A stretch of DNA of 62,550 nucleotides, the filler included, from Asterionella formosa (Eukaryota), in the NCBI GenBank assembly GCA_002256025.1. It is 9 parts of 9 records of this genome, joined end to end, with 100 filler letters (N's around TTAATTAATTAA, not from the genome) between each part and the next. Parts side by side here need not be neighbours in the genome. Positions count along the whole stretch, not along the records: positions 1 to 25,459 come from NKIB01001963.1; 8 more parts are not named here. The stretch is one strand, 5' to 3'. The notes beneath the pieces are model-generated. The model was given only the letters and a program-made list of their open reading frames with translations. It had not been told where the DNA came from and did no database searches. Positions 1-62,550 of the stretch are shown one piece after another; within the stretch, counting starts at the first letter, position 1; every line of letters starts with the position of its first letter. Made by a program: the position numbers and the translations under genes.

Positions 1-125
1 AAGAAATTTACTTAGGTCCATTATAAGGGAAATCTCTTCATTGTCCTGGGCCCCCCTTAAGTAAAATCAGTCAAATTCAGTCACGGCAGTGTACATTGGG
101 GGGTCCAGGACAATGAAGTATACGG
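1..125. mobile_element. Terminal 125 bp of a TA-flanked (Tc1/mariner/pogo-like) element; terminus TA|CCGTATACTTCATTGTCCTGG
   Basis: Exact reverse complement of 55840-55964. Both copies are flanked by TA and both run into a contig end. Internal ~21-bp inverted arms at ~36-56 and ~98-118. Degenerate pieces at ~4690-4735 and ~18275-18339. Confidence 0.65.
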
Positions 126-294
126 TAAACTTCTCAAGGTAAGACATAAGGCCTGCAATCAGTAAAGTTCCATTTTAGTCTTTCATTATTTTATTGTTTA
201 CATGCAAATAAACATGATAGTTAAATAATACAGTGGGAACTGCCATGATTCATTTATACAAATTTCTCAAAGCAAAGGTTGATACAGCCACTCC

Positions 295-2064
295 TTACAA
301 AGGAGGCATTTTCTTGGTTGATAGCTTCATGGTTGTTGTTGATGACGGAATGTTATCACTCAACTCTACATTCATCCACTTGGCCAATTGTTGATTGACA
401 ACCCCATGCAAGGTTGCCAGTGCCTTTAACTTGGTCCTCAACTCACTTTGTTCTTTGACAGTTTGTTTCTTGGTTCGTTTCACTGCAGTAATCATGACAT
501 TCTTTGATGTGTGCTCTCCACCAACAAATTCAAAGACTTGTGTTTGATAATTGGCCAATTCCAGTAAAAGAGCACGGATGGAATCAGTGACCATTTCGGC
601 CATGCGTTCTTTATACACATTGTGCTGTAACACAGATCCAAGTGGATGACTGGTGGAAGTAGTAGTAGTAGACAAACATTGGTCAAGTTGTTGTCGAACT
701 TGTTTGTGACAACATGGGGCCACCACAATAATATCTGATTGCTGTAACATTCCATACCAAATGGCATCATCTGTGGCAGAATCACATGCATGCAAGGCAA
801 TCAAAATGTCAAGTGATGGGTTTTTTGTGGTTGCAGCATGTACTATTGATTGCTCATGGTCATCAGTCTGAGGAAGGAATCCATCTTCAATAGTTCCTTC
901 TTCAAACACTAATCCCTCCATGTTCAGCTTTGTTGCAATATCATTCATTTCCTTAACCAATTTGGGTCTCATATCAATCCCTTTTGAGTGGATTTGTATT
1001 TGCTTCTCCTGATACTTTTCCTTTAAATAATGATGTAATGAAAATGTCAAGTATCCTCGACCACATCCCATATCGGTACATGATATGATTGTTGTAGGAG
1101 TAGTACAAGCAGCAGCAGCAGCAGTGGGTTCCACCAATGCAGTTTGGATCAAGTGACTGACAATTTCCACAAATTTTTGACATTGCTTTATTTTTGCTGA
1201 CTTGGTTGGTTTGGGTTCACCTCGTTCATTGGTGAGACCTAGTGCATACAAGAAGGGAGCATTCCGTGACAGGGATGTAATCTTGGATCGATCGTGAGGT
1301 GCAATACCAATAGTTGTACTGTTTGCCATTGTCATACCAGTTTCACTATCCGCCGCAATGTCCATACGTCGTTTCTTCCGTCGCATTGTATTTTGTGCCT
1401 GTGTGTACTCATAGACCCATACTGTGGTGGTGAGTACACCATTTGCAATACCCAATGGTGACCCCAACGGATGCAGGGTACCCCATTCTGGATCAGCCGA
1501 GAATAATATGGCTTCCAATTCTCGTCTACTGCTACTGGTAGTAGCAGCTTGGATTGTTGTGCTATTATTATTATTATAATTGTTGTTGTTGTTGTTTTTG
1601 TCATTACTCAAAAGTGCAAAATTCTTGACAACATCCGTGGCTCCGTGATACTTCATTGTGAGTTGAAGAACATGACTACCGGTATAGGCTTTGACATGGA
1701 CGAGCCTCCCCTCAATCCGACGAATGCATCCTCTAAGAACATCCTTACTATAGTCTTTCTTAGAAGGACCAGTCAAGAGGAGGGAAACGAAGGTATTGTT
1801 GGACACTGAGATTATGAGTTCGTCGAGGAAGGATTGGACAACTGATGACGTTGCTGTGTGTTTATGAGTGCTATCATTGTCACTGCTACTGCGGATACTA
1901 CTACTACTACTGATGCGACTACGGATACAACTGGCGCCTCGGTGGTACGTGGCAATCAATGGATACAGCGGATGGTTGGAGCTAATGTGTTGCGTAGGGG
2001 CAGGAAGAAAAGCGCTCGAGTCTCGCGCGTAGAGGAAACACAGCAGAATCAGCAATTGGAGCAT
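295..2064 (-). CDS. Plastid-targeted SAM-dependent methyltransferase (Methyltransf_32-like, bacterial-type family)
   Basis: 589-aa intronless ORF. Signal peptide followed by SSA-FLP (ASAFAP-like) and an S/R-rich transit peptide. Motifs DMGCGRGYLTF, GID, ALHACDSATDDAI, APCCH, HTSKNVMI. Confidence 0.85.
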   Translation of the reverse strand: MLQLLILLCFLYARDSSAFLPAPTQHISSNHPLYPLIATYHRGASCIRSRISSSSSIRSSSDNDSTHKHTATSSVVQSFLDELIISVSNNTFVSLLLTGPSKKDYSKDVLRGCIRRIEGRLVHVKAYTGSHVLQLTMKYHGATDVVKNFALLSNDKNNNNNNYNNNNSTTIQAATTSSSRRELEAILFSADPEWGTLHPLGSPLGIANGVLTTTVWVYEYTQAQNTMRRKKRRMDIAADSETGMTMANSTTIGIAPHDRSKITSLSRNAPFLYALGLTNERGEPKPTKSAKIKQCQKFVEIVSHLIQTALVEPTAAAAACTTPTTIISCTDMGCGRGYLTFSLHHYLKEKYQEKQIQIHSKGIDMRPKLVKEMNDIATKLNMEGLVFEEGTIEDGFLPQTDDHEQSIVHAATTKNPSLDILIALHACDSATDDAIWYGMLQQSDIIVVAPCCHKQVRQQLDQCLSTTTTSTSHPLGSVLQHNVYKERMAEMVTDSIRALLLELANYQTQVFEFVGGEHTSKNVMITAVKRTKKQTVKEQSELRTKLKALATLHGVVNQQLAKWMNVELSDNIPSSTTTMKLSTKKMPPL

Positions 2065-2209
2065 GCAATAGATCGATCGTCAACAAGAGAACGAGAGGGA
2101 AGGATAGAACAGGTGCCTGATACTTGTTGATGGGTAGCTCAAGAGTTCTTGATGGAGGAAACCAGATCGAGAGACAGTAAGCGTGGTCCGCATCAAAAGC
2201 AATAATTGC

Positions 2210-2700
2210 AGAGTACCGGTACTCCTATGTGTACCTTGTTTGTACCGAACACCATGGGTACTAACGGTACTATTATTACCGTTTCCTTTTCTGGTTATAA
2301 TCATTATATTTATATACCCGGGGTACCGTATTAATAAATTGTTTACCGTACATACCGGTATGTACAAGAAATCATGTCAAGCAGAATACCCGTTATGACG
2401 ACGAGGCCATGGCTGCAGTTGTATCGAGTTATTTAGCCAAGGAGTACCGTTATGATGGTACGCACGCACCAGCAGGCTGCAAAAGAATGGCAGCAAAATA
2501 CGAACTCCTATCATGGAGTACGTATGTCTGTACCTGGTACGAGTACATGCTACCAGGTAGTACCAGGTACCGGTACCTGGTACCCATTCGTTGAGTCAAT
2601 GATCTGCCTTCTTCGTATTTCGGGGACCGCCAACCATGCAAACTACAGGTACGTAAGCTTGGGGTACCTGTGGTACCAGGTAGTCAACTTACTTGTGCTG
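2210..2700. repeat. GTAC/CCWGG/CCGG palindromic low-complexity cluster in the divergent intergenic region
   Basis: Many TACCGGTA, TACCAGGTA, TACCTGGTA and GGTACC units, e.g. 2530-2585 and 2660-2682. Confidence 0.8.
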
Positions 2701-3024
2701 CCGGTAGACGAAGCAAGTATCGTTCCCGTAGCTAAAAAGCCACCGCGATCAACGTGGAGCGAAGTCAAGTCAGAGCTCATCGGCGAAACAAAAACAAGCA
2801 CTTGCTTGTAAATTATAAAGTTATCCTGCCTCTACTTGCTTATAGCTCTACTAACTATTACTACTACTACTAACTACTAACTACTAACGACATACCAGCA
2901 ACATTACCACACGAGACACTTCAAGATTTATCTCCCATCATCATTACTACCAACCACGGCCCCTTCCTTGACTTGACTTGACTTTACCAAGTATCATAAC
3001 ATACGAAACATTGATATTGGCACG

Positions 3025-4020
3025 ATGCGACCATTTCTCCTTGTCACTTTGTCTTGGTTGTTATTTACCATTCATCAACGAATGGCAAATGCGTTTCTTG
3101 TCCATCATGGTCGGTCTCATGGTACAGTTTTTGGTATCCCCACACGCAATGGTATCCAGTCCAAACAACAACAACAACATTGCCACTACATGGCAGATAG
3201 CAGTAGTAGCAGCAGCACTCCTCCAGAAAACGATGAGGATTTGGCGGCAGCATTTGCCATGTTTGCCAAGGCTTCTGGTGTACAATTGAGTGAGGAAGAA
3301 TTGTCTTTGACAGATGATGAAGAGGAAGAGGACGACGAAGAAGACGACGACGACGAAGAAGAAGAGGACATGCCAGTAACAGAGAACGTGGACAGTCTGA
3401 ATCCTTCTACTAGTGTCGATGTAAGTTTAACCAATGAGAAGATATACAGTGAAGTCAAAGAACGTGTTCTTGATACGGCTGGTGGGTTTGTGGACTTTCT
3501 CAAGGGACCGTCAGATGATGATGATAACGACGACGACGATAATGATGATGTCGATACGAACGATCCAACAAGTAAAAAGCCCAAGGTATATCAACCACCA
3601 TCAACCACTCCAGATGCAGAACTTACTGCTGGAGAAGTTGTGGAGTCCGTCTTGGATGCACTACTTCATTTAGACACTCCCGAACCACTCTACGGGATGC
3701 AAGTTCTCTTTGGGTATTCATCAGACTCGTCGCAAATCAAGCAAGAAGAAGGATTGACACCAGCCGAGTATACTGAGTATCTAAAAGACTCGGAATACAA
3801 GGTCCTATTCAATCATCAGGGCGTGAGTATTGAAAAGGGAGATTACTCGTTCGATGGGAAAAAGGCTTTCTACACAGCACACTTGAAAGTTGGAGAAAAA
3901 GTGCAAGATATTGTGGCAGTGAATATTATTTTGAGCAATGCTGGGGAGGAATCCGATGCATGGATGGTGGATTCATTGCTGATTCGACCAGAAAGTATGA
4001 GGCGGCGTCGGAGAAAGTAA
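3025..4020 (+). CDS. Putative plastid-targeted acidic protein of unknown function with a conserved-looking C-terminal domain
   Basis: 331-aa ORF. Signal peptide followed by ANA-FLV cleavage motif, D/E tracts, then a globular C-terminal domain (PDAELTAGEVVESVLDAL...WMVDSLLI). Confidence 0.8.
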   Translation: MRPFLLVTLSWLLFTIHQRMANAFLVHHGRSHGTVFGIPTRNGIQSKQQQQHCHYMADSSSSSSTPPENDEDLAAAFAMFAKASGVQLSEEELSLTDDEEEEDDEEDDDDEEEEDMPVTENVDSLNPSTSVDVSLTNEKIYSEVKERVLDTAGGFVDFLKGPSDDDDNDDDDNDDVDTNDPTSKKPKVYQPPSTTPDAELTAGEVVESVLDALLHLDTPEPLYGMQVLFGYSSDSSQIKQEEGLTPAEYTEYLKDSEYKVLFNHQGVSIEKGDYSFDGKKAFYTAHLKVGEKVQDIVAVNIILSNAGEESDAWMVDSLLIRPESMRRRRRK

Positions 4021-4949
4021 AGAAACAGAAAAATAGCACAAGTGTGGATATAAGTTGTCAGCTCTTGGACTCAAGGAATAGCCAGGAACAATGAAGAGTT
4101 GAATCTCATTTTTGCAGTTGATATGGTTTAGTCTTATGAACCTATAGAAAGTATAGTAAACAATATTTTCTCACTGTATTTCGAAAGGGATTCATTCATC
4201 AAGTCCTCCACTAAGTTTTGATGGCTGGATCACATGCAATGTGATGATATTTAACTAACCACTTGACTTTTGCACTGTTATATGGTAGTAGGATGTGGAA
4301 GGGCAAACAGCTTGATCATTTTTTCACGAAATCATATTTTATAATGCTGATAATAACTTGCACAAATGTAAGCCATATGTGCCAATTCAATTTGCAATTC
4401 ACTCTATACATGAATCCTTTGAACGCTATTGAACTCACAATAAACAGCAATATAGATTAGTAGAATGACTGTGAAAGCCGGATCAAACATTAATCGTGCA
4501 TGGTATGTTACTTTCATTATGTATTCATGATTCACTGCTGCCTTGAAATACCCTCCTTGCTTCATCTTTATAGTATGAAATCATCTGGCTTTTTGGCTCA
4601 TTTTATAACTTATTGTCCAATTGGAATGCTGGATTACAGTACAAAATGCTTCATAATTGTGCAGAGAGGTGAAATGGAATAAAACATCTTGAGGGGGGGA
4701 GGAAAATGAAGAGATTTCCCTTATAATGGACCTTCCTAGCTAAATATTTCTCTTTGAGGCTCAATTTGATAACCTTATTGTTACTTTCCTCAAACTTTTC
4801 GTACATTGTTGGATAGTAAATTTTCTCCTGATTAAAAGTGCTATACATGTTCAAGACAAAGAATTGGAATTTGAACTACTAATATTTAGTTGTGTGTCAG
4901 TCACAACATGAAAAACTCTGCAGACACAGATTAGTCTGGACTGGAAGGA

Positions 4950-6174
4950 CTTAATGCTGCTTCAATGGAATGATTTAAACAATAATCAACACATCGAAGC
5001 ATACCCATGGACCATACACAACATGTCCAAGTCATCATTTTCCAGTCTACACATGTACTTTGGAGGTGGGAGCTTTCCCGAAAATTTTCTTGCCTCTGGG
5101 TAGCTGGAAAACAATGTGCTCAGCATTTATAGTCAATCTTGACAACCTTCTAGGCAATTCTCTGTCTTCTTCTTTGTAATAATGATTACATACCAATGCC
5201 TCTGCAAAAGCTTGCGAAAACCAAGCATGCTATCAACCTTCTTTTTGCAGAAGTGTTAATATGCCAGCATGGTATGATATACTTCTGTGACTGAGGAAGC
5301 AAAAGAGGAATGAAAATACTCTATTTGGCCACCATTTTGTCGCCCATTCCACCTATAAACTAATTGGGGAATGCCTCGTTGCATTATTATCGTCAACAGC
5401 ATGCCAAAACTTGTAGTGGTGGTAGAAAACCATTGTAAATGTCATCTTTTTCTGTTATTCATGATCTGCGCACACTTTCTCCTCCACCATTTTTCAATCC
5501 AAATGATTGGTTACAGGTTTTCCCTCTACCTCTTGATCAATGATAAAGATAATTGAATCATTCCAGAGCTCCAAAGGAAAGATTAAATCACATAACTGGA
5601 AGGCAGTCGACTTCAAATGAATTGGAAATGATGAAATATTGGATGCTCTGCCTTTGATCCATTCAACTGGCTCCTGTCGCGAATTCCTGACATATCCCAC
5701 TCATTGTCAAACAAATTGTTTGCAACTTCATTGTGAAAAAACCTTTTCAGATGCTGGGCCATTGTCAACACCAATATCAACAAATCTAGCTGGGATGGCA
5801 ATATCGTCAGTGTCAAGAACTGCACCAGTAGTACACTTTACAAGTTTGAGAAGCTCTGAAGGCATCACTTCACCTTCCGCTGCCTCCTCAAGTAAATAAT
5901 AGCCTTCATCATAGTAAAGGTGTCTGGATCACAATCGGAAATGATCTAGAAGTGATTTTCAAGGGCATACAGCTCAGTTGAATCAACATCATCTACAGTC
6001 CTGGGAACAGTGACCATAATGGCCATCACATCCTTACCTCTGATTTCCTTGAGCTCCCTCTGCCGATATGTCATTCTTTCAAGTCAATGGTCTATAGTGA
6101 TGTTCACATGATGATTTCGGACCCACAGCTATGGGTGAATGTACTTGGAAAGGCATGAAACGACGGCACCTTTG
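4950..6174 (-). pseudogene. Degraded, internally deleted piggyBac-like transposase (3' portion)
   Basis: Minus-strand translation gives GAVVSCLSKYIHP at the 5' end and HHYKFWHAVDDNNATRHSPISL*VEWATKWWPNRVFSF followed by a Cys-rich tail. Resembles diatom piggyBac-type transposases. Stops and frameshifts present, and most of the catalytic core appears deleted. Confidence 0.6.
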
Positions 6175-9100
6175 CCGACTGAGGGTGATGCATGGCTTTG
6201 TCCTTTTCCCCATTCTTCTGATCGCGAAACATGATGCAGATGATGTCGGCGAGATGATTGGTTGTGTGGTCATGGGTGATGTCAGTGCGGTCCTGAAAGA
6301 AGCGTAGATCCTGGACTCGGAGTATTTTGGCGTCTGTAAATAAAAAATATCATGAAAATATGATCAAGGGTATTGTACGCTAAGTGGCACAGGATTTTCA
6401 CACATATGATAGTTTTTCGATCAAAAATATGATCATGCAGTAAACTTTTACCGAGCTTGAAGTATGATGAGACTATCATAGTTATAATACCATTGCGTCG
6501 TATAATTAGTTAAACATGGTCATCTGATGTGTATACTTTTGTCATACATCTATCTTAGCATGATCGTAATTCTCATCGATATCACTGTCTAAAATAGGAT
6601 GAAATTGATCGAAATTTAGAACTATATTTAGCTAAGAATGGTTCTATGATTCTATCATATCTTAAGTGGCTACAGAATGTTCTACAATGCTCTCAACGCA
6701 ATGATTGTTGGTGCCAATTTCACTTCCACCTTCCCCCCAATCCAATTCTGAAGGTTGTTGTACTGGTTGCCTTGCCGTTGTTCCCCTGCTTTGTTCCATT
6801 TTTACTCCTGAGGGTTGTTCTGAGTTTGCATTCACGCATTTTCCTATTACTATTGAATCTGATTTGATGTTCCAATTAGCCATACTAACAAAGAGAAGCA
6901 GTTCATTGTTAGCTGTTCATGTTTTGCTTACACAACAACATTCGTTTCGCTTCTATCTTGCTTCACTTACCGATGATTGAGGAAGTAACTGATGCATATT
7001 TCTGTAGAAAAATGTGTCAGTCGAAGATTGAATGAGAAGCAAAGTATCGATCAATAAATGGGCTCCAACACTGCTGTTTGTAACTTACAAATACTGTTTG
7101 TCTACCATTATCCTGAAAGAAGCAACACATATGTGTCAGTTTTTCTAACAGTTTTGGATTGATCCAAAGATGGGGCTGATAGGCAGCACTTACCGATTTC
7201 TTTTGTCCACATTGATGGTTGGCCAGCCACCAAATCGAAAAGGAGCTATTGAATCACTGAAAGGGGACGAGTCATTCCGTATTTGTAATCCCAGCAATTG
7301 ATCATCTTGGCATTTGCTCTTGACAAACCGTGATGCTATGCACAGCTTCTTGTTGATTCCGCCCTTCTCCATCATATTCACTCATTCTTATCGTTCAGTA
7401 TTTTCACTTCAGTTTTTCGCAACATGTGTTGCTTGAGATCCTTCATTTCAGGAAGTGGATGCAGCATGAGGACAAGGAACATGAAAGGCATTCGCTCTTG
7501 ACTTCATTGTGCTGTATTATCACTTTCGCTTTCCGCGTCATTATCTGCGTTAATCCTTCAATTCAGGAGCAAAGTGTATGCATGACAAGGAACATGAAAA
7601 CATGATTTCAAATGTTTCAGCCATGAATACATATATATAAAGATTTGTAAGAAGTTTAAATGTATACATAGTTGAACATTTGCATAGTTTTAAACACGCT
7701 CATTATACGGCACATCCTGTGTATACTAATATCAATTTTGATTATACATAATTCAAATATATACAATGCATGATGAGTTCATAGTTTTCCATGACCTGTT
7801 GAGTTTTTTCATTTTATTTGTGTCAATTCTTGTACCTACAAGTCAGTGGCTGATTTAGTTAAGCCCCTTAATAAACGGGAGCCATCACCAATTTTTCAAA
7901 TGGTCGAAATCATACATTTATGTATATAGACATATTGACCAAAATTCATATGGCCTATCGGTAGTACTGTATAATTGCTGGTAATTACTTCCATCATTGA
8001 AAAACCACGATAGTGCAGCGGAAAACTGAATATGCTCATGTGTTTAGGATCATTTGATCATATTTTTAAGATCAATTAATCCTGATTCTTAAAAATAAAT
8101 GTTGATCGTTCATTTTCTCATCAACGACACTGTTCATCATATGATCAGTATGTTATGATCAAAGGTATAGGATAAACAAACCTTAATTCCTCCCCCTCCC
8201 CCTGTATACAGTACGGAAGAAGTGATAACCCCCAAGCTACCAAATTTTTATGTCTTGTAAGAATTATCGCAGCATGCATGCATACTAGTACATGACTCCT
8301 ACTGGTATATACAATGCGGAAGTGATGACCACCAGACTACCAATCCTATAGGTCCTGTAGAATTATCGCAATATGGCTGCATATCTAATGAAAGGGCGGG
8401 AGGAGTCATCCATGCACCTGTATAATATGAAATATGGAAATGATCAAATATAGCTAGTCTACACAAGGGGCAGTGCATCATATATGCACTGTTATTTTAA
8501 TTCCTATGAAATCTCGCTCTTGATCTGTTCTGCGCTTTTTCGCCACAATTGTTTTCATTGGCTGTTTCACTGGACAGCATTCGAATTGATTGTGCTTTGA
8601 ACGAAGCAATGATCAAAGTCCACCACATTGCAGAATGGTGAGTCTCACAACTAAGTATCAGCCAGTCGATTAAAATTGGACTGTCTTTTGTGCACCCTTG
8701 CTCGTTTTGTTTGTATTTGAGGACTTGGCAGCTGTCAGCCAAGAGCAGCAATTGCATACCACCATTAATTGTCTATTCAAGTTTCGAATGCGTTCAGCTA
8801 TGATAACTTTTGCTCTCCCCTCCTAAACACTATCTCACCACCCTTGTCATAGATTTGTCAAAATTATGATCAGATGATCATAATCCTATGATGCATCATA
8901 GAAATATGATGGTTTTTATTTGCAGACGGTGACTAGACATATAATTTTATTGTCTGTTTAAAATAGTTAAATTTCCATAGTCAAAAGGGTTACTATTTAA
9001 ATTATGAGGGCATTTATCAAAATTATTAGATGATATAACGAAAAATTATGATCAGATGATCATAATCCTATGATGCATCATGGAAATATGATGGTTTTTA

Positions 9101-11307
9101 TTTGCAGACGGGTGCGGTATTCTCTGGTGATTGTCAGGTATTCGCAGGACCGCATTGCGAATAAAAAAGGCTAGGATGGCTAGAGGACTCAGGCAAGCAT
9201 CAACCGGTGTAGCTTGGTGAAAATACAATTTTAAAATAAAGTCAATTGTTAACGCCCGCTGGTGTTTAACGGCTGGATTGGTATGTCTGTAGGCCGACAG
9301 CTGGAGGCGTAAAATTCGGTTAGTTTTGCCATATATGTTGGTAGTGGGGTCGGGTCGGTCATGCTCCACAAAGGTCGCCGAAAGAGATGCGATGGTATTG
9401 CGGACTGTTGCCGATGCCAGAGGAGTGTCTCGATGTGCGCTGAACTCGGCTTGCCGGATGGCGTGCGCGAAGGCTCCGATGAGTTGGGTGCGGTTGTGTT
9501 CCGGGGAGAGGTGGACAAGGAAAGGGTCAGTGGTGGCAGCGCAGAATCCGATGGAGCCCAGGAATTCTTTCCGAATGCGGAAGACGCGAGTGTACTTCGT
9601 TTTGGTATTAGTTTGAATCCCTTGGGAGCGCGCTCTCTCTGCGTCCATAAGGTAAGTCTGGAGGCGATTTCGGTGGGAATCGGCGAGATGTCGAAATTCG
9701 GGGGAATCTGATGGGTAGCAGAGGATTGGAGGAGGTGTGTCAGTTGAAGCGGCGAAAGGTGGTGGTCGCGTGAAAGGGAGTCGGCGATGATGTTGTCTTC
9801 TCCCGGGATCCAGTGACTGAAGCTACAGGCTTGTGTTGTGTCCAGTATGTCGGCAAGCCATCGTGAGATGGCAAGGTGGGTCGATTTTTCGTGTCCCTGG
9901 AACCTGGCTCCGCCGCAATGGAGCCAATAATCTGCCGTGGAGCTGTCGAGTTGAGAGAGAATACAAGCATCGGGTTGAATGTTCCCTGCCGCAGCCTCAA
10001 TCGCGATGGTAGCTAGTGATTGATGCGAGTTATTCTAGGAGGAGGTTCAGGGGCAATTTTCCGCGGTCAGCCATTGGGACTTCCCACCTCCAGGCTTGGC
10101 CGGTCATCAGGGAGAAACCGCCTATGCCGTGTTGGCATGCGTCGGCTTGGAGGAGAATTGTGGGGACGCGAAGAGTCAGCCTGTTGAGGCTAATGCCTTG
10201 TCAGGCGATGCGGAGGAAACCAATCAATTGCCGCAGTTCATCTGTTTGTAACTCGTTTAAAATCACGCCCTTGCCACTGGCCCATGCTTGACATTCCGCT
10301 CATCAAAGGTGACACAAAAAGGCTTGGGCTGTTGGAATGACATAGGAGGCGTGATTCAGTCTGCCAATTGTTGTGGCTAAAATTTCGCAATCAACTGAGT
10401 GTAGCTGCAGGATTTGGTCTATTTCTGCATTCCAGGATTTGATTTTTTCCTGTGGCAAGCGCAGCCAAAGGGTGTGTGCTGTGTTGACCTCCCACCCCAG
10501 AACGATCTTGGATTCTTCAGGGGAACCTTCAGCTAACATCTTGTCAAATGCTAGAAGGTCATCGCGTTGAAGGGGTTCGGTGTCTGCAATCGGGCGACCC
10601 AGTAGGTGTAGTGTAAGTAGTGTAATTCGGGAACCCTTCCATATTGGTGTACTAGGTAGGTCAAGAAAGCAGGTGAAAAGGTCATCTAGATAGCAGTCGG
10701 TGAATGGTTCGAGGTTGGGGTAGGTCGAAATGAGTGTGGGTAGTGCGGGTTGACAGGGCGATTTGCTTCTGAGATAGCACGGTTTCCTAACATATGTGTG
10801 TTGGTGTGGGGATTCCAAGGTAGGAGTGGAATCCGGATTCCATGAGGTGTCATGTGTGATGAGGTTGCATGTGTCGCAGGCGATTTCGGATATGTCGCTC
10901 CACATGCTTGGGTTTGGTGCTCCGCCGAATGTCATGCATAGTGCAAGCAGGGCAACGTCATCTATAATGACAATTGCTTGTGAGGCTGTGGTACTGGATG
11001 TATGTAGGCAACGATATGCAGCTTTGATGTCTAATTTATTCATTAGAGTGTGAGTGTCTGGATTGATTTGTCGTAGTTCCACAACGTAGTGGATAAATCG
11101 CTGTAGAGTGCCCTTTCGAGAACTCAAATGACTGGTCATGTGTCAATCGGTCTTTTGGGATTATTTCTCCATGCTTGTTAATTGTAGCTTGTGTCACTAT
11201 GCCCATTGGAGCAACGACTGCATTGGGGAGTAAGTGAATTTTTTTGGGAGGTAGTGATAGTTGCCAACCGCGTTCAACTTCTTTGATCAGCAGCTTCATG
11301 ACCACAA
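6175..11307 (-). mobile_element. DIRS-order (tyrosine recombinase) retrotransposon fragment: RT - RNase H - YR, degraded and interrupted
   Basis: RT: EVERGWQL..P, DRLTHDQSF, KLDIKAAYR, TFGGAPNP, YLDD (10303-11305, frameshifted). RNase H: DACQHGIGGFS...AWRW (~10070-10150). YR: ...FAMRSCEYL (9111-9648), continuing as KILRVQDLRFF...FRDQKNG at 6180-6330. Confidence 0.85.
6331..9110. mobile_element. 2.78-kb non-autonomous TIR element inserted into the YR gene (CMC/CACTA-like, 2-bp TSD)
   Basis: 23-bp TIR CGTCTG(T/C)AAATAAAAA(AT/CC)ATCAT with 3 mismatches, and GG on both flanks. Removing the insert plus one GG restores MRSCEYLTITREYRTKILRVQ in frame. ATCAT/TGATCA subterminal repeats. Confidence 0.8.
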
Positions 11308-11560
11308 GATTTTCAAGGGCATATTACAGCTCAGTTGTATCAACATCATCTACAGTCCTGGGAGCAGTGACCATAATGGCCATCACATCCTTACCTATGA
11401 TTTCCTTGAGCACCCTCTGCCGATATGTCATTCTTTCAAGTCGATGGTCTTTAGCGATGTTCACATGATGATTTCGGACCCACAGCTATGGGTGAATGTA
11501 CTTGGAAAGGCATGAAACGACAGCACCTTTGGCCATTGTCAAATTTTGTTTTTGTGCCAT
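11308..11560 (-). pseudogene. 5' end of the same piggyBac-like transposase, with ATG
   Basis: ATG at 11560 gives MAQKQNLTMAKGAVVSCLSKYIHP*LWVRNHHVNIAKDHRLE. 11308-11531 is a diverged direct repeat of 5954-6174. Confidence 0.6.
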
Positions 11561-11729
11561 CCTGCACAGATATTTTCGAGTTTTTTTGGCAGGCGTACAC
11601 TCATGTATCTAGTGTTTTGCATGTACAAAGTAATCGCAAAATCGCAGCTTAATTTTCATATCAGAAGAAAAAAAGAGAATTACAGTACGTTACGTCACTT
11701 TGTCTATGTCTAGAAACTTAATGGTTGTT

Positions 11730-12165
11730 TGGGTACCAGGTACCACCTCTAAAAAAACGTACAGGAGGGGCCAGCAACCTCAGGCGGAGGCCAGGACTCT
11801 GAATTATACGGTACCAGGGTACCTGGTACTGGTCTACGACCCCACAACCATATCGATTACCGGTACTGGTACCTGGTACCGGTAGTCTTGTACCGGTAAG
11901 TGCGTAAAAGTGAAGTACGAACGCACTCCTGCCTCCTGGCAAAACAACAGGTAAGCAATTCTTCGTCCGGGCTGTCCCGCCCTGCGACGGGAAGACTACG
12001 GTTGGTATATTGATGTACCGTACCTGGTACCAGGTACCAGGTACCAGTTTCAATGTACAACATAAACCATGATACGGCAGGCATTGCCTGCTGGTACCTG
12101 GTACCAGGTACCTGGTAACACAAGAGTACTGGTACTCCAGGTACTGGTACCAGTACCGGTACCGC
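11730..12165. repeat. Dense GGTACC/CCWGG palindromic cluster
   Basis: e.g. tacctggtaccaggtaccaggtaccag (12021-12047) and ggtacctggtaccaggtacctggta (12093-12117). Confidence 0.85.
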
Positions 12166-12713
12166 CTTCCGCCTTCCGAGTTGCTACTTTCTGGAGTTCT
12201 TTCCCATCGAAAATTCAAGAAGCAAACCAGTCATGTTAACCATACGTATGTGTCCATACGGTCGTATGTAAAATTTCCATTCTGTTTAAATCTTGTATCA
12301 GATTATGTAAAGTTCTCCAATTATTCAAGGAATTAAAAGTATTTAGTAATTATTAACCGTTTTTTAACGTTGAATGATTATGAAATCTATTACTGGATCA
12401 AGAAATGAATAATGCTTTTGCCGCCATTATGCAGGACCTCCATCGGGATTAGTCTCCATTTCATGGGTTCCGTTATACATCCATGTCCACGAAATTTGTC
12501 AATTTCTTGAAGTTTATCATACATTAAGTGTAAATTCATGCAGTCGTAGGCGGGCTGCTTGTTCACTCACTCGGAACCAGGTACAACGCAGCGTGATTAA
12601 TTTACTGCAAACTACCACTCATACGATATCACAAAGGCGACTAAGAAACTCTTGTAACTCTTGTTGCTTATTTTTACACACTGATATTTTCGATAGGAAT
12701 TTTTGTGCTGAAG

Positions 12714-12998
12714 ATGAGAGTCCTTCTTCTGATTTCCGTTTTGTTCACGGTGGTGACTTCTGATAGAGCTGCAGAGGTCAGACAAAGGGATTCTAGAATC
12801 GAAAGTCTCGATGAGGACAAAGCCGCAGCGTTTCTTGAAGACTCGAGCTACTGGGGACGAACGTTAACAGAATCCATGTCCGTGTCAGCAAAGGCAAAGG
12901 ATGGCAAGAAAGGGTCCAAGAAGAGTTCGAAATCGTCAAAAGCAGGAAAAGCACCTAAGGGATCCAAGAAGGGCAAGAAGCGTCGCGTTCGAAAGTAA
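12714..12998 (+). CDS. Small secreted silaffin-like, lysine-rich (KXXK) peptide precursor
   Basis: 94 aa from the ATG at 12714. Signal peptide MRVLLLISVLFTVVTS, acidic pro-region, RXL site (WGRTL), SMS, then 15 Lys in 43 aa as KDGK/KGSK/KSSK/KSSK/KAGK/KAPK/KGSK, ending RRVRK. Confidence 0.75.
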   Translation: MRVLLLISVLFTVVTSDRAAEVRQRDSRIESLDEDKAAAFLEDSSYWGRTLTESMSVSAKAKDGKKGSKKSSKSSKAGKAPKGSKKGKKRRVRK

Positions 12999-13443
12999 AC
13001 ATGACCGCGACCATTTATGTCTTAAGTCTTCTCGCAAAATCACTTCCATGTTCATCTACTTCATTCACATCGAAGGGAACAACCTTTTTATCTTTTTGAC
13101 GAAGCTGAGCAACCTTTCTCTTTCTATAAACTAGAAATTTGCGAGCTTTAAATAGTATTCTGTTTTTTTTTCATTATTACCCCATTGCTTAGGTGTGGCC
13201 AACTCATTTCTATGCATTTTTTGTGTAATCTATTGTTGCGGCATCTTCCTTGCTTGCGATATTTCCCTTCGCGGTCTGCAAGATGGGAGTACCGGTAGGA
13301 AAAAGGAGGAGAGCAGGTTACCACCTAAAAACTGAGAGTCCACGTTCAATTATTAACTCCTTCTTCCGAGTAAAATTATCGAAGTTTCTAATGATAAAAT
13401 TCGAATCAAGTACCGGTACGAACTTTATTGTGCTCGACAGAAT

Positions 13444-14503
13444 TCAACCCTAGCTTAGAGGTAGGGTTGAAAAAATAATATTGAGTCAGACTAATCAAAC
13501 AAATACTTTTCACGTCTAAACTAAATATGTATATCGCTACTCGGAGCTTTCACCATTGGACACCCTTTCCATATGCTTAGACACAGTCATTGATCGAAGT
13601 AGGGGTATACCGGTAGGTCAACTCCATACAACGTCAGTATTTAGGATCTGGCCAGAAACTGCAGAAAGGAATTTCGGTTTTTTAACCATGCTGAAAATAG
13701 TGGATTTTACCGGGCCAACTTGTTTATTGCCCTAGAAAAGAAACGAAGTTCCTTTCTGCAGTTTCTCGCCGAAAGTGAACTTCTGGGGCAATATGAAGAT
13801 TACCCATGTACTTATCTCTTCTTCAAACCCAGCCAACGTTGAGCTATCGTCACCCCAAAATTCGACAAAATCGGCCTTTTCAACGGTCTCCAAAATGTCG
13901 GAATCAGAATCACTAATCGCCGAGATGTCATCATCGGAATGGTAGTCTTGTGCTAAAATATTTAGTCTTAAAATCTCCTGAACAAAAAAATTCCAATATA
14001 CGTGCCAGCTTCACTATAAATATTTTGATTGGTCAGCTTCAATTACTTACCGATATTTGATTGGCAAGGTTTGCGAGGTCTTGCAAGCCCAGACCGGCCA
14101 CACTGGATACACGTTTAAAAATTTCTTGGATGATCGCCGGTACCCCGGTATGGTACCTGTTACCAGGTACCCTATCGACTACATTTGACACACGCGTACT
14201 ACTCCTATGAATAGAGTTCACTTCAAATATTTGCCGAGCCGCCAGGTCGTATGACACATTAACCGTCGATCGGTGTATAGAATGTATTCCGATATAGATA
14301 TAAAGATGTACAATCCATATCTATATAGTTACTGAATTAGAAAAGGAATCTATGCACGTACGCGCAAATTTCCAATGATTTGAATATTTCAAATGGAATC
14401 ATGTAGTCGTCTAAAAGTAGTTCATAAAAGTTCTTAGTTCCAGGGAATTTCGGCAACCCTAAGCAATATTTTAATTTTGCTTTAGGGTTGAAATGCAGGA
14501 ACC
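13444..14503. mobile_element. ~1.06-kb non-autonomous TIR element (MITE), copy 1
   Basis: Colinear diverged repeat of 23183-24265. Right end GGGTTGAAATGCAGGAACC followed by TTAA; it is the reverse complement of the left end of copy 2. Confidence 0.75.
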
Positions 14504-16248
14504 TTAATCAGTTCTGTATAGTAGAAGACCATACATTTATTGAGATCTAAGGCATTTTGACTCAAACACCTGCAACCTTCGCCAAAGTCAAACATTTGCA
14601 TTTTCCGGGTCGTTTTAGCCTGTTATTCCTATCATATACTGGTTGGTAAAACTTCTTTTCACACCCTGAATTTTAGGTCAAACCGACACCTAAAAAATGG
14701 TCGGTGTAAAATGTACACATGAGCATGACTTCTACCTTGGGCGGACCACACCCATCCATACCTAATACAGAAAGTACTGATAATACGTTGCATGGGGACA
14801 ATTATTGTCACCATGTACTATGATGCACACAATCAATTATGACTCACCATCACTTCATTTCAACCTCAACTAAACGATAGAATGTAGATGAAATGATTCA
14901 TGAATACTTAATAGCTAACTATTAGAAGTGTCAGTACTACTTGTTCTGTTGAAAATTGTTGACAACATTCAACAATGATGGCAGCATGATTCTTCGGTTG
15001 GGTGCTCGAACCAAATTCATTCCCTTGTTCATTTTAACAACTACTAGTAGCAGTTCATCAGCATCAAAATTTCAAAATCTGAAAGTTTCGATGTCAACAT
15101 TGTAGTCTTTAGCAGTAGATTTATCCATACTGCTAGCTAGTTTGAATAATCTTGCACATTGTGAGTTTAGCTTAATGCACTCTTAAATCGAGATGATAGC
15201 TGGCAATCAATTGGGCTTGAATTGGCGAAGAAAACAAAGAAGTATGACGCACTCTATACTAGGCATGGATGGTAAACAGAATAAATCAGACGACTACATA
15301 ATCAAACGAACATTTTCATGGCTGTTACGATATCTAATCATCACCATTCTATTTTAAAATCACATCCACGCATGCAACGAGCTGGCTTTTAGATTAGTGG
15401 TCGCATTACCAACATACTACAACCCAAAGTTCACTTACAATTTTGCTGCATACTAGCTAGTATTTCAGAGATTGACGAGACAGCATGGACTTCGGTTGAT
15501 TGCTGTCATAAGCGATCGTCGCTTTATACAAATGAGCACAGCCGTAGCTAGCAATGACAAAGGTGAGCTGTGGCAAACTGTAGACCGATCACATGGTTTC
15601 GTAAAATTTAATGTCAAGGACAACGAAAAGTTCATGCCGACAAGATTCTACAACACACTGGTACGAACTGACATATATGTAAGCGCATCCATCAGGTATG
15701 AGGTACCGGTACCAGGTACCAGCAAGTCGCGGTACCATCATGGGCAGTTCATTTAACCTAAAATTCCCCACCTTCTTTTTCAAGTTTCACCGACGTTTTA
15801 GTGGAGTCTCTCAACAAATGCCTATAGTTCTGTATGTTACTCCTTTCTTATTTTGAAAAATCGGTCACTAATTAATAACGGCAGGTCTTAAAAGAGATAC
15901 AAATAATAATTTTAATTATTAAATTGTATCTTCAGAAAAAATATCTCATTAATGGCAAAACAGTTAGCAGTTTTTTTCGTGTCTTCGCAAACATGTGCAT
16001 CAAACTCTCAAAACAGCAAAAAAATTAGCAATGCGCACTTCAATTATACAACCTGTCTGACCATCATTATTACAGAAACGACAATGACAAATCGACTGGA
16101 AGAAGTTACAGTTGGGCTGTCATCGACAATTTTGATTTAGAACAGGAAATAGAAGCAGAACAACAGAGTTTCTGTTTCTTGCAGTAGTTGCCTTATCATT
16201 TTTGGAGTCATACAATGCACAAAACTCAAAGCCAGTGTGATCAGCAAA

Positions 16249-16686
16249 ATGGGAGCATCAATGACTTGACTGGAATGATTATGTACCAAGAAAGCGTCTT
16301 TATGAGAATAAGTTTCATTTTGAATATCGCATGTCCCTTCAAGCTTTCAATCACCTACTGGAACTACTTTGACCTTCCATCACAGTTAATGCTGTCAAAT
16401 CCAATGCAAGTTCCGGTCTATACAGCACAAATCGGCATATCTATCCTGAGTTGATCCTTGCCATTGGCCTTCGCTGGCTTGCAGGCGGAAATCTCATGGA
16501 AATTCATCATGTCAACAGAGATTCTTATCTATCTGTTATGCAATTTCTAAAACATGGCTGTGAACTCTTGCCCAGCTCTATCTACTATTAAACTTCCAGC
16601 AACAAACAAGGAGAAACAAACAGAGGTGAATGGATTTCTTGGAAAAAGCGAGCAGCAACTATTTCGTGGATGCGTTGGTGCTATAC
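16249..16686 (+). pseudogene. Degraded PIF/Harbinger transposase fragment
   Basis: Translates to FEYRMSLQAFNHLLELL, PELILAIGLRWLAGGNLMEIHHV and FRGCVGAI, homologous to the ORF at 25560-26563. Contains stops and is truncated at GCVGAI. Confidence 0.75.
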
Positions 16687-17116
16687 CACAAAACTATTCA
16701 TTATTACTTTTGTGGATACTATAATTACCAGTACCAGCAACCCGGGTTTAGGTGCCCATCATATCAGTAGTTTTCCATACGGTATTCGTCATGAATTTGT
16801 TTGGACCTCGCATATCAATCTTTTCAAGTTCTCATCTGTACGATGGTCCTCCTCTGCTTGTTTCAACCCACTTCACTGGTAACAGGTGATTGCGGTGATT
16901 TTATGAAACTTTCTTGTATGCACTGTTTCAGGTTGCCTATACATACTATGTAAAAGGTGATGCCAGCTGAATGGAGGATTTTTAGATTTTTCATTCCATT
17001 TCTTGTTGACAGCAAACTTTGGGACTAAATACGGAAGTAACGCAGGCTAATTGATGTGTTCAAAGCAAGATAATTTTTTGTTAGTAACATTGCCTGAATA
17101 ATTATGTTTGTATCTA

Positions 17117-17943
17117 CTCCCTCTGTCCAATATCAGTTCCATCGATTTTTCAAATTTATCCGGGGCCATTTTGACTCATACGATTTCCTCCGGCTCAGTT
17201 GCCCTATTGTGTGGCTTGCTCTAAGCTCCTGAATCATTTATATTTATTTTATATATAGAAGGATTAAAATTGGCAACTACGTTTTAAACATCCTTTTTGG
17301 GCTTTTTCGATTTTCACTTATGGCTAGTCTATCTCGAGCAAAATGCAGATGCATGAGAACCCATTTTTCTTCGAACAATCTATTCTCACCATACGTGCAA
17401 AGTACTATTTAACAGTGGATCAATGGTAACTTGCGTTCAATTATAGATTGCGCAACCCCGAAAGTGGCGATGATGGAAGGGAAGAAAACGACGGTATCAT
17501 GCTCGTTTTGATAATTGTAGCCGTTAATCATCCGGCAATATGGTCCATGTAGATGCAACAACCGTAGAAAGGTAGAAAGCATATCCAAAAACTTTTTTCT
17601 ATATATATATATTATAATTATGATAGTGGCTTGATGTATTCGGTTTCCCGCAAATTTTGATTGGCCAGCCGATGTAAAACAGCATTTGGCGATATGTACA
17701 TGTATGCAATGAATTTGCGTATGTTAAATTGGTTTCAATTAATTTATTTATATGCTCATAATTTAATTACAGAAACCGAGTATATGTTCACATCTACTAT
17801 GTAACTAATAAAAACGCATTTTGTCAAGTAAGCCGACCCTCACGTAGAAAATTGGTATGTTGGCTACGTAATCCTTCATAAGCAAACAGTTAAGACACTA
17901 GTGGTGCCGGCAAATCAATGCAACTGTTGTTGGACTGAGGGAG
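17117..17943. mobile_element. Stowaway-like (Tc1/mariner-derived) MITE, 827 bp
   Basis: TA|CTCCCTCTGTCCAATATCAGTTCCATCGATTT ... AAATCAATGCAACTGTTGTTGGACTGAGGGAG|TA. ~32-bp imperfect TIR, TA TSD, AT-rich non-coding interior. Confidence 0.85.
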
Positions 17944-19998
17944 TAGCATATTTAGTCCAAAACGTGAATTTACTCGATTTAACATGGACTCTCGGTTCAA
18001 AATCTTCTAAACGTTGACTCTCAGCTTTTAGGTGGTACCCGGCTTTTAAGTGCCCGACCATAGCAGCTTATTACCGGCAGTATATTCATCAAGAATTCGT
18101 TAGGACCTCATATATCAATCACTCAAGTTCTCATCTATCTGGTGCTCCTTCTAATGTTTCAACTCATTTCACAAGTGATCGTGGTGATTTCGTGAAGAAA
18201 CTAATATTGACAACAAAAATTTAAGTCTCTGATAGATGTTGCATTTTTCTTCGGTGAAGAACTTTCTCAGGTTTTATACTTCATTATCCTGGACCCCCAA
18301 TGTACACTGCCATGACTGAATTCGACTGATTTTTCTTAAAAAAGAAATGTCAGCCTTGCAAGGGTGGAGATTCTACAATCGCCACACCAAAATTTCAGCA
18401 AGCAGACAAGGAAGGGTATACGGGGGCAGAGGGCAACCTATCTCTTCTCTGCATCCTGAAATAGGGGGTTTCTTAGGAGGTATGCTTTTGATAGACACCC
18501 TGATTTCCAGACATATACATCACATGGGATTGAGATACCAAAATATACATTAGATGTCTATCTCGATAATAAATGTTTATTGGCAAGGATTGACAGGTGG
18601 AGAGGCAAATTTGGCATTGGAGTATGATTTTTTACAGGCGGAGATGTACTTAAAAACCACAGAACAATGTTGCCCCTTAACTTCTGAAGCTGAATGCATT
18701 CTTGCTCACAATCCCTACATGATTTTTTCCTCTACTTAATGTCATAGTCAAAATTCAACAGGTCATTTCTGTTCCTATGAGGCATGCCTTGCATTCTTGC
18801 TTATTGTTCGAGGACAACGCTGGTGCTCTTGCTCGTGATCACAAGACTTCCATAGGTCATTACTGTTACTATGAGCGAGGCATACCTTGCATTCTTGCTC
18901 ATTGTTCGAAGACAAACTGGTGCGCGCTATTGCTCTTTCTTTTGCTTGATCACAAGAAGACTTGACTATGTACTAAATATGATTGTTTGAAGGACGATCA
19001 CTTCAGTTCACATTTCGCTTTGGGTTGCACATCAAACTTTTCCGTATTTCTACTTTTTATCAAATTACCACTACCAGTCATTACTTTCATCTATCTTGAG
19101 AAGAAAATAGTATATGTTGGTATTTTTCTGGTCATTCTGTCATTGATGCTTTTCTGCTTCTTCACAAGGGTGTAGGAGATAATTTATCCATGAAAAATTA
19201 TGATGTCACTTGTCATTGGCTTCTTCTTTTGTCCTTCAATTGTTTTATTGCATCCTATTTACAACTCGATATCAGCTGCCATCAGTTTTGGTTACTCTTT
19301 GAATTCAGTAGAGTCAACATAGTCAGACAAATCTTACTCATTATTTCTAGAGTTAACTTACTTTAGACTACTACAGTCATGTTTCTTAGATAGAGGCATA
19401 TATGTCACATATACTGGTGGCTTAGTGATCCAGCAAATCCTGCATCTTCTTATTCAATTCTGCAGTATACTGACAACCCCATCAAAAATCACTGACCACT
19501 GATTGATACTATATTATTGAGAGGATTATTATGATCAGATCATATGGGACTTACAATGCATGATGATTTCCCATTGGTAGCAAGCAGCCAGATTTTCGTG
19601 ATAATCAACAGTTCTAAACTGATAGCTCTGACATTGCAACAAGGGAAGGTTTTTGGCAGAACCACACATTCGGAGTCATTCCTAGCTTCAATTAAATGAT
19701 CAGCAGTTACACCACGGACAAAGAAAAAGCTAATGGGTCACAAACACAAGAATACAAATGATCTCACATCAAGGTTTACTTCAGTTTTGGTCCAGTTAAA
19801 TACCTATCAATTCAATACCTAGGATTCCTATCAATCCAATGATAACAACTACCATGATCTGCTTTCACTTGACAAATGAAATTAAATTATTTTATCTGGA
19901 TGACAACACTTGTGGTTGTAAGCATCGTCACTGTAACTTCATTGTATTTGTGACAATATATACATGCATGGTTTATCCAAAGTGATACAAAAGAGGGT

Positions 19999-21508
19999 TT
20001 AATGTGCTTGAGCACCCTCGTCATAGCCAAACAACATAATAGAAGATGGAGAGCGTGACAAGTGACCCTCATCATCATCCTTCATGCTAACAAACGTTCC
20101 AAGAGGGTTGAACTGATTGTTGACAATAACCTTTGAGAGACTTGCACGCAAGTGCTCATGAGAAATGTCTTCTTCATGATCAAAATGGTTGTCATCATAG
20201 TCATCATACATTTCTCCTTCATTGCAAGAATGTGAGAAGAAACACTGAGACACATCACCAAGTTGACGGGTTGATTTGGAAGGTGCATTAGCAACATCCA
20301 ATATATTGAGGCGCTCTTCAAAACTGTCTCTCCTGACCTGGTTCCCAATCATTGTTTCATTCACACCCTCACAATCTGGCCTGTTGATCAACAAGTCCTG
20401 CTCTGGAGCAGTCCCCATGAAAAAGTAGTTATAACCACATGCCTCAGTAGTCTTCACTGGCAACTCTGGATGCAGGTGGAAAGTAGCATACTGCTTCAAC
20501 AACGCAGCCTCCTCCAAGATCTTGTTGCGCTCCTCCATCTCTTCCAAAGAATCGTACTCAAGAGCAGAGGGACGGGAGAAGTAGTTGCGACCATATGCAT
20601 TAGCATCAGTAGTCTTGACAGGCAACTCTGGATGCAGGTGGAAAGTAGCATACTGCTTCAACAACGCAGCCTCCTGCAATACAAGCATGCGTTCCTCAGC
20701 CTCATCAAAGGTATCTTGTTCAGGAGCAGAAGCGCGAGTGAAGTAGTTACGACCACAAGCCATGAGGCCAGAGGCAACAACAGGTTTCTCAGGATGCAAA
20801 TGATACCGAGCATACTTTTTCAGCTCTGTCGCCTCTGCCAAGACCATCATGCGCTCCTCGGCCTCTTCACATGTGTCTTGTTCGGGAGCCGAGGCACGAG
20901 TGAAGTAGTTGCGACCACATGCATTAGCATCAGTAGTCTTGACAGGCAACTCTGGATGCAGGTGGAAAGTAGCATACTGCTTCAACAACGCAGCCTCCTG
21001 CAATACAAGCATGCGCTCCTCCATCTCTTCCAAAGAATCGTACTCAAGAGCAGAGGGACGGGAGAAGTAGTTGCGACCACATGCATTGCCGTTGCTCGTG
21101 ACAGGTGCTTCAGGGTGTAGATGAAAGGAAGCATACTGCTTGAGAAGCTGTGCATCCTTCAAGATCTCGCGACGTTCCTCCAAACCAGCGTTCAATTCTG
21201 AAAGGCGTGAAGTCAAGGTGTCAGAGAAGGGTTCCAGTAGATCGCATGCGAATTTTCAAGGTAAACGACAAGCACAATAACGACATCTTACCTTCATCCG
21301 ATTCATAGACGACAGAATCATCCAATTCCTCATCCTCAACCTCAAGGGTTGGTTCAATATCATCGATCACAACGGCGGATTGTTTGATGATTTCATGGGC
21401 GGATTTCCGTCCCCTCACGCATTGATTCACAGAAACTTCAAGCTTTTGAAGCTGCTCCTTGGCTGGAGCAATCTGGTTCTTGGCGTGAGAGGACTGTGCC
21501 GATCCCAT
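19999..21508 (-). CDS. Two-exon ~471-aa protein with five 54-aa tandem repeats (HLHPE.PV...ACGRNYF.R.SA) and an N-myristoylation-type start
   Basis: Exon 1 21508-21292 (MGSAQS...), intron 21291-21198 (GTAAG...CTGAC...TTTCAG, frame-preserving), exon 2 21197-19999. 162-bp DNA periodicity. Confidence 0.85.
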
Positions 21509-23182
21509 GTTAGATAGTTGTTGATGATTGCGGTTGGTTACTATTGACTTTTATTTCATTTGTTTTATGAGAGCAAGTTCTTGTCGTTCTGCCAGCCAAA
21601 GAACAACTGCATCATTTCGTAGAAACTCCATCCTTGTCAATTTTCGTCATACACAGAGTGTTGCGGCATTTTATTTGGCGACATTTTCAATCCGAACGCA
21701 CGGCTGAGAAAAAAACTGGAATCCTTCGTTATTGGATCGGATTGTTCCTGACAGTCATATAATGAGATACTTCATTGTTCGCATTTCAGTTGGTCAACCC
21801 TTGCCTTGATAGGATTCCTGTCAACTTGCTTTGCATTACTCCTATCGTAACCATCACGCACGTGCAGGTCTTGGATATTTAGACATGACATCTGCATTGT
21901 AAAAATATGTTTGATGCATAGTGTCAACCTGCAAGACCTATAGTGTCAAGGTCTCTGTAGAAGTAAATGCTCAAAATACTACCAAGTATTCATCGAGATA
22001 GATATTTAGATTATACAGTATTACGCCATGAATATAATCGAATGATGAAATCCAGACGGTCGCTGATTTCACATTTGACACAGACTTCTGATATAATTCT
22101 AAGAGTGTCAAGGCAACAACCAATCCCATGAGTTCCCACGAAGAACTGGAAATATATTACATCACCTTTTCCTAATCAGAACATTCCATTTTGCATACAA
22201 AGCCAAATTAGATTGAACGTGAATAGAAGGAATGTCGTAATAAATGCTGTTTGGATTCCAAAATCATGACAAGAAAGTTGTCAGTGTGCCTCGCAATCGA
22301 ATTATTGTTGAGAACAGGTCTCTCACAAAACAAATTCTTGAAACAAACAACGAGTTCATAGGAAAGCTCGATCCAATCTAGTCTAATCCTTCCCAAGTTT
22401 CCAAAAATGGCCGGCAAGAGCAAACAACAGAAAGAGGTGGAAGTCACCCTCAACAAGAAAGGTGAGCGAGCTGGCGCTGCTTTCTCGGTAAATGACAACT
22501 CTATGGCAGAACAAAAGCAAAGATTTCAAACGGATCTTTTAGAACAGAAGGATCCATAAATTTCGCTTGCCGTACTTACTTCTGTAATAATGTGCTCACT
22601 ATCACTTATCTCGTTCTGCAGATGCCAAGAAGGTTGCCAAGCTCGAAGCAATGATTCCTTACCACGCTGGAAGGGGACAAGTCGACGAAGTCTCGAAGAT
22701 TCAGGAGCAAATTGCCCAAATCTGGACCAAGACGCGAGAAGCTGCCTATGCAGTGTAACATCTTCCATTTTTAATTTGAATAATCAGGCGGTTATGTACT
22801 GTATCCAATTAGCTGCTTGTATTGTTCTGATAAGAAGCTGGCTCTATAGCACCGACATGCGGCTCCTTCCGAATTCTATAGAAATTATTCATTTGCACAT
22901 CTTTCCGGGTCGTTTTGAAAGTGGTGTATCGTACTGTCCATACCAGGGTACCTGGTGCCGTAGTAGAAATGCAGAATACATCACTATCGATTAACAATGG
23001 ACCACCGGTATGGGTTCTGAATATACCGGTTGTAGGCGAACTTGGTTGAGGAAGCTCGTTCGCATCCCTGTTTCTATGGATGGTTATACCAGGGACCTTG
23101 TACAATACCTATGCAAGCAAGTTGCGGTAAATGTGGTAAATCTAAAACTTTAGCTATCTTTATCCGATATCAAATTGTTCAA

Positions 23183-24265
23183 GGTTCCTGCATTTGAACC
23201 CCTGGCTCGAGGTAGGGTTAAAATAAAATATTGTGTCAGATTAATCAAAAACGTATTTTTCACCGAAAAAAATATATAACGCTCACCGGAGCTTTCATCA
23301 TTAGTCACCTTTGTCATACGTATGCTTACATACAGTCCTCGGACAAAATAGGGGTGCACAGGGGTGCCGGTAGGTTTACCATAAATATTGTCAGTCAGGA
23401 TAAAGGATCTGGCGAGAAAGTGCATAAAGGAACTTCGGTTTTCTAACTATGCTAAAAAGAGTAGAAAATTCGGGGGAAATCTGATTATGGAATAGTAAAT
23501 TAGCGAAGTTCCTTTCTTAACTTTCTCGCTGGAAGATCTATACTGATACTATTTGAAGGTTACCTACTATATATCTAAATCCCCTTCAGACCCAGGCGAT
23601 GTTGAGCTATCATCTTCCAAAAATTCGACAAAATCGGCAATTTCTATGGTCAAGATGACTATTTGCCAAAACATCATCATCGGAATGGTAGTCTTGTGCT
23701 ACAACGTTTAGTTGCAAAATCTGTTATGCAAAAAAATCCATTGTAAGGGCCCGCTGCATTATTTATGTTCTGATTGGTCATACTCACATTTGTTTGATTG
23801 GCCTGGCTGGTGTGCGCGGTCTTGCAATCCCACACCAGCCACACTGGATACACATGCAACATTTTCTTGGATGGTGTTGGTCGATGCTATCATATCCACG
23901 ACCTGCTGGTACTACCTAGCAAAGAGTAGGATTACCAGAGTATCTGGTACCAGGCATCTTGCGGGTACCGTTAAAGTAAGCAGACCAGAACATTTCTAGA
24001 ATGCACTTTCAAATATTTTTCCAAGATGCTGGGTCATAGATGTGACATATATTTGTTCTTGATCTGAGTATACTACAACCGCTAAAGTAGCTATATGTAC
24101 ATTCAGTGATGAATAATCTAATTGTATATATTTAGGGCATTTGGGAAGGAATCTATGTATTTGTGCGCAAATTTCCACTGATTTAAATATTTCAAACAGA
24201 ATCATTGATATTCAAATTAGTAGCGAATAAAAGTTCTTAGTTACAGGGACAAATTTCGGCAACCT
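23183..24265. mobile_element. MITE copy 2 (same family as 13444-14503)
   Basis: Left TIR GGTTCCTGCATTTGAACCC. Shared internal blocks, e.g. AAAATTCGACAAAATCGGC and CATCATCGGAATGGTAGTCTTGTGCTA. Right end truncated. Confidence 0.75.
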
Positions 24266-24869
24266 CTATGAAACAGTTTGTTGTTGCATATGCTTCTTTG
24301 CTGCTGTAAACAATGTTGCTGTGATGTAAAAAAATTGCAGTTCAATGAATTAGGCCAATTCTAGATCATGACAAGAAGAAAGCCAGTGTGGGGCATTTCT
24401 GTTGTTCTATCCCACCAAAATGCGTGTTCAATAGTGAAGATTCCATTCTAAAAGAGCAGCATTGATTGTTTGTTATGTGAAACAGTTGAAAAAGTCCTCA
24501 ACTTCATTATTTGATAGAACTTTTGAAATAGTAAGTTGAAAAAAGCTTTTCAATTTCTCGAATGACCTTCAGAATATTAGTTGAATGACCTTCAGTAAAT
24601 TATGTAAGTGAAATTATAGAATTATGTGAACAGAATTGAAGAGGTTACATGAACCAAATCATTCATGCTATTGATGGGTATTAACAGCCGATCACCACTC
24701 AGCATCCAAATCACAGTATGAAACTGATTTGGTGTGACCCAAAATGAGTGGCAAAATGTCACAGCTGCATACATGGGTTATAATGAAAAACACATGCCCT
24801 CACCATGGGAGTGTTTTTGACCCCAAATGGGAGGAACCGCAGGGAGGGAAAGAATAGCAATTAAGGGTA

Positions 24870-25459
24870 CCACTTAAAAACTGTAAGCCACCGCTAAACG
24901 GAGTAAACGCACGGTTTGAACTTATTTTACAAGATACGCTATTTATTGTCACGAACGAGTTGTTCAGATTTATATAGCGAGTAAATACTTCCGTACTTGT
25001 GTTGTTGCATTGTGTACATTGTTAATTAGGTATTATCGCCCAAAGGTTGCTGTCGACGTGAAATTGCGAAAATTGGATATTTTCACGTTTACTCGATTGA
25101 GCAAGCATCACCTTTTATATACGTATCCAGCTATGACAATATTCCTCCGCTAGAAAACTAATTTAGTATCCTCTAAAATTTATTTAATATGGCTACGACG
25201 TCATTGCGCTTTCGCTCGTGCGCCATAATAAAGAGATAAATTCACTAATGGAAAACGTCAAATAGGAATTCCTGGCGCGCCCGAATTATGAGTACAAAAA
25301 TTAAATGCAAACACACAACAGTCACCCATCACCCATCACAATACCAACATCATGACCTCGAAAGCGCCTCGACAAGGCAATGTCTTGCCTCGAAAGAAAT
25401 TGTCTCCTGAAGAGTTGGTCAGTGTTCAGATTTGTCTTAACAATGTGATTAGGGAGCTA
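24870..25459 (+). mobile_element. Left end of a pogo/Tc1-mariner-like element with the transposase N-terminus (MTSKAPRQ..., ATG 25352), contig-truncated
   Basis: Begins TA|CCACTTAAAAACTGTAAGCCACC. Near-identical to 50306-51020 but with a different flank. Confidence 0.7.
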
Positions 25460-25559
25460 NNNNNNNNNNNNNNNNNNNNNNNNNNNNNNNNNNNNNNNNN
25501 NNNTTAATTAATTAANNNNNNNNNNNNNNNNNNNNNNNNNNNNNNNNNNNNNNNNNNNN
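25460..25559. other. Artificial contig linker (N44-TTAATTAATTAA-N44); also at 51021, 52669, 54317, 55965, 57613, 59260 and 60907
   Basis: Identical 100-bp spacers with stops in all six frames. Flanked contigs measure 25459, 25461, 1548 (x4), 1547 (x2) and 1544 bp. Confidence 0.97.
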
Positions 25560-26857
25560 TTTTTTTTCAGAACACACCATTTTGTCTGAAGAAGACCAAA
25601 TGCCATTTCTATTCTTATCCTTAGCTGTGAAAGGAAAAAGTTAAATGTATCCTGTGTTGGATCATCACGTTGTGAGCCAACAAAGGGAACAAGCATTACA
25701 TCAGACAATGTGTAAGCTGCATCGCCGACCAGATAAAAACCTGTGTTGAATGCTGCAACTTGATCGAAAATGGAAGTTTTTTCAAAAGCTACTTGGTCAC
25801 TGCATTTTCCCGGTGCAATTACACCAAAATAAATAAATCTTGAGTCAGCATCACAAACAGCCTGGACATTGATTCCATAAGTCATGTAGTGACCGGAAAA
25901 AAATGAACCAGGGTTGTTGCCACTTTCAACTATAGTCGGGCGGTTGATGGTGGCAAGGAAGCCGTCAATAGCACCAACACATCCTCTCATCACGCCCTCT
26001 GAGCTTTTGCATTCAAAGCTGGAAGCCAATTTGATAAATTCTTCTTTTTCTTTTGGAAAAATAATTTCGAGTTCTTCACAGTTTAGTACAGCATCAATGA
26101 ACAAATCACGACATCGATAAAGTGAAGCAATGCTACAACCGTAGGCATGACGAATGTCGATGTAACTGCCACCAGCCAGCCATCGCAAACCAATGGCTAC
26201 CACAATTTCGGGAATTATGGGCTCAGAAGTGCCACATTTGGAATAATTCCCTGCAATCTGAATTTCCAGCATGGAGGTGAGTTTTTTGAATGCTCTGTGT
26301 GACATTCTGTATGTCTTCTCGAAAGCAATCTCGTGATTGAGTTTCTCGACATGTGATTGCCAGGAGATTCTTTCGTGGTGCCACTTGTGCCTTCGTTGTC
26401 GTCGTCGTTCAGATGACTGAAGCTGCCGTTTACAGCGTCGCCTTTGTCGTTTGGATGAGTGTTCTTTTTCCTCTGCTTCCTTAGTTAAATGACAGAGGAA
26501 GAAGAAATCAAGATCACTACTGTCATCGTCATTATCATCAAGTAAATCAAATGGCGACGACATGATTCATGCAAATGTGTGTTTTTAATATTATATTTAG
26601 TTTCCCGGTAATTATATTTTGTTGTTGCTTGATATCAAGACCATCATTATATTCTGGAGGGATATACACATGATCTTCGCCAGCCTGTTGCCGTTGAAGA
26701 TTCATTTTACTCCATGATACAATGTGATCACAAATTAGTGATACAGTGACACTTTTGGAATGAATGAAATTCAGTTCAAATCGAGTTACCGTTGCTGATA
26801 CATTTTCAAAAAAATTCAAATTCCGTGATACACGAAAAAAAATGATAAGAACGACCC
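25560..26857 (-). mobile_element. PIF/Harbinger element, copy 1, with open DDE_Tnp_4 transposase (26563 to contig end)
   Basis: Motifs LRWLAGG, GCVGAIDG, INVQAVCD, YLVGDAAY, RIRIEMAFG. Terminus AATGATAAGAACGACCC|TTA (TWA target). TGATAC subterminal repeats. Confidence 0.9.
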
Positions 26858-27164
26858 TTATGATATCATAGGTTTCGGAGGGAGTTAACATACCGGTTTT
26901 ATCATTGCTTCTTTGACACAATACCGTATGTATTATTACAGTATGAAGTATAGGGAGCATAACTTTCGCTCCGACAAAAGAACAATCATAAATACACACT
27001 CCACGACCGAGACAAGCGCGGTTCTTCCTGTAGTAACTTATCACATACAATAGTTCTTTATTTCGTTGCCTACGAACCGAAGTACCGGAATCATCATTAT
27101 TCCCTGATTTCTGTTATACTATATATGGCAGTACCATCGAATCTCCCTCGAATACCTTTCCGTA

Positions 27165-28286
27165 ATGGTGAAACGCTGGGATAGAGAGAGGCCTACCTTG
27201 TACAATCTCTGCAGTGAGCTACTGTGGCCCGATGTCATTCGACGAGCCCGCAGTCACCCCGACGAAGTTGTCTGGCGTGACACTAACGGGGGAACTGCCT
27301 TCCATCATGCCTGCAGATTCCACGAATCTAGCGAGGTTGTGCGTGAGATGCTCAAGACATGCGAGTCAGCTGGATACATGCAGGACAAGGATGGATCCAC
27401 ACCTCTGCATGTCGCTTGCTGGAACGGTTCTGATGAAGTGATTCAGTTGCTAGTGGCCGCGAGTAGCGATGTCGTATCCATAGTCGATAATAACGGGATG
27501 ACTGCTCTTCACTTGGCATGTTCCAGCTGGCCTCCTCCATCGGATCATACAATTGAGCTGCTGCTCAAAGCTGATCCGGAAATATCCATGCTGGCTGATA
27601 ACAGCGGCCAAACTCCTCTTTCCCTCTTGTGCAGTCGGCATCAACCTAGGATGCGTTTGGCCTTGGAAAGTATTGACAGAGGAATGGACCGTGAAGCTGT
27701 CTACAGTGGTGTTCTCGCCACTTTTTGGAGGCAGCTGAGACTTTTGATGAATGCAAACATTGGTGAAAAATGGTCTATGGATGACAACTGGAAACTCGTT
27801 CATGCATGCACCACGATACCTGATTGCCCGAAGATTCTTTTTGAACTGGCCCTGAAACTCCACCCAGAGCAAGTGCAGGAAAAACAAAGTGGAAGCCTTC
27901 CTCTTCACTTGGCAGCGGAATGCCCTTCCTCTCAACTTGACGAAACTCACCGTGATGGATATTATGTGTGTTGGTTGATTTCCCTCTTTCCAAAGGCTTG
28001 TAGTATTCCCGATGGGATCGGTCGACTTCCCATTCATATTGCAATTCAAAGCGGGAAATCGTGGGAATATGTTTTGCAAAAGATATTCAAAGCCAACCCG
28101 AATGCAATTTTGATGAGAGATGGTCAGCACTTTTTGTTACCATTTATGTTAGCAGCCCTTTCTAATGGAATACACAATCAGAGAGCCAGTCAATTTCGCA
28201 GACTGCCTCTAAATGCTGAATTGAGTACTGCCCTGGAATTGTTGCGAGCAGATCCCAGTGGTATCAAGCACGCAATCAACGCATAG
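27165..28286 (+). CDS. Ankyrin-repeat protein
   Basis: 373-aa ORF with repeated G.T.LH.AC motifs (GGTAFHHAC, GSTPLHVAC, GMTALHLAC, GQTPLSLLC, GSLPLHLAA, GRLPIHIAI). Confidence 0.9.
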   Translation: MVKRWDRERPTLYNLCSELLWPDVIRRARSHPDEVVWRDTNGGTAFHHACRFHESSEVVREMLKTCESAGYMQDKDGSTPLHVACWNGSDEVIQLLVAASSDVVSIVDNNGMTALHLACSSWPPPSDHTIELLLKADPEISMLADNSGQTPLSLLCSRHQPRMRLALESIDRGMDREAVYSGVLATFWRQLRLLMNANIGEKWSMDDNWKLVHACTTIPDCPKILFELALKLHPEQVQEKQSGSLPLHLAAECPSSQLDETHRDGYYVCWLISLFPKACSIPDGIGRLPIHIAIQSGKSWEYVLQKIFKANPNAILMRDGQHFLLPFMLAALSNGIHNQRASQFRRLPLNAELSTALELLRADPSGIKHAINA

Positions 28287-30813
28287 CGAGTTTTTCGTTT
28301 TAGAGAAGTGCATGCTTCTCGATCCAATCTGTCGTTCTTTCACTGAGTGCAAATGCATCCATGACCCTTTTCATCATTACTGTGCACATAAATCTGGTAT
28401 CTGTCCCAAGTACTGCCGTTCTCTGTCCTGCAATGATACAGCTGTGCACATAAATGATTAATGTTTTCTGTACTTACTGTTAAGTGATTTACTATGAATG
28501 CTTTCTTTTGGTAACGATGAGTAGCAGTACAACGCTCTTGGTCTAGGAGTCCCAGTTTTCAACATTACAACTTGACAACATCCAACCATTCCATACATGT
28601 TTATGAGGTATATTTGGACATGTTACAACTTAGTACTGAGTGGCCTTGGTCCTCATCGGTGAAGGAGTGATTTTCATTTTGCACTTTTCCCTTAACTTCC
28701 AAATATTAAAATAGTGTAGTTACATTAGTTAGTAGCTACATAAAGTTTGCCATAGACTATGCCAGGGACCAAACTCATCTGTCCTGCATGCTGTCTACTG
28801 GTATTATACATATTTACTATTACTGGTACCTGGTAGTAGCAGGTATCTCAAGCAACCTTTTGTGCTTCAAATGTTCGTTGATAAAATGGGCAATTGAAAG
28901 TCATTGTAAAAACAATCCTAAACAGTCTTTTGTTTTCTTAGCTAAATAAAAATTGTTTTCATGATGCCAATCGACTGAAGCGAAATGAGGGTTTGATTGC
29001 TGCATTTCGATTTTCAATTTCTTCATCTTTCTGAGAATCTTGGCAGAATTCCAGACTTACGCTTGTCAAGCATAAGTCTGGAATGCTGCCAAGATTTGCT
29101 GAACTACAAAGAAGAAGACGAAAATCGCAAAGCGTGTATTTCGGAGATTCATCACACATATGTCTTTTTGTAGAAACCTTTGTTGGTTTTTTCTCCCTAT
29201 GATCACAACACAGTAACATAAAGTACTATAGGCATCTGTTGAGAGGCTCCACTAAAACTAAAATGAAACTCGGAAAAGAAGTTTTACCTATTGGAAAAAC
29301 AGGTGAAAACAGCCCGGAAAATACAAACATTTGACTGCGGCAAAGGTTGGATGTGATGCCTTGCGCTCCAACTCGACGTGGCAGTGGCAACCCGAAAGTC
29401 ACAGGAAATTTGAGTCACGATTTATATTCTGGAGCGGTAAGCAATGGCCTCACCATGAGAAAACTCCTGATCATGTTGTGGACCACAATAAGCGATCAAT
29501 TTAAGTGTAATTTAAGTGTTACTAATTATTATTTTAGCAGGAAAGTCGGTTTTGCAGTCGCTAGCTATTTTCGTTCTGCCTACCCAGAGCGAACCCCGAG
29601 TCCGCGCACACCACGTATTTGATGCCGCACATACTTTTTGATTTCTTTCTTCTAGAGTACGGAGTACATACCGTTATACCGTTACCTGGCATGGTAGGAG
29701 TACCTTTTACTGGTAAGCACGTATGTTTTATAGCCTCTAACATCCGTTACCTCGTACTCCCTCACCGTGGTACCGGCTGCACTATCATTAGGGAGTCCAC
29801 TGCTGTCCTGCGCTCTTTGTTTCTTCTTCATAGCAAATGTATGTGAGCTATATGTAAGATACAAATACAATGAGGTCGCTGGCTCGTCCCAGCCATTTTG
29901 TGTTCTTTTGCTTTATACTCGTATTCATAAATTTTGTAAATTCCTTTTAAGTTGTCTGGCAGGCGTGTTCCCGCTCGTTTTAAGGCGGTACCGGTAATCA
30001 AATGTTATACACAGGTACCGGCATATCAGCAAAAAATATACAGGTATGGGATGAGTGATCATGTCAAGGTCACGAAGGATACGAAATTTTTCGAAGGAAC
30101 TGTCGATGGGGACAAATTGAATCATGAAGACAAGGTACCAGGTACCTTTTACATACTATGTATACCTGGTAGTCCCCTGGTATCAGGGTACCACCCTGGC
30201 CCTGGCACCGTTAAATAGCTAAGACCGGTAGACTACCTGGTACCAGGTACCAGGTCCTTGTATGACATAGCAACACAATCTTAAATTTATTCATTTTAGA
30301 ATAAAATATATAATTCAAAAGTGTCTGCAAGTAAATACGGTTGACGGTCAACCTCGATTTTCAAATGATACATGACCGCCAAAAGTAGCCAACATGTAGC
30401 ACGAGCCAGAAATGTCATTATCCGTCCTGCTTTCATCAGCAGCTAACGCTTGATGATGTCGTTATTTTTAGCTTTCGCCACTTACATGTTGTTTTATTCG
30501 AGCCGTTTACCAGTCTCATCGTTGAACATGCAGTTTTTTCAATGTTCACAAGGTCTGATCATAAATATTCGTATTTTGTTATAAATAATAATATACGTGC
30601 ATACGTGATAATAACCGCAACCTTGTCTTCGAATTTCGTTATTGACACTCTTTGACCCTCATGAATGAGTGAATGAATAGCTCTGTCCAACATTGCTGCA
30701 TTGCATTTAGAACATCTTGCTCGACTTCTTTCTGGGAGACGTTGTATTGTGTCTGAGCCCTCACTGTCGAGTTCGGTCCGATCGCCAAACAACGCCAACG
30801 TCAACACGTCAAC

Positions 30814-33800
30814 ATGAGCGTTAGCCCCGAGAGCGCTCGTTCCGACCTGAACTTTGACACGTCTAGCGATCATGAGACAGCCTGGTCGTCCTCATTATCA
30901 AGAATCAAACAAAGCAGGCGAGTATATGGAAAGACTGGTGGTCGTCAACGCGACGCTGGCTTGGCAAAGAAGAAACGCAGGAGCATCCAACGACAACAAG
31001 AACGCGAGAGTAAACCCGACCCTGCTCACTTCGAAGATGACGAACTAAATGACGGGAATGCTTTGGACCAAATGGCTTCGGCCACGTCCCCATCGTCGTT
31101 TTGTCAGGCTGACAGTTTTCGGAAACAAATGGACCTCACTATACGCCCGAAAAGAGGCTCCCATACTCGATCATTGTCTTTCCCTGTAATGGTTGGACTT
31201 CCAGACATGGATCATTCGCGCTCTCGTCCTCCTTCTGACCCTTCTTTGACAAGTTCGTCGTCTTTGTCGGAATGCGATCTTGAAAATTTTGACCCCAATA
31301 TTATCTCACAAAATAGCCAAGATTTCAGAGAAGCAGAAACTCCCCCCTCAAAGCCACCGTTAAAGATAAAGAAGTTAGAGCTGGATTCCATCAATGAAAC
31401 CTTGAAGACTAGACCACGAAAGATACGGAACATCTCTAACTCTGGACCGCTGTCCAAAAGCTTCTCGCTTGTGGCAAATTCTGGTGAGACCTGGACCAAA
31501 GCCTCCGGCGATGACTTGCCCAGTCCAAGGGCCTCTCTCGTGTTTGATGTATGTGATCTTGATACAGCTGGATTGTCACCTGATAAGAGTATCACTGTCA
31601 GTGTGACCTCGTCTCGAAAGCGGTGCGTTTGGGAGTTCGATGACGACATCGAAGAAACCACCCAAGGATTAGGAGGCGGGGGCCTCCGTAGGTCGAGGTC
31701 TAGAGTCTTTTCTTCCTGCTCTTCTCTGAAGCTTCAAGCGTCCCACCCCTTTGTTTTTGATAATGACGAGGACGCGAACATGCGAGAAAATGAAAAAGAA
31801 TTCGAAACGTCTGATGATGATGATGACGACGACACGGAACTTGGTTCAGACATTCCTGATGATCTCTCAATGGAGGGATCTTTAGATGGTTTCTTGAACA
31901 AAAATATTCAGGTTAATGAAGGCTCCGATGAGTCATCTTTCATGCCTCCTCTCAATGTCCGACGATCAGCCTCAAAAAAGTTCGAAGATTGTGTTTTTGG
32001 AGTGTCTGGGCGGAAAAGTGTCAAGCTATCTGAGAGTGATATCCTTCGAACGATGCCTTCATACGAGAATCTCAAGTTTCTTATAAGGAGATTGCGCACG
32101 GAGAAAAAAGGAAGCGTAATCTCCTCTTTTGGAAAGAAAAACAGTTGGGCAATTGCTCCGCTAGGTTCGTGGTCGCCTGACTTACGAGTCGCATTCCTTC
32201 AATGGGGCACCAAAGTGCTTGGTTTCACTGTTCGTTCCGGTGGCGGTTCCATCGCATATCTTCAAATATCATCAACAAAAGGACTTGAATTATTGGATAC
32301 ATTAGAAGCAGCCCTTAAGGAGCACCGAGAAACTAACGGGAAAGCTAAGGCGCCGGAATCCATCGCGGTACCCATTTCCGTGGAATTCAGCATACAAAAA
32401 TCACGACAGCCGACACCTTTGTTCGATTTTTCAGTCGGCAAGCCAAGGTGTGTACATTTAATAAGGCCCTTCTGAAATTATGTTGTCTAATATTTTGTCT
32501 AACGTCTAATTTGTTTCTACAAAGCCATCGCAGTTTCGGTCTCACGCCTCTTATGGACGAAGACAACGATCTTGATTTGGAGTTACTCGATGCAGTGAAC
32601 TCCATTGGACTTACCGACAAGCCTAATCAGAATAACCGTGATTCGGTAGCGTCCCTGACTCGTCACGTCACCTTGGAACCGCGGCAAGATTGTTTGGATG
32701 GAATTGTTGACAATGATGCTCAATGCGGCAGACCGTCGAGGCATTCCGGTGAGCACCATTCAGGTGGCCTTGATTTGCTCCAGAACATGCATGGATACAG
32801 TCCCATGTCGACATCAAGGCGTCCAAGCCGACTGGCTGGCAATCGCCAGCCTGTTTGCTCTTCGCCTTTTGTTGCATCAGTACACTCTGGTGCAAGAGGT
32901 CGATACTCACATGGCAGCGAGTGTGTGGAAACCCCCATGGCCAAGTTTGGGATCGTAGATTGGGGATCACATCAAAAAGGACGAGACTGGGGAATTAGTA
33001 AATGTTGTCCAGAACTCATCCTTCACGAGTTGGTTCGTCGGTTTGAAGAACGATTATTGAATGAGGGAAATGAGCTAGAGTCTGCATGTGAGGGAGTCGA
33101 TGAAAACGCATCTGCATCATCCGTTTTTGTGAGTTTCGAAGTTGCTGGCGCTGGATCTAAAACAGGCGACCTTGGTTTTGATTTTGAAGTAGACAACGAT
33201 GCAGGAGCAAGAGAAGGCTCAGACGTGGAAGGAGATGACGATGACTTCTTGACAAGTGACATACAGGGGGGCCGTCGCAGTAGTGTGGGTGCGTCACTCT
33301 TATCAGGTCTTAATCTGAAGGACGATGAAGACAGTAAGAAGGTCGCCAGACGTCGTATGGGATCTCTCGCCAAACATCACCGAGTGTCCCTTTGTGCCCA
33401 GATGGTTGACTCTCGGGTGTCTTTGCGTCCGCGAACTTCATCGTTCGCTGCAACTGATGTTGTATATGGTTTGTCGAGACCAAACGAGCTTCTGCTCTCG
33501 TCATTTGGGATCACTGAAACGCCTCTCGAAGGAATCGAAAATTGCTCTAAATTTGAAACCTGTGCTGTACAGCAAGCGACGTCATCCATGAAGATTTTGT
33601 CCTTTGTTTTCTCATTCCTATCTGAGGTTGAACTTCTGTGTGTCACTACTCCTGTGTGCTCTTTGTGGGCTGATGCTTCCACTGAGGCCCATTCCAACCT
33701 CATGCTTATCAGCGTCGGCTGCGTTGGAAATTCTGCAGAAATAGATGATGATTTGGACGAAGAAACGGAGCGCTCTTCAGTTGCAATATCAATGGAGAGG

Positions 33801-35276
33801 CCTTGGAGTTTTCTCTTAGATCGATTCCCATGGGCGTGTTTCTTGTCGGAGGGAGCATTCAAAAGAGTTTACAAAGTCTGGAATTCACAACTTCAAGCTG
33901 AAGAGGCACTATCTGTTATGGATGTCACTGTCATCGAGGAAACAGGGAACAAACATGTTGTTGGAGCTGAGTTGGCCGTCTCGGCTCTCCTTTCCTCCCT
34001 TGTGCGAAGAAATGTGTGTCCTAACTTTGTTTTGACAAGGCAAGTATTCACCAGCCAGTATGAACCCCCAGCAAGTCACTGGGGTTGTGCTCAAAAGAAA
34101 AACCCGAAAGGCTCTTTCTATGCTCCCGGGACCAAGTTAGGACGAAAACCTAATTTACCGCAAGGCAAGCCCCAAGGGCTATTTCAGTACATGAGGATGG
34201 AATTATGTACAGAAGGCGACATTGAAGAGTTCATCAAAAGGCAGCCTGATGAGATAATGTCAACCGACGACGCCAGATACTTGTTGTTTCAAATGGCTTT
34301 CTCGCTTCATGCAGCAGCCGATCGTTTCAGCTTAAAACATTATGATGTCAAGCTTCTCAACTTTTTTCTTCAAACGATTTCTAATGTTGAAACGAAGTAT
34401 ACCGTTCTTCGGTACGGCTTAGGTTCTCATACCTTCTCAATGAGAATGGAAACTAGCCGTGCACTGGTTGCAAAGTTGGCTGACTACGGAACGGCAAATG
34501 TACAAGCAGAGTCTAACGGCCAACCTGTGACCATAGGTCACTTTACTACCCTTGAGAACACTCCTCCCGATTTTTTGATTCTTGGAGACGCTGCAACTCA
34601 AGGCCACGGACATGATGCATTTGGTCTTGGCCTCTGTATGCTCCATTTATTTACGGGACATGCACCGTACGAAGAAATTTTGGAAGAAGTCCGTTGTCCT
34701 TTAGGGCTGATGAAGAAGTTAAAGAAAATTTGGGAGGATGAAGGTGCAAGCGGATATGACGTAATCCGTTCTGTCATCCTTGCGGATGTCGAAAAGGATG
34801 AAGACGGAGTGATAACAGAAGGACAACCTGATGAAACATTTTACCATACCTTCTATCGATACCTTGTTCTACTCGGAATTCCAGAAGAAAGGTTTCATTT
34901 CAAAACCTATGGTAGAGTTTGGCGGGCAGTGTCGACTTCGATTGAGAGCGACAGAAAGCAAAGAAGGGGCTACGGGAACAACCATCCGGGAAAGAATAAA
35001 TGCCCTGATGCTGTTCAGTATGCAAATGATTGCGAGACATACTCATTGTCATGTGGAAACAATGTATTCATTGCACGCGCTCGAGATCGGCTGAAGAAAA
35101 TGGAAGGTGGCTTGGAGCTACTCCTATCACTTCTCAGTTTTGATCCCGAAAAGCGTGCGACAGCAACTGATGTACTTAACTCGTCGTTCATGGCTCAGTT
35201 GCGCGAGGGATCAAATAACATGTCATTTGATAGTGATGATCACGTCCTATCGTACATGGCCTACGCTACAACATGA
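30814..35276 (+). CDS. Large two-exon atypical Ser/Thr protein kinase with an F-box-like motif
   Basis: ORFs 30814-32447 and ~32525/32534-35276 join in frame through an intron from 32448 (GT...CTAAT...AG). Kinase motifs SEGAFKRVYK, MELC..GD, HYDVKLLN, ADYG, D.FGLG, FDPEKRATA. Confidence 0.85.
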
Positions 35277-35314
35277 TACGATAGGGGAACTAGAAAAAGT
35301 TAATATCTTTACCA

Positions 35315-36787
35315 CTAGCAAGTTGATAGACAGCCAGGGCAGTTGTGTAGTGTCTCGTGTAGATACGCGTCACAGTCAGCACATAGCACATTCTTGCAAT
35401 CCGGACACTGGAATCGAAGAATTTCTTCTCCTGCTCCATCTTGCTTATCCTTTTTCTTTGGGCAATCCTCCGATGTTATTGTTGTTCCTATCATTTTTGA
35501 GCACGCATAGCAGCACCGATCGAAGTCCTGTGACGAGGTCACCAGTGATTCGTCCATTTGAAAAATGTGGAACATACCACTCGATACTACTGACTCTTGT
35601 GCTGTTTCCGTAGCAGCAATCAAGCAAGTCTCCAGTGGAATATCAGAAAATGGCGGTACTGGGAACAAATGGTGAAAGGACCGAGCCAAATGAGGGGACA
35701 ACACCAACTTGAGTCCACATACAGCACAGTCAGTAGGTAGTTCCGAAGCCTTGGCTTGACACTGAGGACAAACATAGGCTGTCCGAGTCAATAGCTTGGT
35801 ATCACGTGTGGCGTGGACGAGCGTTGGCACGTCGCCAATGGTTCTCGTCGGGAAGCCCATTTTTACCATTTCACAGCCCATCTCATGCAAGCGCTTCAAG
35901 GCCGGGGGTGGAACACATTGTCCGCCCATCAGCCAATCTCGGAAGTGCGACTTATCGATGCATACACCCATAACACCTCCAGTTTCCTCGGCAAGCTTGC
36001 GGCAAATGTACAGTTCAGCGGAGAGGGCCAGAGCGGACACTCGTACATTCGCTGTTTGTAACCGCGGAAGAGTTTCAGTCAAAATGTTTCCTGGATCGCA
36101 CGTGGAGAGTGCTCCACACAAGACCACAATCTCACGAGATCCATGACGAGGCTGATGACCCAAAGATCGGCCTGCCACTTCCAAGCCGTTTTGCAGTGAG
36201 AATTCTCCTCCCTTTGCTGGGGGCTCCGATGCCGTCAGCAGTGAAAATGATTGGAGAGCTAACTTGTGAGATTTCGCGTTGGATGATAACTGCGTCAAAA
36301 TTTCTGCTTCCCCGTTTCGCAAGACAATAAAGCCGAGATGCGAGAGTGGATTTTGATCGTAATATTCTTGAACAAACTCTTGAAGCATCTGCAACGTGAC
36401 GTCGAGTCTTGTTCCTGGTGGCAAGACCGGATCTTTTTCTCTCATCCATCGACTGGCATCAACTAGAATGTATAAATACCGAATCATGTCACGAACAACT
36501 CGTTTTCGTTTTAGACTGTAATCTGATTGCTCCAAGCGTCGTCGCCGGCGTCGAATGGCTTCTGCTGCGGAAAGCCGATTATTGGCCACGATGATGTTCC
36601 CGTCGGCATCTTCTCGCACGGCTGTCTCCCAGGACTGCTCACCCGCTGTATCTTCCCAAACGTGCTGATTGGGAGCGTCTTCCGTGGCACCGAGAGCGGA
36701 TCCGTTCATGGCTATTACGGATGAGACGACGCTGACAGGGAAGTCTGGGTTGGAATGATGTTGCCCTTCGCTCTCGGCATGCAACAT
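35315..36787 (-). CDS. GTF2H2: General transcription factor IIH subunit 2 (p44/Ssl1)
   Basis: vWA/Ssl1 domain (EYYDQNPLSHLG, SLQNGLE, LSTCDPG), C4 zinc finger followed by SPHLARSFHHLFP, and C-terminal C1-like finger (CDAYLHETLHNCPGC). Confidence 0.95.
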   Translation of the reverse strand: MLHAESEGQHHSNPDFPVSVVSSVIAMNGSALGATEDAPNQHVWEDTAGEQSWETAVREDADGNIIVANNRLSAAEAIRRRRRRLEQSDYSLKRKRVVRDMIRYLYILVDASRWMREKDPVLPPGTRLDVTLQMLQEFVQEYYDQNPLSHLGFIVLRNGEAEILTQLSSNAKSHKLALQSFSLLTASEPPAKGGEFSLQNGLEVAGRSLGHQPRHGSREIVVLCGALSTCDPGNILTETLPRLQTANVRVSALALSAELYICRKLAEETGGVMGVCIDKSHFRDWLMGGQCVPPPALKRLHEMGCEMVKMGFPTRTIGDVPTLVHATRDTKLLTRTAYVCPQCQAKASELPTDCAVCGLKLVLSPHLARSFHHLFPVPPFSDIPLETCLIAATETAQESVVSSGMFHIFQMDESLVTSSQDFDRCCYACSKMIGTTITSEDCPKKKDKQDGAGEEILRFQCPDCKNVLCADCDAYLHETLHNCPGCLSTC

Positions 36788-39277
36788 ATCATTGCTTCGT
36801 TCGTGTCATGATGCTATTCAGGACCTTTAATAGTCCCTTTTGCATGAGAACGCACCTTCCAGTTATATGCAAATGATCTATTCATGCATGGATAAAATAA
36901 AGCGCAAAACAAACAACAAGATCAGCCATACATAGCAAACTGCTTGGTGACAGGGCCTACCGGTACATCTTCCGGTATATGGACACTCCTAAATTGGCGA
37001 CATAGGAAGGAAGTACCGGTACCGGTTTCAATAAATCATGTCCCAGAGTAGTTGAAACACGTAGAGATTCCTGATTCCAGATCAGGTTATGATAGTGTCA
37101 ATATTTTTCCATCTCTAATGACATGATTAGGAACATGTACTACAATCTACTTGATGATTGATTCAAGGAAACATGGTTAAATATCGTGTGTAAAATGCCA
37201 CAGTTAAAACAGGAACCTTTCAGGAGAAGTTCTCTCTAACCTTTTGAATGGACTCTAGAGGGCAATCATACCTAGAGGCCAAACCAATAAATAATTGACT
37301 AGACAATTACAGATATGTCCATAAACTCAAGGAACATTAAAGAAGCAAACTAGATATGATCTAATTATGATTAACAGGATCATTCTGTAAGTAGTCTTCA
37401 ATCAAACAGCATCTGGCCTAGCTACTAAGTTGAGATACTAGCTAGGTCAAGATGAGACATGTGTATTTAGGAAGAGGATGTAGTTTATTCTCAGTTCAAG
37501 TTGGGAACACAAATGAACCTTGCCTCCAAAGATCACATCTATTTTGAAGCATGCATGATCTTGGAAGTTTCAAAATTATACTTTCAAATTTACATTTACA
37601 TTATGCTTGCTCACTCCTCCTCTTTCATAAAAGCAACTATTAGCTAGTAGCAAACAAAGTAAACAAACCAATTGTGTAGAAACAATTGTTCTAAAAATTT
37701 TTACTGTCTGAGAGCTACAGATTTGTAGCATCTACCATCTTACAGGAATCATCAGGAGTGCATTTGCCAATGTGCGATGGTACCAATGACAAGTACATCA
37801 ACACATTATCCTATGATGTAAATTCTTTCATTATATATCTATCTTAACATGATGGTAATTCTGATCCAAATCACAGTTGAAAAAACTTGAAATGGATTGT
37901 ACTTTTACTCTTATATCTGGAAATGATATTGATGTTTCTATCTTCTGTGCTGCGGTAACGCAATGTTCCCCTTTTCTCTTGTCTCAATGCTCTTGATGCA
38001 TGCCTCACGCCTCCCGCCCCTTCTATGCTCTTGATTTATGCCTCCCAACTCCCTTTCACTATGATTCTGAAACTTGTCTTGCTGACAATCCCCTTTCATT
38101 TGCTCCGATTCTGAATTCATATGCGCTGTCTAATGTTTTATCCATTTTGAATTCCTTATTATAATAACAATGAGCAGGAATTACTCACTAGCCATGGGAT
38201 GCCCGAGCATTGAACTCCTCGTTGGAGTTGCTCTTGCCTAACAGATTCAATGTTGCCTTGCCAGTGGAGCTGTTGCTCAATTGTTATTTGGGAATGCTTT
38301 GAGGTTGTCTTCTGCGCAAAAACTGTAGGACCCCTTGGGTAGTGTACGCCAGCAGCATTCGAAATCAATTATAGTAATCATGAAAAAATATACATAAATG
38401 GATGAACAAAAGATAGAACTAGATCCTACGGGAGTTCTGCAGTGGAGTGTACCACAACGTGAGATCCGAAATTGGTCAGGGTGCCTCGAGAAAAATGTAA
38501 GTACAGTCCAGCAGCAACCAGAAGGTCCGGTAAAACACGTTTTTCCTTAGAAAAGATAATGCTAAATATCTCGAACACCGGACCTTCCCAGGACACTGAA
38601 GTACGGTACCGTGTATTGCAATCGCATTAACGGAAACGGTTACGGCATATTCATCCTGTGCCGGCGGTACCGGTAGATCATTACCAGGTACCGTATTCCT
38701 GGTCGTACCAGGGAATTCAACTAAGTGCATACCGGTAACGTTACCATCAGTTACCTTCGTTACTACATAACGGGTACCGGTAAACCTGCTGGTACTACCG
38801 ATACACGTACCTGGTAGTCAACCGGCATGTACTGTATACCAGTATTTCTTCCTTTTGTCATGACATCAAGCATGCCCTGTGGTACCAGTTACTTCGTCCC
38901 AGAGGATCTAATTCAAAGACAGGGTACAGGTAGGCAACTAGCTGTTTAAAAAGGTTAAGTTAGAAATCAAAGCTTACTTTGGTTTTCTATGTCGTCGAGT
39001 TCACCGCACAGATCTCTGTTCCGTACTTAATGCAAAACCAGTTGTTCCCTCAGAGGCACCATAGACTACTAAAATATGTATATCATAATTAGCACCTCAT
39101 CACACCTTTGCACCAACTAACATTTGACTACTGGTGGCTAAATCGTGAAACTTATTATTGTGAATCGCAAATGTACTTTATCATACATGCACACGTCAAA
39201 TGTTTTGGCTTTAATAATACTCCGAGTATCATTGCCGCTGTATACTTGATCGGTTAATCAACCATGCAATTCGACGT

Positions 39278-40325
39278 CTAGTTACCGTCACAGTAGTATA
39301 CTGATTGACTAAGAATGATGGAAGAAATCAGACCATAGAGCGCGATGTTACCTGCGAATACCTGAATCAAAACCATGGCGACAAACAGCTTATCTCCACC
39401 ACCGGCCTTTTTCTTGCCATCGCCTCGTCCTCCACCGTGTCCCCCGCGAGAGTTTGACTTTGCTTCCACATCGTATGTCCCAGATGATCGGACTGCTGCA
39501 TCACCGGCAATACCAATACAAAAGCCACTCCCAAGTCCACTCAGACCACAGCACAAACCTGCTGCCAGGTGGGCAGCACCAGTGAACAACGAATACTTGT
39601 TTGCCGATGTTCCGGGATCCGGGGACGAGATCGCCCCGACAAGAATGATGGCCGTAATGAGACCGTAAATTCCATTAACACCAGCCATGATGACTGGAAT
39701 TAGATTTCTCCAGATTTGCTCAGGAGAGTTGATACCAGCCTTCATGATTCCAACACCAGCTTTTGCAGTTCCAGCGGCGGCACCAATGTCTGTGAAGTAG
39801 AGGAGAGAGTGGGTTAGATGTAGGAGGTATCTATTTATTTAGTGAATCAAGGACGCTTTAAGGAATAATTCAAAATGGCGTCTTTTCACGCCCCAAAAGC
39901 TTCTTCACGATAATTGATAGACTAGCGACGCTTGCTGTGACGATTCAGCTAACAAGAGACGTTGCCGCCAATCATTCATTCTTGTTGAGTAGAGTTCATT
40001 GGTCAAAATGGTAGGACCCGTCATTTGACGCAGTTTGCTAGTCTCGTGCATTCACCCCACGCCTGATGCCGACATACCCGCATCATGCCATGGAATGATA
40101 GCATTGTTGGAGCGATATCCTATCATCATAGTCGTCGAAATGACATTGCACCTTGCCGTTTTCTAGCAACTTCCCATACCCCGATTTTATTCCGTCCAAA
40201 GAAAAGCGACTCCACGAAAGATGGTTTCCCGCAAACTCACTTGCAAAAACAACGGCCGACATGACACCCATGTACCCCAGAAAGGGAGCAATTGCCGGGC
40301 ACAGGTCGTCGGATCCAGATGACAT
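39278..40325 (-). CDS. Divergent V-ATPase V0 proteolipid subunit c-like protein (two exons)
   Basis: Exon 1 40325-40241 (MSSGSDDLCPAIAPFLGYMG...), 451-bp intron 40240-39790, exon 2 NIGAAAGTAKAGVGI...LIPVIMAG..GIYGL...HLAAGL.CGLSGL..G..IGIAGDAAVR...LYGLI. Confidence 0.9.
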
Positions 40326-40619
40326 GGTGGGCGAGTATATACCGGTAAATGAATGTCGGAACGAAAATGATGAGCGAGATGGTTTAAAGCAAAGCCCGAA
40401 CACCCGGCTGGCGATTATATTCAAGTTTGTATATCAATTAACAGCAAATATTTCTTGTCGTTGTTAGAACAGGATGGATCTCTTCGACTAAAATCTATGT
40501 CGACCGGAACCAGCAGGGACGCGGATTACATCATGATCAGCCAACGAACAACTACTTGTAAGATAGGTACGTGGGTTACACAAGCGCAACACACAAGTAG
40601 GGAATTCGCAGGAAACGAA

Positions 40620-41254
40620 AGTACCCTGTATTGGCAATTTTTGGTACATTCTTTTCAACCAGTCATCAAAATCCAGGCATACCTTGTATTGGTGGGCGTT
40701 GCAACATTTTCCAATACAAGGTATTGGTCATTTGATTTTTTTCAATACAAGGTGATATATCATTCTAATACAAGGTTCTCCTTGTATTGGAAAAAGGTCA
40801 GTATGATGTCAAGAACAACAAATACTTGTTGCCAATGTTCCGGGATTCAGGGACAAGATTGCACCAACAAGGATGATGTCAAGTCCAATACAAGGTGAAA
40901 ACATATCCAGGTATCACTCCAATTCAAGAAGGTGTTCCTTTATTTGTCATGAGAATATCATCCAATACACGGTATTCCCTGTATTGGGCTCAGTTTATTT
41001 CTCAATACAAGGTGACAACATTTTGCAATTCAAGGTTGCCCTTGTTCTTGTATTGGGTTTTGGCTGCACTTCATTATGTCCCAATACAACAAGGTCATGA
41101 GTTCCGATACAAAGTGACAACATTTTCCAATTCAAGGTTTCCCCTGTATTGGGTTTTGGCAGTATTATGTCTCATCCCAATACAAGGTCATAAGTCCCAA
41201 TACAAGGTGACAATATTGTGCAATTCAAGGTTGACCCTGTATTGGTCTATAGTG
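40620..41254. repeat. Degenerate array of CCAATACAAGG/CCTTGTATTGG motifs in both orientations, ending in TAGTG (CACTA-like subterminal region)
   Basis: About 20 imperfect copies of the 11-mer or its reverse complement. The right end reads CACTATAGACCAATACAGGG on the minus strand. Confidence 0.65.
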
Positions 41255-41577
41255 CTGGTAAAGTGTATATATGATATTATACAGTATGATGCATATTGAT
41301 AAAACCGTTATTTTTTGATTTATATGATCATTCAGTAATGTATACTTTCAAAACTTTCAAATTTTGGCAATGTGTCTGCAATGCGTATTGATCAGCATAT
41401 AAAACTGTCATTTTCTGTGTTTGGAATGGAAAGCCAGCCTAACCCTTCTGGTACTAGGCATGGGACAAATCATTGGGAGTGAGTCGAAACTGAATATGTG
41501 CATATGAAACGCGCACTACCGGACCTAACTGGTACCTGGTACAAGGTAGTATTGCAAATATTATTGATTACACAGTA

Positions 41578-42824
41578 CACTGGAAGGTATGGTAATTACG
41601 CCATCTGCGCGCTTTTTTAGTTTCATCCCGTCTGCAGGGCTTTGAAACTACGATCGACCATTTGAGTTGGCTGGCTTTCCTAGCCAATGTTCCTTCTAAG
41701 TGAATCCAGATTATAACCGCAATTAGTGATTTGGCGTTTGCTAGTTAATAAACCCTCCCATTTGCTCACTACACCAAATTTTCGCTCATCGCTCATAGAT
41801 TTTGCTCATTGCTCAGAGGAATTTGCTCTTCGCTAAAAAATACTCATTGCCACCAGCTATTTCATTTTCAAATAGTTACCGGTAATAGCAGGAGCGTAAT
41901 TTGGCCCAGATTTTCTTATCAACATAGACTTATGTTGAAAATATTTATATTAAATATTATCCATTTTTATTCGACTCATGCAAGCGAATCATCCCTGATT
42001 TTTCGCGCCCTTTTTGTAGATCAAGTCATCAAACTTGCAAGTTGAATGCATGGTTGGAAAGCAACGCAAAATAGAATTGATTAAATGCTTAGATATCTAC
42101 CTGTAGTCAATGTCTCTCTCGTCTTGAACTTGACCCAGCGGGTCACTCAAAATCTTCTAACAAATCTTGGGACTGGTTCCGTACCTAGCTACTCCGAAAC
42201 CGCTCAACATTCGGGATTTCCTTATAACTCTCCACCTCTCGAAGCCTGCAATTTCACAACGACCATGATAGATTGTTGTTGGATCTTCCATGAACTTTTT
42301 GGCTTTCAAATTGAATTGATATTTTTGTCATGTCCTTTGATCATCGTTATCAGATGAGCGATGTATGGCAAGATGTAAAATATAAAGGTAATTAATTTAA
42401 TATGTGCTCATCTAACGGTGTATCATTAAAATTGCTCAATTGCCGGTATTGCATTAAATTTACTATTTAATTGTTGTTCTTATTCTTACAAATAAAGACG
42501 AAATTGTTTCAGCCTTACCAGGTATTTTTTTGCTGATAACTTCTTGCTTTAGCTCTAACATTATTGCTTTTGCTCTATCCCGACGAACTTTTTTGCTCAA
42601 TCGCTAAATTTTTTCTCATTGCTAAAAAAATTGCTTACTAAAAGTAGGCGCGATTTAGCAAGTTATTAACTTTTCGTAATTGTGGTTATAATTTGAATTT
42701 ACTTAATAAGAAACATTGTCTAGAAAGCCAGCCGACTCCAACTGTCGGTTGTAGTTTCGAAGCCCTGCAGGCGGGCTGAAACCAAAAAAGCGCGCAGAGT
42801 GCGCAATTTCCGCACCTTCCAGAG
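41578..42824. mobile_element. 1.25-kb foldback/MITE with ~150-bp imperfect TIRs
   Basis: 41578-~41725 (CACTGGAAGGTATGG...CTGCAGGGCTTTGAAACTAC...) matches the reverse complement of ~42676-42824. Internal TTTTGCTCAT repeats. No clear TSD. Confidence 0.8.
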
Positions 42825-43127
42825 AAGCCAAATTCTATGTACCAGTATAGTGGGCGCGCTCTGATGATAAAATAATATTATATCATGTGTGCATTATAAC
42901 ACAAATTATTTTGGTGATTTGATACATAATATCGTTGTTGCGCTCTGATAGTAGAGATATTTTAGATTACTTATCTGACATAAAATAAATATTTAACTTT
43001 AATTTATACAATTAAATTTTTATTGCGATGCATCCTCTTGTGTGTTATGCCTCCGATCTCCTCTCCTTACTATAGAGGAAGTACCGGTGTATGAGTTCCA
43101 TAATTTCACCATTGTCGGCCACTGACC

Positions 43128-44320
43128 ATGTCGGCTTTCCGCTCATCTCATGATGATAAGCATGATGATATAATCATCACATCATTGCTACTGCTAGCAG
43201 CATGTGATCTAGCAAACAAGACGCCATATTTCAATGACAGTTTGACTGTTGACGAGGTCAGAAGAAGAAGTGGCAAAATCAGGCGCAAGGCACTGCAGCA
43301 TCAATTTTCAAATTTTCAAGTCCATTCTTGACTTTGTTCTCTCATCACATTTTATGGGTTCAACCACCATGCTTCTTTCAAGCTCCTACACCATCTATTC
43401 AAGCCCTGTTTTGATTCCTTTACTCCCTGTCATAGGAAGTATACAGATTTCATTGTTAGAAGTTCAACAAAAAAAGGGTCAGCCCACCAGATTCCTCAGT
43501 TCCATCAGTTGTCTGGCGCTTGGGATAGCATGGCCCAGGACTCGTGGTTCCTATATGATTCTTCAAATAATTTTCGGTTTAACTCATGGTTCCTTGAGTG
43601 TTTGGTTGAGGTTTTCAAGGCGAATGATTGTAAAAGTGCTGTTGACAAATGAAGATGCCATTGTGAGACTGCCTACAGCAGACGAAGACACCTTGTTTGC
43701 AACAATGATCAATCAGAAAAACCCAATTATAAAAATTGTTGGCGAGATGGATGGACTAAAAATGACTCTGCAACGAGCTGGAAATGAAACACAGCAGAAC
43801 AATGCATTTGTACAATAGATGAACTCATGAACACTATGTGACAAACTTGTTTCCTTTTTCGCCTGATGGAAAAATTCGCTGTTCTTATTTCAATACACCT
43901 GGAGTTCTCCATGACTCCACCATGGCAATTTGTTCATCGATCAATGATCAAATTGAAATGATTTAGAGGGATACAGATAAAAAGTGGTTATGGATCCAGC
44001 ATTTTCATCTAAGAAATCAAATGCAATGCTGAAATCCCATCAAAATACTAACGTAAATGCAAATGGTAATCCTCAACAAAGTTTGGGTATAAACCGTCAA
44101 GCAACTTCAGTCAGACAGTTGTCCAAATGGTGAATGCGATGTCTTCAGGGATCTTTTCCTAGGAAGAAAGACAAATTTCTTTATGAAGATAGAGGTGAAA
44201 TAAACTAATCCTGCAAATGATTGTGTTGCTTTACAATTTTCGGGCAAGTTAAGTCGGTCAGAATCAAATTGCTTCTGTTTACATGCACTATTTGCATAGA
44301 AGAGCTAAAAGATATGCATT
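43128..44320 (+). pseudogene. Degraded Harbinger-type DDE transposase (family 2)
   Basis: Close to the open 59900-60906 copy (RTRGSYMILQIIFGLTHGSLSVWLRFSRRM) but with frameshifts and stops. Confidence 0.85.
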
Positions 44321-44350
44321 TTATTCTTTGATTTAATTGATTTAAAAAAA

Positions 44351-45642
44351 TTATTCATTATCACTACTTTCATTTCTATCATTTGGTGATTGAAATTCTA
44401 TTGATGCACCAGACAAAGGTTGGGGTGCACTGTTGGTACTTGGTGCTGTTGATGGCATTGGGGTCATAGGAGGTTGTAGATGATTGCGATTTTGGATTTG
44501 TTGCTGCATTGATATCATATTTGAAGCTATCATGGATTTGATCATTGCCTGAATGGACTCAATGCCTGCATGGGAATTTGTTTTTTTCTTCTGGTGTCCT
44601 GCGGTTGAACATGGATGACATGATCAACATCATCATCATCATGGTGTTCATGATGTTTTATTGCTGTTGTTGCTGACATTGTATCTCCTTAGCATCACTC
44701 TTTCCAGTCTTCTGGAGGAACTGTGTAGAAACTAGAGTCAATATTATGTCGAGATTGTTTGACACATGTCTATCTCTATTCCGGGGGGGGGATACAATCA
44801 TTGGTTGAGGAAACCTTGCATCAGCAGTGAAACCAGCATAATTCACAGTCGCTGCAGCTGAATTTCCTCCTTTAGATTCTTTAGAAGTCGCAGCTTTATT
44901 AGTTGAAGTTTCGTGAGGTTCATCATTGCCCTCATAAATGGCCATGAACAAGTCATCATCAGCCACCATCTATACCAAGCAAGGTCAGTTGAATCAACCT
45001 CTCCACTTGCATCTGCTCCTCTTGCTTCTATTTTCCGAAATACTTGTTTTGCGTACTACCTGACCTCAGGAGGACAATTTGGGTCACATGTTGGTTTTTT
45101 GACCTTGTGAAGCTGAGAAAACTTTCGCCGAGTTGAAGTTCCAGTTCGATCCTTGTCTGGAAATTTTTCATTGTGTTTAGCAGCAAGACATTCCCATTTG
45201 TGTGATCTAATTGGCAGATGACTCAAAACAGAATCTAACAATGGCATAACCTCCTTGAGTCGAAACTGTTGACCCCTAGCTACTTGCTCTATAAGCAGCG
45301 TGCCCTTGGAAAAACTGGTGGAAGATTTCTTCTGCTGTTGATGCTACCAGCACTTGTTCTTCTTGCAACTGTTTGGCTGATTGCAGTAACGCTCTTGTGG
45401 TGTGATGATTCATTGCCATCTCCTGTTGAGGAAGACTGGGAGACACCAACATGAGAGACACTGGAAGCACCAAACCTGCTGTCATCGTTGCTGGCTGGCT
45501 GTGTTATCTCCATTTCTTCCTTCTTGTCTTCTGGTGGTTTTGACTGTTGCTCTTGTTGGTGATGGCAATGTTCATGCAGCCTTGGAGAGGAAGGGAAACC
45601 CTCTCTGGCTGGTCTCCTTTGCCCAGATGAGGATGACAACAT
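44351..45642 (-). pseudogene. Degraded Harbinger partner ORF (Myb/SANT-like, DUF6818-type DNA-binding protein), convergent with the transposase
   Basis: LLDSVLSHLPI...KWE.LA..HN..FPDKDRT..S.RRKFSQLHKVKKPT.DPNCPPEVR. M/Q-rich C-terminus homologous to 59360-59822. Broken frame. Confidence 0.7.
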
Positions 45643-45983
45643 CGTCGGACATTGTCGAAATCCACGAAATCTAAAAGTGATGATGATCAGTGTCTTGAGG
45701 AGGTTGATTGATATGTAACATGTGCATACCTACTAGTTTGGCAAGAGCAAGCCATTTCGGATATGAGCAAGCAAGTCTTGAAATATTCTGGGAAATTAAA
45801 TGTAGTCATCCCTGAATAGCGGTAGGCATGTTTTCATATACTACTGCACAGTTATTTCTACAAAAATTTGTGTTTGAACTGGAGTTACCAAATTTTCTTG
45901 CCGCTGTTCAGATGTTGCTGCCAGCTCCAGCTCCAGCTCAATGATATTGTTCTCGTTGTTCATATCAAGAATCAGTATTCGCC

Positions 45984-48284
45984 ATGACGGAGAAGGCCAG
46001 AGCGAATGAATGTAGTAAATTCTGTAGACTGTAAGTACGACGAGCTGGGCATCAATAAATGAAAACGTGTGCAGTTTCTCACCGCAGATGGATCTTTGTT
46101 ACATAAATATCTCGTCTCAGAATTCGCGAGGCCGCTGCCAAAGCAGTAGCGGCCGAAGATGTGTGGGCCAAGTATGATATCCCTTCAATTCCAGCCGAAC
46201 GCATCATTCGTCATCTATACAACCACTCGACGCAATCATGGTCGACTGAAGAAACCATAGTCAAGATGGAAAAGGAGCCCTTTACGCACGGCGCCATGCG
46301 CTTTTGCTTTCGCATGAAGAAGCTTGCGACGCCACCCGCCTCAGCCACGAACCATCGGTTTCACCAATATGGTTGGACGCGAGCAAGCAACTATGTCGCT
46401 AAAGCCTACATCAAGGACGGAGTGGTAGATTGTACTGACAACGCAAAGGATGCAGTCCGGAATGACATTGTCCTACAGTACGAAGCCAACTTCTGGGCGC
46501 AACGCTTTAACCGCGCACATCCACCAAAGGAAATCGCCTTCATTCGAGCCTACGCGATCGAATTTCCAGATCGGGAAGGCACACCATGGTTTGCCGTTGA
46601 ACGATACATCGCTGGTCGAGATTCATATGGAGCTGGCTTTCACAAGCACAATACCAACTCTGGTTATGTAGATCTAGAACAGCACAGAATGACGCCTCAA
46701 GTATTTTCAGCGCATTCATTTTATGCTTCCGATGGAACTAGATTAGTGGCAGATATTCAGGGAGTCGGAGACTTGTATACAGATCCTCAGGTTCTTTCCG
46801 ATGATTACCGCTTTGGTGATGGCGACTTGGGTGCACGTGGCATGGCGCTCTTTTTTCATTCATTCCGACACTGTACCTTTAGTGATTCAATGGGAATACC
46901 CATCTTTCCGTTGAGCAGAAACGAGCTGAAGCATCAAGCAAAATACAGGGATGACGAAATCACTGTTAGTGATGACGAAGAAAGCATGACGGAAACGAAA
47001 ATCAGCATGTTGGAACGCATTGACTTGAATCGAATACGACGAAAAAGCGTGTTGGTATCGCCCATGGATCTCTACAAACCTGACGATGAGGTGGAAACAG
47101 TAAGGCGATCCAACTTAAAGACTCGAGATGATATTCGCACATCTATTCGCAAATCAATGAAATCGATTTCTGCACCTCACATTAACCGATCGAAGTCGGA
47201 TATTGATGAGATTTCTACCTGTTTAAAGATTGCTACGCAAGATGCAGTGTTTGATCATCATGCCTTCCACAGAAAGGCATCAGGGGAAGTTCGCGAGCGT
47301 AGTACTGTGGTCGAGAAGGAGAATGGGAGCAAGTCGAAGTTCCGAGGATCTGTCATGAAAATAGTTGCGCCACCCTTGATCCCAAATGACGAGTGTCGAG
47401 CAAACTTGGGCAAAGTTCACTATCAACTCGCGTGTCTTCATGGTATGGGTCGATTTCCAGAAACCATTCCAGAACAACATAATGACTGCAATTCTCCTGA
47501 TCATGATATTTTCTCAGTCGTCTTTCATTTGTCCCATGCTGCATCGTTGTACAATGTTCCTGCTTGTCTTGCACTGGCGCGTGTGCAGGCTGGATTGGAA
47601 ACTACAGTTTCAAGATTGTTGGCGTCAACAATCTCCGTGAATTTTGAAGCTGCCAAAGTTTTGCTGCAACGAGCCCTGGAGTCTCCTCAGCCTCCATCGG
47701 AACCAAAGGCTGCCGCTGGCTGTTTGCTCTTTCAGATCTTGCAAGACGAAGAAGGATCAACAAATGTGGCACTCATGGGGATTCTAGAGGACATTCTTGG
47801 TTTAATGGGAGCAGCAGAGAAGGAGACCGAGGAGCTTAAGAAGCATGAAGCTCGCGTTGCACGAGGAGGGGACATGCAAACAGGCGACAAGGTGAAGGCA
47901 AACTATGCCTTGGAAGGAGAATATTACTCAGGAGTCGTAGTGGAAGTGTCGGACAATAAAGACTTTATCACGGTGCGGTATGACGATGATGGATCGACCG
48001 AAACATTAACGAGTGACAACGTCAGACCCCTGATCCCTCCCACGGCATCAATCAGGAATGTGTCACTCTCGGATAGCGTCGTATTTGGCGTAGATAACGC
48101 TGACGAAAAGTGCATTATGGAGTCCTACGTCATCAAGGGTGAACTTGCGGAGCTGAAGGCAAAATGCGGCGAGGAGGAAGTTGCAGCATCTTTATTTGGG
48201 GAAGCGGCTGACGGAGCAATGAGTGCAGGGAAAATGCAAACAGCAACCAAGTGGAGTCTACGTGCCGCTGAGTTGCAGATGTAA
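45984..48284 (+). CDS. EEF2K: Eukaryotic elongation factor 2 kinase (alpha-kinase) with SEL1-like C-terminus and inserted Tudor domain
   Basis: Exon 1 45984-46030, intron 46031-46120 (GTAAGT...TCTCAG). Motifs PFTHGAMRFCFR, YVAK, KHNTNSG, RMTPQVFS, DIQGVGDLYTDPQ, FGDGDLG..GMALFFHS..HC, LGKVHYQLA. Confidence 0.9.
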
Positions 48285-48531
48285 ATCTCGTCTAAGTCTA
48301 ATAGAAATCGTTATCATTTACGAGAAGAACTTACAGAACATGGGTAATTTGGCAAGACGTTGGTGAGAAGGGCTGCACATCTGCAAACATCTCGTTTTCT
48401 TAAAAATTGCAACATTTCCCCGAATGTGAATTCACTGGTTGTTTGTCGTTTGCATACTTGTGGGCGGCCATCTACTCCAGATCATTTACTGTTGAGCACA
48501 TGATTCGAACCACTCGTCGAGGATCCGTCCC

Positions 48532-49819
48532 TCAGATACGTTCCATGATCCAAGCGATGGCGTCGTTGAAGACCAAGTTGACGTTCTCCTCTGGCTCACC
48601 TGAGGTGATTGTGTGCCACATGCCATCGTATAGCTTAATTGACTTGTCAGGTGACGACGATTCCTCAAACATGAGTTGCGATAGCTTAGGATCAGTCACT
48701 TTGTCTTCTTTCCCGTGTTGAACCAGAAAGGGAGCATCAAACCCCACAAGTTTCTTGGAAATTCGAGAAGTTGCATCCAGCAATTCTCTAGCCGTAGTCA
48801 ATCGTGGGTATCTGCCGAACGCGGTGGGAGCACTCATTACGAGATCTCGCAGGTGCTTGAGCTTATAACTTAGTTCACGCAAGTCCCCTTTGGTAGGGGA
48901 AATAGGTAAATAACCAAGAAGTGTATTGGCACCTTTCTCACCGATAATGCTTCGAATCAAATTGATCACAATTGGAGGCGGTAGCATTTCATCCGATATC
49001 TTACACATTGGACAAGTGAACACGACCCCACTAAAGAGGTTAGGATTTTCCTGGTAAGCACAAAAGGCAACCGCGCCTCCCATAGACTGTGCCAATGTTG
49101 AAAACAGTAAACACAATGTGAGATGCGAATGACATCACCTTTTCATCCTTTTCGGATCATGACACTCACCTCGCCCATCAAGAACACTTTCTTGCCAGGA
49201 AACCTCGAGGTAGTTATTTGATCAAAGTATGAAACAACGTCTCCCACCAAGAGCTGGAAATCATAAATCAAACCAGAAGGACCATCGGATCGTCCATGGC
49301 CTTCGTAATCAATTCCGACGACTGCGATGCCGTTTCTAACGAAACGTTGGTATTCCGCCCTCTTCAGAAATGAAATGTGATCTGAATAGCCGTGACAAAA
49401 CGCCAAAACAGCCTTGACTTCGCTATCCTTAGGAATCATGGTAGCTGCATACAAGGCCATGCCTCTGTAGATTGGGTGAGCAAGTGTTTGCGAAGCATCT
49501 GCAGTTCATTCACAAGATTTGACTTGACGTACCGAGAATTCTGCCAATATCCTTCCTCGAGAATGATATCGTCAGGGACTTGTCGTAGACTCGGAGGCAA
49601 ATCTGCAGTATGGATGAATGTATGATACGCCCTGCGTCGAACAGAAGAATCATCCGAGAGACGAAAGCAATATGGAATCACCAGTGACACCACGTATGAA
49701 ACCAGTAGGACCAGCGGGGGCCAGAGATACGCTAGAAGGAAGAGTATGAATCCGGCAGTCAAGATGATCGACTGGGAGACGATGGGAGGTGGAACGTACG
49801 GCTCGAGAGGGACTTTCAT
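48532..49819 (-). CDS. Alpha/beta hydrolase (monoacylglycerol lipase / caffeoyl shikimate esterase family) with N-terminal membrane anchor, three exons
   Basis: Exons 49819-49533, 49464-49170 and 49086-48532. Splicing builds NSRGM and the nucleophile motif GE|SMGG. Also FCHGY, DYEGHGRSDG, HGKEDKVTD, YDGMWH. Confidence 0.9.
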
Positions 49820-50305
49820 CCTGTGCTTGGCGAAGAATTAAGTTAACTACCGGTATGTATGGGACCTTGAGAACAATTTCCTTTTTATATGTGACTAAAA
49901 TTGATGTGAAAAGAGATGATACGCAGAAATATAATATTTGAGAACAAGGTAATAAAAATAAAGTATGACGATGAATCAATCGTCTTCGGCTCGATTGACG
50001 ATGTCTCGTTCTGCACTCCTATTTTTTTATTGCATATCCGGTATTCGGAGTACTGGTACCCTGGTACTATGAAACCGCGGCATGAAAAATACTTACCGGT
50101 ACACAGTACCTGGTACTGGTAAATGGAGTACTAGTAAGTGGGGTCGTGTGGATGGTGTAACAATATGTTTCTAGTGCGTATGCTAGTAAATGGACTGTAC
50201 CTACCAGGAACCACGTTGAACACCACGTAGCACAATGTACATTCCTATTAAATTACCTTATCATGCATAGTATACCGTACTCCTCTTGCTTTCTAATTTA
50301 CGATA

Positions 50306-51020
50306 CCACTTAAAAACTGTAAGCCACCGCTACGGCCACTTTTGAACTGTAAGCCACCGCTAAACGGAGTAAACGCACGGTTTGAACTTATTTTACAAGA
50401 TACGCTATTTATTGTCACGAACGAGTTGTTCAGATTTATATAGCGAGTAAATACTTCCGTACTTGTATTGTTGCATTGTGTACATTGTTAATTAGGTATT
50501 ATCGCCCAAAGGTTGCTGTCGACGTGAAATTGCGAAAATTGGATATTTTCACGTTTACCGGTACTCGATTGAGCAAGCATCACCTTTTATATACGTATTC
50601 AGCTATGAGAATATTCCTCCGCTAGAAAACTAATTTAGTATCCTCTAAAATTTATTTAATATGGCTACGACGTCATTGCGCTTTCGCTCGTGCGCCATAA
50701 TAAAGAGATAAATTCACTAATGGAAAACGTCAAATAGGAATTCCTGGCGCGCCCGAATTATGAGTACAAAAATTAAATGCAAACACACAACAGTCACCCA
50801 TCACCCATCACAATACCAACATCATGACCTCGAAAGCGCCTCGACAAGGCAATGTCTTGCCTCGAAAGAAATTGTCTCCTGAAGAGTTGGTCAGTGTTCA
50901 GATTTGTCTTAACAATGTGATTAGGGAGCTAGAAGCTAAGAAGGCTAACAATGGTGGAAAAATGCCTTATGGTGCTATTTCTAGGACAGTATCAGCTAAG
51001 CAATGCATTTTCCCTTGGAT
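50306..51020 (+). mobile_element. Second left end of the pogo/Tc1-mariner-like element (ORF from 50824), contig-truncated
   Basis: TA|CCACTTAAAAACTGTAAGCC terminus with an extra subterminal repeat unit. ORF MTSKAPRQ...NGGKMPYGAISRTVS...FPW. Confidence 0.7.
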
Positions 51021-51246
51021 NNNNNNNNNNNNNNNNNNNNNNNNNNNNNNNNNNNNNNNNNNNNTTAATTAATTAANNNNNNNNNNNNNNNNNNNNNNNN
51101 NNNNNNNNNNNNNNNNNNNNCCTATGCATGTAGAGAATAGATGGTTCGAAGAAAAATGGCTCTCATCATTTTGCTTGCTCGACAAGATACAGTGCGTACC
51201 GGTAGATGGCAAAATATGGTGGACGTAGTAAACATTATTGCGTTAA

Positions 51247-52668
51247 GGGCCGTTCTTATCATTCTGTTATTTGTTGTCATTGGTGTATCATCGCCGAAAT
51301 ATGATACAAAAATGGCGGTTTGGTTTTTTTTTGTGTATCACCAACGGTTTTTTTGGTCTGATCACCGGTGTATCATGGGTGTATCACTGATACAGTTTTT
51401 GGACCCCTGACCAATGCTGTATCACTGATCAAGCCGTTGATCACTGTGTATCACGTCCGTTGCCACTGATAAAATAACTGTAAATACGCAAGCACAACAC
51501 TATTAAATATTGCGCCAACTATTTTTTGTTATATATATACTACGGTACTCTGTATACATTACCTTTCAGCTTCGTGAGTCATACAAGAATCAGTAGTCCG
51601 CTCATCTCTATACCAATCTTCCGACATCGACTATATCTCGATTAATTGGCGCAATGAGCAGCAAAGTAGTGGGTACGGCTGAAACTTCTGATGCTAAAGG
51701 GAACAAGCATTACATCAGACAATGTGTAAGCTGCATCGCCGACCAGATAAAAACCTGTGTTGAATGCTGCAACTTGATCGAAAATGGAAGTTTTTTCAAA
51801 AGCTACTTGGTCACTGCATTTTCCCGGTGCAATTACACCAAAATAAATAAATCTTGAGTCAGCATCACAAACAGCCTGGACATTGATTCCATAAGTCATG
51901 TAGTGACCGGAAAAAAATGAACCAGGGTTGTTGCCACTTTCAACTATAGTCGGGCGGTTGATGGTGGCAAGGAAGCCGTCAATAGCACCAACACATCCTC
52001 TCATCATGCCCTCTGAGCTTTTGCATTCAAAGCTGGAAGCCAATTTGATAAATTCTTCTTATTCTTTTGGAAAAATAATTTCGAGTTCTTCACAGTTTAG
52101 TACAGCATCAATGAACAAATCACGACATCGATAAAGTGAAGCAATGCTACAACCGTAGGCATGACGAATGTCGATGTAACTGCCACCAGCCAGCCATCGC
52201 AAACCAATGGCTACCACAATTTCGGGAATTATGGGCTCAGAAGTGCCACATTTGGAATAATTCCCTGCAATCTGAATTTCCAGCATGGAGGTGAGTTTTT
52301 TGAATGCTCTGTGTGACATTCTGTATGTCTTCTCGAAAGCAATCTCGTGATTGAGTTTCTCGACATGTGATTGCCAGGAGATTCTTTCGTGGTGCCACTT
52401 GTGCCTTCGTTGTCGTCGTCGTTCAGATGACTGAAGCTGCCGTTTACAGCGTCGCCTTTGTCGTTTGGATGAGTGTTCTTTTTCCTCTGCTTCCTTAGCT
52501 AAATGACAGAGGAAGAAGAAATCAAGATCACTACTGTCATCGTCATTATCATCAAGTAAATCAAATGGCGACGACATGATTCATGCAAATGTGTGTTTTT
52601 AATATTATATTTAGTTTCCCGGTAATTATATTTTGTTGTTGCTTGATATCAAGACCATCATTATATTC
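51247..52668 (-). mobile_element. Harbinger family 1, copy 2: internally deleted, transposase with a premature stop
   Basis: TAA|GGGCCGTTCTTATCATT TIR matches the 26857 end. Transposase nearly identical to copy 1 but AAA>TAA at 52059-52061, and homology ends at ~51696. Confidence 0.9.
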
Positions 52669-53394
52669 NNNNNNNNNNNNNNNNNNNNNNNNNNNNNNNN
52701 NNNNNNNNNNNNTTAATTAATTAANNNNNNNNNNNNNNNNNNNNNNNNNNNNNNNNNNNNNNNNNNNNATGTAAGAGTTCATCACTACTTACCAAAGATT
52801 TCCGAAACTGTTGCAGTCACTGGGACAGTAATTGAGCAGGTCAAGGAGATAAGTGATTTATCCTGTAATGATAAATCATTATTGAAATTATTTGATGAAG
52901 GAATTCATAAATATTTATGCGAAAGAGCGAGGAGAAGTGAAACAAAAAACATCAATTACTTGTATCGAAAGAATCGATCAAGGGAAAGGTTGCAGCTGCT
53001 GTTTTGGGATATGGCAACGAATTGGAATGTTTCAACGATCACCTTTATAGTGTTTCACCCTCTTTTTTGTGTGGAAAGCATGTCCTGCGCCCATTCTGCG
53101 TGAATTGCCAAGTATTTGATACACCTTTCCGGTTCCCACTTCCGTTGGGTCAGGAGTCACATAAGCTTTACTACAATACATACTCTCGCTCCCCCTCAGA
53201 AGTACGTCAATATTGCAGGAATGAGTATTCCCTTAAATTGTCAGAGAAGCAGTACAGGGACAATCGTATTGAACTGGACAATTGTGCATATTGGGATATT
53301 GAAATTGTGACCGCCATTGTGAAGGTCATTGCTCATGAACTGCATCGCTCAAACATTCATGTAATTGTTGAATCTCAAGACAGAAATGACTGGA

Positions 53395-54316
53395 ATGCTG
53401 AACATCTATCTGGGACAAGAAAGGCTCGACGCCGATCGTGTCCTCCGCCTCCACAGATTGTACGTGGGAGAGGTTGACAGTCTGTGGATTCCATTCGGTG
53501 TCGCAGGTTAAATGAATGTGAGTACAAGTATCAAGTTCACGCTGGGTGGGAGTGGTAGTCTCCAAGAAGATGTTTGTTCCGCTGATCTGCAGCGGAATAT
53601 CGATTTCCGTTGTCGAGATTGACAGCAGTGCCGCTTTATCGAATGGATTGTCGTTGACAACCACCCCGGAAAATCGCAATTGGTTAGGGTTGAGGAGGCT
53701 GTGTTCAAGCTTGTCGCCAAAATACAGTCCCTCATTGATAATTAAAATGAAGGTCTCTCTGCGTTGTTGGCAAGTAAATGCTGTCGCTCCGCAAACAATA
53801 GCTAGGGATGTCTCGTTCTGGTTTGTAAGCACCTGCATTGTATGGAATGACATCGCAGGCACGTCCTGTAAAGTAAAGAGGTACAAAATTACAGCCAAGA
53901 GCACAGGTGTCAGCGTGAGAGTCAAGTTCGCATTTCGCAGCGCGCTGGGTTAGTTGTGTAAGTGCAGATATAGATAATTGGTGAGACGAGAGCGGCTTCT
54001 GATGCGAAGAACGATATGCCGCTATCTCAAGTTGATCGCTTTTGCTTCGTTTTGCGCTTTCACGCCCACCAAAAGAATTGCCAGCATTTGACTTCTTCGG
54101 CGTATCCGACTTGTCGTCATCGCATGTTCCGGAGTCGCTGCCTTGTTAGAACTGATGATGGGCAGCGGAAGCAAGTTGCTTTGTTGTCATCTCGGAAATG
54201 GTACGCTTCGATCTGCCTTGCTCTCCTTTCTTGTCGCGTTCCTTTTGGACTCGATCACGCTCCTCATATGAAAGCTTTTCCCATTCTGTTGTTGAGTAGT
54301 AAGTGGTTTTCTGTGG
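53395..54316 (-). mobile_element. CoDi-type Ty1/copia gag-protease fragment (frameshifted)
   Basis: ELDSHADTCALG.NF protease motif (~53885-53935), followed by GATAF...LIINEGLYFGDKLEHSLLNPNQLR...VNDNPF and P...ELDTC.HI.LT...WNP. Confidence 0.85.
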
Positions 54317-54416
54317 NNNNNNNNNNNNNNNNNNNNNNNNNNNNNNNNNNNNNNNNNNNNTTAATTAATTAANNNNNNNNNNNNNNNNNNNNNNNNNNNN
54401 NNNNNNNNNNNNNNNN

Positions 54417-55827
54417 TCTCGCTCACTCTTCTGCACTTCTTCCGCATGCTTCTTCCTTTTTAGCTGGTCATCGACCACTTCAGGACCCAACAAGTACCTG
54501 CCTGCAGCGACATGAAGACCAGATGAGTATCGTTTATTTCTTGCAATCGCCATTAGTACTGTTTCTTTTTGTTGGCGGGCAAGTTTGTCCAGATTTATTC
54601 CGTTTCTAGCACCCTCACGATTGCGGTACTACTGTATTTTCTGATCAACAAGGGTTGCGGTGATGCCTTGGCTCACTCAAGTTTAGTCTGGATGAGGGAA
54701 TGGAAGAGGCGGGTTGATTATTGTTTGCTTCTGTCTGCAGATTTGAGGTACTTGTCAGTTGAATTTCCGGATGGAGCAGCAACAAGTTGTAGTTCAATAG
54801 ACCCCAACCTCTTTCAGTAACAGCTTTTTGGTTCGTAGCGATAAGGGCAAAGGATTCATCTCATGCTTTCGACACCAGGTCAACAATATCTTCCTTTTCA
54901 ACAGCAAATGCAGCATTGCGCCTGTCCTTTTGGGTGAGTACATCTCTCATGCACACTTGTCAGGGTAGAAATTGATGAGCTATATCCTGCCAACAACTGT
55001 GAATCATTTATTGTCATAGTAGCATGTAATTGCACTAGTGAATTAGTTGTCTTTCCCGCCTGATTTAGCTTCTACAAAAGGTACTGGACTATAAGTTTTG
55101 TTTGCCAAGCCAGTGTAGCCGCCCTCGATGCAACAATATTCGATATTGCACCATATAGCTAGTAGTAGTTTGCCATTGTTTTTTGCCTTTCAAGTTTCCA
55201 ATTCCAAAACTATATATTTTTTAAATAAGTGACACTACAGTCTTATCCAAAGAACTAGGTATCACCTTGTACTTTTGGGGGGGTTGAGGCTGTTTTCTTG
55301 CTGTTGTAGGTTTCATCGTTGTTAATGAGATGACTGCGATTTGCCTCAATTTTTGCTATGTCGGAAGCAATTTCTGCTGTGAATTACGGTCTCTGACATG
55401 AAAATATGACTCCATTTTTTGGCATTCAAGAAATATTGCATTCATCTACTAAGAGTGAGGAATTTACTCATTTAATGCTATAGTGCATGGTCAAAGGCGG
55501 TTAAATGCAACTAAATATATATTAGATATTAAATTTTCAAGACAAATGTATACATGTATTTCCCGGAGATGCCGGCTCAATGGTATAATATTTTTTTGCC
55601 ACTTTTGGGCCGATCGCTGCTTTCCGACACATTTATCTGATTATCTAAAACACAAGACCTAATTAACAACTAAATATGTTATATCCGGCGCAACATCAGG
55701 AACAACTTTGTTGTAATAAATATAGTCATAACTGGAAAATTGGAAAAAATCTATGTATACATTTTGAATATTTTATCGTTAGGTGACTCAAAGCCATTCG
55801 AAGTGGCTCAAAGCCATTTTTAAATTG
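54417..55827 (-). mobile_element. Degraded pogo-like element (relative of the CCACTT family)
   Basis: TA-flanked terminus with tandem TGGCTTTGAG(C/T)CAC subterminal units. Remnant YGAISNIVA resembles PYGAISRTVSA. C-terminal remnant KRYSSGLHVAAGRYLLGPEV. Confidence 0.5.
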
Positions 55828-55839
55828 TACCAGGTACTA

Positions 55840-55964
55840 CCGTATACTTCATTGTCCTGGACCCCCCAATGTACACTGCCGTGACTGAATTTGACTGATT
55901 TTACTTAAGGGGGGCCCAGGACAATGAAGAGATTTCCCTTATAATGGACCTAAGTAAATTTCTT
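55840..55964. mobile_element. Terminus of the TA|CCGTATAC element (same family as 1-125)
   Basis: Exact reverse complement of 1-125, preceded by TA. Confidence 0.65.
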
Positions 55965-57119
55965 NNNNNNNNNNNNNNNNNNNNNNNNNNNNNNNNNNNN
56001 NNNNNNNNTTAATTAATTAANNNNNNNNNNNNNNNNNNNNNNNNNNNNNNNNNNNNNNNNNNNNGACAAGTTCAACAGTGAATACAAAGAACAACATACC
56101 ATTGAAAACAAGTCGACAGTGTGTGCACGCACACGCCAAGCAAGTTTGAGGCAACGGACAATTCCAACAAGCAAATGACGATACAGATATCAAATTCTTC
56201 CGACGAGCAAACAACAATGAAAAGAGCCACTTGCTTTTGCTCTCTTGCTTGTTGGTATCAAAGATGCGGACAAGTTCAATAGTTAAATCAAGTACAGTAT
56301 GCCAAATGCAGAAACGAGCGAGCGATATGAAAATGAAATGCGTTCTAATCAGAATCATTCTATAACTATAGCTATGTGGACAGTAGTCTGTTACGCACAT
56401 TTTCGTATCTCCTTCTATGCTGAATCGAAATAGTAGATGTAGTATCATGTGAGAATTGAAAATTTCAATGAGAACAAGTAGAATGTGTTTGTTTACGGGT
56501 TGATTGGCGAGATTGTCATGCTGAAGTGGACAAATCAGATATATTTTGTGCGCAAAATCGGAAGTTGGTAGGGTTTATAATGTCGTTTATTTCTCTGTTC
56601 TGAATGATTGGACCATTTATAGCAGCAGCATCATGATCTACTAAACTATCAAGGAATAAACCATTATCATAGTCATCGGCATCAAAACAAACTGTTTGAA
56701 CGAAATCAATTGAACTTTCAAATGAATTATTTGAAACATCAACTAATTCAGTCTTGCGTTCAAAATTCATTGTGAAAACTTCACATGAAACAGTTAAAAC
56801 TTCACATGAAACCGTTAAAAGTAATCTTTTTTACGTGAAGAGTGGCATTAATGCATGTGAAGTACCACATAATTAACACTCATACATAGACGAAATTTCG
56901 AAAAGTGGCGTATTTTGCGGCTTAGATGTAGTATTGCACAAAATAAACATTCTGACCAAAAATTGGAAGGACCATCATAATGTGGCTTCTTATTAGATAA
57001 AAAATAAAAATATATAATTGCCAAGAGTTCATACCCGCAAATACTTGTAAGTCCACCAATCCACCAGCTGCAAGATAAAAAATTGTATGCATGTTCACAA
57101 ATCATCCAAGTTAAGGTGA

Positions 57120-57612
57120 CTAACCAGCACAAGTCGAGCTTTTTTTACAGGAACTGCTGCAGTTGCAAATCAGTGGTGGGCAAACAGCTATTCCTTCTGA
57201 AGGTGCAATACTACATGCTTCTGTTGGAACTGTGCCTGTAAAATTGTTCATTCCAAGAGATAATACAGCTGCCAAGAAAGTGAAATATTAGCACAAACAT
57301 TCAAGAAATATAAATTTAGGCTCAAATAACTCACTCAATGCAGACATGAGACCAATTTCTGAGGGAATTATACCAGTAAACTTATTTTTCCCAATATAAA
57401 ACTCTATGGCATTTGTTAAATGGCCAATTTCTGATGGAAGTGCACCAGTCAACTGGTTTTCGTCTACATAGAAAATTGTTAGATTTGTCAAATATCCAAT
57501 CTCTGTAGGAAGTGTGCCATTGAAATCATTGGAATTTGCTTCAAAATCTGTGAGAATTGTCAAATATCCAATCTCTGTAGGAATAGTACCAGTGAAGTTA
57601 TTATAGCTGACA
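57120..57612 (-). CDS. 3' part of a plant-type LRR (receptor-like) protein, partial
   Basis: 24-aa repeats N.(F/L)TG.(L/I)P(T/S)EIG.LT.L. Intron 57334-57269 (GTGAG...GGCAG). Cys-rich end CPPLICNCSSSC, stop at 57120-57122. Confidence 0.8.
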
Positions 57613-57804
57613 NNNNNNNNNNNNNNNNNNNNNNNNNNNNNNNNNNNNNNNNNNNNTTAATTAATTAANNNNNNNNNNNNNNNNNNNNNNNNNNNNNNNN
57701 NNNNNNNNNNNNGGTACCAGGGGTAATTTGTCCGGTAGAACTGAACTGATGAATGATGCTTCCATCGCTTCCATGCTTCTCCTTTCAGTCCCCTTCGTCG
57801 CGTA

Positions 57805-59124
57805 ATGGCAGATCCTTCCTCATCAACAGATCACGATAACGGTCCAACTGCTCCCAATGGTGATAAATCGAACCGCGAGCGAGATCACGTTGACTACAGG
57901 GACCTCGGCGGTCCTGCTCTCTCGCTGTTGTGGTCCAGCGAACCGCTGACGGGACAATCCCTTTATCTCGGAGGCGAAGTGGGCTGTGATGGAAGAATTT
58001 ACTGTATTCCTGGTCATGCCAAACGAGTTTTGGTCATTGATCCCTCCACAGATATGGTGTATCCCATTGGTCCCATTTTGCCCGGAAAATACAAGTGGTT
58101 GCGAGGGATTGCGCAAGGAGACGTTGTTTATGGGTTACCCTGCAGCGCGGATTCGGTCTTAAAAATTCATGTTCCAACTGGAGAAATCACAAATCTGTTA
58201 ATACCGTATGATGAATTTTACCATTCTCCTGAAATCGCGAAAGGGCAACGCGAGATAGAGTGGAAATACCATGGAGGAACGACAAGCCCGAAAGACGGCT
58301 GTATCTATGCCATTCCGCAGTCCGCGTGGCATGTGTTGCGGATTGATCCACTGACAGATATTTGCTCATTTGTTCCATCAATACCTATGAAGGGTCGATA
58401 CAAGTTTTATGGTGGACTTGTAGGAAAACACGATGGAGCCATTTATGGAATCCCCCACAATGCAACATCCGTCTTGAGAATCGATCCCTCTCAGGAGCAG
58501 GTAGTTACTCTGCACGGAAATTTCGGAGAAGGACGGCACAAGTGGCACGGGGCTGCATCTGCATCTGACGGAACGATCGTAGCTGTCCCAGCCAATGCAG
58601 ATACCGTGCTTTGTATTACACCTGCAAGTCCTGAACCAATACTATTTGAGTTGGGTAATCCAGATGTGGTCCGAACAGGCCGCCACCGATCCGATGGTAA
58701 ATACAAATATCTTGGAGCCATGATGGGAACCAATGGAAAAGTGTATTGCTTTCCATCGGGTGCTGAATTCACATTAGAAGTCGACACAACGACTCGTGGC
58801 GTAAGGAATGTGGGCCCGAATCTCGTCGATGCTCGAATGGAGACTAAGATTCAAAACAAGTGGCAAAATGGTTTAACGAGTACTGCAGAGCAATGCGTTT
58901 ATGCTATTCCATTGAGTGCTGAGACAGTCTTGCGAATTGACAATTCATCCAAGGACTCGCCTCTGATTTCCACTTGGAAACTTCCGTCGCAGCAAAAAGA
59001 AGTCCTTGCCAAGTGGGAGGGTGGAACCATAGCACCAAACGGTGCCATGTATTGCATGCCTAATAATCATAAGGCAGTATTGAAAATCACCCCGTCCACC
59101 ATGACAATCCCAGTGACACTGTAG
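57805..59124 (+). CDS. Beta-propeller-like repeat protein
   Basis: 439 aa with ~8 repeats of K(W/Y).GG....DG.IY.IP..A..VL.ID. Confidence 0.85.
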   Translation: MADPSSSTDHDNGPTAPNGDKSNRERDHVDYRDLGGPALSLLWSSEPLTGQSLYLGGEVGCDGRIYCIPGHAKRVLVIDPSTDMVYPIGPILPGKYKWLRGIAQGDVVYGLPCSADSVLKIHVPTGEITNLLIPYDEFYHSPEIAKGQREIEWKYHGGTTSPKDGCIYAIPQSAWHVLRIDPLTDICSFVPSIPMKGRYKFYGGLVGKHDGAIYGIPHNATSVLRIDPSQEQVVTLHGNFGEGRHKWHGAASASDGTIVAVPANADTVLCITPASPEPILFELGNPDVVRTGRHRSDGKYKYLGAMMGTNGKVYCFPSGAEFTLEVDTTTRGVRNVGPNLVDARMETKIQNKWQNGLTSTAEQCVYAIPLSAETVLRIDNSSKDSPLISTWKLPSQQKEVLAKWEGGTIAPNGAMYCMPNNHKAVLKITPSTMTIPVTL

Positions 59125-59359
59125 CTAATGCCAGTATAAAGGAATCCATTTAGCAGTGCTGGTAGTTGCTTATACTGGCCCCTTTTGGTACCAGGTACCC
59201 TGAAATAGGAATATGAGCGAAAGCTTCATCTCCATCGCCAGATTTGCTGTTCTCACAGGNNNNNNNNNNNNNNNNNNNNNNNNNNNNNNNNNNNNNNNNN
59301 NNNTTAATTAATTAANNNNNNNNNNNNNNNNNNNNNNNNNNNNNNNNNNNNNNNNNNNN

Positions 59360-59822
59360 TGGGGAGAGTGAAGACAATGGTGGAGCAACATCTGCCGCTT
59401 ATGCTAATTTTTCTGGTTCAAGATTTCCTCGACCTATGGTGTCCCCTCGATTTAGAGATAAGGCAGTGTCAAACAATACTGGGCCTACTCGAACTGATAC
59501 TGATAACCTGCAGCAGCAACAACAACAGCAGCAACAACTGCAGCAACAGAACATGATGAACATGATGATGATGTCAATCATGGCATCACTGTTGAATCTG
59601 CATGGGGTATCTCAAGCAACCACCTCCACTGACAGTGCCAATCCCACTCAGGCAATTATGAATTCAATTATTGCTTCAAACATGATTTCAATGCAGCAAA
59701 CAATGCAAAGCCAGAATCCAACCTCGACAGCAGGTGCCAATGCACAACAAACTTTGTCTGCCTCAACTCAATGTCAAACACCAAAAAAAAACAGTGGTAG
59801 CAGTAGTAGTGATGACGAATAA
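59360..59822 (+). CDS. C-terminal part of the Harbinger family-2 partner protein (partial)
   Basis: Q/M-rich tail IASNMISMQQ shared with 44351-44545. Convergent with the transposase. Confidence 0.55.
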
Positions 59823-59899
59823 CAACCTTAAATTAATTCATTCTAATATAATGTGAAAGAAGTGCTGCTAAATAATCATGAAGGAATAATTTCTTTGAA

Positions 59900-60906
59900 T
59901 TACATGGCATATCTATTTGCATTCCTATGCAAATAGGGCATATGCACAGAAGCAATTTGGTTCTGACCAACTTTGCTAGCACGAAAGTTGTAGAGCAATA
60001 CAATCATTTGGAGAATTAATTTTCTCTCACCTTTTTCTTTATAACGAAATTTGTCTTTGATTCTCGGAAATGATCCCTGAAGGCATCGCATTCCCCATTC
60101 CGACAGCTGTCGGATGGAGGTGGCTTGGCGATTCATACCAAATCTTTGTCGAGGATTACCATTTGCATCAACATTGTTTTGATGTGATTTCAACATTGCA
60201 TTTGATTTCATAGATGCAAATGCTGAATCCACAACTACTTTTTTGCCTGTATCGCTGTAAACTGTTTCAATCTGATCATAGATCGATGACCAAATTGCCA
60301 TGGTGGAGTCATGTAGAACACCAGGTGCATCGAAATATGAGCAGCGAATTTTTCCATCAGGCGAAAAAAGAAACAAGTTTGTCACATAGTGTTCATGGGT
60401 CCATCCATTGTAGAAGTTGTTCTGCTGTGTTTCATTTCCAGCCCGTTGCAGGGTCAGTTTCAGACCATCCATTGCTCCCCAACAATTTGTTATAAGTGGG
60501 TATTTCTGATTGATCATGGTTGCAAACAAGGTGGCTTCGTCTACAGTAGGCAGTCTCACAACGGCATCTTCATGTGTCAGCAGTACTTTTACAATCATTC
60601 GCCTTGAAAACCTCAACCAAACACTCAAAGAACCATGAGTTAATCCGAAAATAATCTGAAGAATCATATAGGAACCACGAGTCCTGGTCCATGCTAACCC
60701 AAGCGCTAGACAACTGATGGAACAGAGGTATCTTTGCCGACCTTTCTTTGTTGTTGAATTTCTAACAATGAAATCCGTATTTTTCCTACAGGGAGTGAAG
60801 GAATAAAAACAAGGTTTGAACAGCTGGTGTAGGAGCTCGAAAGAAGCATGGTCAAACCCACACAAGGTAATCAGAGCATCATCATGCTTGCTGTTGAACA
60901 AAGTCC
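59900..60906 (-). CDS. Harbinger-type DDE_Tnp_4 transposase (family 2), open frame, 5'-truncated
   Basis: CWGAMDGLK, FYNGWTHEHYV, FSPDG, PG..HDS, VVDSAF, RQLSEWGMR.LQGSFPR. Confidence 0.9.
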
Positions 60907-61403
60907 NNNNNNNNNNNNNNNNNNNNNNNNNNNNNNNNNNNNNNNNNNNNTTAATTAATTAANNNNNNNNNNNNNNNNNNNNNNNNNNNNNNNNNNNNNN
61001 NNNNNNCTGGCACCTTGAAGTTGATCATGTCTCGATCACTTCCCTTGAGACTAACTGGTTGGGAATAGCTCAAGGATTGTATCGAGGCATGCAAAAATCA
61101 CCAAAGATGTTCGAGGTGTCTCAAGCAGGAGGTGTCCAATTTGTCAACGGAATATTCGAATTCGCAGGAGTGATGCATTACAGCTGACGGGTATGCCCGG
61201 TGTTCCCGGAAAGGACCTGACACTGTTTCGTTGTACAATGCGCTCACAGCAAAAATGGTGGTTTCTATCTGAGGCAGACGAAGAGCAACTGGGAACGAAT
61301 AGAGACATTGATTATTACCAGCACAAGTCGAAGGAAGATGAGGAGTTGCAACCTCCCGAAATGCCGGCATTGATCCTCCACCGCAGACCAAACGCGTTGT
61401 CGA

Positions 61404-62550
61404 ATGGCCAACGCAGCGGCCCTTCGGATTCTAATATGTTATCTTTTTGGAAACATAGGGTCGACTTCACTTCCTCTTGAGAAGACAAGTGATTTTGATT
61501 TAGATGAGGTGGGTGTCAAACTTTTAGAATCACTATCTAGTGCTGAAGGTCTTTTGCGCAATCTTACTGCCATGGTTGTTTTTGACGAGGGAATTTCGAC
61601 TTCAACAATTTCAGACTTCTTGAAGTTTCTCCGTTTCTTATTTTGGTCAACAAAAACGTCTAAAACGTTCATAGTTTTGCCTAATCGAATGGCTGAAAAT
61701 TTTGTTATAACGCTTGTGTGGGAAGGTGGTCCGGAGAGTGCTCGATCCAGCTCTGCAATGAGCACGACGTCGAAGATTAGGATGAAAACACATGATTTCG
61801 TTCTTTCTATTCCGTTGCTTGCCAAGCATGCCCTGCCGTGGTTGATAAATGCTTTGGACTCCGTTGATGTGGCATCGGATACCACTTCTAAATATTTTGA
61901 TGTTTTGAAAAAAATTGTTTCCAACAATGAAACGAACCGGTTTGTGATTAAGGCTCTTATCTCTAAAAATTACGAGAATTTGAAGAAGTATATAATTATC
62001 AATACTGTCTTGACTACACTTCATCTCTGCAATAATTCTATTGGTGATGACGGAGCCAAGGCCATTGCAGAGGCTCTCAAGGTCAATACTGTCTTGACTG
62101 AACTTCATCTCGATAATAATTCAATTAGTGTTGATGGAGCCAAGGCCATTGCAGAGGCTCTCAAGGTCAATACTATCTTAACTGAACTTCATCTCTATAG
62201 AAATTCAATTGTTGATGATGGCACCAAGGCCATTGCAGAGGCTCGCAAGGTCAATACTGTCTTGACTACACTTATTCTCTATAATCATTCAATTGGTGAT
62301 GACAGAGCCAAGGCCATTACAGAGGCTCTCAAGGTCAATACTGTCTTGACCTTGACTAGACTTCATCTCGATAATAATTCAATTGGTGTTGACGGAGCCA
62401 AGGCCATTGCAGATGCTCTCAAGGTCAATACTGTCTTGACTGAACTTGGTCTCCGGTATAATTCAATTGATGATCGCTTACTTAATAAAATCCAAAGAAC
62501 AGTTGAGATAAGAAGCAAGAACTTTCTCAAACCGGAGAACATTGATGATA
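61404..62550 (+). CDS. RI-like/NLRC3-type LRR protein, runs off the window end (absent from the ORF track)
   Basis: Frame open from 61374 to the end, first ATG at 61404. 84-bp/28-aa repeats NSIGDDGAKAIAEALKVNTVLT.L.L starting at 62001, 62085, 62169, 62253, 62337 and 62427. Confidence 0.75.
   Translation, partial: MANAAALRILICYLFGNIGSTSLPLEKTSDFDLDEVGVKLLESLSSAEGLLRNLTAMVVFDEGISTSTISDFLKFLRFLFWSTKTSKTFIVLPNRMAENFVITLVWEGGPESARSSSAMSTTSKIRMKTHDFVLSIPLLAKHALPWLINALDSVDVASDTTSKYFDVLKKIVSNNETNRFVIKALISKNYENLKKYIIINTVLTTLHLCNNSIGDDGAKAIAEALKVNTVLTELHLDNNSISVDGAKAIAEALKVNTILTELHLYRNSIVDDGTKAIAEARKVNTVLTTLILYNHSIGDDRAKAITEALKVNTVLTLTRLHLDNNSIGVDGAKAIADALKVNTVLTELGLRYNSIDDRLLNKIQRTVEIRSKNFLKPENIDD

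Follow-up and report, generated by a model that had tools for sequence, protein, structure and literature searches.

Our results suggest that a single-exon frame of 94 codons in this DNA plausibly encodes an unusually small silaffin-like precursor, in which a signal-peptide-like N-terminus is followed by an acidic pro-piece ending in an RXL motif and by one lysine-rich tail. That the product would be a small secreted pre-pro-peptide, acting like a single-unit silaffin or like a cingulin-type lysine-enriched region, is an interpretation by analogy to which we give somewhat less than an even chance. The frame uses as its start the first ATG in a stop-to-stop frame opening at 12645 and closes with a TAA stop at 12996-12998, positions being counted along the window, that is, the whole 62.5 kb stretch of DNA analysed (Table 1). 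Its translation reproduces exactly the peptide reported in the initial annotation, with the order MRVLLLISVLFTVVTS / DRAAEVRQRDSRIESLDEDKAAAFLEDSSYWGRTL / TESMSVSAKAKDGKKGSKKSSKSSKAGKAPKGSKKGKKRRVRK for the signal peptide-like part, the pro-piece and the Lys-rich tail, respectively.

Table 1. Coordinates of the candidate coding frame and of the parts proposed for its product.
Feature	Position	Strand	Basis
Whole coding frame, 94 codons and TAA	12714..12998	+	Codon usage favours the frame
Signal-peptide-like N-terminus, residues 1-16, MRVLLLISVLFTVVTS	12714..12761	+	Hydropathy, -3/-1 rule
Acidic pro-piece ("RXL domain"), residues 17-51, 35 aa, pI 4.56, ends WGRTL	12762..12866	+	Composition, layout
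RXL motif R49-T50-L51, proposed endoprotease site	12858..12866	+	Motif; cleavage putative
Most conserved box, residues 42-58, EDSSYWGRTLTESMSVS, spans the RXL site	12837..12887	+	12/17 identical to P0016
Putative mature peptide, residues 52-94, 43 aa, predicted coil	12867..12995	+	Composition, model
KGSKKSSKSSK, residues 66-76, lysine-enriched region and pentalysine cluster	12909..12941	+	Three abutting KXXK (X = S/G)

The first 16 residues comprise Arg2 and a hydrophobic core of 13 residues (hydropathy of residues 1-14 between 2.5 and 3.05), with V at -3 and S at -1, so that cleavage of this putative signal peptide would be expected before D17. We used a crude rule of our own, which looks for a basic residue first, then for 10-17 consecutive uncharged residues whose mean hydropathy is 2 or more, and for small residues at -3 and -1. 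Two of the 319 ATG frames of at least 60 aa in the window pass it, the candidate included, and on these grounds of hydropathy, charge and the -3/-1 positions the signal peptide proposed earlier is provisionally retained. With 9 acidic residues against 6 basic ones, the pro-piece has a net charge of -3, and its description as acidic therefore holds in a mild form. The only RXL matches in the protein are R49-T50-L51 and R2-V3-L4, the latter inside the signal peptide. Residues 17-51 thus end in RTL, and the proposed RXL site agrees with the layout of the "RXL domain" that follows the signal peptide, described as typical of biosilica-associated proteins and as removed by a still unknown protease (PMC5525289); RXL itself is presented as a processing motif (PMC4557024, PMC5501833). 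Targeting to the plastid or periplastid compartment seems unlikely, because the residue predicted at +1 is D and the next 35 residues are acidic, while the plastid pre-sequence rule as given in PMC12136025 places F, Y, W or L directly behind the signal-peptide cut, and plastid or periplastid pre-sequences may otherwise show a transit-peptide-like stretch there; the candidate falls outside both patterns.

The putative mature peptide (TESMS...RRVRK) contains 15 K, 9 S and 5 G, corresponding to 34.9% Lys and 20.9% Ser, with a net charge of +16, a pI of 11.4 and a mass of 4.5 kDa when unmodified. Nine KXXK are counted in this tail with any X, four with X = S/G and five with X = G/S/A; the earlier counts, at least seven KXXK and 15 lysines in 43 aa, are both borne out. 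The tetrads with X = S/G are KGSK66, KSSK70, KSSK73 and KGSK82, the first three abutting or overlapping and the last two lying 5 residues apart. From K70 to K85 there is one lysine per three residues in a strict period, and 11 windows of 12-14 residues running from lysine to lysine hold 5-7 Lys each. According to the published accounts, KXXK is a likely recognition pattern of lysine-modifying enzymes (PMC4557024), a pentalysine cluster has 5 Lys in 12-14 residues (PMC5501833, PMC9650480), a lysine-enriched region has at least two K(X)2K within no more than 4 residues (PMC9650480), and GFP was brought to the frustule by pentalysine clusters on their own (PMC9650480 citing Poulsen 2013). The tail agrees with the definitions of all three patterns, of which the initial annotation had reported KXXK in it.

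The predicted structure (AlphaFold model) is of low confidence (mean pLDDT 59.6, pTM 0.20) and was used solely for the N-terminal helix and the coil of the tail. The helix at the N-terminus is its only confident part (mean pLDDT of 82 for residues 1-10), and residues 54-94 are modelled without secondary structure, in keeping with a signal peptide at the start and disorder in the tail. Searches with the 94-aa protein retrieved no Pfam family at E <= 10, chance matches only in the PDB sequence search (E >= 0.39) and no usable match in the ESM Atlas.

Silaffins are defined by their association with silica and by their lysine and serine modifications, not by sequence (bioRxiv 10.1101/2021.09.18.460806); they are described as tightly bound to biosilica and freed by dissolution with HF or NH4F (PMC4557024; bioRxiv 10.1101/2021.09.18.460806), and biosilica proteins are stated to be biochemically characterised in only two diatom species (bioRxiv 10.1101/2021.09.18.460806). 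Other marks of the class are methyl or oligo-propyleneimine groups on the lysines, heavy phosphorylation of the serines, and the precipitation or regulation of silica formation in vitro; of these, the candidate sequence shows the substrate pattern, KXXK and a Ser-rich composition. The comparison with Sil1p of Cylindrotheca fusiformis is one of description, and the phmmer search of the whole library, whose only matches were the candidate itself, P0016 and a repeat-inflated chance match, detected no relatedness to Sil1p. As described in PMC4557024, Sil1p shares with the candidate a signal peptide, an acidic N-terminal domain, RXL and a basic, Lys/Ser-rich part with clustered lysines, and its released peptides belong to a class of ~4 kDa, close to the unmodified mass of the candidate tail. 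In contrast, Sil1p has 265 residues with seven units ending in RRIL or RRNL, ends that the units lose, and an acidic domain of 88 residues (PMC4557024), instead of the single unit and the 35-residue pro-piece of the candidate. The C-terminus of the candidate reads RRVRK, unlike the Sil1p unit ends; the parallel drawn earlier between KKRRVRK and the RRIL of the Cylindrotheca repeats survives as a loose likeness, while a C-terminal RXL is lacking.

A closer resemblance by eye is that between KGSKKSSKSSK of the candidate and KSSKGSSKSSK, listed as LER3-W2 of a Thalassiosira pseudonana cingulin (PMC9650480 Table 1). Like the lysine-enriched regions described there, residues 66-76 have abutting K(X)2K with S/G spacers and 6 Lys in 12 residues (PMC9650480). 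Nevertheless, the spacers of the candidate also include A, P and D, unlike those of the cingulin lysine-enriched regions and of the tpSil1 and tpSil3 clusters, and the cingulins and tpSil3 are described as being hundreds of residues long and as having further domains, W/Y-rich or other (PMC9650480). By eye, the candidate contains no UM motif (GTNKTL...), the 17-residue element of Y-type cingulins.

The T. pseudonana KXXK proteins of Brembu et al. 2017 likewise combine a signal peptide, KXXK with X = S/G, a pentalysine cluster and RXL (PMC5501833). These are ten proteins of 214-763 residues with 2-4 KXXK repeats (PMC5501833 Table S2), compared with 94 residues and 4 repeats here, and their host is a centric diatom, whereas the candidate comes from a pennate-type one. 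Finally, Silicanin-1 (Sin1) is reported to have ~30 residues after its signal peptide that end in RRL and are presumed to be proteolytically removed; behind them Sin1 has a folded NQ-rich domain, then a transmembrane helix and finally a cytosolic tail (PMC5525289), where the candidate has nothing but its disordered Lys tail.

These comparisons can be set against the rules used in published screens. The screen of Brembu et al. 2017, as described in PMC5501833, looked for a signal peptide and repeated KXXK (X = S/G) lying 1-6 residues apart, and the candidate agrees with it as well as with the pentalysine-cluster rule. The Scheffel 2011 screen is described as selecting proteins with a signal peptide in which 100 or more consecutive residues contain at least 18% Ser and 10% Lys (PMC3478156; bioRxiv 10.64898/2026.06.16.732687); the whole candidate has 94 residues with 16.0% Ser and 17.0% Lys, while its tail alone exceeds both percentages. 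A SiMat-like rule asks for at least three KxxK (x = G/S/A), one RxL and 10-12% proline (bioRxiv 10.64898/2026.06.16.732687), of which the candidate has five KxxK and one RxL outside the signal peptide, but 1.1% proline. It also departs from a Sil1p-type rule of tandem units, presenting a single unit without internal repeat or C-terminal RXL, and from a cingulin rule, having one W and one Y and no UM motif. Judged on its residues, then, the candidate is within every motif-based rule and outside only those that concern length, repeats or other content, and routine screens would therefore not list it. That such a gene is easily missed, as first proposed, is supported by the 100-residue segment that the usual screens demand, which a 94-residue protein cannot provide. 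Our literature search, not exhaustive on this point, retrieved no published silaffin-like precursor of a single unit and below 100 residues.

By analogy with these systems, the nascent protein would enter the ER co-translationally and lose its signal peptide before D17, and an RXL endoprotease would then cut after L51 and release the 4.5 kDa tail. The serines of this tail could be phosphorylated and its lysines methylated or alkylated with polyamines along the secretory pathway, and its pentalysine clusters would direct it to the silica deposition vesicle, where it may be incorporated into silica or aid its precipitation.

Few relatives of the candidate were found. Three database proteins from other contigs of 525-883 nt (P0002-4) are near-identical to it, with 3 substitutions in all; P0002 and P0003 reach the C-terminus with the frame open to the same end, and P0004 stops at residue 78. 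The database copies of the candidate itself begin with "MLKM" at the GTG at 12705, which shows that they are mechanical ORF calls, not gene models; their source contigs measure 525-3899 nt, and a DNA or RNA origin is indistinguishable. In a phmmer search of 1.84 billion representatives at E <= 1e-3, three proteins were retrieved, namely the candidate itself, P0015 and P0016. A word-indexed homologue search kept the candidate alone (1 of 101 candidates), and a profile search kept the candidate and P0016 only (2 of 3662).

The homology of P0016 to the candidate is borderline on sequence grounds (phmmer E = 3.9e-4, 36.9 bits, BLASTP aligning residues 12-53 only). P0016, P0017 and P0018 are 79-residue ORFs, comparable in size to the candidate, and cluster mates at 90%, found in public contigs of up to 5.7 kb, and the three variants also keep their frame. 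P0016 shares with the candidate the M[RK]VLLL start and a signal peptide of equal length, and its WGRxL, one residue earlier (W46 vs W47), falls in the same alignment column. Identity is unevenly distributed, with 9/16 residues in the signal peptide, 6/25 in residues 17-41, 12/17 in the box of residues 42-58, which in common form reads EDSSxWGRxLxExMSxS, and 2/36 afterwards. Past the box, P0016-18 read QGMWKVIVMLT... without a lysine cluster and end in ...MSMSMSSQGMWKVIVMLT(N/D)EWSALHS. Since these ORFs have no Lys tail, conservation is seen for the pre-pro part and not for the part relevant to silica. Nevertheless, because the database proteins are mechanical ORF calls, the genes of the P0016-type relatives may contain an intron behind ...SSQ and, beyond it, a Lys-rich exon.

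Directly after the RXL site, P0016-18 carry MSMSMS and the candidate MSVS. An "MSMSM motif", left unexplained in the account given there, is mentioned for two silaffin-cluster genes of T. pseudonana (PMC3478156), the one paper found when the literature was searched for this string, and we regard the likeness between these short runs as a lead.

We did not accept the remaining phmmer match, P0015 (1530 aa, E = 2.4e-10), as a relative. This protein looks intracellular and consists of near-identical helical repeats, and its low E-value arises because six copies of one weak match are summed; its best single BLASTP segment scores 31.2 bits, a value expected thousands of times by chance in 2.4e11 residues. 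None of 300 shuffled sequences reached the real score, in a test that is biased because P0015 had been selected for matching the real sequence and that we therefore set aside, and tblastn recovered no P0015-like sequence in the window.

Several features would suit a non-functional frame, arisen by chance or very young, in a repeat-rich intergenic island where a purine-rich stretch is read as lysines: the frame is short, it has no family beyond one borderline relative, the DNA of its tail is 68% purine, repeats flank it at 11308-11531 and 13448-14132, and its Atlas "recognition" value of 1993 lies below the 2300 that 91 in 100 known-family proteins reach. We consider this explanation rather unlikely, as the lysine content exceeds what composition predicts. 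The candidate tail is the sole 43-aa window with at least 10 Lys in the six frames of the 62.5 kb, the runner-up holding 9, and the probability of at least 15 Lys in 43 codons is 8e-11 with the base composition of the window and 1.3e-5 with the purine-rich composition of the tail itself, the two other frames of which give 3 and 5 Lys. Tandem Repeats Finder detected no DNA repeat beneath the ORF (its 2 rows in 9000-20000 are both elsewhere) and Lys, Ser and Gly are encoded by mixed codons, and therefore the pattern of the tail resides at the protein level. With a codon table of 4003 codons from eight ORFs, seven of them supported by Pfam and the eighth (30814-32475) without a Pfam match, the log-likelihood is +0.227 bits/codon in frame versus -0.098 and -0.018 in the shifted frames, and the candidate ranks 4th among the 64 ATG ORFs of 70-130 aa. 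A signal peptide, a well-placed RXL and a KXXK tail co-occur in one first-ATG frame, and 12 of 17 residues around the RXL are kept in another lineage whose three variants keep their frame. Taken together, these values make it unlikely that the 94-codon frame is a chance product.

If the protein is real, its role need not concern silica: it could be a secreted pre-pro-peptide whose polycationic product binds anionic extracellular polysaccharide or mucilage, is a membrane-active or an antimicrobial peptide, or carries another cargo, the family being defined by the signal peptide and the RXL box and the Lys tail being a lineage-specific addition. The concentration of identity in residues 1-16 and 42-58 and the tail-less ORFs of P0016-18 speak for such a role, lysine-rich tails of secreted proteins are no specific mark of silica proteins, and screens by composition yield many candidates, 89 in T. 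pseudonana, mostly uncharacterised according to PMC3478156. However, the KXXK with S/G/A spacers and the period of three from K70 to K85 form the pattern of experimentally localised frustule-targeting regions, and RXL domains are described as typical of biosilica-associated proteins (PMC5525289), so that we hold a role outside silica to be unlikely. It is very improbable, in our estimation, that the frame belongs to a different or larger gene model, for instance as a terminal exon or with a product altered by splicing. The genome is eukaryotic, the frame of the P0002 contig stays open for 25 codons further upstream, and the P0016-type relatives diverge abruptly right past the conserved box, where their ORF may run into an intron after ...MSMSMSSQ. 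Against this, the candidate frame begins at its first ATG with a signal peptide of its own, is preceded by a stop in frame and ends at its own stop; the 450 nt of unique sequence that follow hold no Lys- or Ser-rich continuation in any frame, and tblastn with the candidate and with P0016 found no second copy or related exon in the window.

Were the silaffin-like reading confirmed, this precursor would offer the simplest natural system in which to study entry by signal peptide, processing at RXL, the modification of lysines and targeting to silica, as well as a compact tag for immobilisation on silica, and it would show that composition windows of 100 residues and gene callers overlook short precursors. 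If the frame is not expressed, it would be one more composition-based candidate. A more speculative proposal, which we think distinctly unlikely, is that a portable cassette of signal peptide and RXL box is the conserved unit, the box being an extended recognition or sorting determinant of the RXL endoprotease, and that here it delivers the smallest natural single-unit silaffin. This would provide a genetically encoded silica tag of 43 residues, and the cassette would be linked through its MS(M/V)S run to the Thalassiosira "MSMSM motif".

The window joins nine contigs (25,459, 25,461 and about 1,548 nt) through eight spacers of 100 nt (44 N, TTAATTAATTAA, 44 N), evidently the pieces of an assembly strung together in order of length, and the true neighbourhood of the candidate is therefore limited to positions 1-25459. 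There, the candidate lies within a unique island of ~1.9 kb flanked by dispersed repeats: 11308-11531 matches 5954-6174 at 95% identity, 13448-14132 matches 23200-23873 at 70%, and 14305-14480 matches 24108-24287 (range 70-75%). The earlier statement that the gene sits alone among transposons is thus roughly right as to the flanking repeats and overstated otherwise, as the two DDE transposases supported by Pfam are both on other contigs. By eye, the ORFs on the minus strand at 9-11.3 kb resemble retroelements (CYLDDLF, NIIADSLSRD), and they gave no Pfam match at E <= 1 and no meaningful PDB match. Rfam and tRNA scans of this first contig returned no match. Elsewhere on it, the ORF at 3025-4020 shows a signal peptide followed by ANA|F, which, as read from the sequence, is the plastid-import hallmark of algae with complex red plastids.

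The second contig carries a TFIIH Ssl1 gene at 35315-36787, for which 780 of 8000 scored candidates are relatives at E <= 1e-30; an Atlas search with this gene yielded no informative taxon. Among the best 120 of these 780, all eight rows that name an organism are diatoms, mostly raphid pennates at 59-65% identity; the matches listed include Seminavis (65%), Fragilariopsis (63%), a Bacillariaceae MAG (62%), Mayamaea (61%), a "Pseudo..." MMETSP entry (61%), Nitzschia (60%), Fistulifera (59%) and Odontella (55%), the last of which we take to be a centric diatom. The first and second contigs have a common end repeat of 596 nt at 98% identity, and their tetranucleotide correlation is 0.94. We take the host of the candidate to be a pennate-type diatom. 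In addition, the first contig and another piece share an overlap of exactly 127 nt, as is usual in an assembly graph.

The window contains eight identical joiners of 100 nt, each consisting of N44, TTAATTAATTAA and N44, and it is therefore a concatenation of nine assembly contigs. These are ordered by length (25459 nt, 25461 nt and the rest about 1548 nt), and the gene order across them is artificial. Contig 1, which carries the silaffin-like candidate (12714..12998), begins with 127 nt that are identical (100%) to the reversed positions 55838-55964, the end of the contig spanning 54417-55964; this overlap is of the assembly-graph type. In addition, the same 596-nt repeat terminates contigs 1 and 2 with 98% identity (24870-25459 vs about 50336-50931). 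Two DDE_Tnp_4 transposase ORFs are found on separate contigs, and their location at contig ends is consistent with an assembly broken at mobile elements.

Features of the window other than the candidate, with positions along the whole stretch
Feature	Position	Strand	Remarks
331-aa ORF	3025-4020	+	N-terminus MRPFLLVTLSWLLFTIHQRMANA|FLV
Series of long frames	9052-11323	-	Retroelement-like strings CYLDDLF; GEDNIIADSLSRD
418-aa frame	19999-21255	-	About 5 copies of a ~65-residue unit
DDE_Tnp_4 transposase ORF	25560-26563	-	Touches the end of its contig
DDE_Tnp_4 transposase ORF	59900-60901	-	Touches the end of its contig
Joiners 1-4	25460-25559, 51021-51120, 52669-52768, 54317-54416		
Joiners 5-8	55965-56064, 57613-57712, 59260-59359, 60907-61006		

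On contig 1, the series of minus-strand frames with retroelement-like strings retrieved no match in Pfam or PDB and may represent a diverged mobile element; the segment 11308-11531 is repeated at 5954-6174 with 95% identity. The N-terminus of the 331-aa ORF resembles the bipartite plastid pre-sequences of diatoms. Its body contains D/E runs and is extremely acidic, and its C-terminus reads RRRRRK; no Pfam family was found for this protein. The repeat unit of the 418-aa frame reads LKQYATFHLHPELPVKTT...ACGRNYF...APEQD...EERM.VL.EA, and the frame presented no significant Pfam match. It is adjoined by a small ORF on the same strand (21224-21508), which may be its upstream exon because its coding score is high.

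Regarding possible relatives of the candidate, the whole-library phmmer search matched P0015, a public-library protein of 1530 aa composed of nearly identical helical repeats of ~67 residues, each of which weakly matches candidate residues 21-93 (TLTE.MS.AKA.D ... KAG.PK). This relationship was judged to be due to chance, as its significance came only from summing over the repeat copies.

On its upstream side, the candidate is separated by about 470 nt from a degenerate, partly palindromic GGTACC-rich array (11700-12250). Within it, TRF detected a period of 15 at 12093-12163 (consensus GGTACCTGGTACCA), and a 22-nt exact copy is present on the second contig (30234-30255).

Follow-up and report, generated by a model that had tools for sequence, protein, structure and literature searches.

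Asterionella formosa encodes a V-ATPase-type proteolipid in which the essential glutamate of helix 4 is replaced by a neutral amide cluster, made up of Gln at position -4, Gly at position 0 and Asn at position +1 of helix 4 and of a further Asn in helix 2. This acid-less proteolipid is real and conserved, and it belongs to the proteolipid superfamily, in which it is closest to subunit c. Its family is large and extends across the diatoms, and a sister subfamily with Ser or Gly at the same site reaches the Parmales. To our knowledge, every eukaryotic V-ATPase proteolipid (c, c' and c'') is taken to carry one essential Glu.

Results

Gene structure and transcripts

The gene is located in a stretch of A. 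formosa DNA of 62,550 nucleotides, filler included, which was analysed as a whole and is referred to as the window. The features were derived from the translation and, for the ion site and the insert, from alignments.

40325-39278, minus strand: whole gene from ATG to stop codon, two exons
40325-40241, minus strand: exon 1, which opens with the start codon (40325-40323) and spans 28 codons and one further base, the first of a split Asn codon
40240-39790, minus strand: intron of 451 nt (GT..AG), beginning with GTGAGT and ending with AG
39789-39278, minus strand: exon 2, encoding the remainder of helix 1, helices 2 to 4, the insert and the C-terminal YYC motif; stop codon TAG at 39280-39278
39129-39277, minus strand: 3' untranslated region; RNA contigs of runs X1, X4 and X7 start at 39129-39132, and the true RNA end is not fixable from contigs
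39674-39676, minus strand: helix-2 Asn codon in MAGVNG (Leu in canonical c)
about 39395-39478, minus strand: insert rich in Gly, Lys and Arg, about 28 residues long, in the helix 3-helix 4 loop
39362-39364, minus strand: helix-4 Gln codon, one helical turn before the Gly (Leu in canonical c)
39352-39350, minus strand: Gly codon GGT at the essential helix-4 Glu position, within V-F-A-G-N-I
39347-39349, minus strand: helix-4 Asn codon directly after the Gly (Ala in canonical c)

The coordinates and residues given in the initial annotation agreed with the sequence and its translation. Exon 1 encodes the lumenal N terminus, in which a Cys-Pro is conserved, and the N-terminal half of helix 1; its translation is matched by the N termini of full-length homologues, and 40241-40330 is covered by an RNA contig. 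Of 22 listed public runs, 20 contained the stretch at least in part, 19 of these 20 being recorded as RNA (17 studies), and RNA contigs from four runs of three studies were compared with the gene. Exon 2 was covered in all four runs at 99 to 100% identity, and contigs spanning 39129-39680 showed zero or one difference from the genome. The sole recurrent difference in exon 2 was 39512 A>G, which is synonymous (GGT to GGC on the coding strand). The insert was retained, and the Gly codon was unchanged in the contigs of all four runs, an agreement that low-level editing could escape since rare variants are dropped from contigs; a Glu codon in the reads, which had been named as a sign of an assembly error, was thus not encountered in these contigs. 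In X1, a contig with a depth of 762 departed from the genome at 39691-39692, and a variant contig with a depth of 9.65 (versus 2332) overlapped 39324-39383, its single difference being unplaced.

The reading frame and the splice sites had been described as intact. The frame is indeed open to the TAG; the splice joint (39789/40241, skipping 451 nt) was also seen, but in one of the four runs (X2) and in a single 58-nt contig with flanks of 28 and 30 nt, a length that the tool classes as short, and with CT..AC ends on the plus strand. Intron-retaining contigs of 503 nt were found in X1, X2 and X4 at depths of 10 to 80, versus about 930 to 1930 for exon 2. The exon junction reads ..VFAN-IGAAAG.., as it does in full-length homologues. 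We also considered a hidden intron with the donor-like sequence CAG/GTAAC at the Gly codon, but this candidate was rejected: read-through fits the family alignment, and the RNA contigs of the four runs ran straight through, with no splice joint at this position.

At the 5' end, the genome match of one X2 contig stopped at 40330, 5 nt before the ATG, and was followed by 31 unrelated letters; the genome has no AG acceptor at 40330, and the contig may be chimeric or reflect a strain difference.

Several other observations were made in the surroundings of the gene. A 67-nt piece of exon 2 (39584-39650, covering the last part of helix 2 and the loop after it) recurs in the same orientation at 40813-40878, about 490 nt upstream of the start codon (85% identity; blastn E value of 6.6e-15), and appears to be a short fragment of a gene within the promoter region. 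A short repeat array, AATACAAGG together with its reverse complement, is clustered at 40680-41200 directly upstream of the gene; seven of its eight forward occurrences in the 62.5-kb window lie at 40713-41199, and reverse copies are present at 40682 and 40780. Paired 44-base N runs recur every 1648 bases from about 51 to 61 kb (51021-61006) and are also found at 25460-25559, a spacing that points to a masked tandem repeat with a unit of about 1.65 kb. The flanking reading frames, judged by eye, encode a protein kinase-like product (32349-35276, plus strand) and a TFIIH p44/SSL1-like product with a zinc-finger-like Cys pattern at its C terminus (35315-36805, minus strand); they lie about 2.5 kb or more from the gene and have no obvious link to a pump gene.

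The ion site carries amides instead of a carboxylate

In phmmer alignments with PDB sequences, the Gly was aligned with a Glu, namely that of FAE in plant subunit c (36qu_g) and that of FSE in yeast c' (5tj5_D, 6m0r_D and 5vox_S). The same position was obtained in alignments with canonical c subunits of the diatom, raphidophyte, plant and animal/fungal types, which bears out the proposal that Gly occupies the site of the invariant Glu. The rewrite of helix 4 comprises three fixed residues: Leu to Gln at -4, Glu to Gly, and Ala to Asn at +1. Helix 2 reads MAGVNGIYGL and is free of acids, and none was found in any other membrane helix of the encoded protein. A relocation of the Glu as in c'' had been dismissed from the start, and rightly so: besides the acid-free helix 2, none of the 120 best matches of 665 homologues described below had an Asp or Glu between positions -6 and +8 relative to the Gly. 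The view that the membrane part lacks a protonatable carboxylate therefore holds for the protein. The polar Asn residues noticed in both helices were confirmed at 39674-39676 and 39347-39349, as was the G/K-rich insert ahead of helix 4 (about 39478-39395), which ends with KKK-x-GGG-D-K immediately before the helix; canonical c has no such insert.

Fold and fixed changes

The assignment to subunit c that underlay the initial annotation was substantiated by profile, sequence and structure comparisons. Pfam PF00137 (ATP-synt_C) was recognised in two stretches with an E value of 2.3e-20 and 73 bits (cut-off of 24). The best matches among PDB sequences were V-ATPase c and c' (phmmer E values of 8e-29 to 1e-20), led by plant subunit c (36qu_g, 8e-29) and followed by yeast c' and c and by mammalian c. 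An AlphaFold2 model was made for a homologue from Fragilaria crotonensis with 80% identity, based on an alignment of 15 rows (mean pLDDT of 84, pTM of 0.78). It has four helices (residues 10-44, 49-79, 94-143 and 159-189); helix 4 runs through Gly-Asn without a break, and helix 3 reaches into the insert, where confidence is lower. The top Foldseek matches of the model were V-ATPase c chains, with TM scores of up to 0.93 (human and porcine c) and an rmsd of 1.6 to 1.9 (human, bovine and porcine c). The model of the homologue thus has the double-hairpin, four-helix fold of solved c subunits, and none of the 46 Foldseek matches with E values of ≤0.001 was a solved c-like protein outside the rotary ATPases.

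We then set 119 members of the family against 20 canonical c subunits of stramenopiles and counted as fixed those differences that reached at least 90% in each set (Fragilaria numbering). There were 17: M53W, I56L, L65N, V72T, V74I, A113G, A114S, V121A, V129C, I168V, L171Q, I172V, E175G, A176N, G178A, A185S and L186I. They cluster at the ion site, along a stripe of helices 2 and 4, and at both stalk-side loops. Six of them are polar gains in membrane helices (Asn65, Thr72, Ser114, Gln171, Asn176 and Ser185). Trp53 is part of the loop that joins helices 1 and 2, and the insert is part of the one that joins helices 3 and 4; we take both loops to be at the cytoplasmic face. Across the family, the insert has 25 to 70 residues, is basic and ends with KKK-x-GGG-D/E-K-L-F. 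Positions 57-64 and 66-71 of helix 2 have the canonical majority residue, except for position 59 (Ile at 0.58 versus Val), and most glycines of helices 1 and 3 as well as two Cys residues near the N and C termini are as in canonical diatom c. The helix-2 Asn may correspond to Gln65, a Na+-binding residue of Enterococcus hirae NtpK; in the Foldseek search, 2bl2_A was no more than a fold match.

Conservation and selection

A word-indexed search gave 665 homologues with E values of ≤1e-5, the best 120 of which, including the window's own product, were examined (52 to 100% identity). Orthologues sharing the FAGN and AGVNG signatures had been called for, and indeed all 120 have QVFAGN as their helix-4 motif and GVNG as their helix-2 motif. 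Together with the basic insert ending with KKK-x-GGG and the C-terminal YYC, these motifs are the features of the family, and the protein of the window has all four. A scan of metagenome contigs yielded 43 loci, and 29 distinct coding sequences, including that of the window, entered a codon alignment. The Gly was encoded by GGT (12 sequences), GGA (9), GGG (4) or GGC (4) and was never replaced, although a single base change would turn GGA or GGG into a Glu codon. The other three residues were invariant in the 29 sequences as well, with both codons in use: AAC (20) and AAT (9) for the helix-4 Asn, CAA (23) and CAG (6) for Gln, and AAC (16) and AAT (13) for the helix-2 Asn. Nine further loci encoded VFSGN with the same Gln, Gly and Asn, a marine subgroup that includes L029-L032, L035 and L037-L039.

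Over 116 gap-free codons, the mean pS was 0.80 and the mean pN was 0.21. The dN/dS determination that had been suggested was carried out and gave a median omega of 0.094 for the 73 of 406 pairs with a finite dS, a value that is only indicative because synonymous sites are saturated (all of these dS values were above 1, and no pair had a dS below 1). The acid-less gene is under purifying selection. It had been conceded that an unexpressed, neutrally evolving gene would have undermined the case, but RNA was present in all four runs, nonsynonymous change lags far behind synonymous change, and the orthologues are conserved.

The named family members, among the matches listed and the cluster look-ups, were all diatoms. 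Fragilaria crotonensis (KAI2507126.1 and KAI2513255.1) and Aulacoseira subarctica have two acid-less paralogues each, and further members came from Fistulifera solaris, Phaeodactylum tricornutum, Ditylum brightwellii, Helicotheca, Licmophora, Thalassionema and Thalassiothrix and from sources with labels starting with Odont-, Astr-, Cyclop- and Eucampia. Several members are MMETSP transcripts and are therefore expressed. An orthologue from Thalassiosira pseudonana was not identified among the matches listed. Identity among diatoms was 52 to 85% within the acid-less family versus 97 to 99% for canonical c among most diatom matches. The acid-less family thus evolves much faster than canonical c, which fits a changed role as well as a role in the rotor.

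Two homologues had unusual structures. The Phaeodactylum tricornutum protein P0490 (168 aa) is without the basic insert, and at precisely this point the near-identical metagenome loci L023 and L024 encode the insert in frame; the public gene model may have removed it as a false intron. The metatranscriptomic sequence P0004 was compared over 40346-40239 and 39808-39281 of the window. In the translated 5' leader and exon 1, 35 of 36 residues were identical, with the mismatch at the splice junction, and identity to exon 2 was 81% (85% in another alignment and 75% over a longer tblastn span). No second exon 2 is present in the window, and P0004 could represent a second copy sharing the 5' part, gene conversion or a chimeric contig.

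Relatives and phylogeny

An exhaustive search of representative sequences returned 2311 proteins with E values of ≤0.001. Examination of the best 150, together with cluster look-ups, revealed three more groups of stramenopile c-type proteins besides the family of the window. The canonical c group has IFAEALGLYGL and no insert, and its diatom members are 87 to 88% identical to raphidophyte c. The second acid-less group has Gln, Ser-Asn (Gly-Asn in Attheya), a helix-2 Leu and an insert with SWKKMGF; it occurs in Pseudo-nitzschia multiseries, MMETSP diatoms, Attheya and the Parmales alga Tetraparma gracilis (GMI29331.1). The third group retains the Glu (IFSEALALYGL); its helix 1 is rich in Trp, and the loop that holds the insert in the acid-less groups contains one that is acidic and rich in Gly and Asp. 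This diatom family (P0150, P0308, P0316 and P0147) sits on a very long branch (length of 1.9). The marine sequence P0176, with Gly at the acid site and no insert, also has a very long branch and is unplaced.

In a maximum-likelihood tree (52 rows, 194 columns, LG+C20+F+G4, careful search), the family formed its own clade with a support of 98/99 and with the protein of the window inside it, within a clade of araphid pennates (Fragilaria, Licmophora, Thalassionema and Thalassiothrix; 97/95). The second acid-less group had a support of 100/96, and the two acid-less groups were joined as sisters (91/89, not starred). A single loss of the Glu before the split of diatoms and Parmales is the simplest reading, but it is not proven because the rows were hand-picked (24 of 120 family matches), the eight outgroup rows are long-branched and the root was not inferred.

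The gene had been called a paralogue, and a check for canonical c genes elsewhere in the genome had been suggested. Such genes do accompany the acid-less paralogues in relatives: canonical c (KAI2513320.1) is found beside KAI2507126.1 and KAI2513255.1 in Fragilaria crotonensis, where the contigs of KAI2513320.1 and KAI2513255.1 are listed with equal lengths, and canonical c also co-occurs with the acid-less paralogues in Aulacoseira subarctica. Within the window, a tblastn search with five c-type proteins and the exon-1 peptide detected no second c gene, only this gene and an 18-residue fragment. A search of the ESM Atlas returned generic proteolipid clusters only.

Comparison with known rotor subunits

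The protein has the same architecture as subunit c (yeast Vma3, human ATP6V0C and plant VHA-c), a double hairpin of four helices in which each half belongs to PF00137. Over 176 alignment columns, it has 50% identity with canonical diatom c, and it shares with subunit c the N-terminal Cys-Pro, the glycine packing motifs, IPVxMAG..IYGL in helix 2 and LYGLI in helix 4. Unlike subunit c of the Vma3/ATP6V0C type, it does not have the defining helix-4 Glu, and it differs further in the fixed Gln (-4) and Asn (+1), the helix-2 Asn, the basic insert and its own clade.

As a specialised c paralogue that is proposed to take a single position in one ring, it resembles c' (Vma11) and c'' (Vma16 and ATP6V0B), and c' was indeed among the best sequence matches (E value of about 2e-22). 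However, c' retains the helix-4 Glu in the alignment where the protein of the window has Gly, and in the tree this protein groups only with diatom sequences. We know of no c' outside the fungi. The essential Glu of c'' resides in the helix equivalent to helix 2, and c'' has an extra N-terminal helix; the protein described here has four helices instead of five and an acid-free helix 2, and c'' chains were weak matches (E values of 7e-10 to 9e-8). A further parallel is the second acid-less subfamily (FASN type), which likewise has Gln at -4, Asn at +1, Ser or Gly for Glu and an insert in the same loop, but which differs in its helix-2 Leu in place of Asn and in the insert motif SWKKMGF.

Rotors with missing ion sites do exist in prokaryotes. 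The rotor of Acetobacterium woodii works with a subunit that lost one ion site, and natural rotor rings built from archaeal multi-hairpin c subunits work with some outer helices that lack the site. The A. woodii c1 structure (PDB 4BEM) was a structural match of the model (4bem_J; E value of 4.7e-5). Unlike the diatom protein, which has none, these subunits keep at least one carboxylate per chain, and they belong to prokaryotic synthases or ATPases that are coupled to Na+ or H+.

Discussion

What does a proteolipid do that cannot carry a proton at the usual site? Our preferred reading, held tentatively and at slightly less than an even chance, is that of a proton-blind c paralogue that co-assembles with Glu-bearing c in the V0 ring. 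Since the parts that build the ring are kept, entry into the V0 ring is most likely, and the acid-less paralogue would sit there among canonical Glu-bearing c subunits. The amides would offer hydrogen-bond partners at the former carboxylate site, and the site would pass the stator (subunit a) without uptake or release of a proton. The Glu count of the ring sets the number of protons per ATP; every acid-less subunit would therefore cut the protons moved per turn and hence per ATP, and with fewer protons per ATP the pump could build a steeper maximum pH gradient. Three amides are fixed around the empty acid position, and therefore the site probably still interacts with something; the most plausible partner would be the stator arginine in passing, with no proton carried. 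The basic insert is predicted to project from the ring face that holds subunit d and the central stalk, where it may set the position of the subunit in the ring or recruit a partner, but where it could also clash with subunit d.

A tooth without Glu might also block the rotor instead of passing the stator. In yeast, replacement of the essential Glu in any one of the proteolipids Vma3, Vma11 and Vma16 abolishes pump activity, and in the c subunit of the E. coli Fo, exchange of Asp61 for Gly or Asn is null and dominant-negative. We therefore considered a rotor brake or regulator, whose incorporation would halt rotation and leave sealed V0 sectors that neither pump nor leak, for roles such as storage, membrane fusion or signalling, or whose copy number would tune activity. 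Loss of the carboxylate is the classic inactivating rotor change, and the kept ring-building helices, the strong conservation and the presence in RNA libraries are all compatible with such a protein. If braking were the purpose, however, loss of the Glu alone would suffice, yet the Gln and both Asn residues are invariant while their codons vary synonymously, which argues that the site itself is still active in something. On balance, we regard a brake as unlikely.

The same polar residues could also serve outside the V-ATPase, in a ring or pore that the proteolipid forms alone or with other divergent diatom paralogues and that conducts or binds a species other than protons by way of the polar stripe of helices 2 and 4. 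Six fixed polar gains in membrane helices, the evolution at a faster pace than canonical c, and the basic insert, to which an acidic insert in the same loop of the Glu-retaining diatom family corresponds, would suit such a complex. But no partner, substrate or gene neighbourhood suggests another role, the helix faces and glycine motifs that build a V0 ring are retained, and the 46 Foldseek matches to the model with E values of ≤0.001 were without any solved non-rotary c-like protein, so that we give this explanation only a small probability. Finally, there is next to no probability that the gene is a pseudogene in decay, that its transcript is edited or that the sequence arose from an error of assembly or sequencing, in view of the match of all four RNA runs to the genome at the codon, the Gly in all 120 best matches, the saturated synonymous sites next to a pN of 0.21, the intact reading frame and the observed splice joint.

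To return to the proton-blind ring subunit, a more far-reaching version of it is conceivable. Diatoms and Parmales, their silica-plated sister group, may have evolved a specialised set of rotor-ring paralogues, namely two acid-less families with an amide cluster and a polar stripe on helices 2 and 4 and one Glu family with an acidic insert. Together, these might form a separate kind of V0 ring in which each turn involves fewer proton sites, a dedicated pump with a high gradient or a different gating that would act in compartments such as the silica deposition vesicle or at the membranes surrounding the plastid. We consider this version doubtful and put it forward as speculation; if it were true, it would be the first case of a eukaryotic V-ATPase whose own make-up alters the H+/ATP stoichiometry.

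The evolution of the diatom V-ATPase is reportedly the subject of a paper by Bussard and Lopez from 2014. Databases name the family members simply V-type ATPase proteolipid subunit, and this plain label hides the difference at the acid site. A search of the full-text literature, with subscription literature outside its reach, found no description of acid-less diatom proteolipids, and passages from 10.64898/2026.10.01.756066 and PMC4976316 contained nothing on them.

A conserved c paralogue that is represented in RNA and has no carboxylate questions the rule of one Glu per proteolipid, and the diatom rotor may contain a tooth that carries no proton. Since Phaeodactylum has an orthologue, the idea is genetically testable. 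Diatoms are one of the main groups of primary producers in the ocean, and the acid-less paralogue offers a concrete handle on how pH is set in their acidic compartments.

Follow-up and report, generated by a model that had tools for sequence, protein, structure and literature searches.

Positions 50304 to 51020 of the window (the whole stretch of 62,550 nucleotides of Asterionella formosa DNA analysed here) carry the left part of a CCACTT transposon on the plus strand (copy 2): a TA dinucleotide is followed by the left inverted repeat with an inner direct repeat, a leader and the start of a transposase frame, which has its ATG near 50829 and runs into the contig end. Copy 2 is 98% identical to two loci from public metagenome contigs (L018 and L029), and the same transposon is found a second time in the window at 24868 to 25459 (plus strand, copy 1), where TA and left end again run into a contig end. 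Both copies begin with TA-CCACTTAAAAACTGTAAGCCACC behind unrelated flanks; inside the left end ACTGTAAGCCACCGCTA is present as a direct repeat, and copy 1 has lost 30 bases between the repeats. BLAST aligned 24870–25459 with 50336–50931 at 98.0% identity over 596 columns with one gap, which global alignment identified as the six bases TACCGG at 50556; the same alignment gave the 30-base indel at the terminus, between the two direct repeats, as a second difference. The preliminary description had drawn attention to this TA site, and re-reading and aligning the sequence confirmed the difference: copy 1 reads gtttactcg at 25087–25095 (GTT-TA-CTCG, with the unoccupied TA at 25090–25091), whereas copy 2 reads gtttaccggtactcg at 50553–50567 (GTT-TACCGGTA-CTCG, with TACCGGTA at 50556–50563). 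The leader that received the insertion is non-coding and separates the inverted repeat from the ATG.

The window consists of nine contigs joined by N44-TTAATTAATTAA-N44 linkers and is not continuous DNA: there are 16 runs of 44 Ns, paired around TTAATTAATTAA, and the linkers mark joins at 25460–25559, 51021–51120 and six more places. Homologues of the proteins encoded in the window are named from Fragilaria, Seminavis, Fragilariopsis and Cylindrotheca. A Methyltransf_32 gene lies at 298–2079 on the minus strand; the public protein P0124 is near-identical to its product and differs by codon-repeat indels in poly-Asn and poly-Ala, showing that strains ordinarily vary by 3 and 6 bases within coding sequence. 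When contigs of four sequencing runs were aligned to positions 1–20000, where the listed rows were dominated by high-copy repeats, long pieces differed by 6 or 18 gap letters: these totals were discarded as footprint evidence, because P0124 reveals ordinary codon-repeat indels in the same stretch.

Public metagenome contigs were scanned with the shared terminus of copies 1 and 2, which returned 30 loci: 19 of these are true relatives that share sequence beyond the pattern, and the remaining 11 resemble chance matches. TA stands directly before CCAC in all 19 true relatives. The leader site was compared across five copies, with the plain TA (GTT-TA-CTCG) found in copy 1, L002, L018 and L029 and TACCGGTA found in copy 2 only. 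The 5' flanks of copies 1 and 2, which both end at contig boundaries, differ, and the two copies are therefore separate insertions and not alleles; L002, L018 and L029 likewise have different flanks. Substitutions common to copies 1 and 2 are absent from the outside copies, which makes copy 1 the sister of copy 2 and L002, L018 and L029 their outgroups. As four of five copies are without the six bases, including the sister and all three outgroups, the insertion is derived in copy 2 and does not reflect a deletion in copy 1, and the polarity on which the preliminary description relied was thereby upheld.

Both ends of the transposon are contained in L018+L019 and in L029+L030: the elements so delimited measure 3761 and 3773 bases, have TA on each side and the 27-base inverted repeat CCACTTAAAAACTGTAAGCCACCGCTA at both ends, and carry one long frame each, of about 945 codons. 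In L019 (2521–2560, reverse strand view) two CCACTT transposons lie end to end with TA-CCTGG-TA alone as spacer. The left flank of L029 (1–86) contains sequencing-adapter-like letters and is unfit as a genomic flank.

The protein of about 945 amino acids encoded by this frame is without a match in Pfam: the models DDE_1, DDE_3, Transposase_1 and HTH_Tnp_Tc5 detected none of 30 family members at E ≤ 1, and neither the protein nor the family profile found a sequence match among solved structures (PDB). There are at least 313 relatives in public proteins; the 120 listed of these have no precomputed Pfam domain, any name among them is 'hypothetical protein', and two are from Fragilaria crotonensis. 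One near-identical cluster holds 93 member sequences. Three aspartates are invariant in the 30 aligned members, D219 (FVDEVGSN), D368 (LLLDGHGSRF) and D406 (WQVGDS), with DD37D spacing. The AlphaFold2 model computed on the 30-member alignment has a mean pLDDT of 82.4 and contains a long helical C-terminal extension; every one of the best 11 Foldseek matches is to Mos1, Sleeping Beauty or SETMAR/Metnase, with no E below 7e-3, and VIA-align to those 11 gave Z 11.6–13.1 and rmsd 3.2–4.1 over 191–251 residues, approximately the whole catalytic domain of the target, with retroviral integrases reaching Z ≤ 10.4 over about 130–143 residues. There was no pogo catalytic-domain structure among the listed structural matches, and in a protein-language-model atlas the ten best named clusters were all DDE_1 (pogo/Tigger), with scores up to 0.95.

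Because curated sequence models fail, the superfamily placement rests on the fold, the triad, the TA duplication and the inverted repeats, and on this basis, together with the language-model features, our reading is that the element belongs to the Tc1/mariner/pogo superfamily, from whose other members it has diverged widely. With Mos1, Sleeping Beauty and SETMAR/Metnase it has in common the TA target duplication, terminal inverted repeats with an inner direct repeat and the fold of the catalytic domain, and with Tc1/mariner/pogo proteins in general the three invariant aspartates of the predicted DD37D triad and DDE_1-like language-model features; it differs from them in its length of about 945 amino acids, in the helical C-terminal extension and in the absence of a match to any curated sequence model or, by sequence, to a solved structure. 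Judging from the predicted intact DD37D protein and the cluster of 93 members, the CCACTT family is apparently autonomous and recently active.

A second polarised insertion was found within an element that we term X1, which was detected by a systematic search for TA-CC...GG-TA inverted ends. X1 (13319–18037, plus strand) is a TA-flanked element of 4719 bases that belongs to a related CCACCT family: it begins with TA-CCACCTAAAAACTGAGAGTC, ends with the near-perfect complement, has TA on both sides, and its ends match at 19 of 20 positions as an inverted repeat. X1 has no recognisable transposase, with Pfam searches of its ORFs remaining empty, and contains nested repeats. Its left arm reads CAAG-TACCGGTA-CGAAC, with TACCGGTA at 13411–13418, and the relatives L006 and L015 read CAAG-TA-CGAAC, giving a clean 6-base gap; the more distant relatives L013 and L022 align ambiguously at this site. 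Among the nested repeats, a Stowaway-like short element with ends CTACTCCCTCTGTCC lies at 17114–17946 and is skipped by contigs of three runs, whose joint has 2 letters in common and marks an empty site; a high-copy element lies at 13458–14478, whose full ends TTAAGGTTCCTGCATTTGAACCCCTAGG, taken from the loose ends of aligned run contigs, begin with TTAA and which has a 63–72% alike relative at 23170–24268.

The preliminary description had called for short indels between paralogous copies to be tabulated, with an excess of TA-duplicating insertions expected, and on the small scale covered here the spectrum is thin, a point against the excision reading: two TA to TACCGGTA events, at 50556 and at 13411, were found among 42 indels. 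Of the 31 indels between window repeat pairs one is a TA-duplicating CCGG insertion; X1 versus L006 gave one such event among 4 indels, and neither the 3 internal indels that separate the two full transposon copies nor the 4 found at right ends are of this type.

Of all 8-mers in the window TACCGGTA is the most frequent, with 24 occurrences in 62.5 kb versus 0.26–1.24 expected from Markov models of order 1–3, and the 28 occurrences of TACC(A/T)GGTA divide into 15 of TACCAGGTA (0.11–0.41 expected from the same models) and 13 of TACCTGGTA (0.11–0.36 expected). As TACCAGGTA and TACCTGGTA are mutual reverse complements, two products are to be distinguished, a 6-base and a 7-base insertion. TACC(C/G)GGTA is absent from the window, and this restriction of the centre to A or T agrees with the termini, all of which, as far as seen, have A in third place (CCA...TGG). 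Enrichment extends to trimmed variants, with 15 occurrences of TACCAGTA/TACTGGTA versus approximately 2.2 expected and 13 of TACCGTA/TACGGTA versus approximately 4.4; the untrimmed product TACCATGGTA does not occur in the window, so that a 3-base stagger requires a constant overlap or trimming. As far as their sequences indicate, the main and trimmed products look like a repair spectrum and not like a fixed inserted unit. Sites are concentrated in clusters: 2531–2682 (6 units, including TA-CCAGG-TA-CCGG-TA-CCTGG-TA), 11734–12161 (13 units, the largest cluster, including two triple arrays), the intergenic stretches 29989–30249 and 38668–38816 (5 units each), and a double unit TA-CCGG-TA-CCAGG-TA inside X1 (15704–15718). 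Every array splits into TA-CC(W)GG-TA units with only A or T as the centre, and the suggestion that these are the building blocks of the palindromic clusters has thus proved accurate. In the fetched contigs, 20 motifs occur in the 47.7 kb of the 19 family loci versus none in the 37.4 kb of the 11 chance-match loci, which served as a control.

The ends of the elements are found at particular TA sites. GG-TA precedes 15 of 20 independent ends versus 7% of all TA in the window (binomial p about 5e-14), where the 20 ends comprise 16 distinct flanks among the fetched loci, including that of L029 with its adjoining adapter-like letters, and four in the window. An exact TACCWGGTA shares its TA with the element in 7 of the 16 fetched ends. 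On the simplest reading of these sequences, the family appears to prefer GG-TA-CC targets and scars appear to attract new insertions: given such a preference, scars would be hot spots and would hence stack. Alternatively, scars could arise in situ beside resident elements by another route.

It had also been proposed that two TA-flanked families with termini beginning in CC are present, and this was fully confirmed for CCACTT but only partially for CCGTAT. A short element with the terminus TA-CCGTATACTTCATTGTCC lies at 55838–55964 on the plus strand, a single base away from a TACCAGGTA unit. Self-comparison of the window by BLAST identified 1–127 as the exact reverse complement of these 127 bases, an identity that is an assembly-graph overlap and no biological repeat pair. 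TA precedes the CCGTAT terminus at three different flanks (127, minus; 55838, plus; 11813, minus), but the copy at 18278 is without the CCG and a matching second end was not found; support for this family is only partial. The same contigs harbour a PIF/Harbinger element (DDE_Tnp_4) at 25560–26862 and 51236–52668, with ends GGGCCGTTCTTATCA and TAA/TTA flanks: its transposase, at 25562–26566, adjoins copy 1, and the element copy at 51236 is internally deleted. PIF/Harbinger elements are also cut-and-paste DNA transposons, but these ends and flanks are unlike those of the CCACTT element, and this transposase was rejected as the scar source on the grounds of its GGGCCG ends, its TAA/TTA flanks and the lack of a CC terminus at TA. 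A second Harbinger pair, 85% alike, lies at 43366–44326 and 59897–60852. Further repeats are a 2782-base high-copy element with inverted ends CGTCTGTAAATAAAAAATATCAT at 6329–9110, which contigs skip in four of four runs (an empty site), and about 14 copies of the 10–11-mer CCTTGTATTGG and its complement at 40620–41250, in both orientations and in hairpin-like pairs; the latter were dismissed as a further TA-CC family, having no TA flanks.

The six bases TACCGG at 50556 are probably a scar, left by repair after the excision of a Tc1/mariner/pogo-type cut-and-paste transposon. The interpretation as an excision scar, put forward in the preliminary description, is supported by the polarity, the CCA termini, the TA flanks, the A/T centre and the second event at 13411; the excision itself, the positions of the cuts and the route of repair are what we infer from these. 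A TA-flanked element with ends 5'-CCA...TGG-3' would have inserted into the leader TA of copy 2 and later have been excised: on the non-transferred strand, the transposase would cut within the element, at a distance of two or three bases from each end, leaving CC or CCA as a 3' overhang on each TA flank, and end joining would yield TA-CC-GG-TA or, where the terminal A's of both overhangs oppose one another, TA-CC(A/T)GG-TA. Every such scar would create a second TA flanked by GG/CC, and with a preference for GG-TA-CC the scars would be hit again and would stack into GGTACC arrays. As a wider proposal, which we put forward tentatively and would not yet bet on, this family with a Tc1/mariner-type fold that sequence databases do not recognise would integrate preferentially into its own scar GG-TA-CC, every round of insertion and excision adding a further TA-CC(W)GG unit, in a self-reinforcing ratchet that writes GGTACC arrays into diatom promoters and that may feed promoter palindromes such as the TACCGGTA of Phytophthora.

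Several other origins can be set against the excision scar. Quite unlikely, in our estimate, is that TACC(W)GGTA is a cis-regulatory palindrome maintained by selection in promoters, with the indels at 50556 and 13411 being incidental gains of a site. Nearly all motif sites do lie in intergenic, promoter-like DNA: frames of at least 150 codons make up 41% of the window and hold 14 of the 52 sites, 13 of them in a single Pfam-less frame that is built of stop-free arrays, and the sole site in a recognised gene, at 1677 in the methyltransferase, is of the frame-preserving 6-base type and falls, as a Thr-Gly insertion, in a length-variable loop where one 99%-identical relative also has TG. On the excision reading the same distribution counts in favour, as the trace of a selection filter on scars. 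In promoters of another stramenopile, Phytophthora infestans, the identical 8-mer TACCGGTA (M94) and TACATGTA (M93) are high-confidence motifs that are over-represented and read as transcription factor sites, with no link to transposons drawn in the accessible part of that work (PMC3597505). Selection nevertheless leaves unexplained why each gain comes with an exact TA duplication, why the centre is A/T or absent and trimmed variants are enriched, and why two gains lie in the non-coding arms of transposons and transposon ends abut the motif; a regulatory function may have followed an origin as a footprint. Very unlikely, too, is that inserted TA-flanked elements disappeared when hairpins or microhomology led to deletions between their inverted ends, without excision by a transposase: the elements do have long inverted repeats, but such a process should leave variable terminal bases where two stereotyped products dominate, and the predicted intact DD37D protein and the near-identical 93-sequence cluster fit recent activity.

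The stacked tracts call for the same scrutiny. To regard the GGTACC tracts as a microsatellite-like expansion of a 6–7-base unit by slippage, with the single sites as seeds or remnants, seems highly improbable to us: tandem head-to-tail units do occur, and TACCTGGTA stands three times in succession in L018, but adjacent units of the window are alike in only 1 of 9 pairs (0.36 expected by random draw), 6- and 7-base lengths and both orientations are mixed within arrays, and of 43 runs, 37 consist of one unit only, in contexts unrelated to one another. Slippage is therefore no explanation for the arrays, and it also leaves the TA duplication at the naive sites 50556 and 13411 unexplained. Least credible of all is that the assembly or sequencing of a single metagenome contig went wrong here, for which speak the short-read nature of the contigs, the position of both copies at contig ends within a repeat and the adapter-like letters in one fetched flank; against it, the motif recurs at 52 sites in the window and, in independent assemblies, at 20 sites in 19 loci, the second event at 13411 lies in a unique context, and no such error would imitate a duplicated TA combined with the terminal bases of the element.

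A duplicated TA around two or three terminal bases is the textbook excision footprint of Tc1/mariner transposons, with that of Tc1 being TA-CA-TG-TA; the M93 motif equals this footprint. The scars described here share with Tc1/mariner footprints the duplicated TA around two or three terminal bases and the minor trimmed variants, but differ from those of canonical systems in that they form the commonest 8-mer, are stacked and have element ends in or beside earlier scars. In case of Sleeping Beauty, the canonical footprints contain 'cag' or 'ctg' between duplicated TAs, i.e. TA-C(A/T)G-TA (PMC5224488): the scars resemble these in that the central base is either A or T, which is what two 3' overhangs opposite each other should produce, and differ from both Sleeping Beauty and Tc1 footprints in their terminal bases, CC(A). 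The mechanism is thus known; what sets the present case apart is that no sequence model recognises the transposase family, that the scars are so dense and stack up, and that the elements apparently target their own scars. A literature search, conducted mostly outside subscription journals, found no published description of this phenomenon, the nearest being the Phytophthora infestans study (PMC3597505). To judge by M93 and M94, similar scars may be present in the promoters of oomycetes.

With its defined ends and predicted catalytic triad, the CCACTT family is a candidate native transposon tool for diatoms, and experiments on excision and target choice are directly feasible with it. If the reading as excision scars is true, transposon excision would be a major source of short insertions in the intergenic DNA of this diatom, and would generate its most frequent 8-mer as well as whole GGTACC tracts. 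As scars would then account for the commonest 8-mer, motif and promoter studies in stramenopiles could mistake them for evolved binding sites; alternatively, evolution may have turned scars into binding sites.
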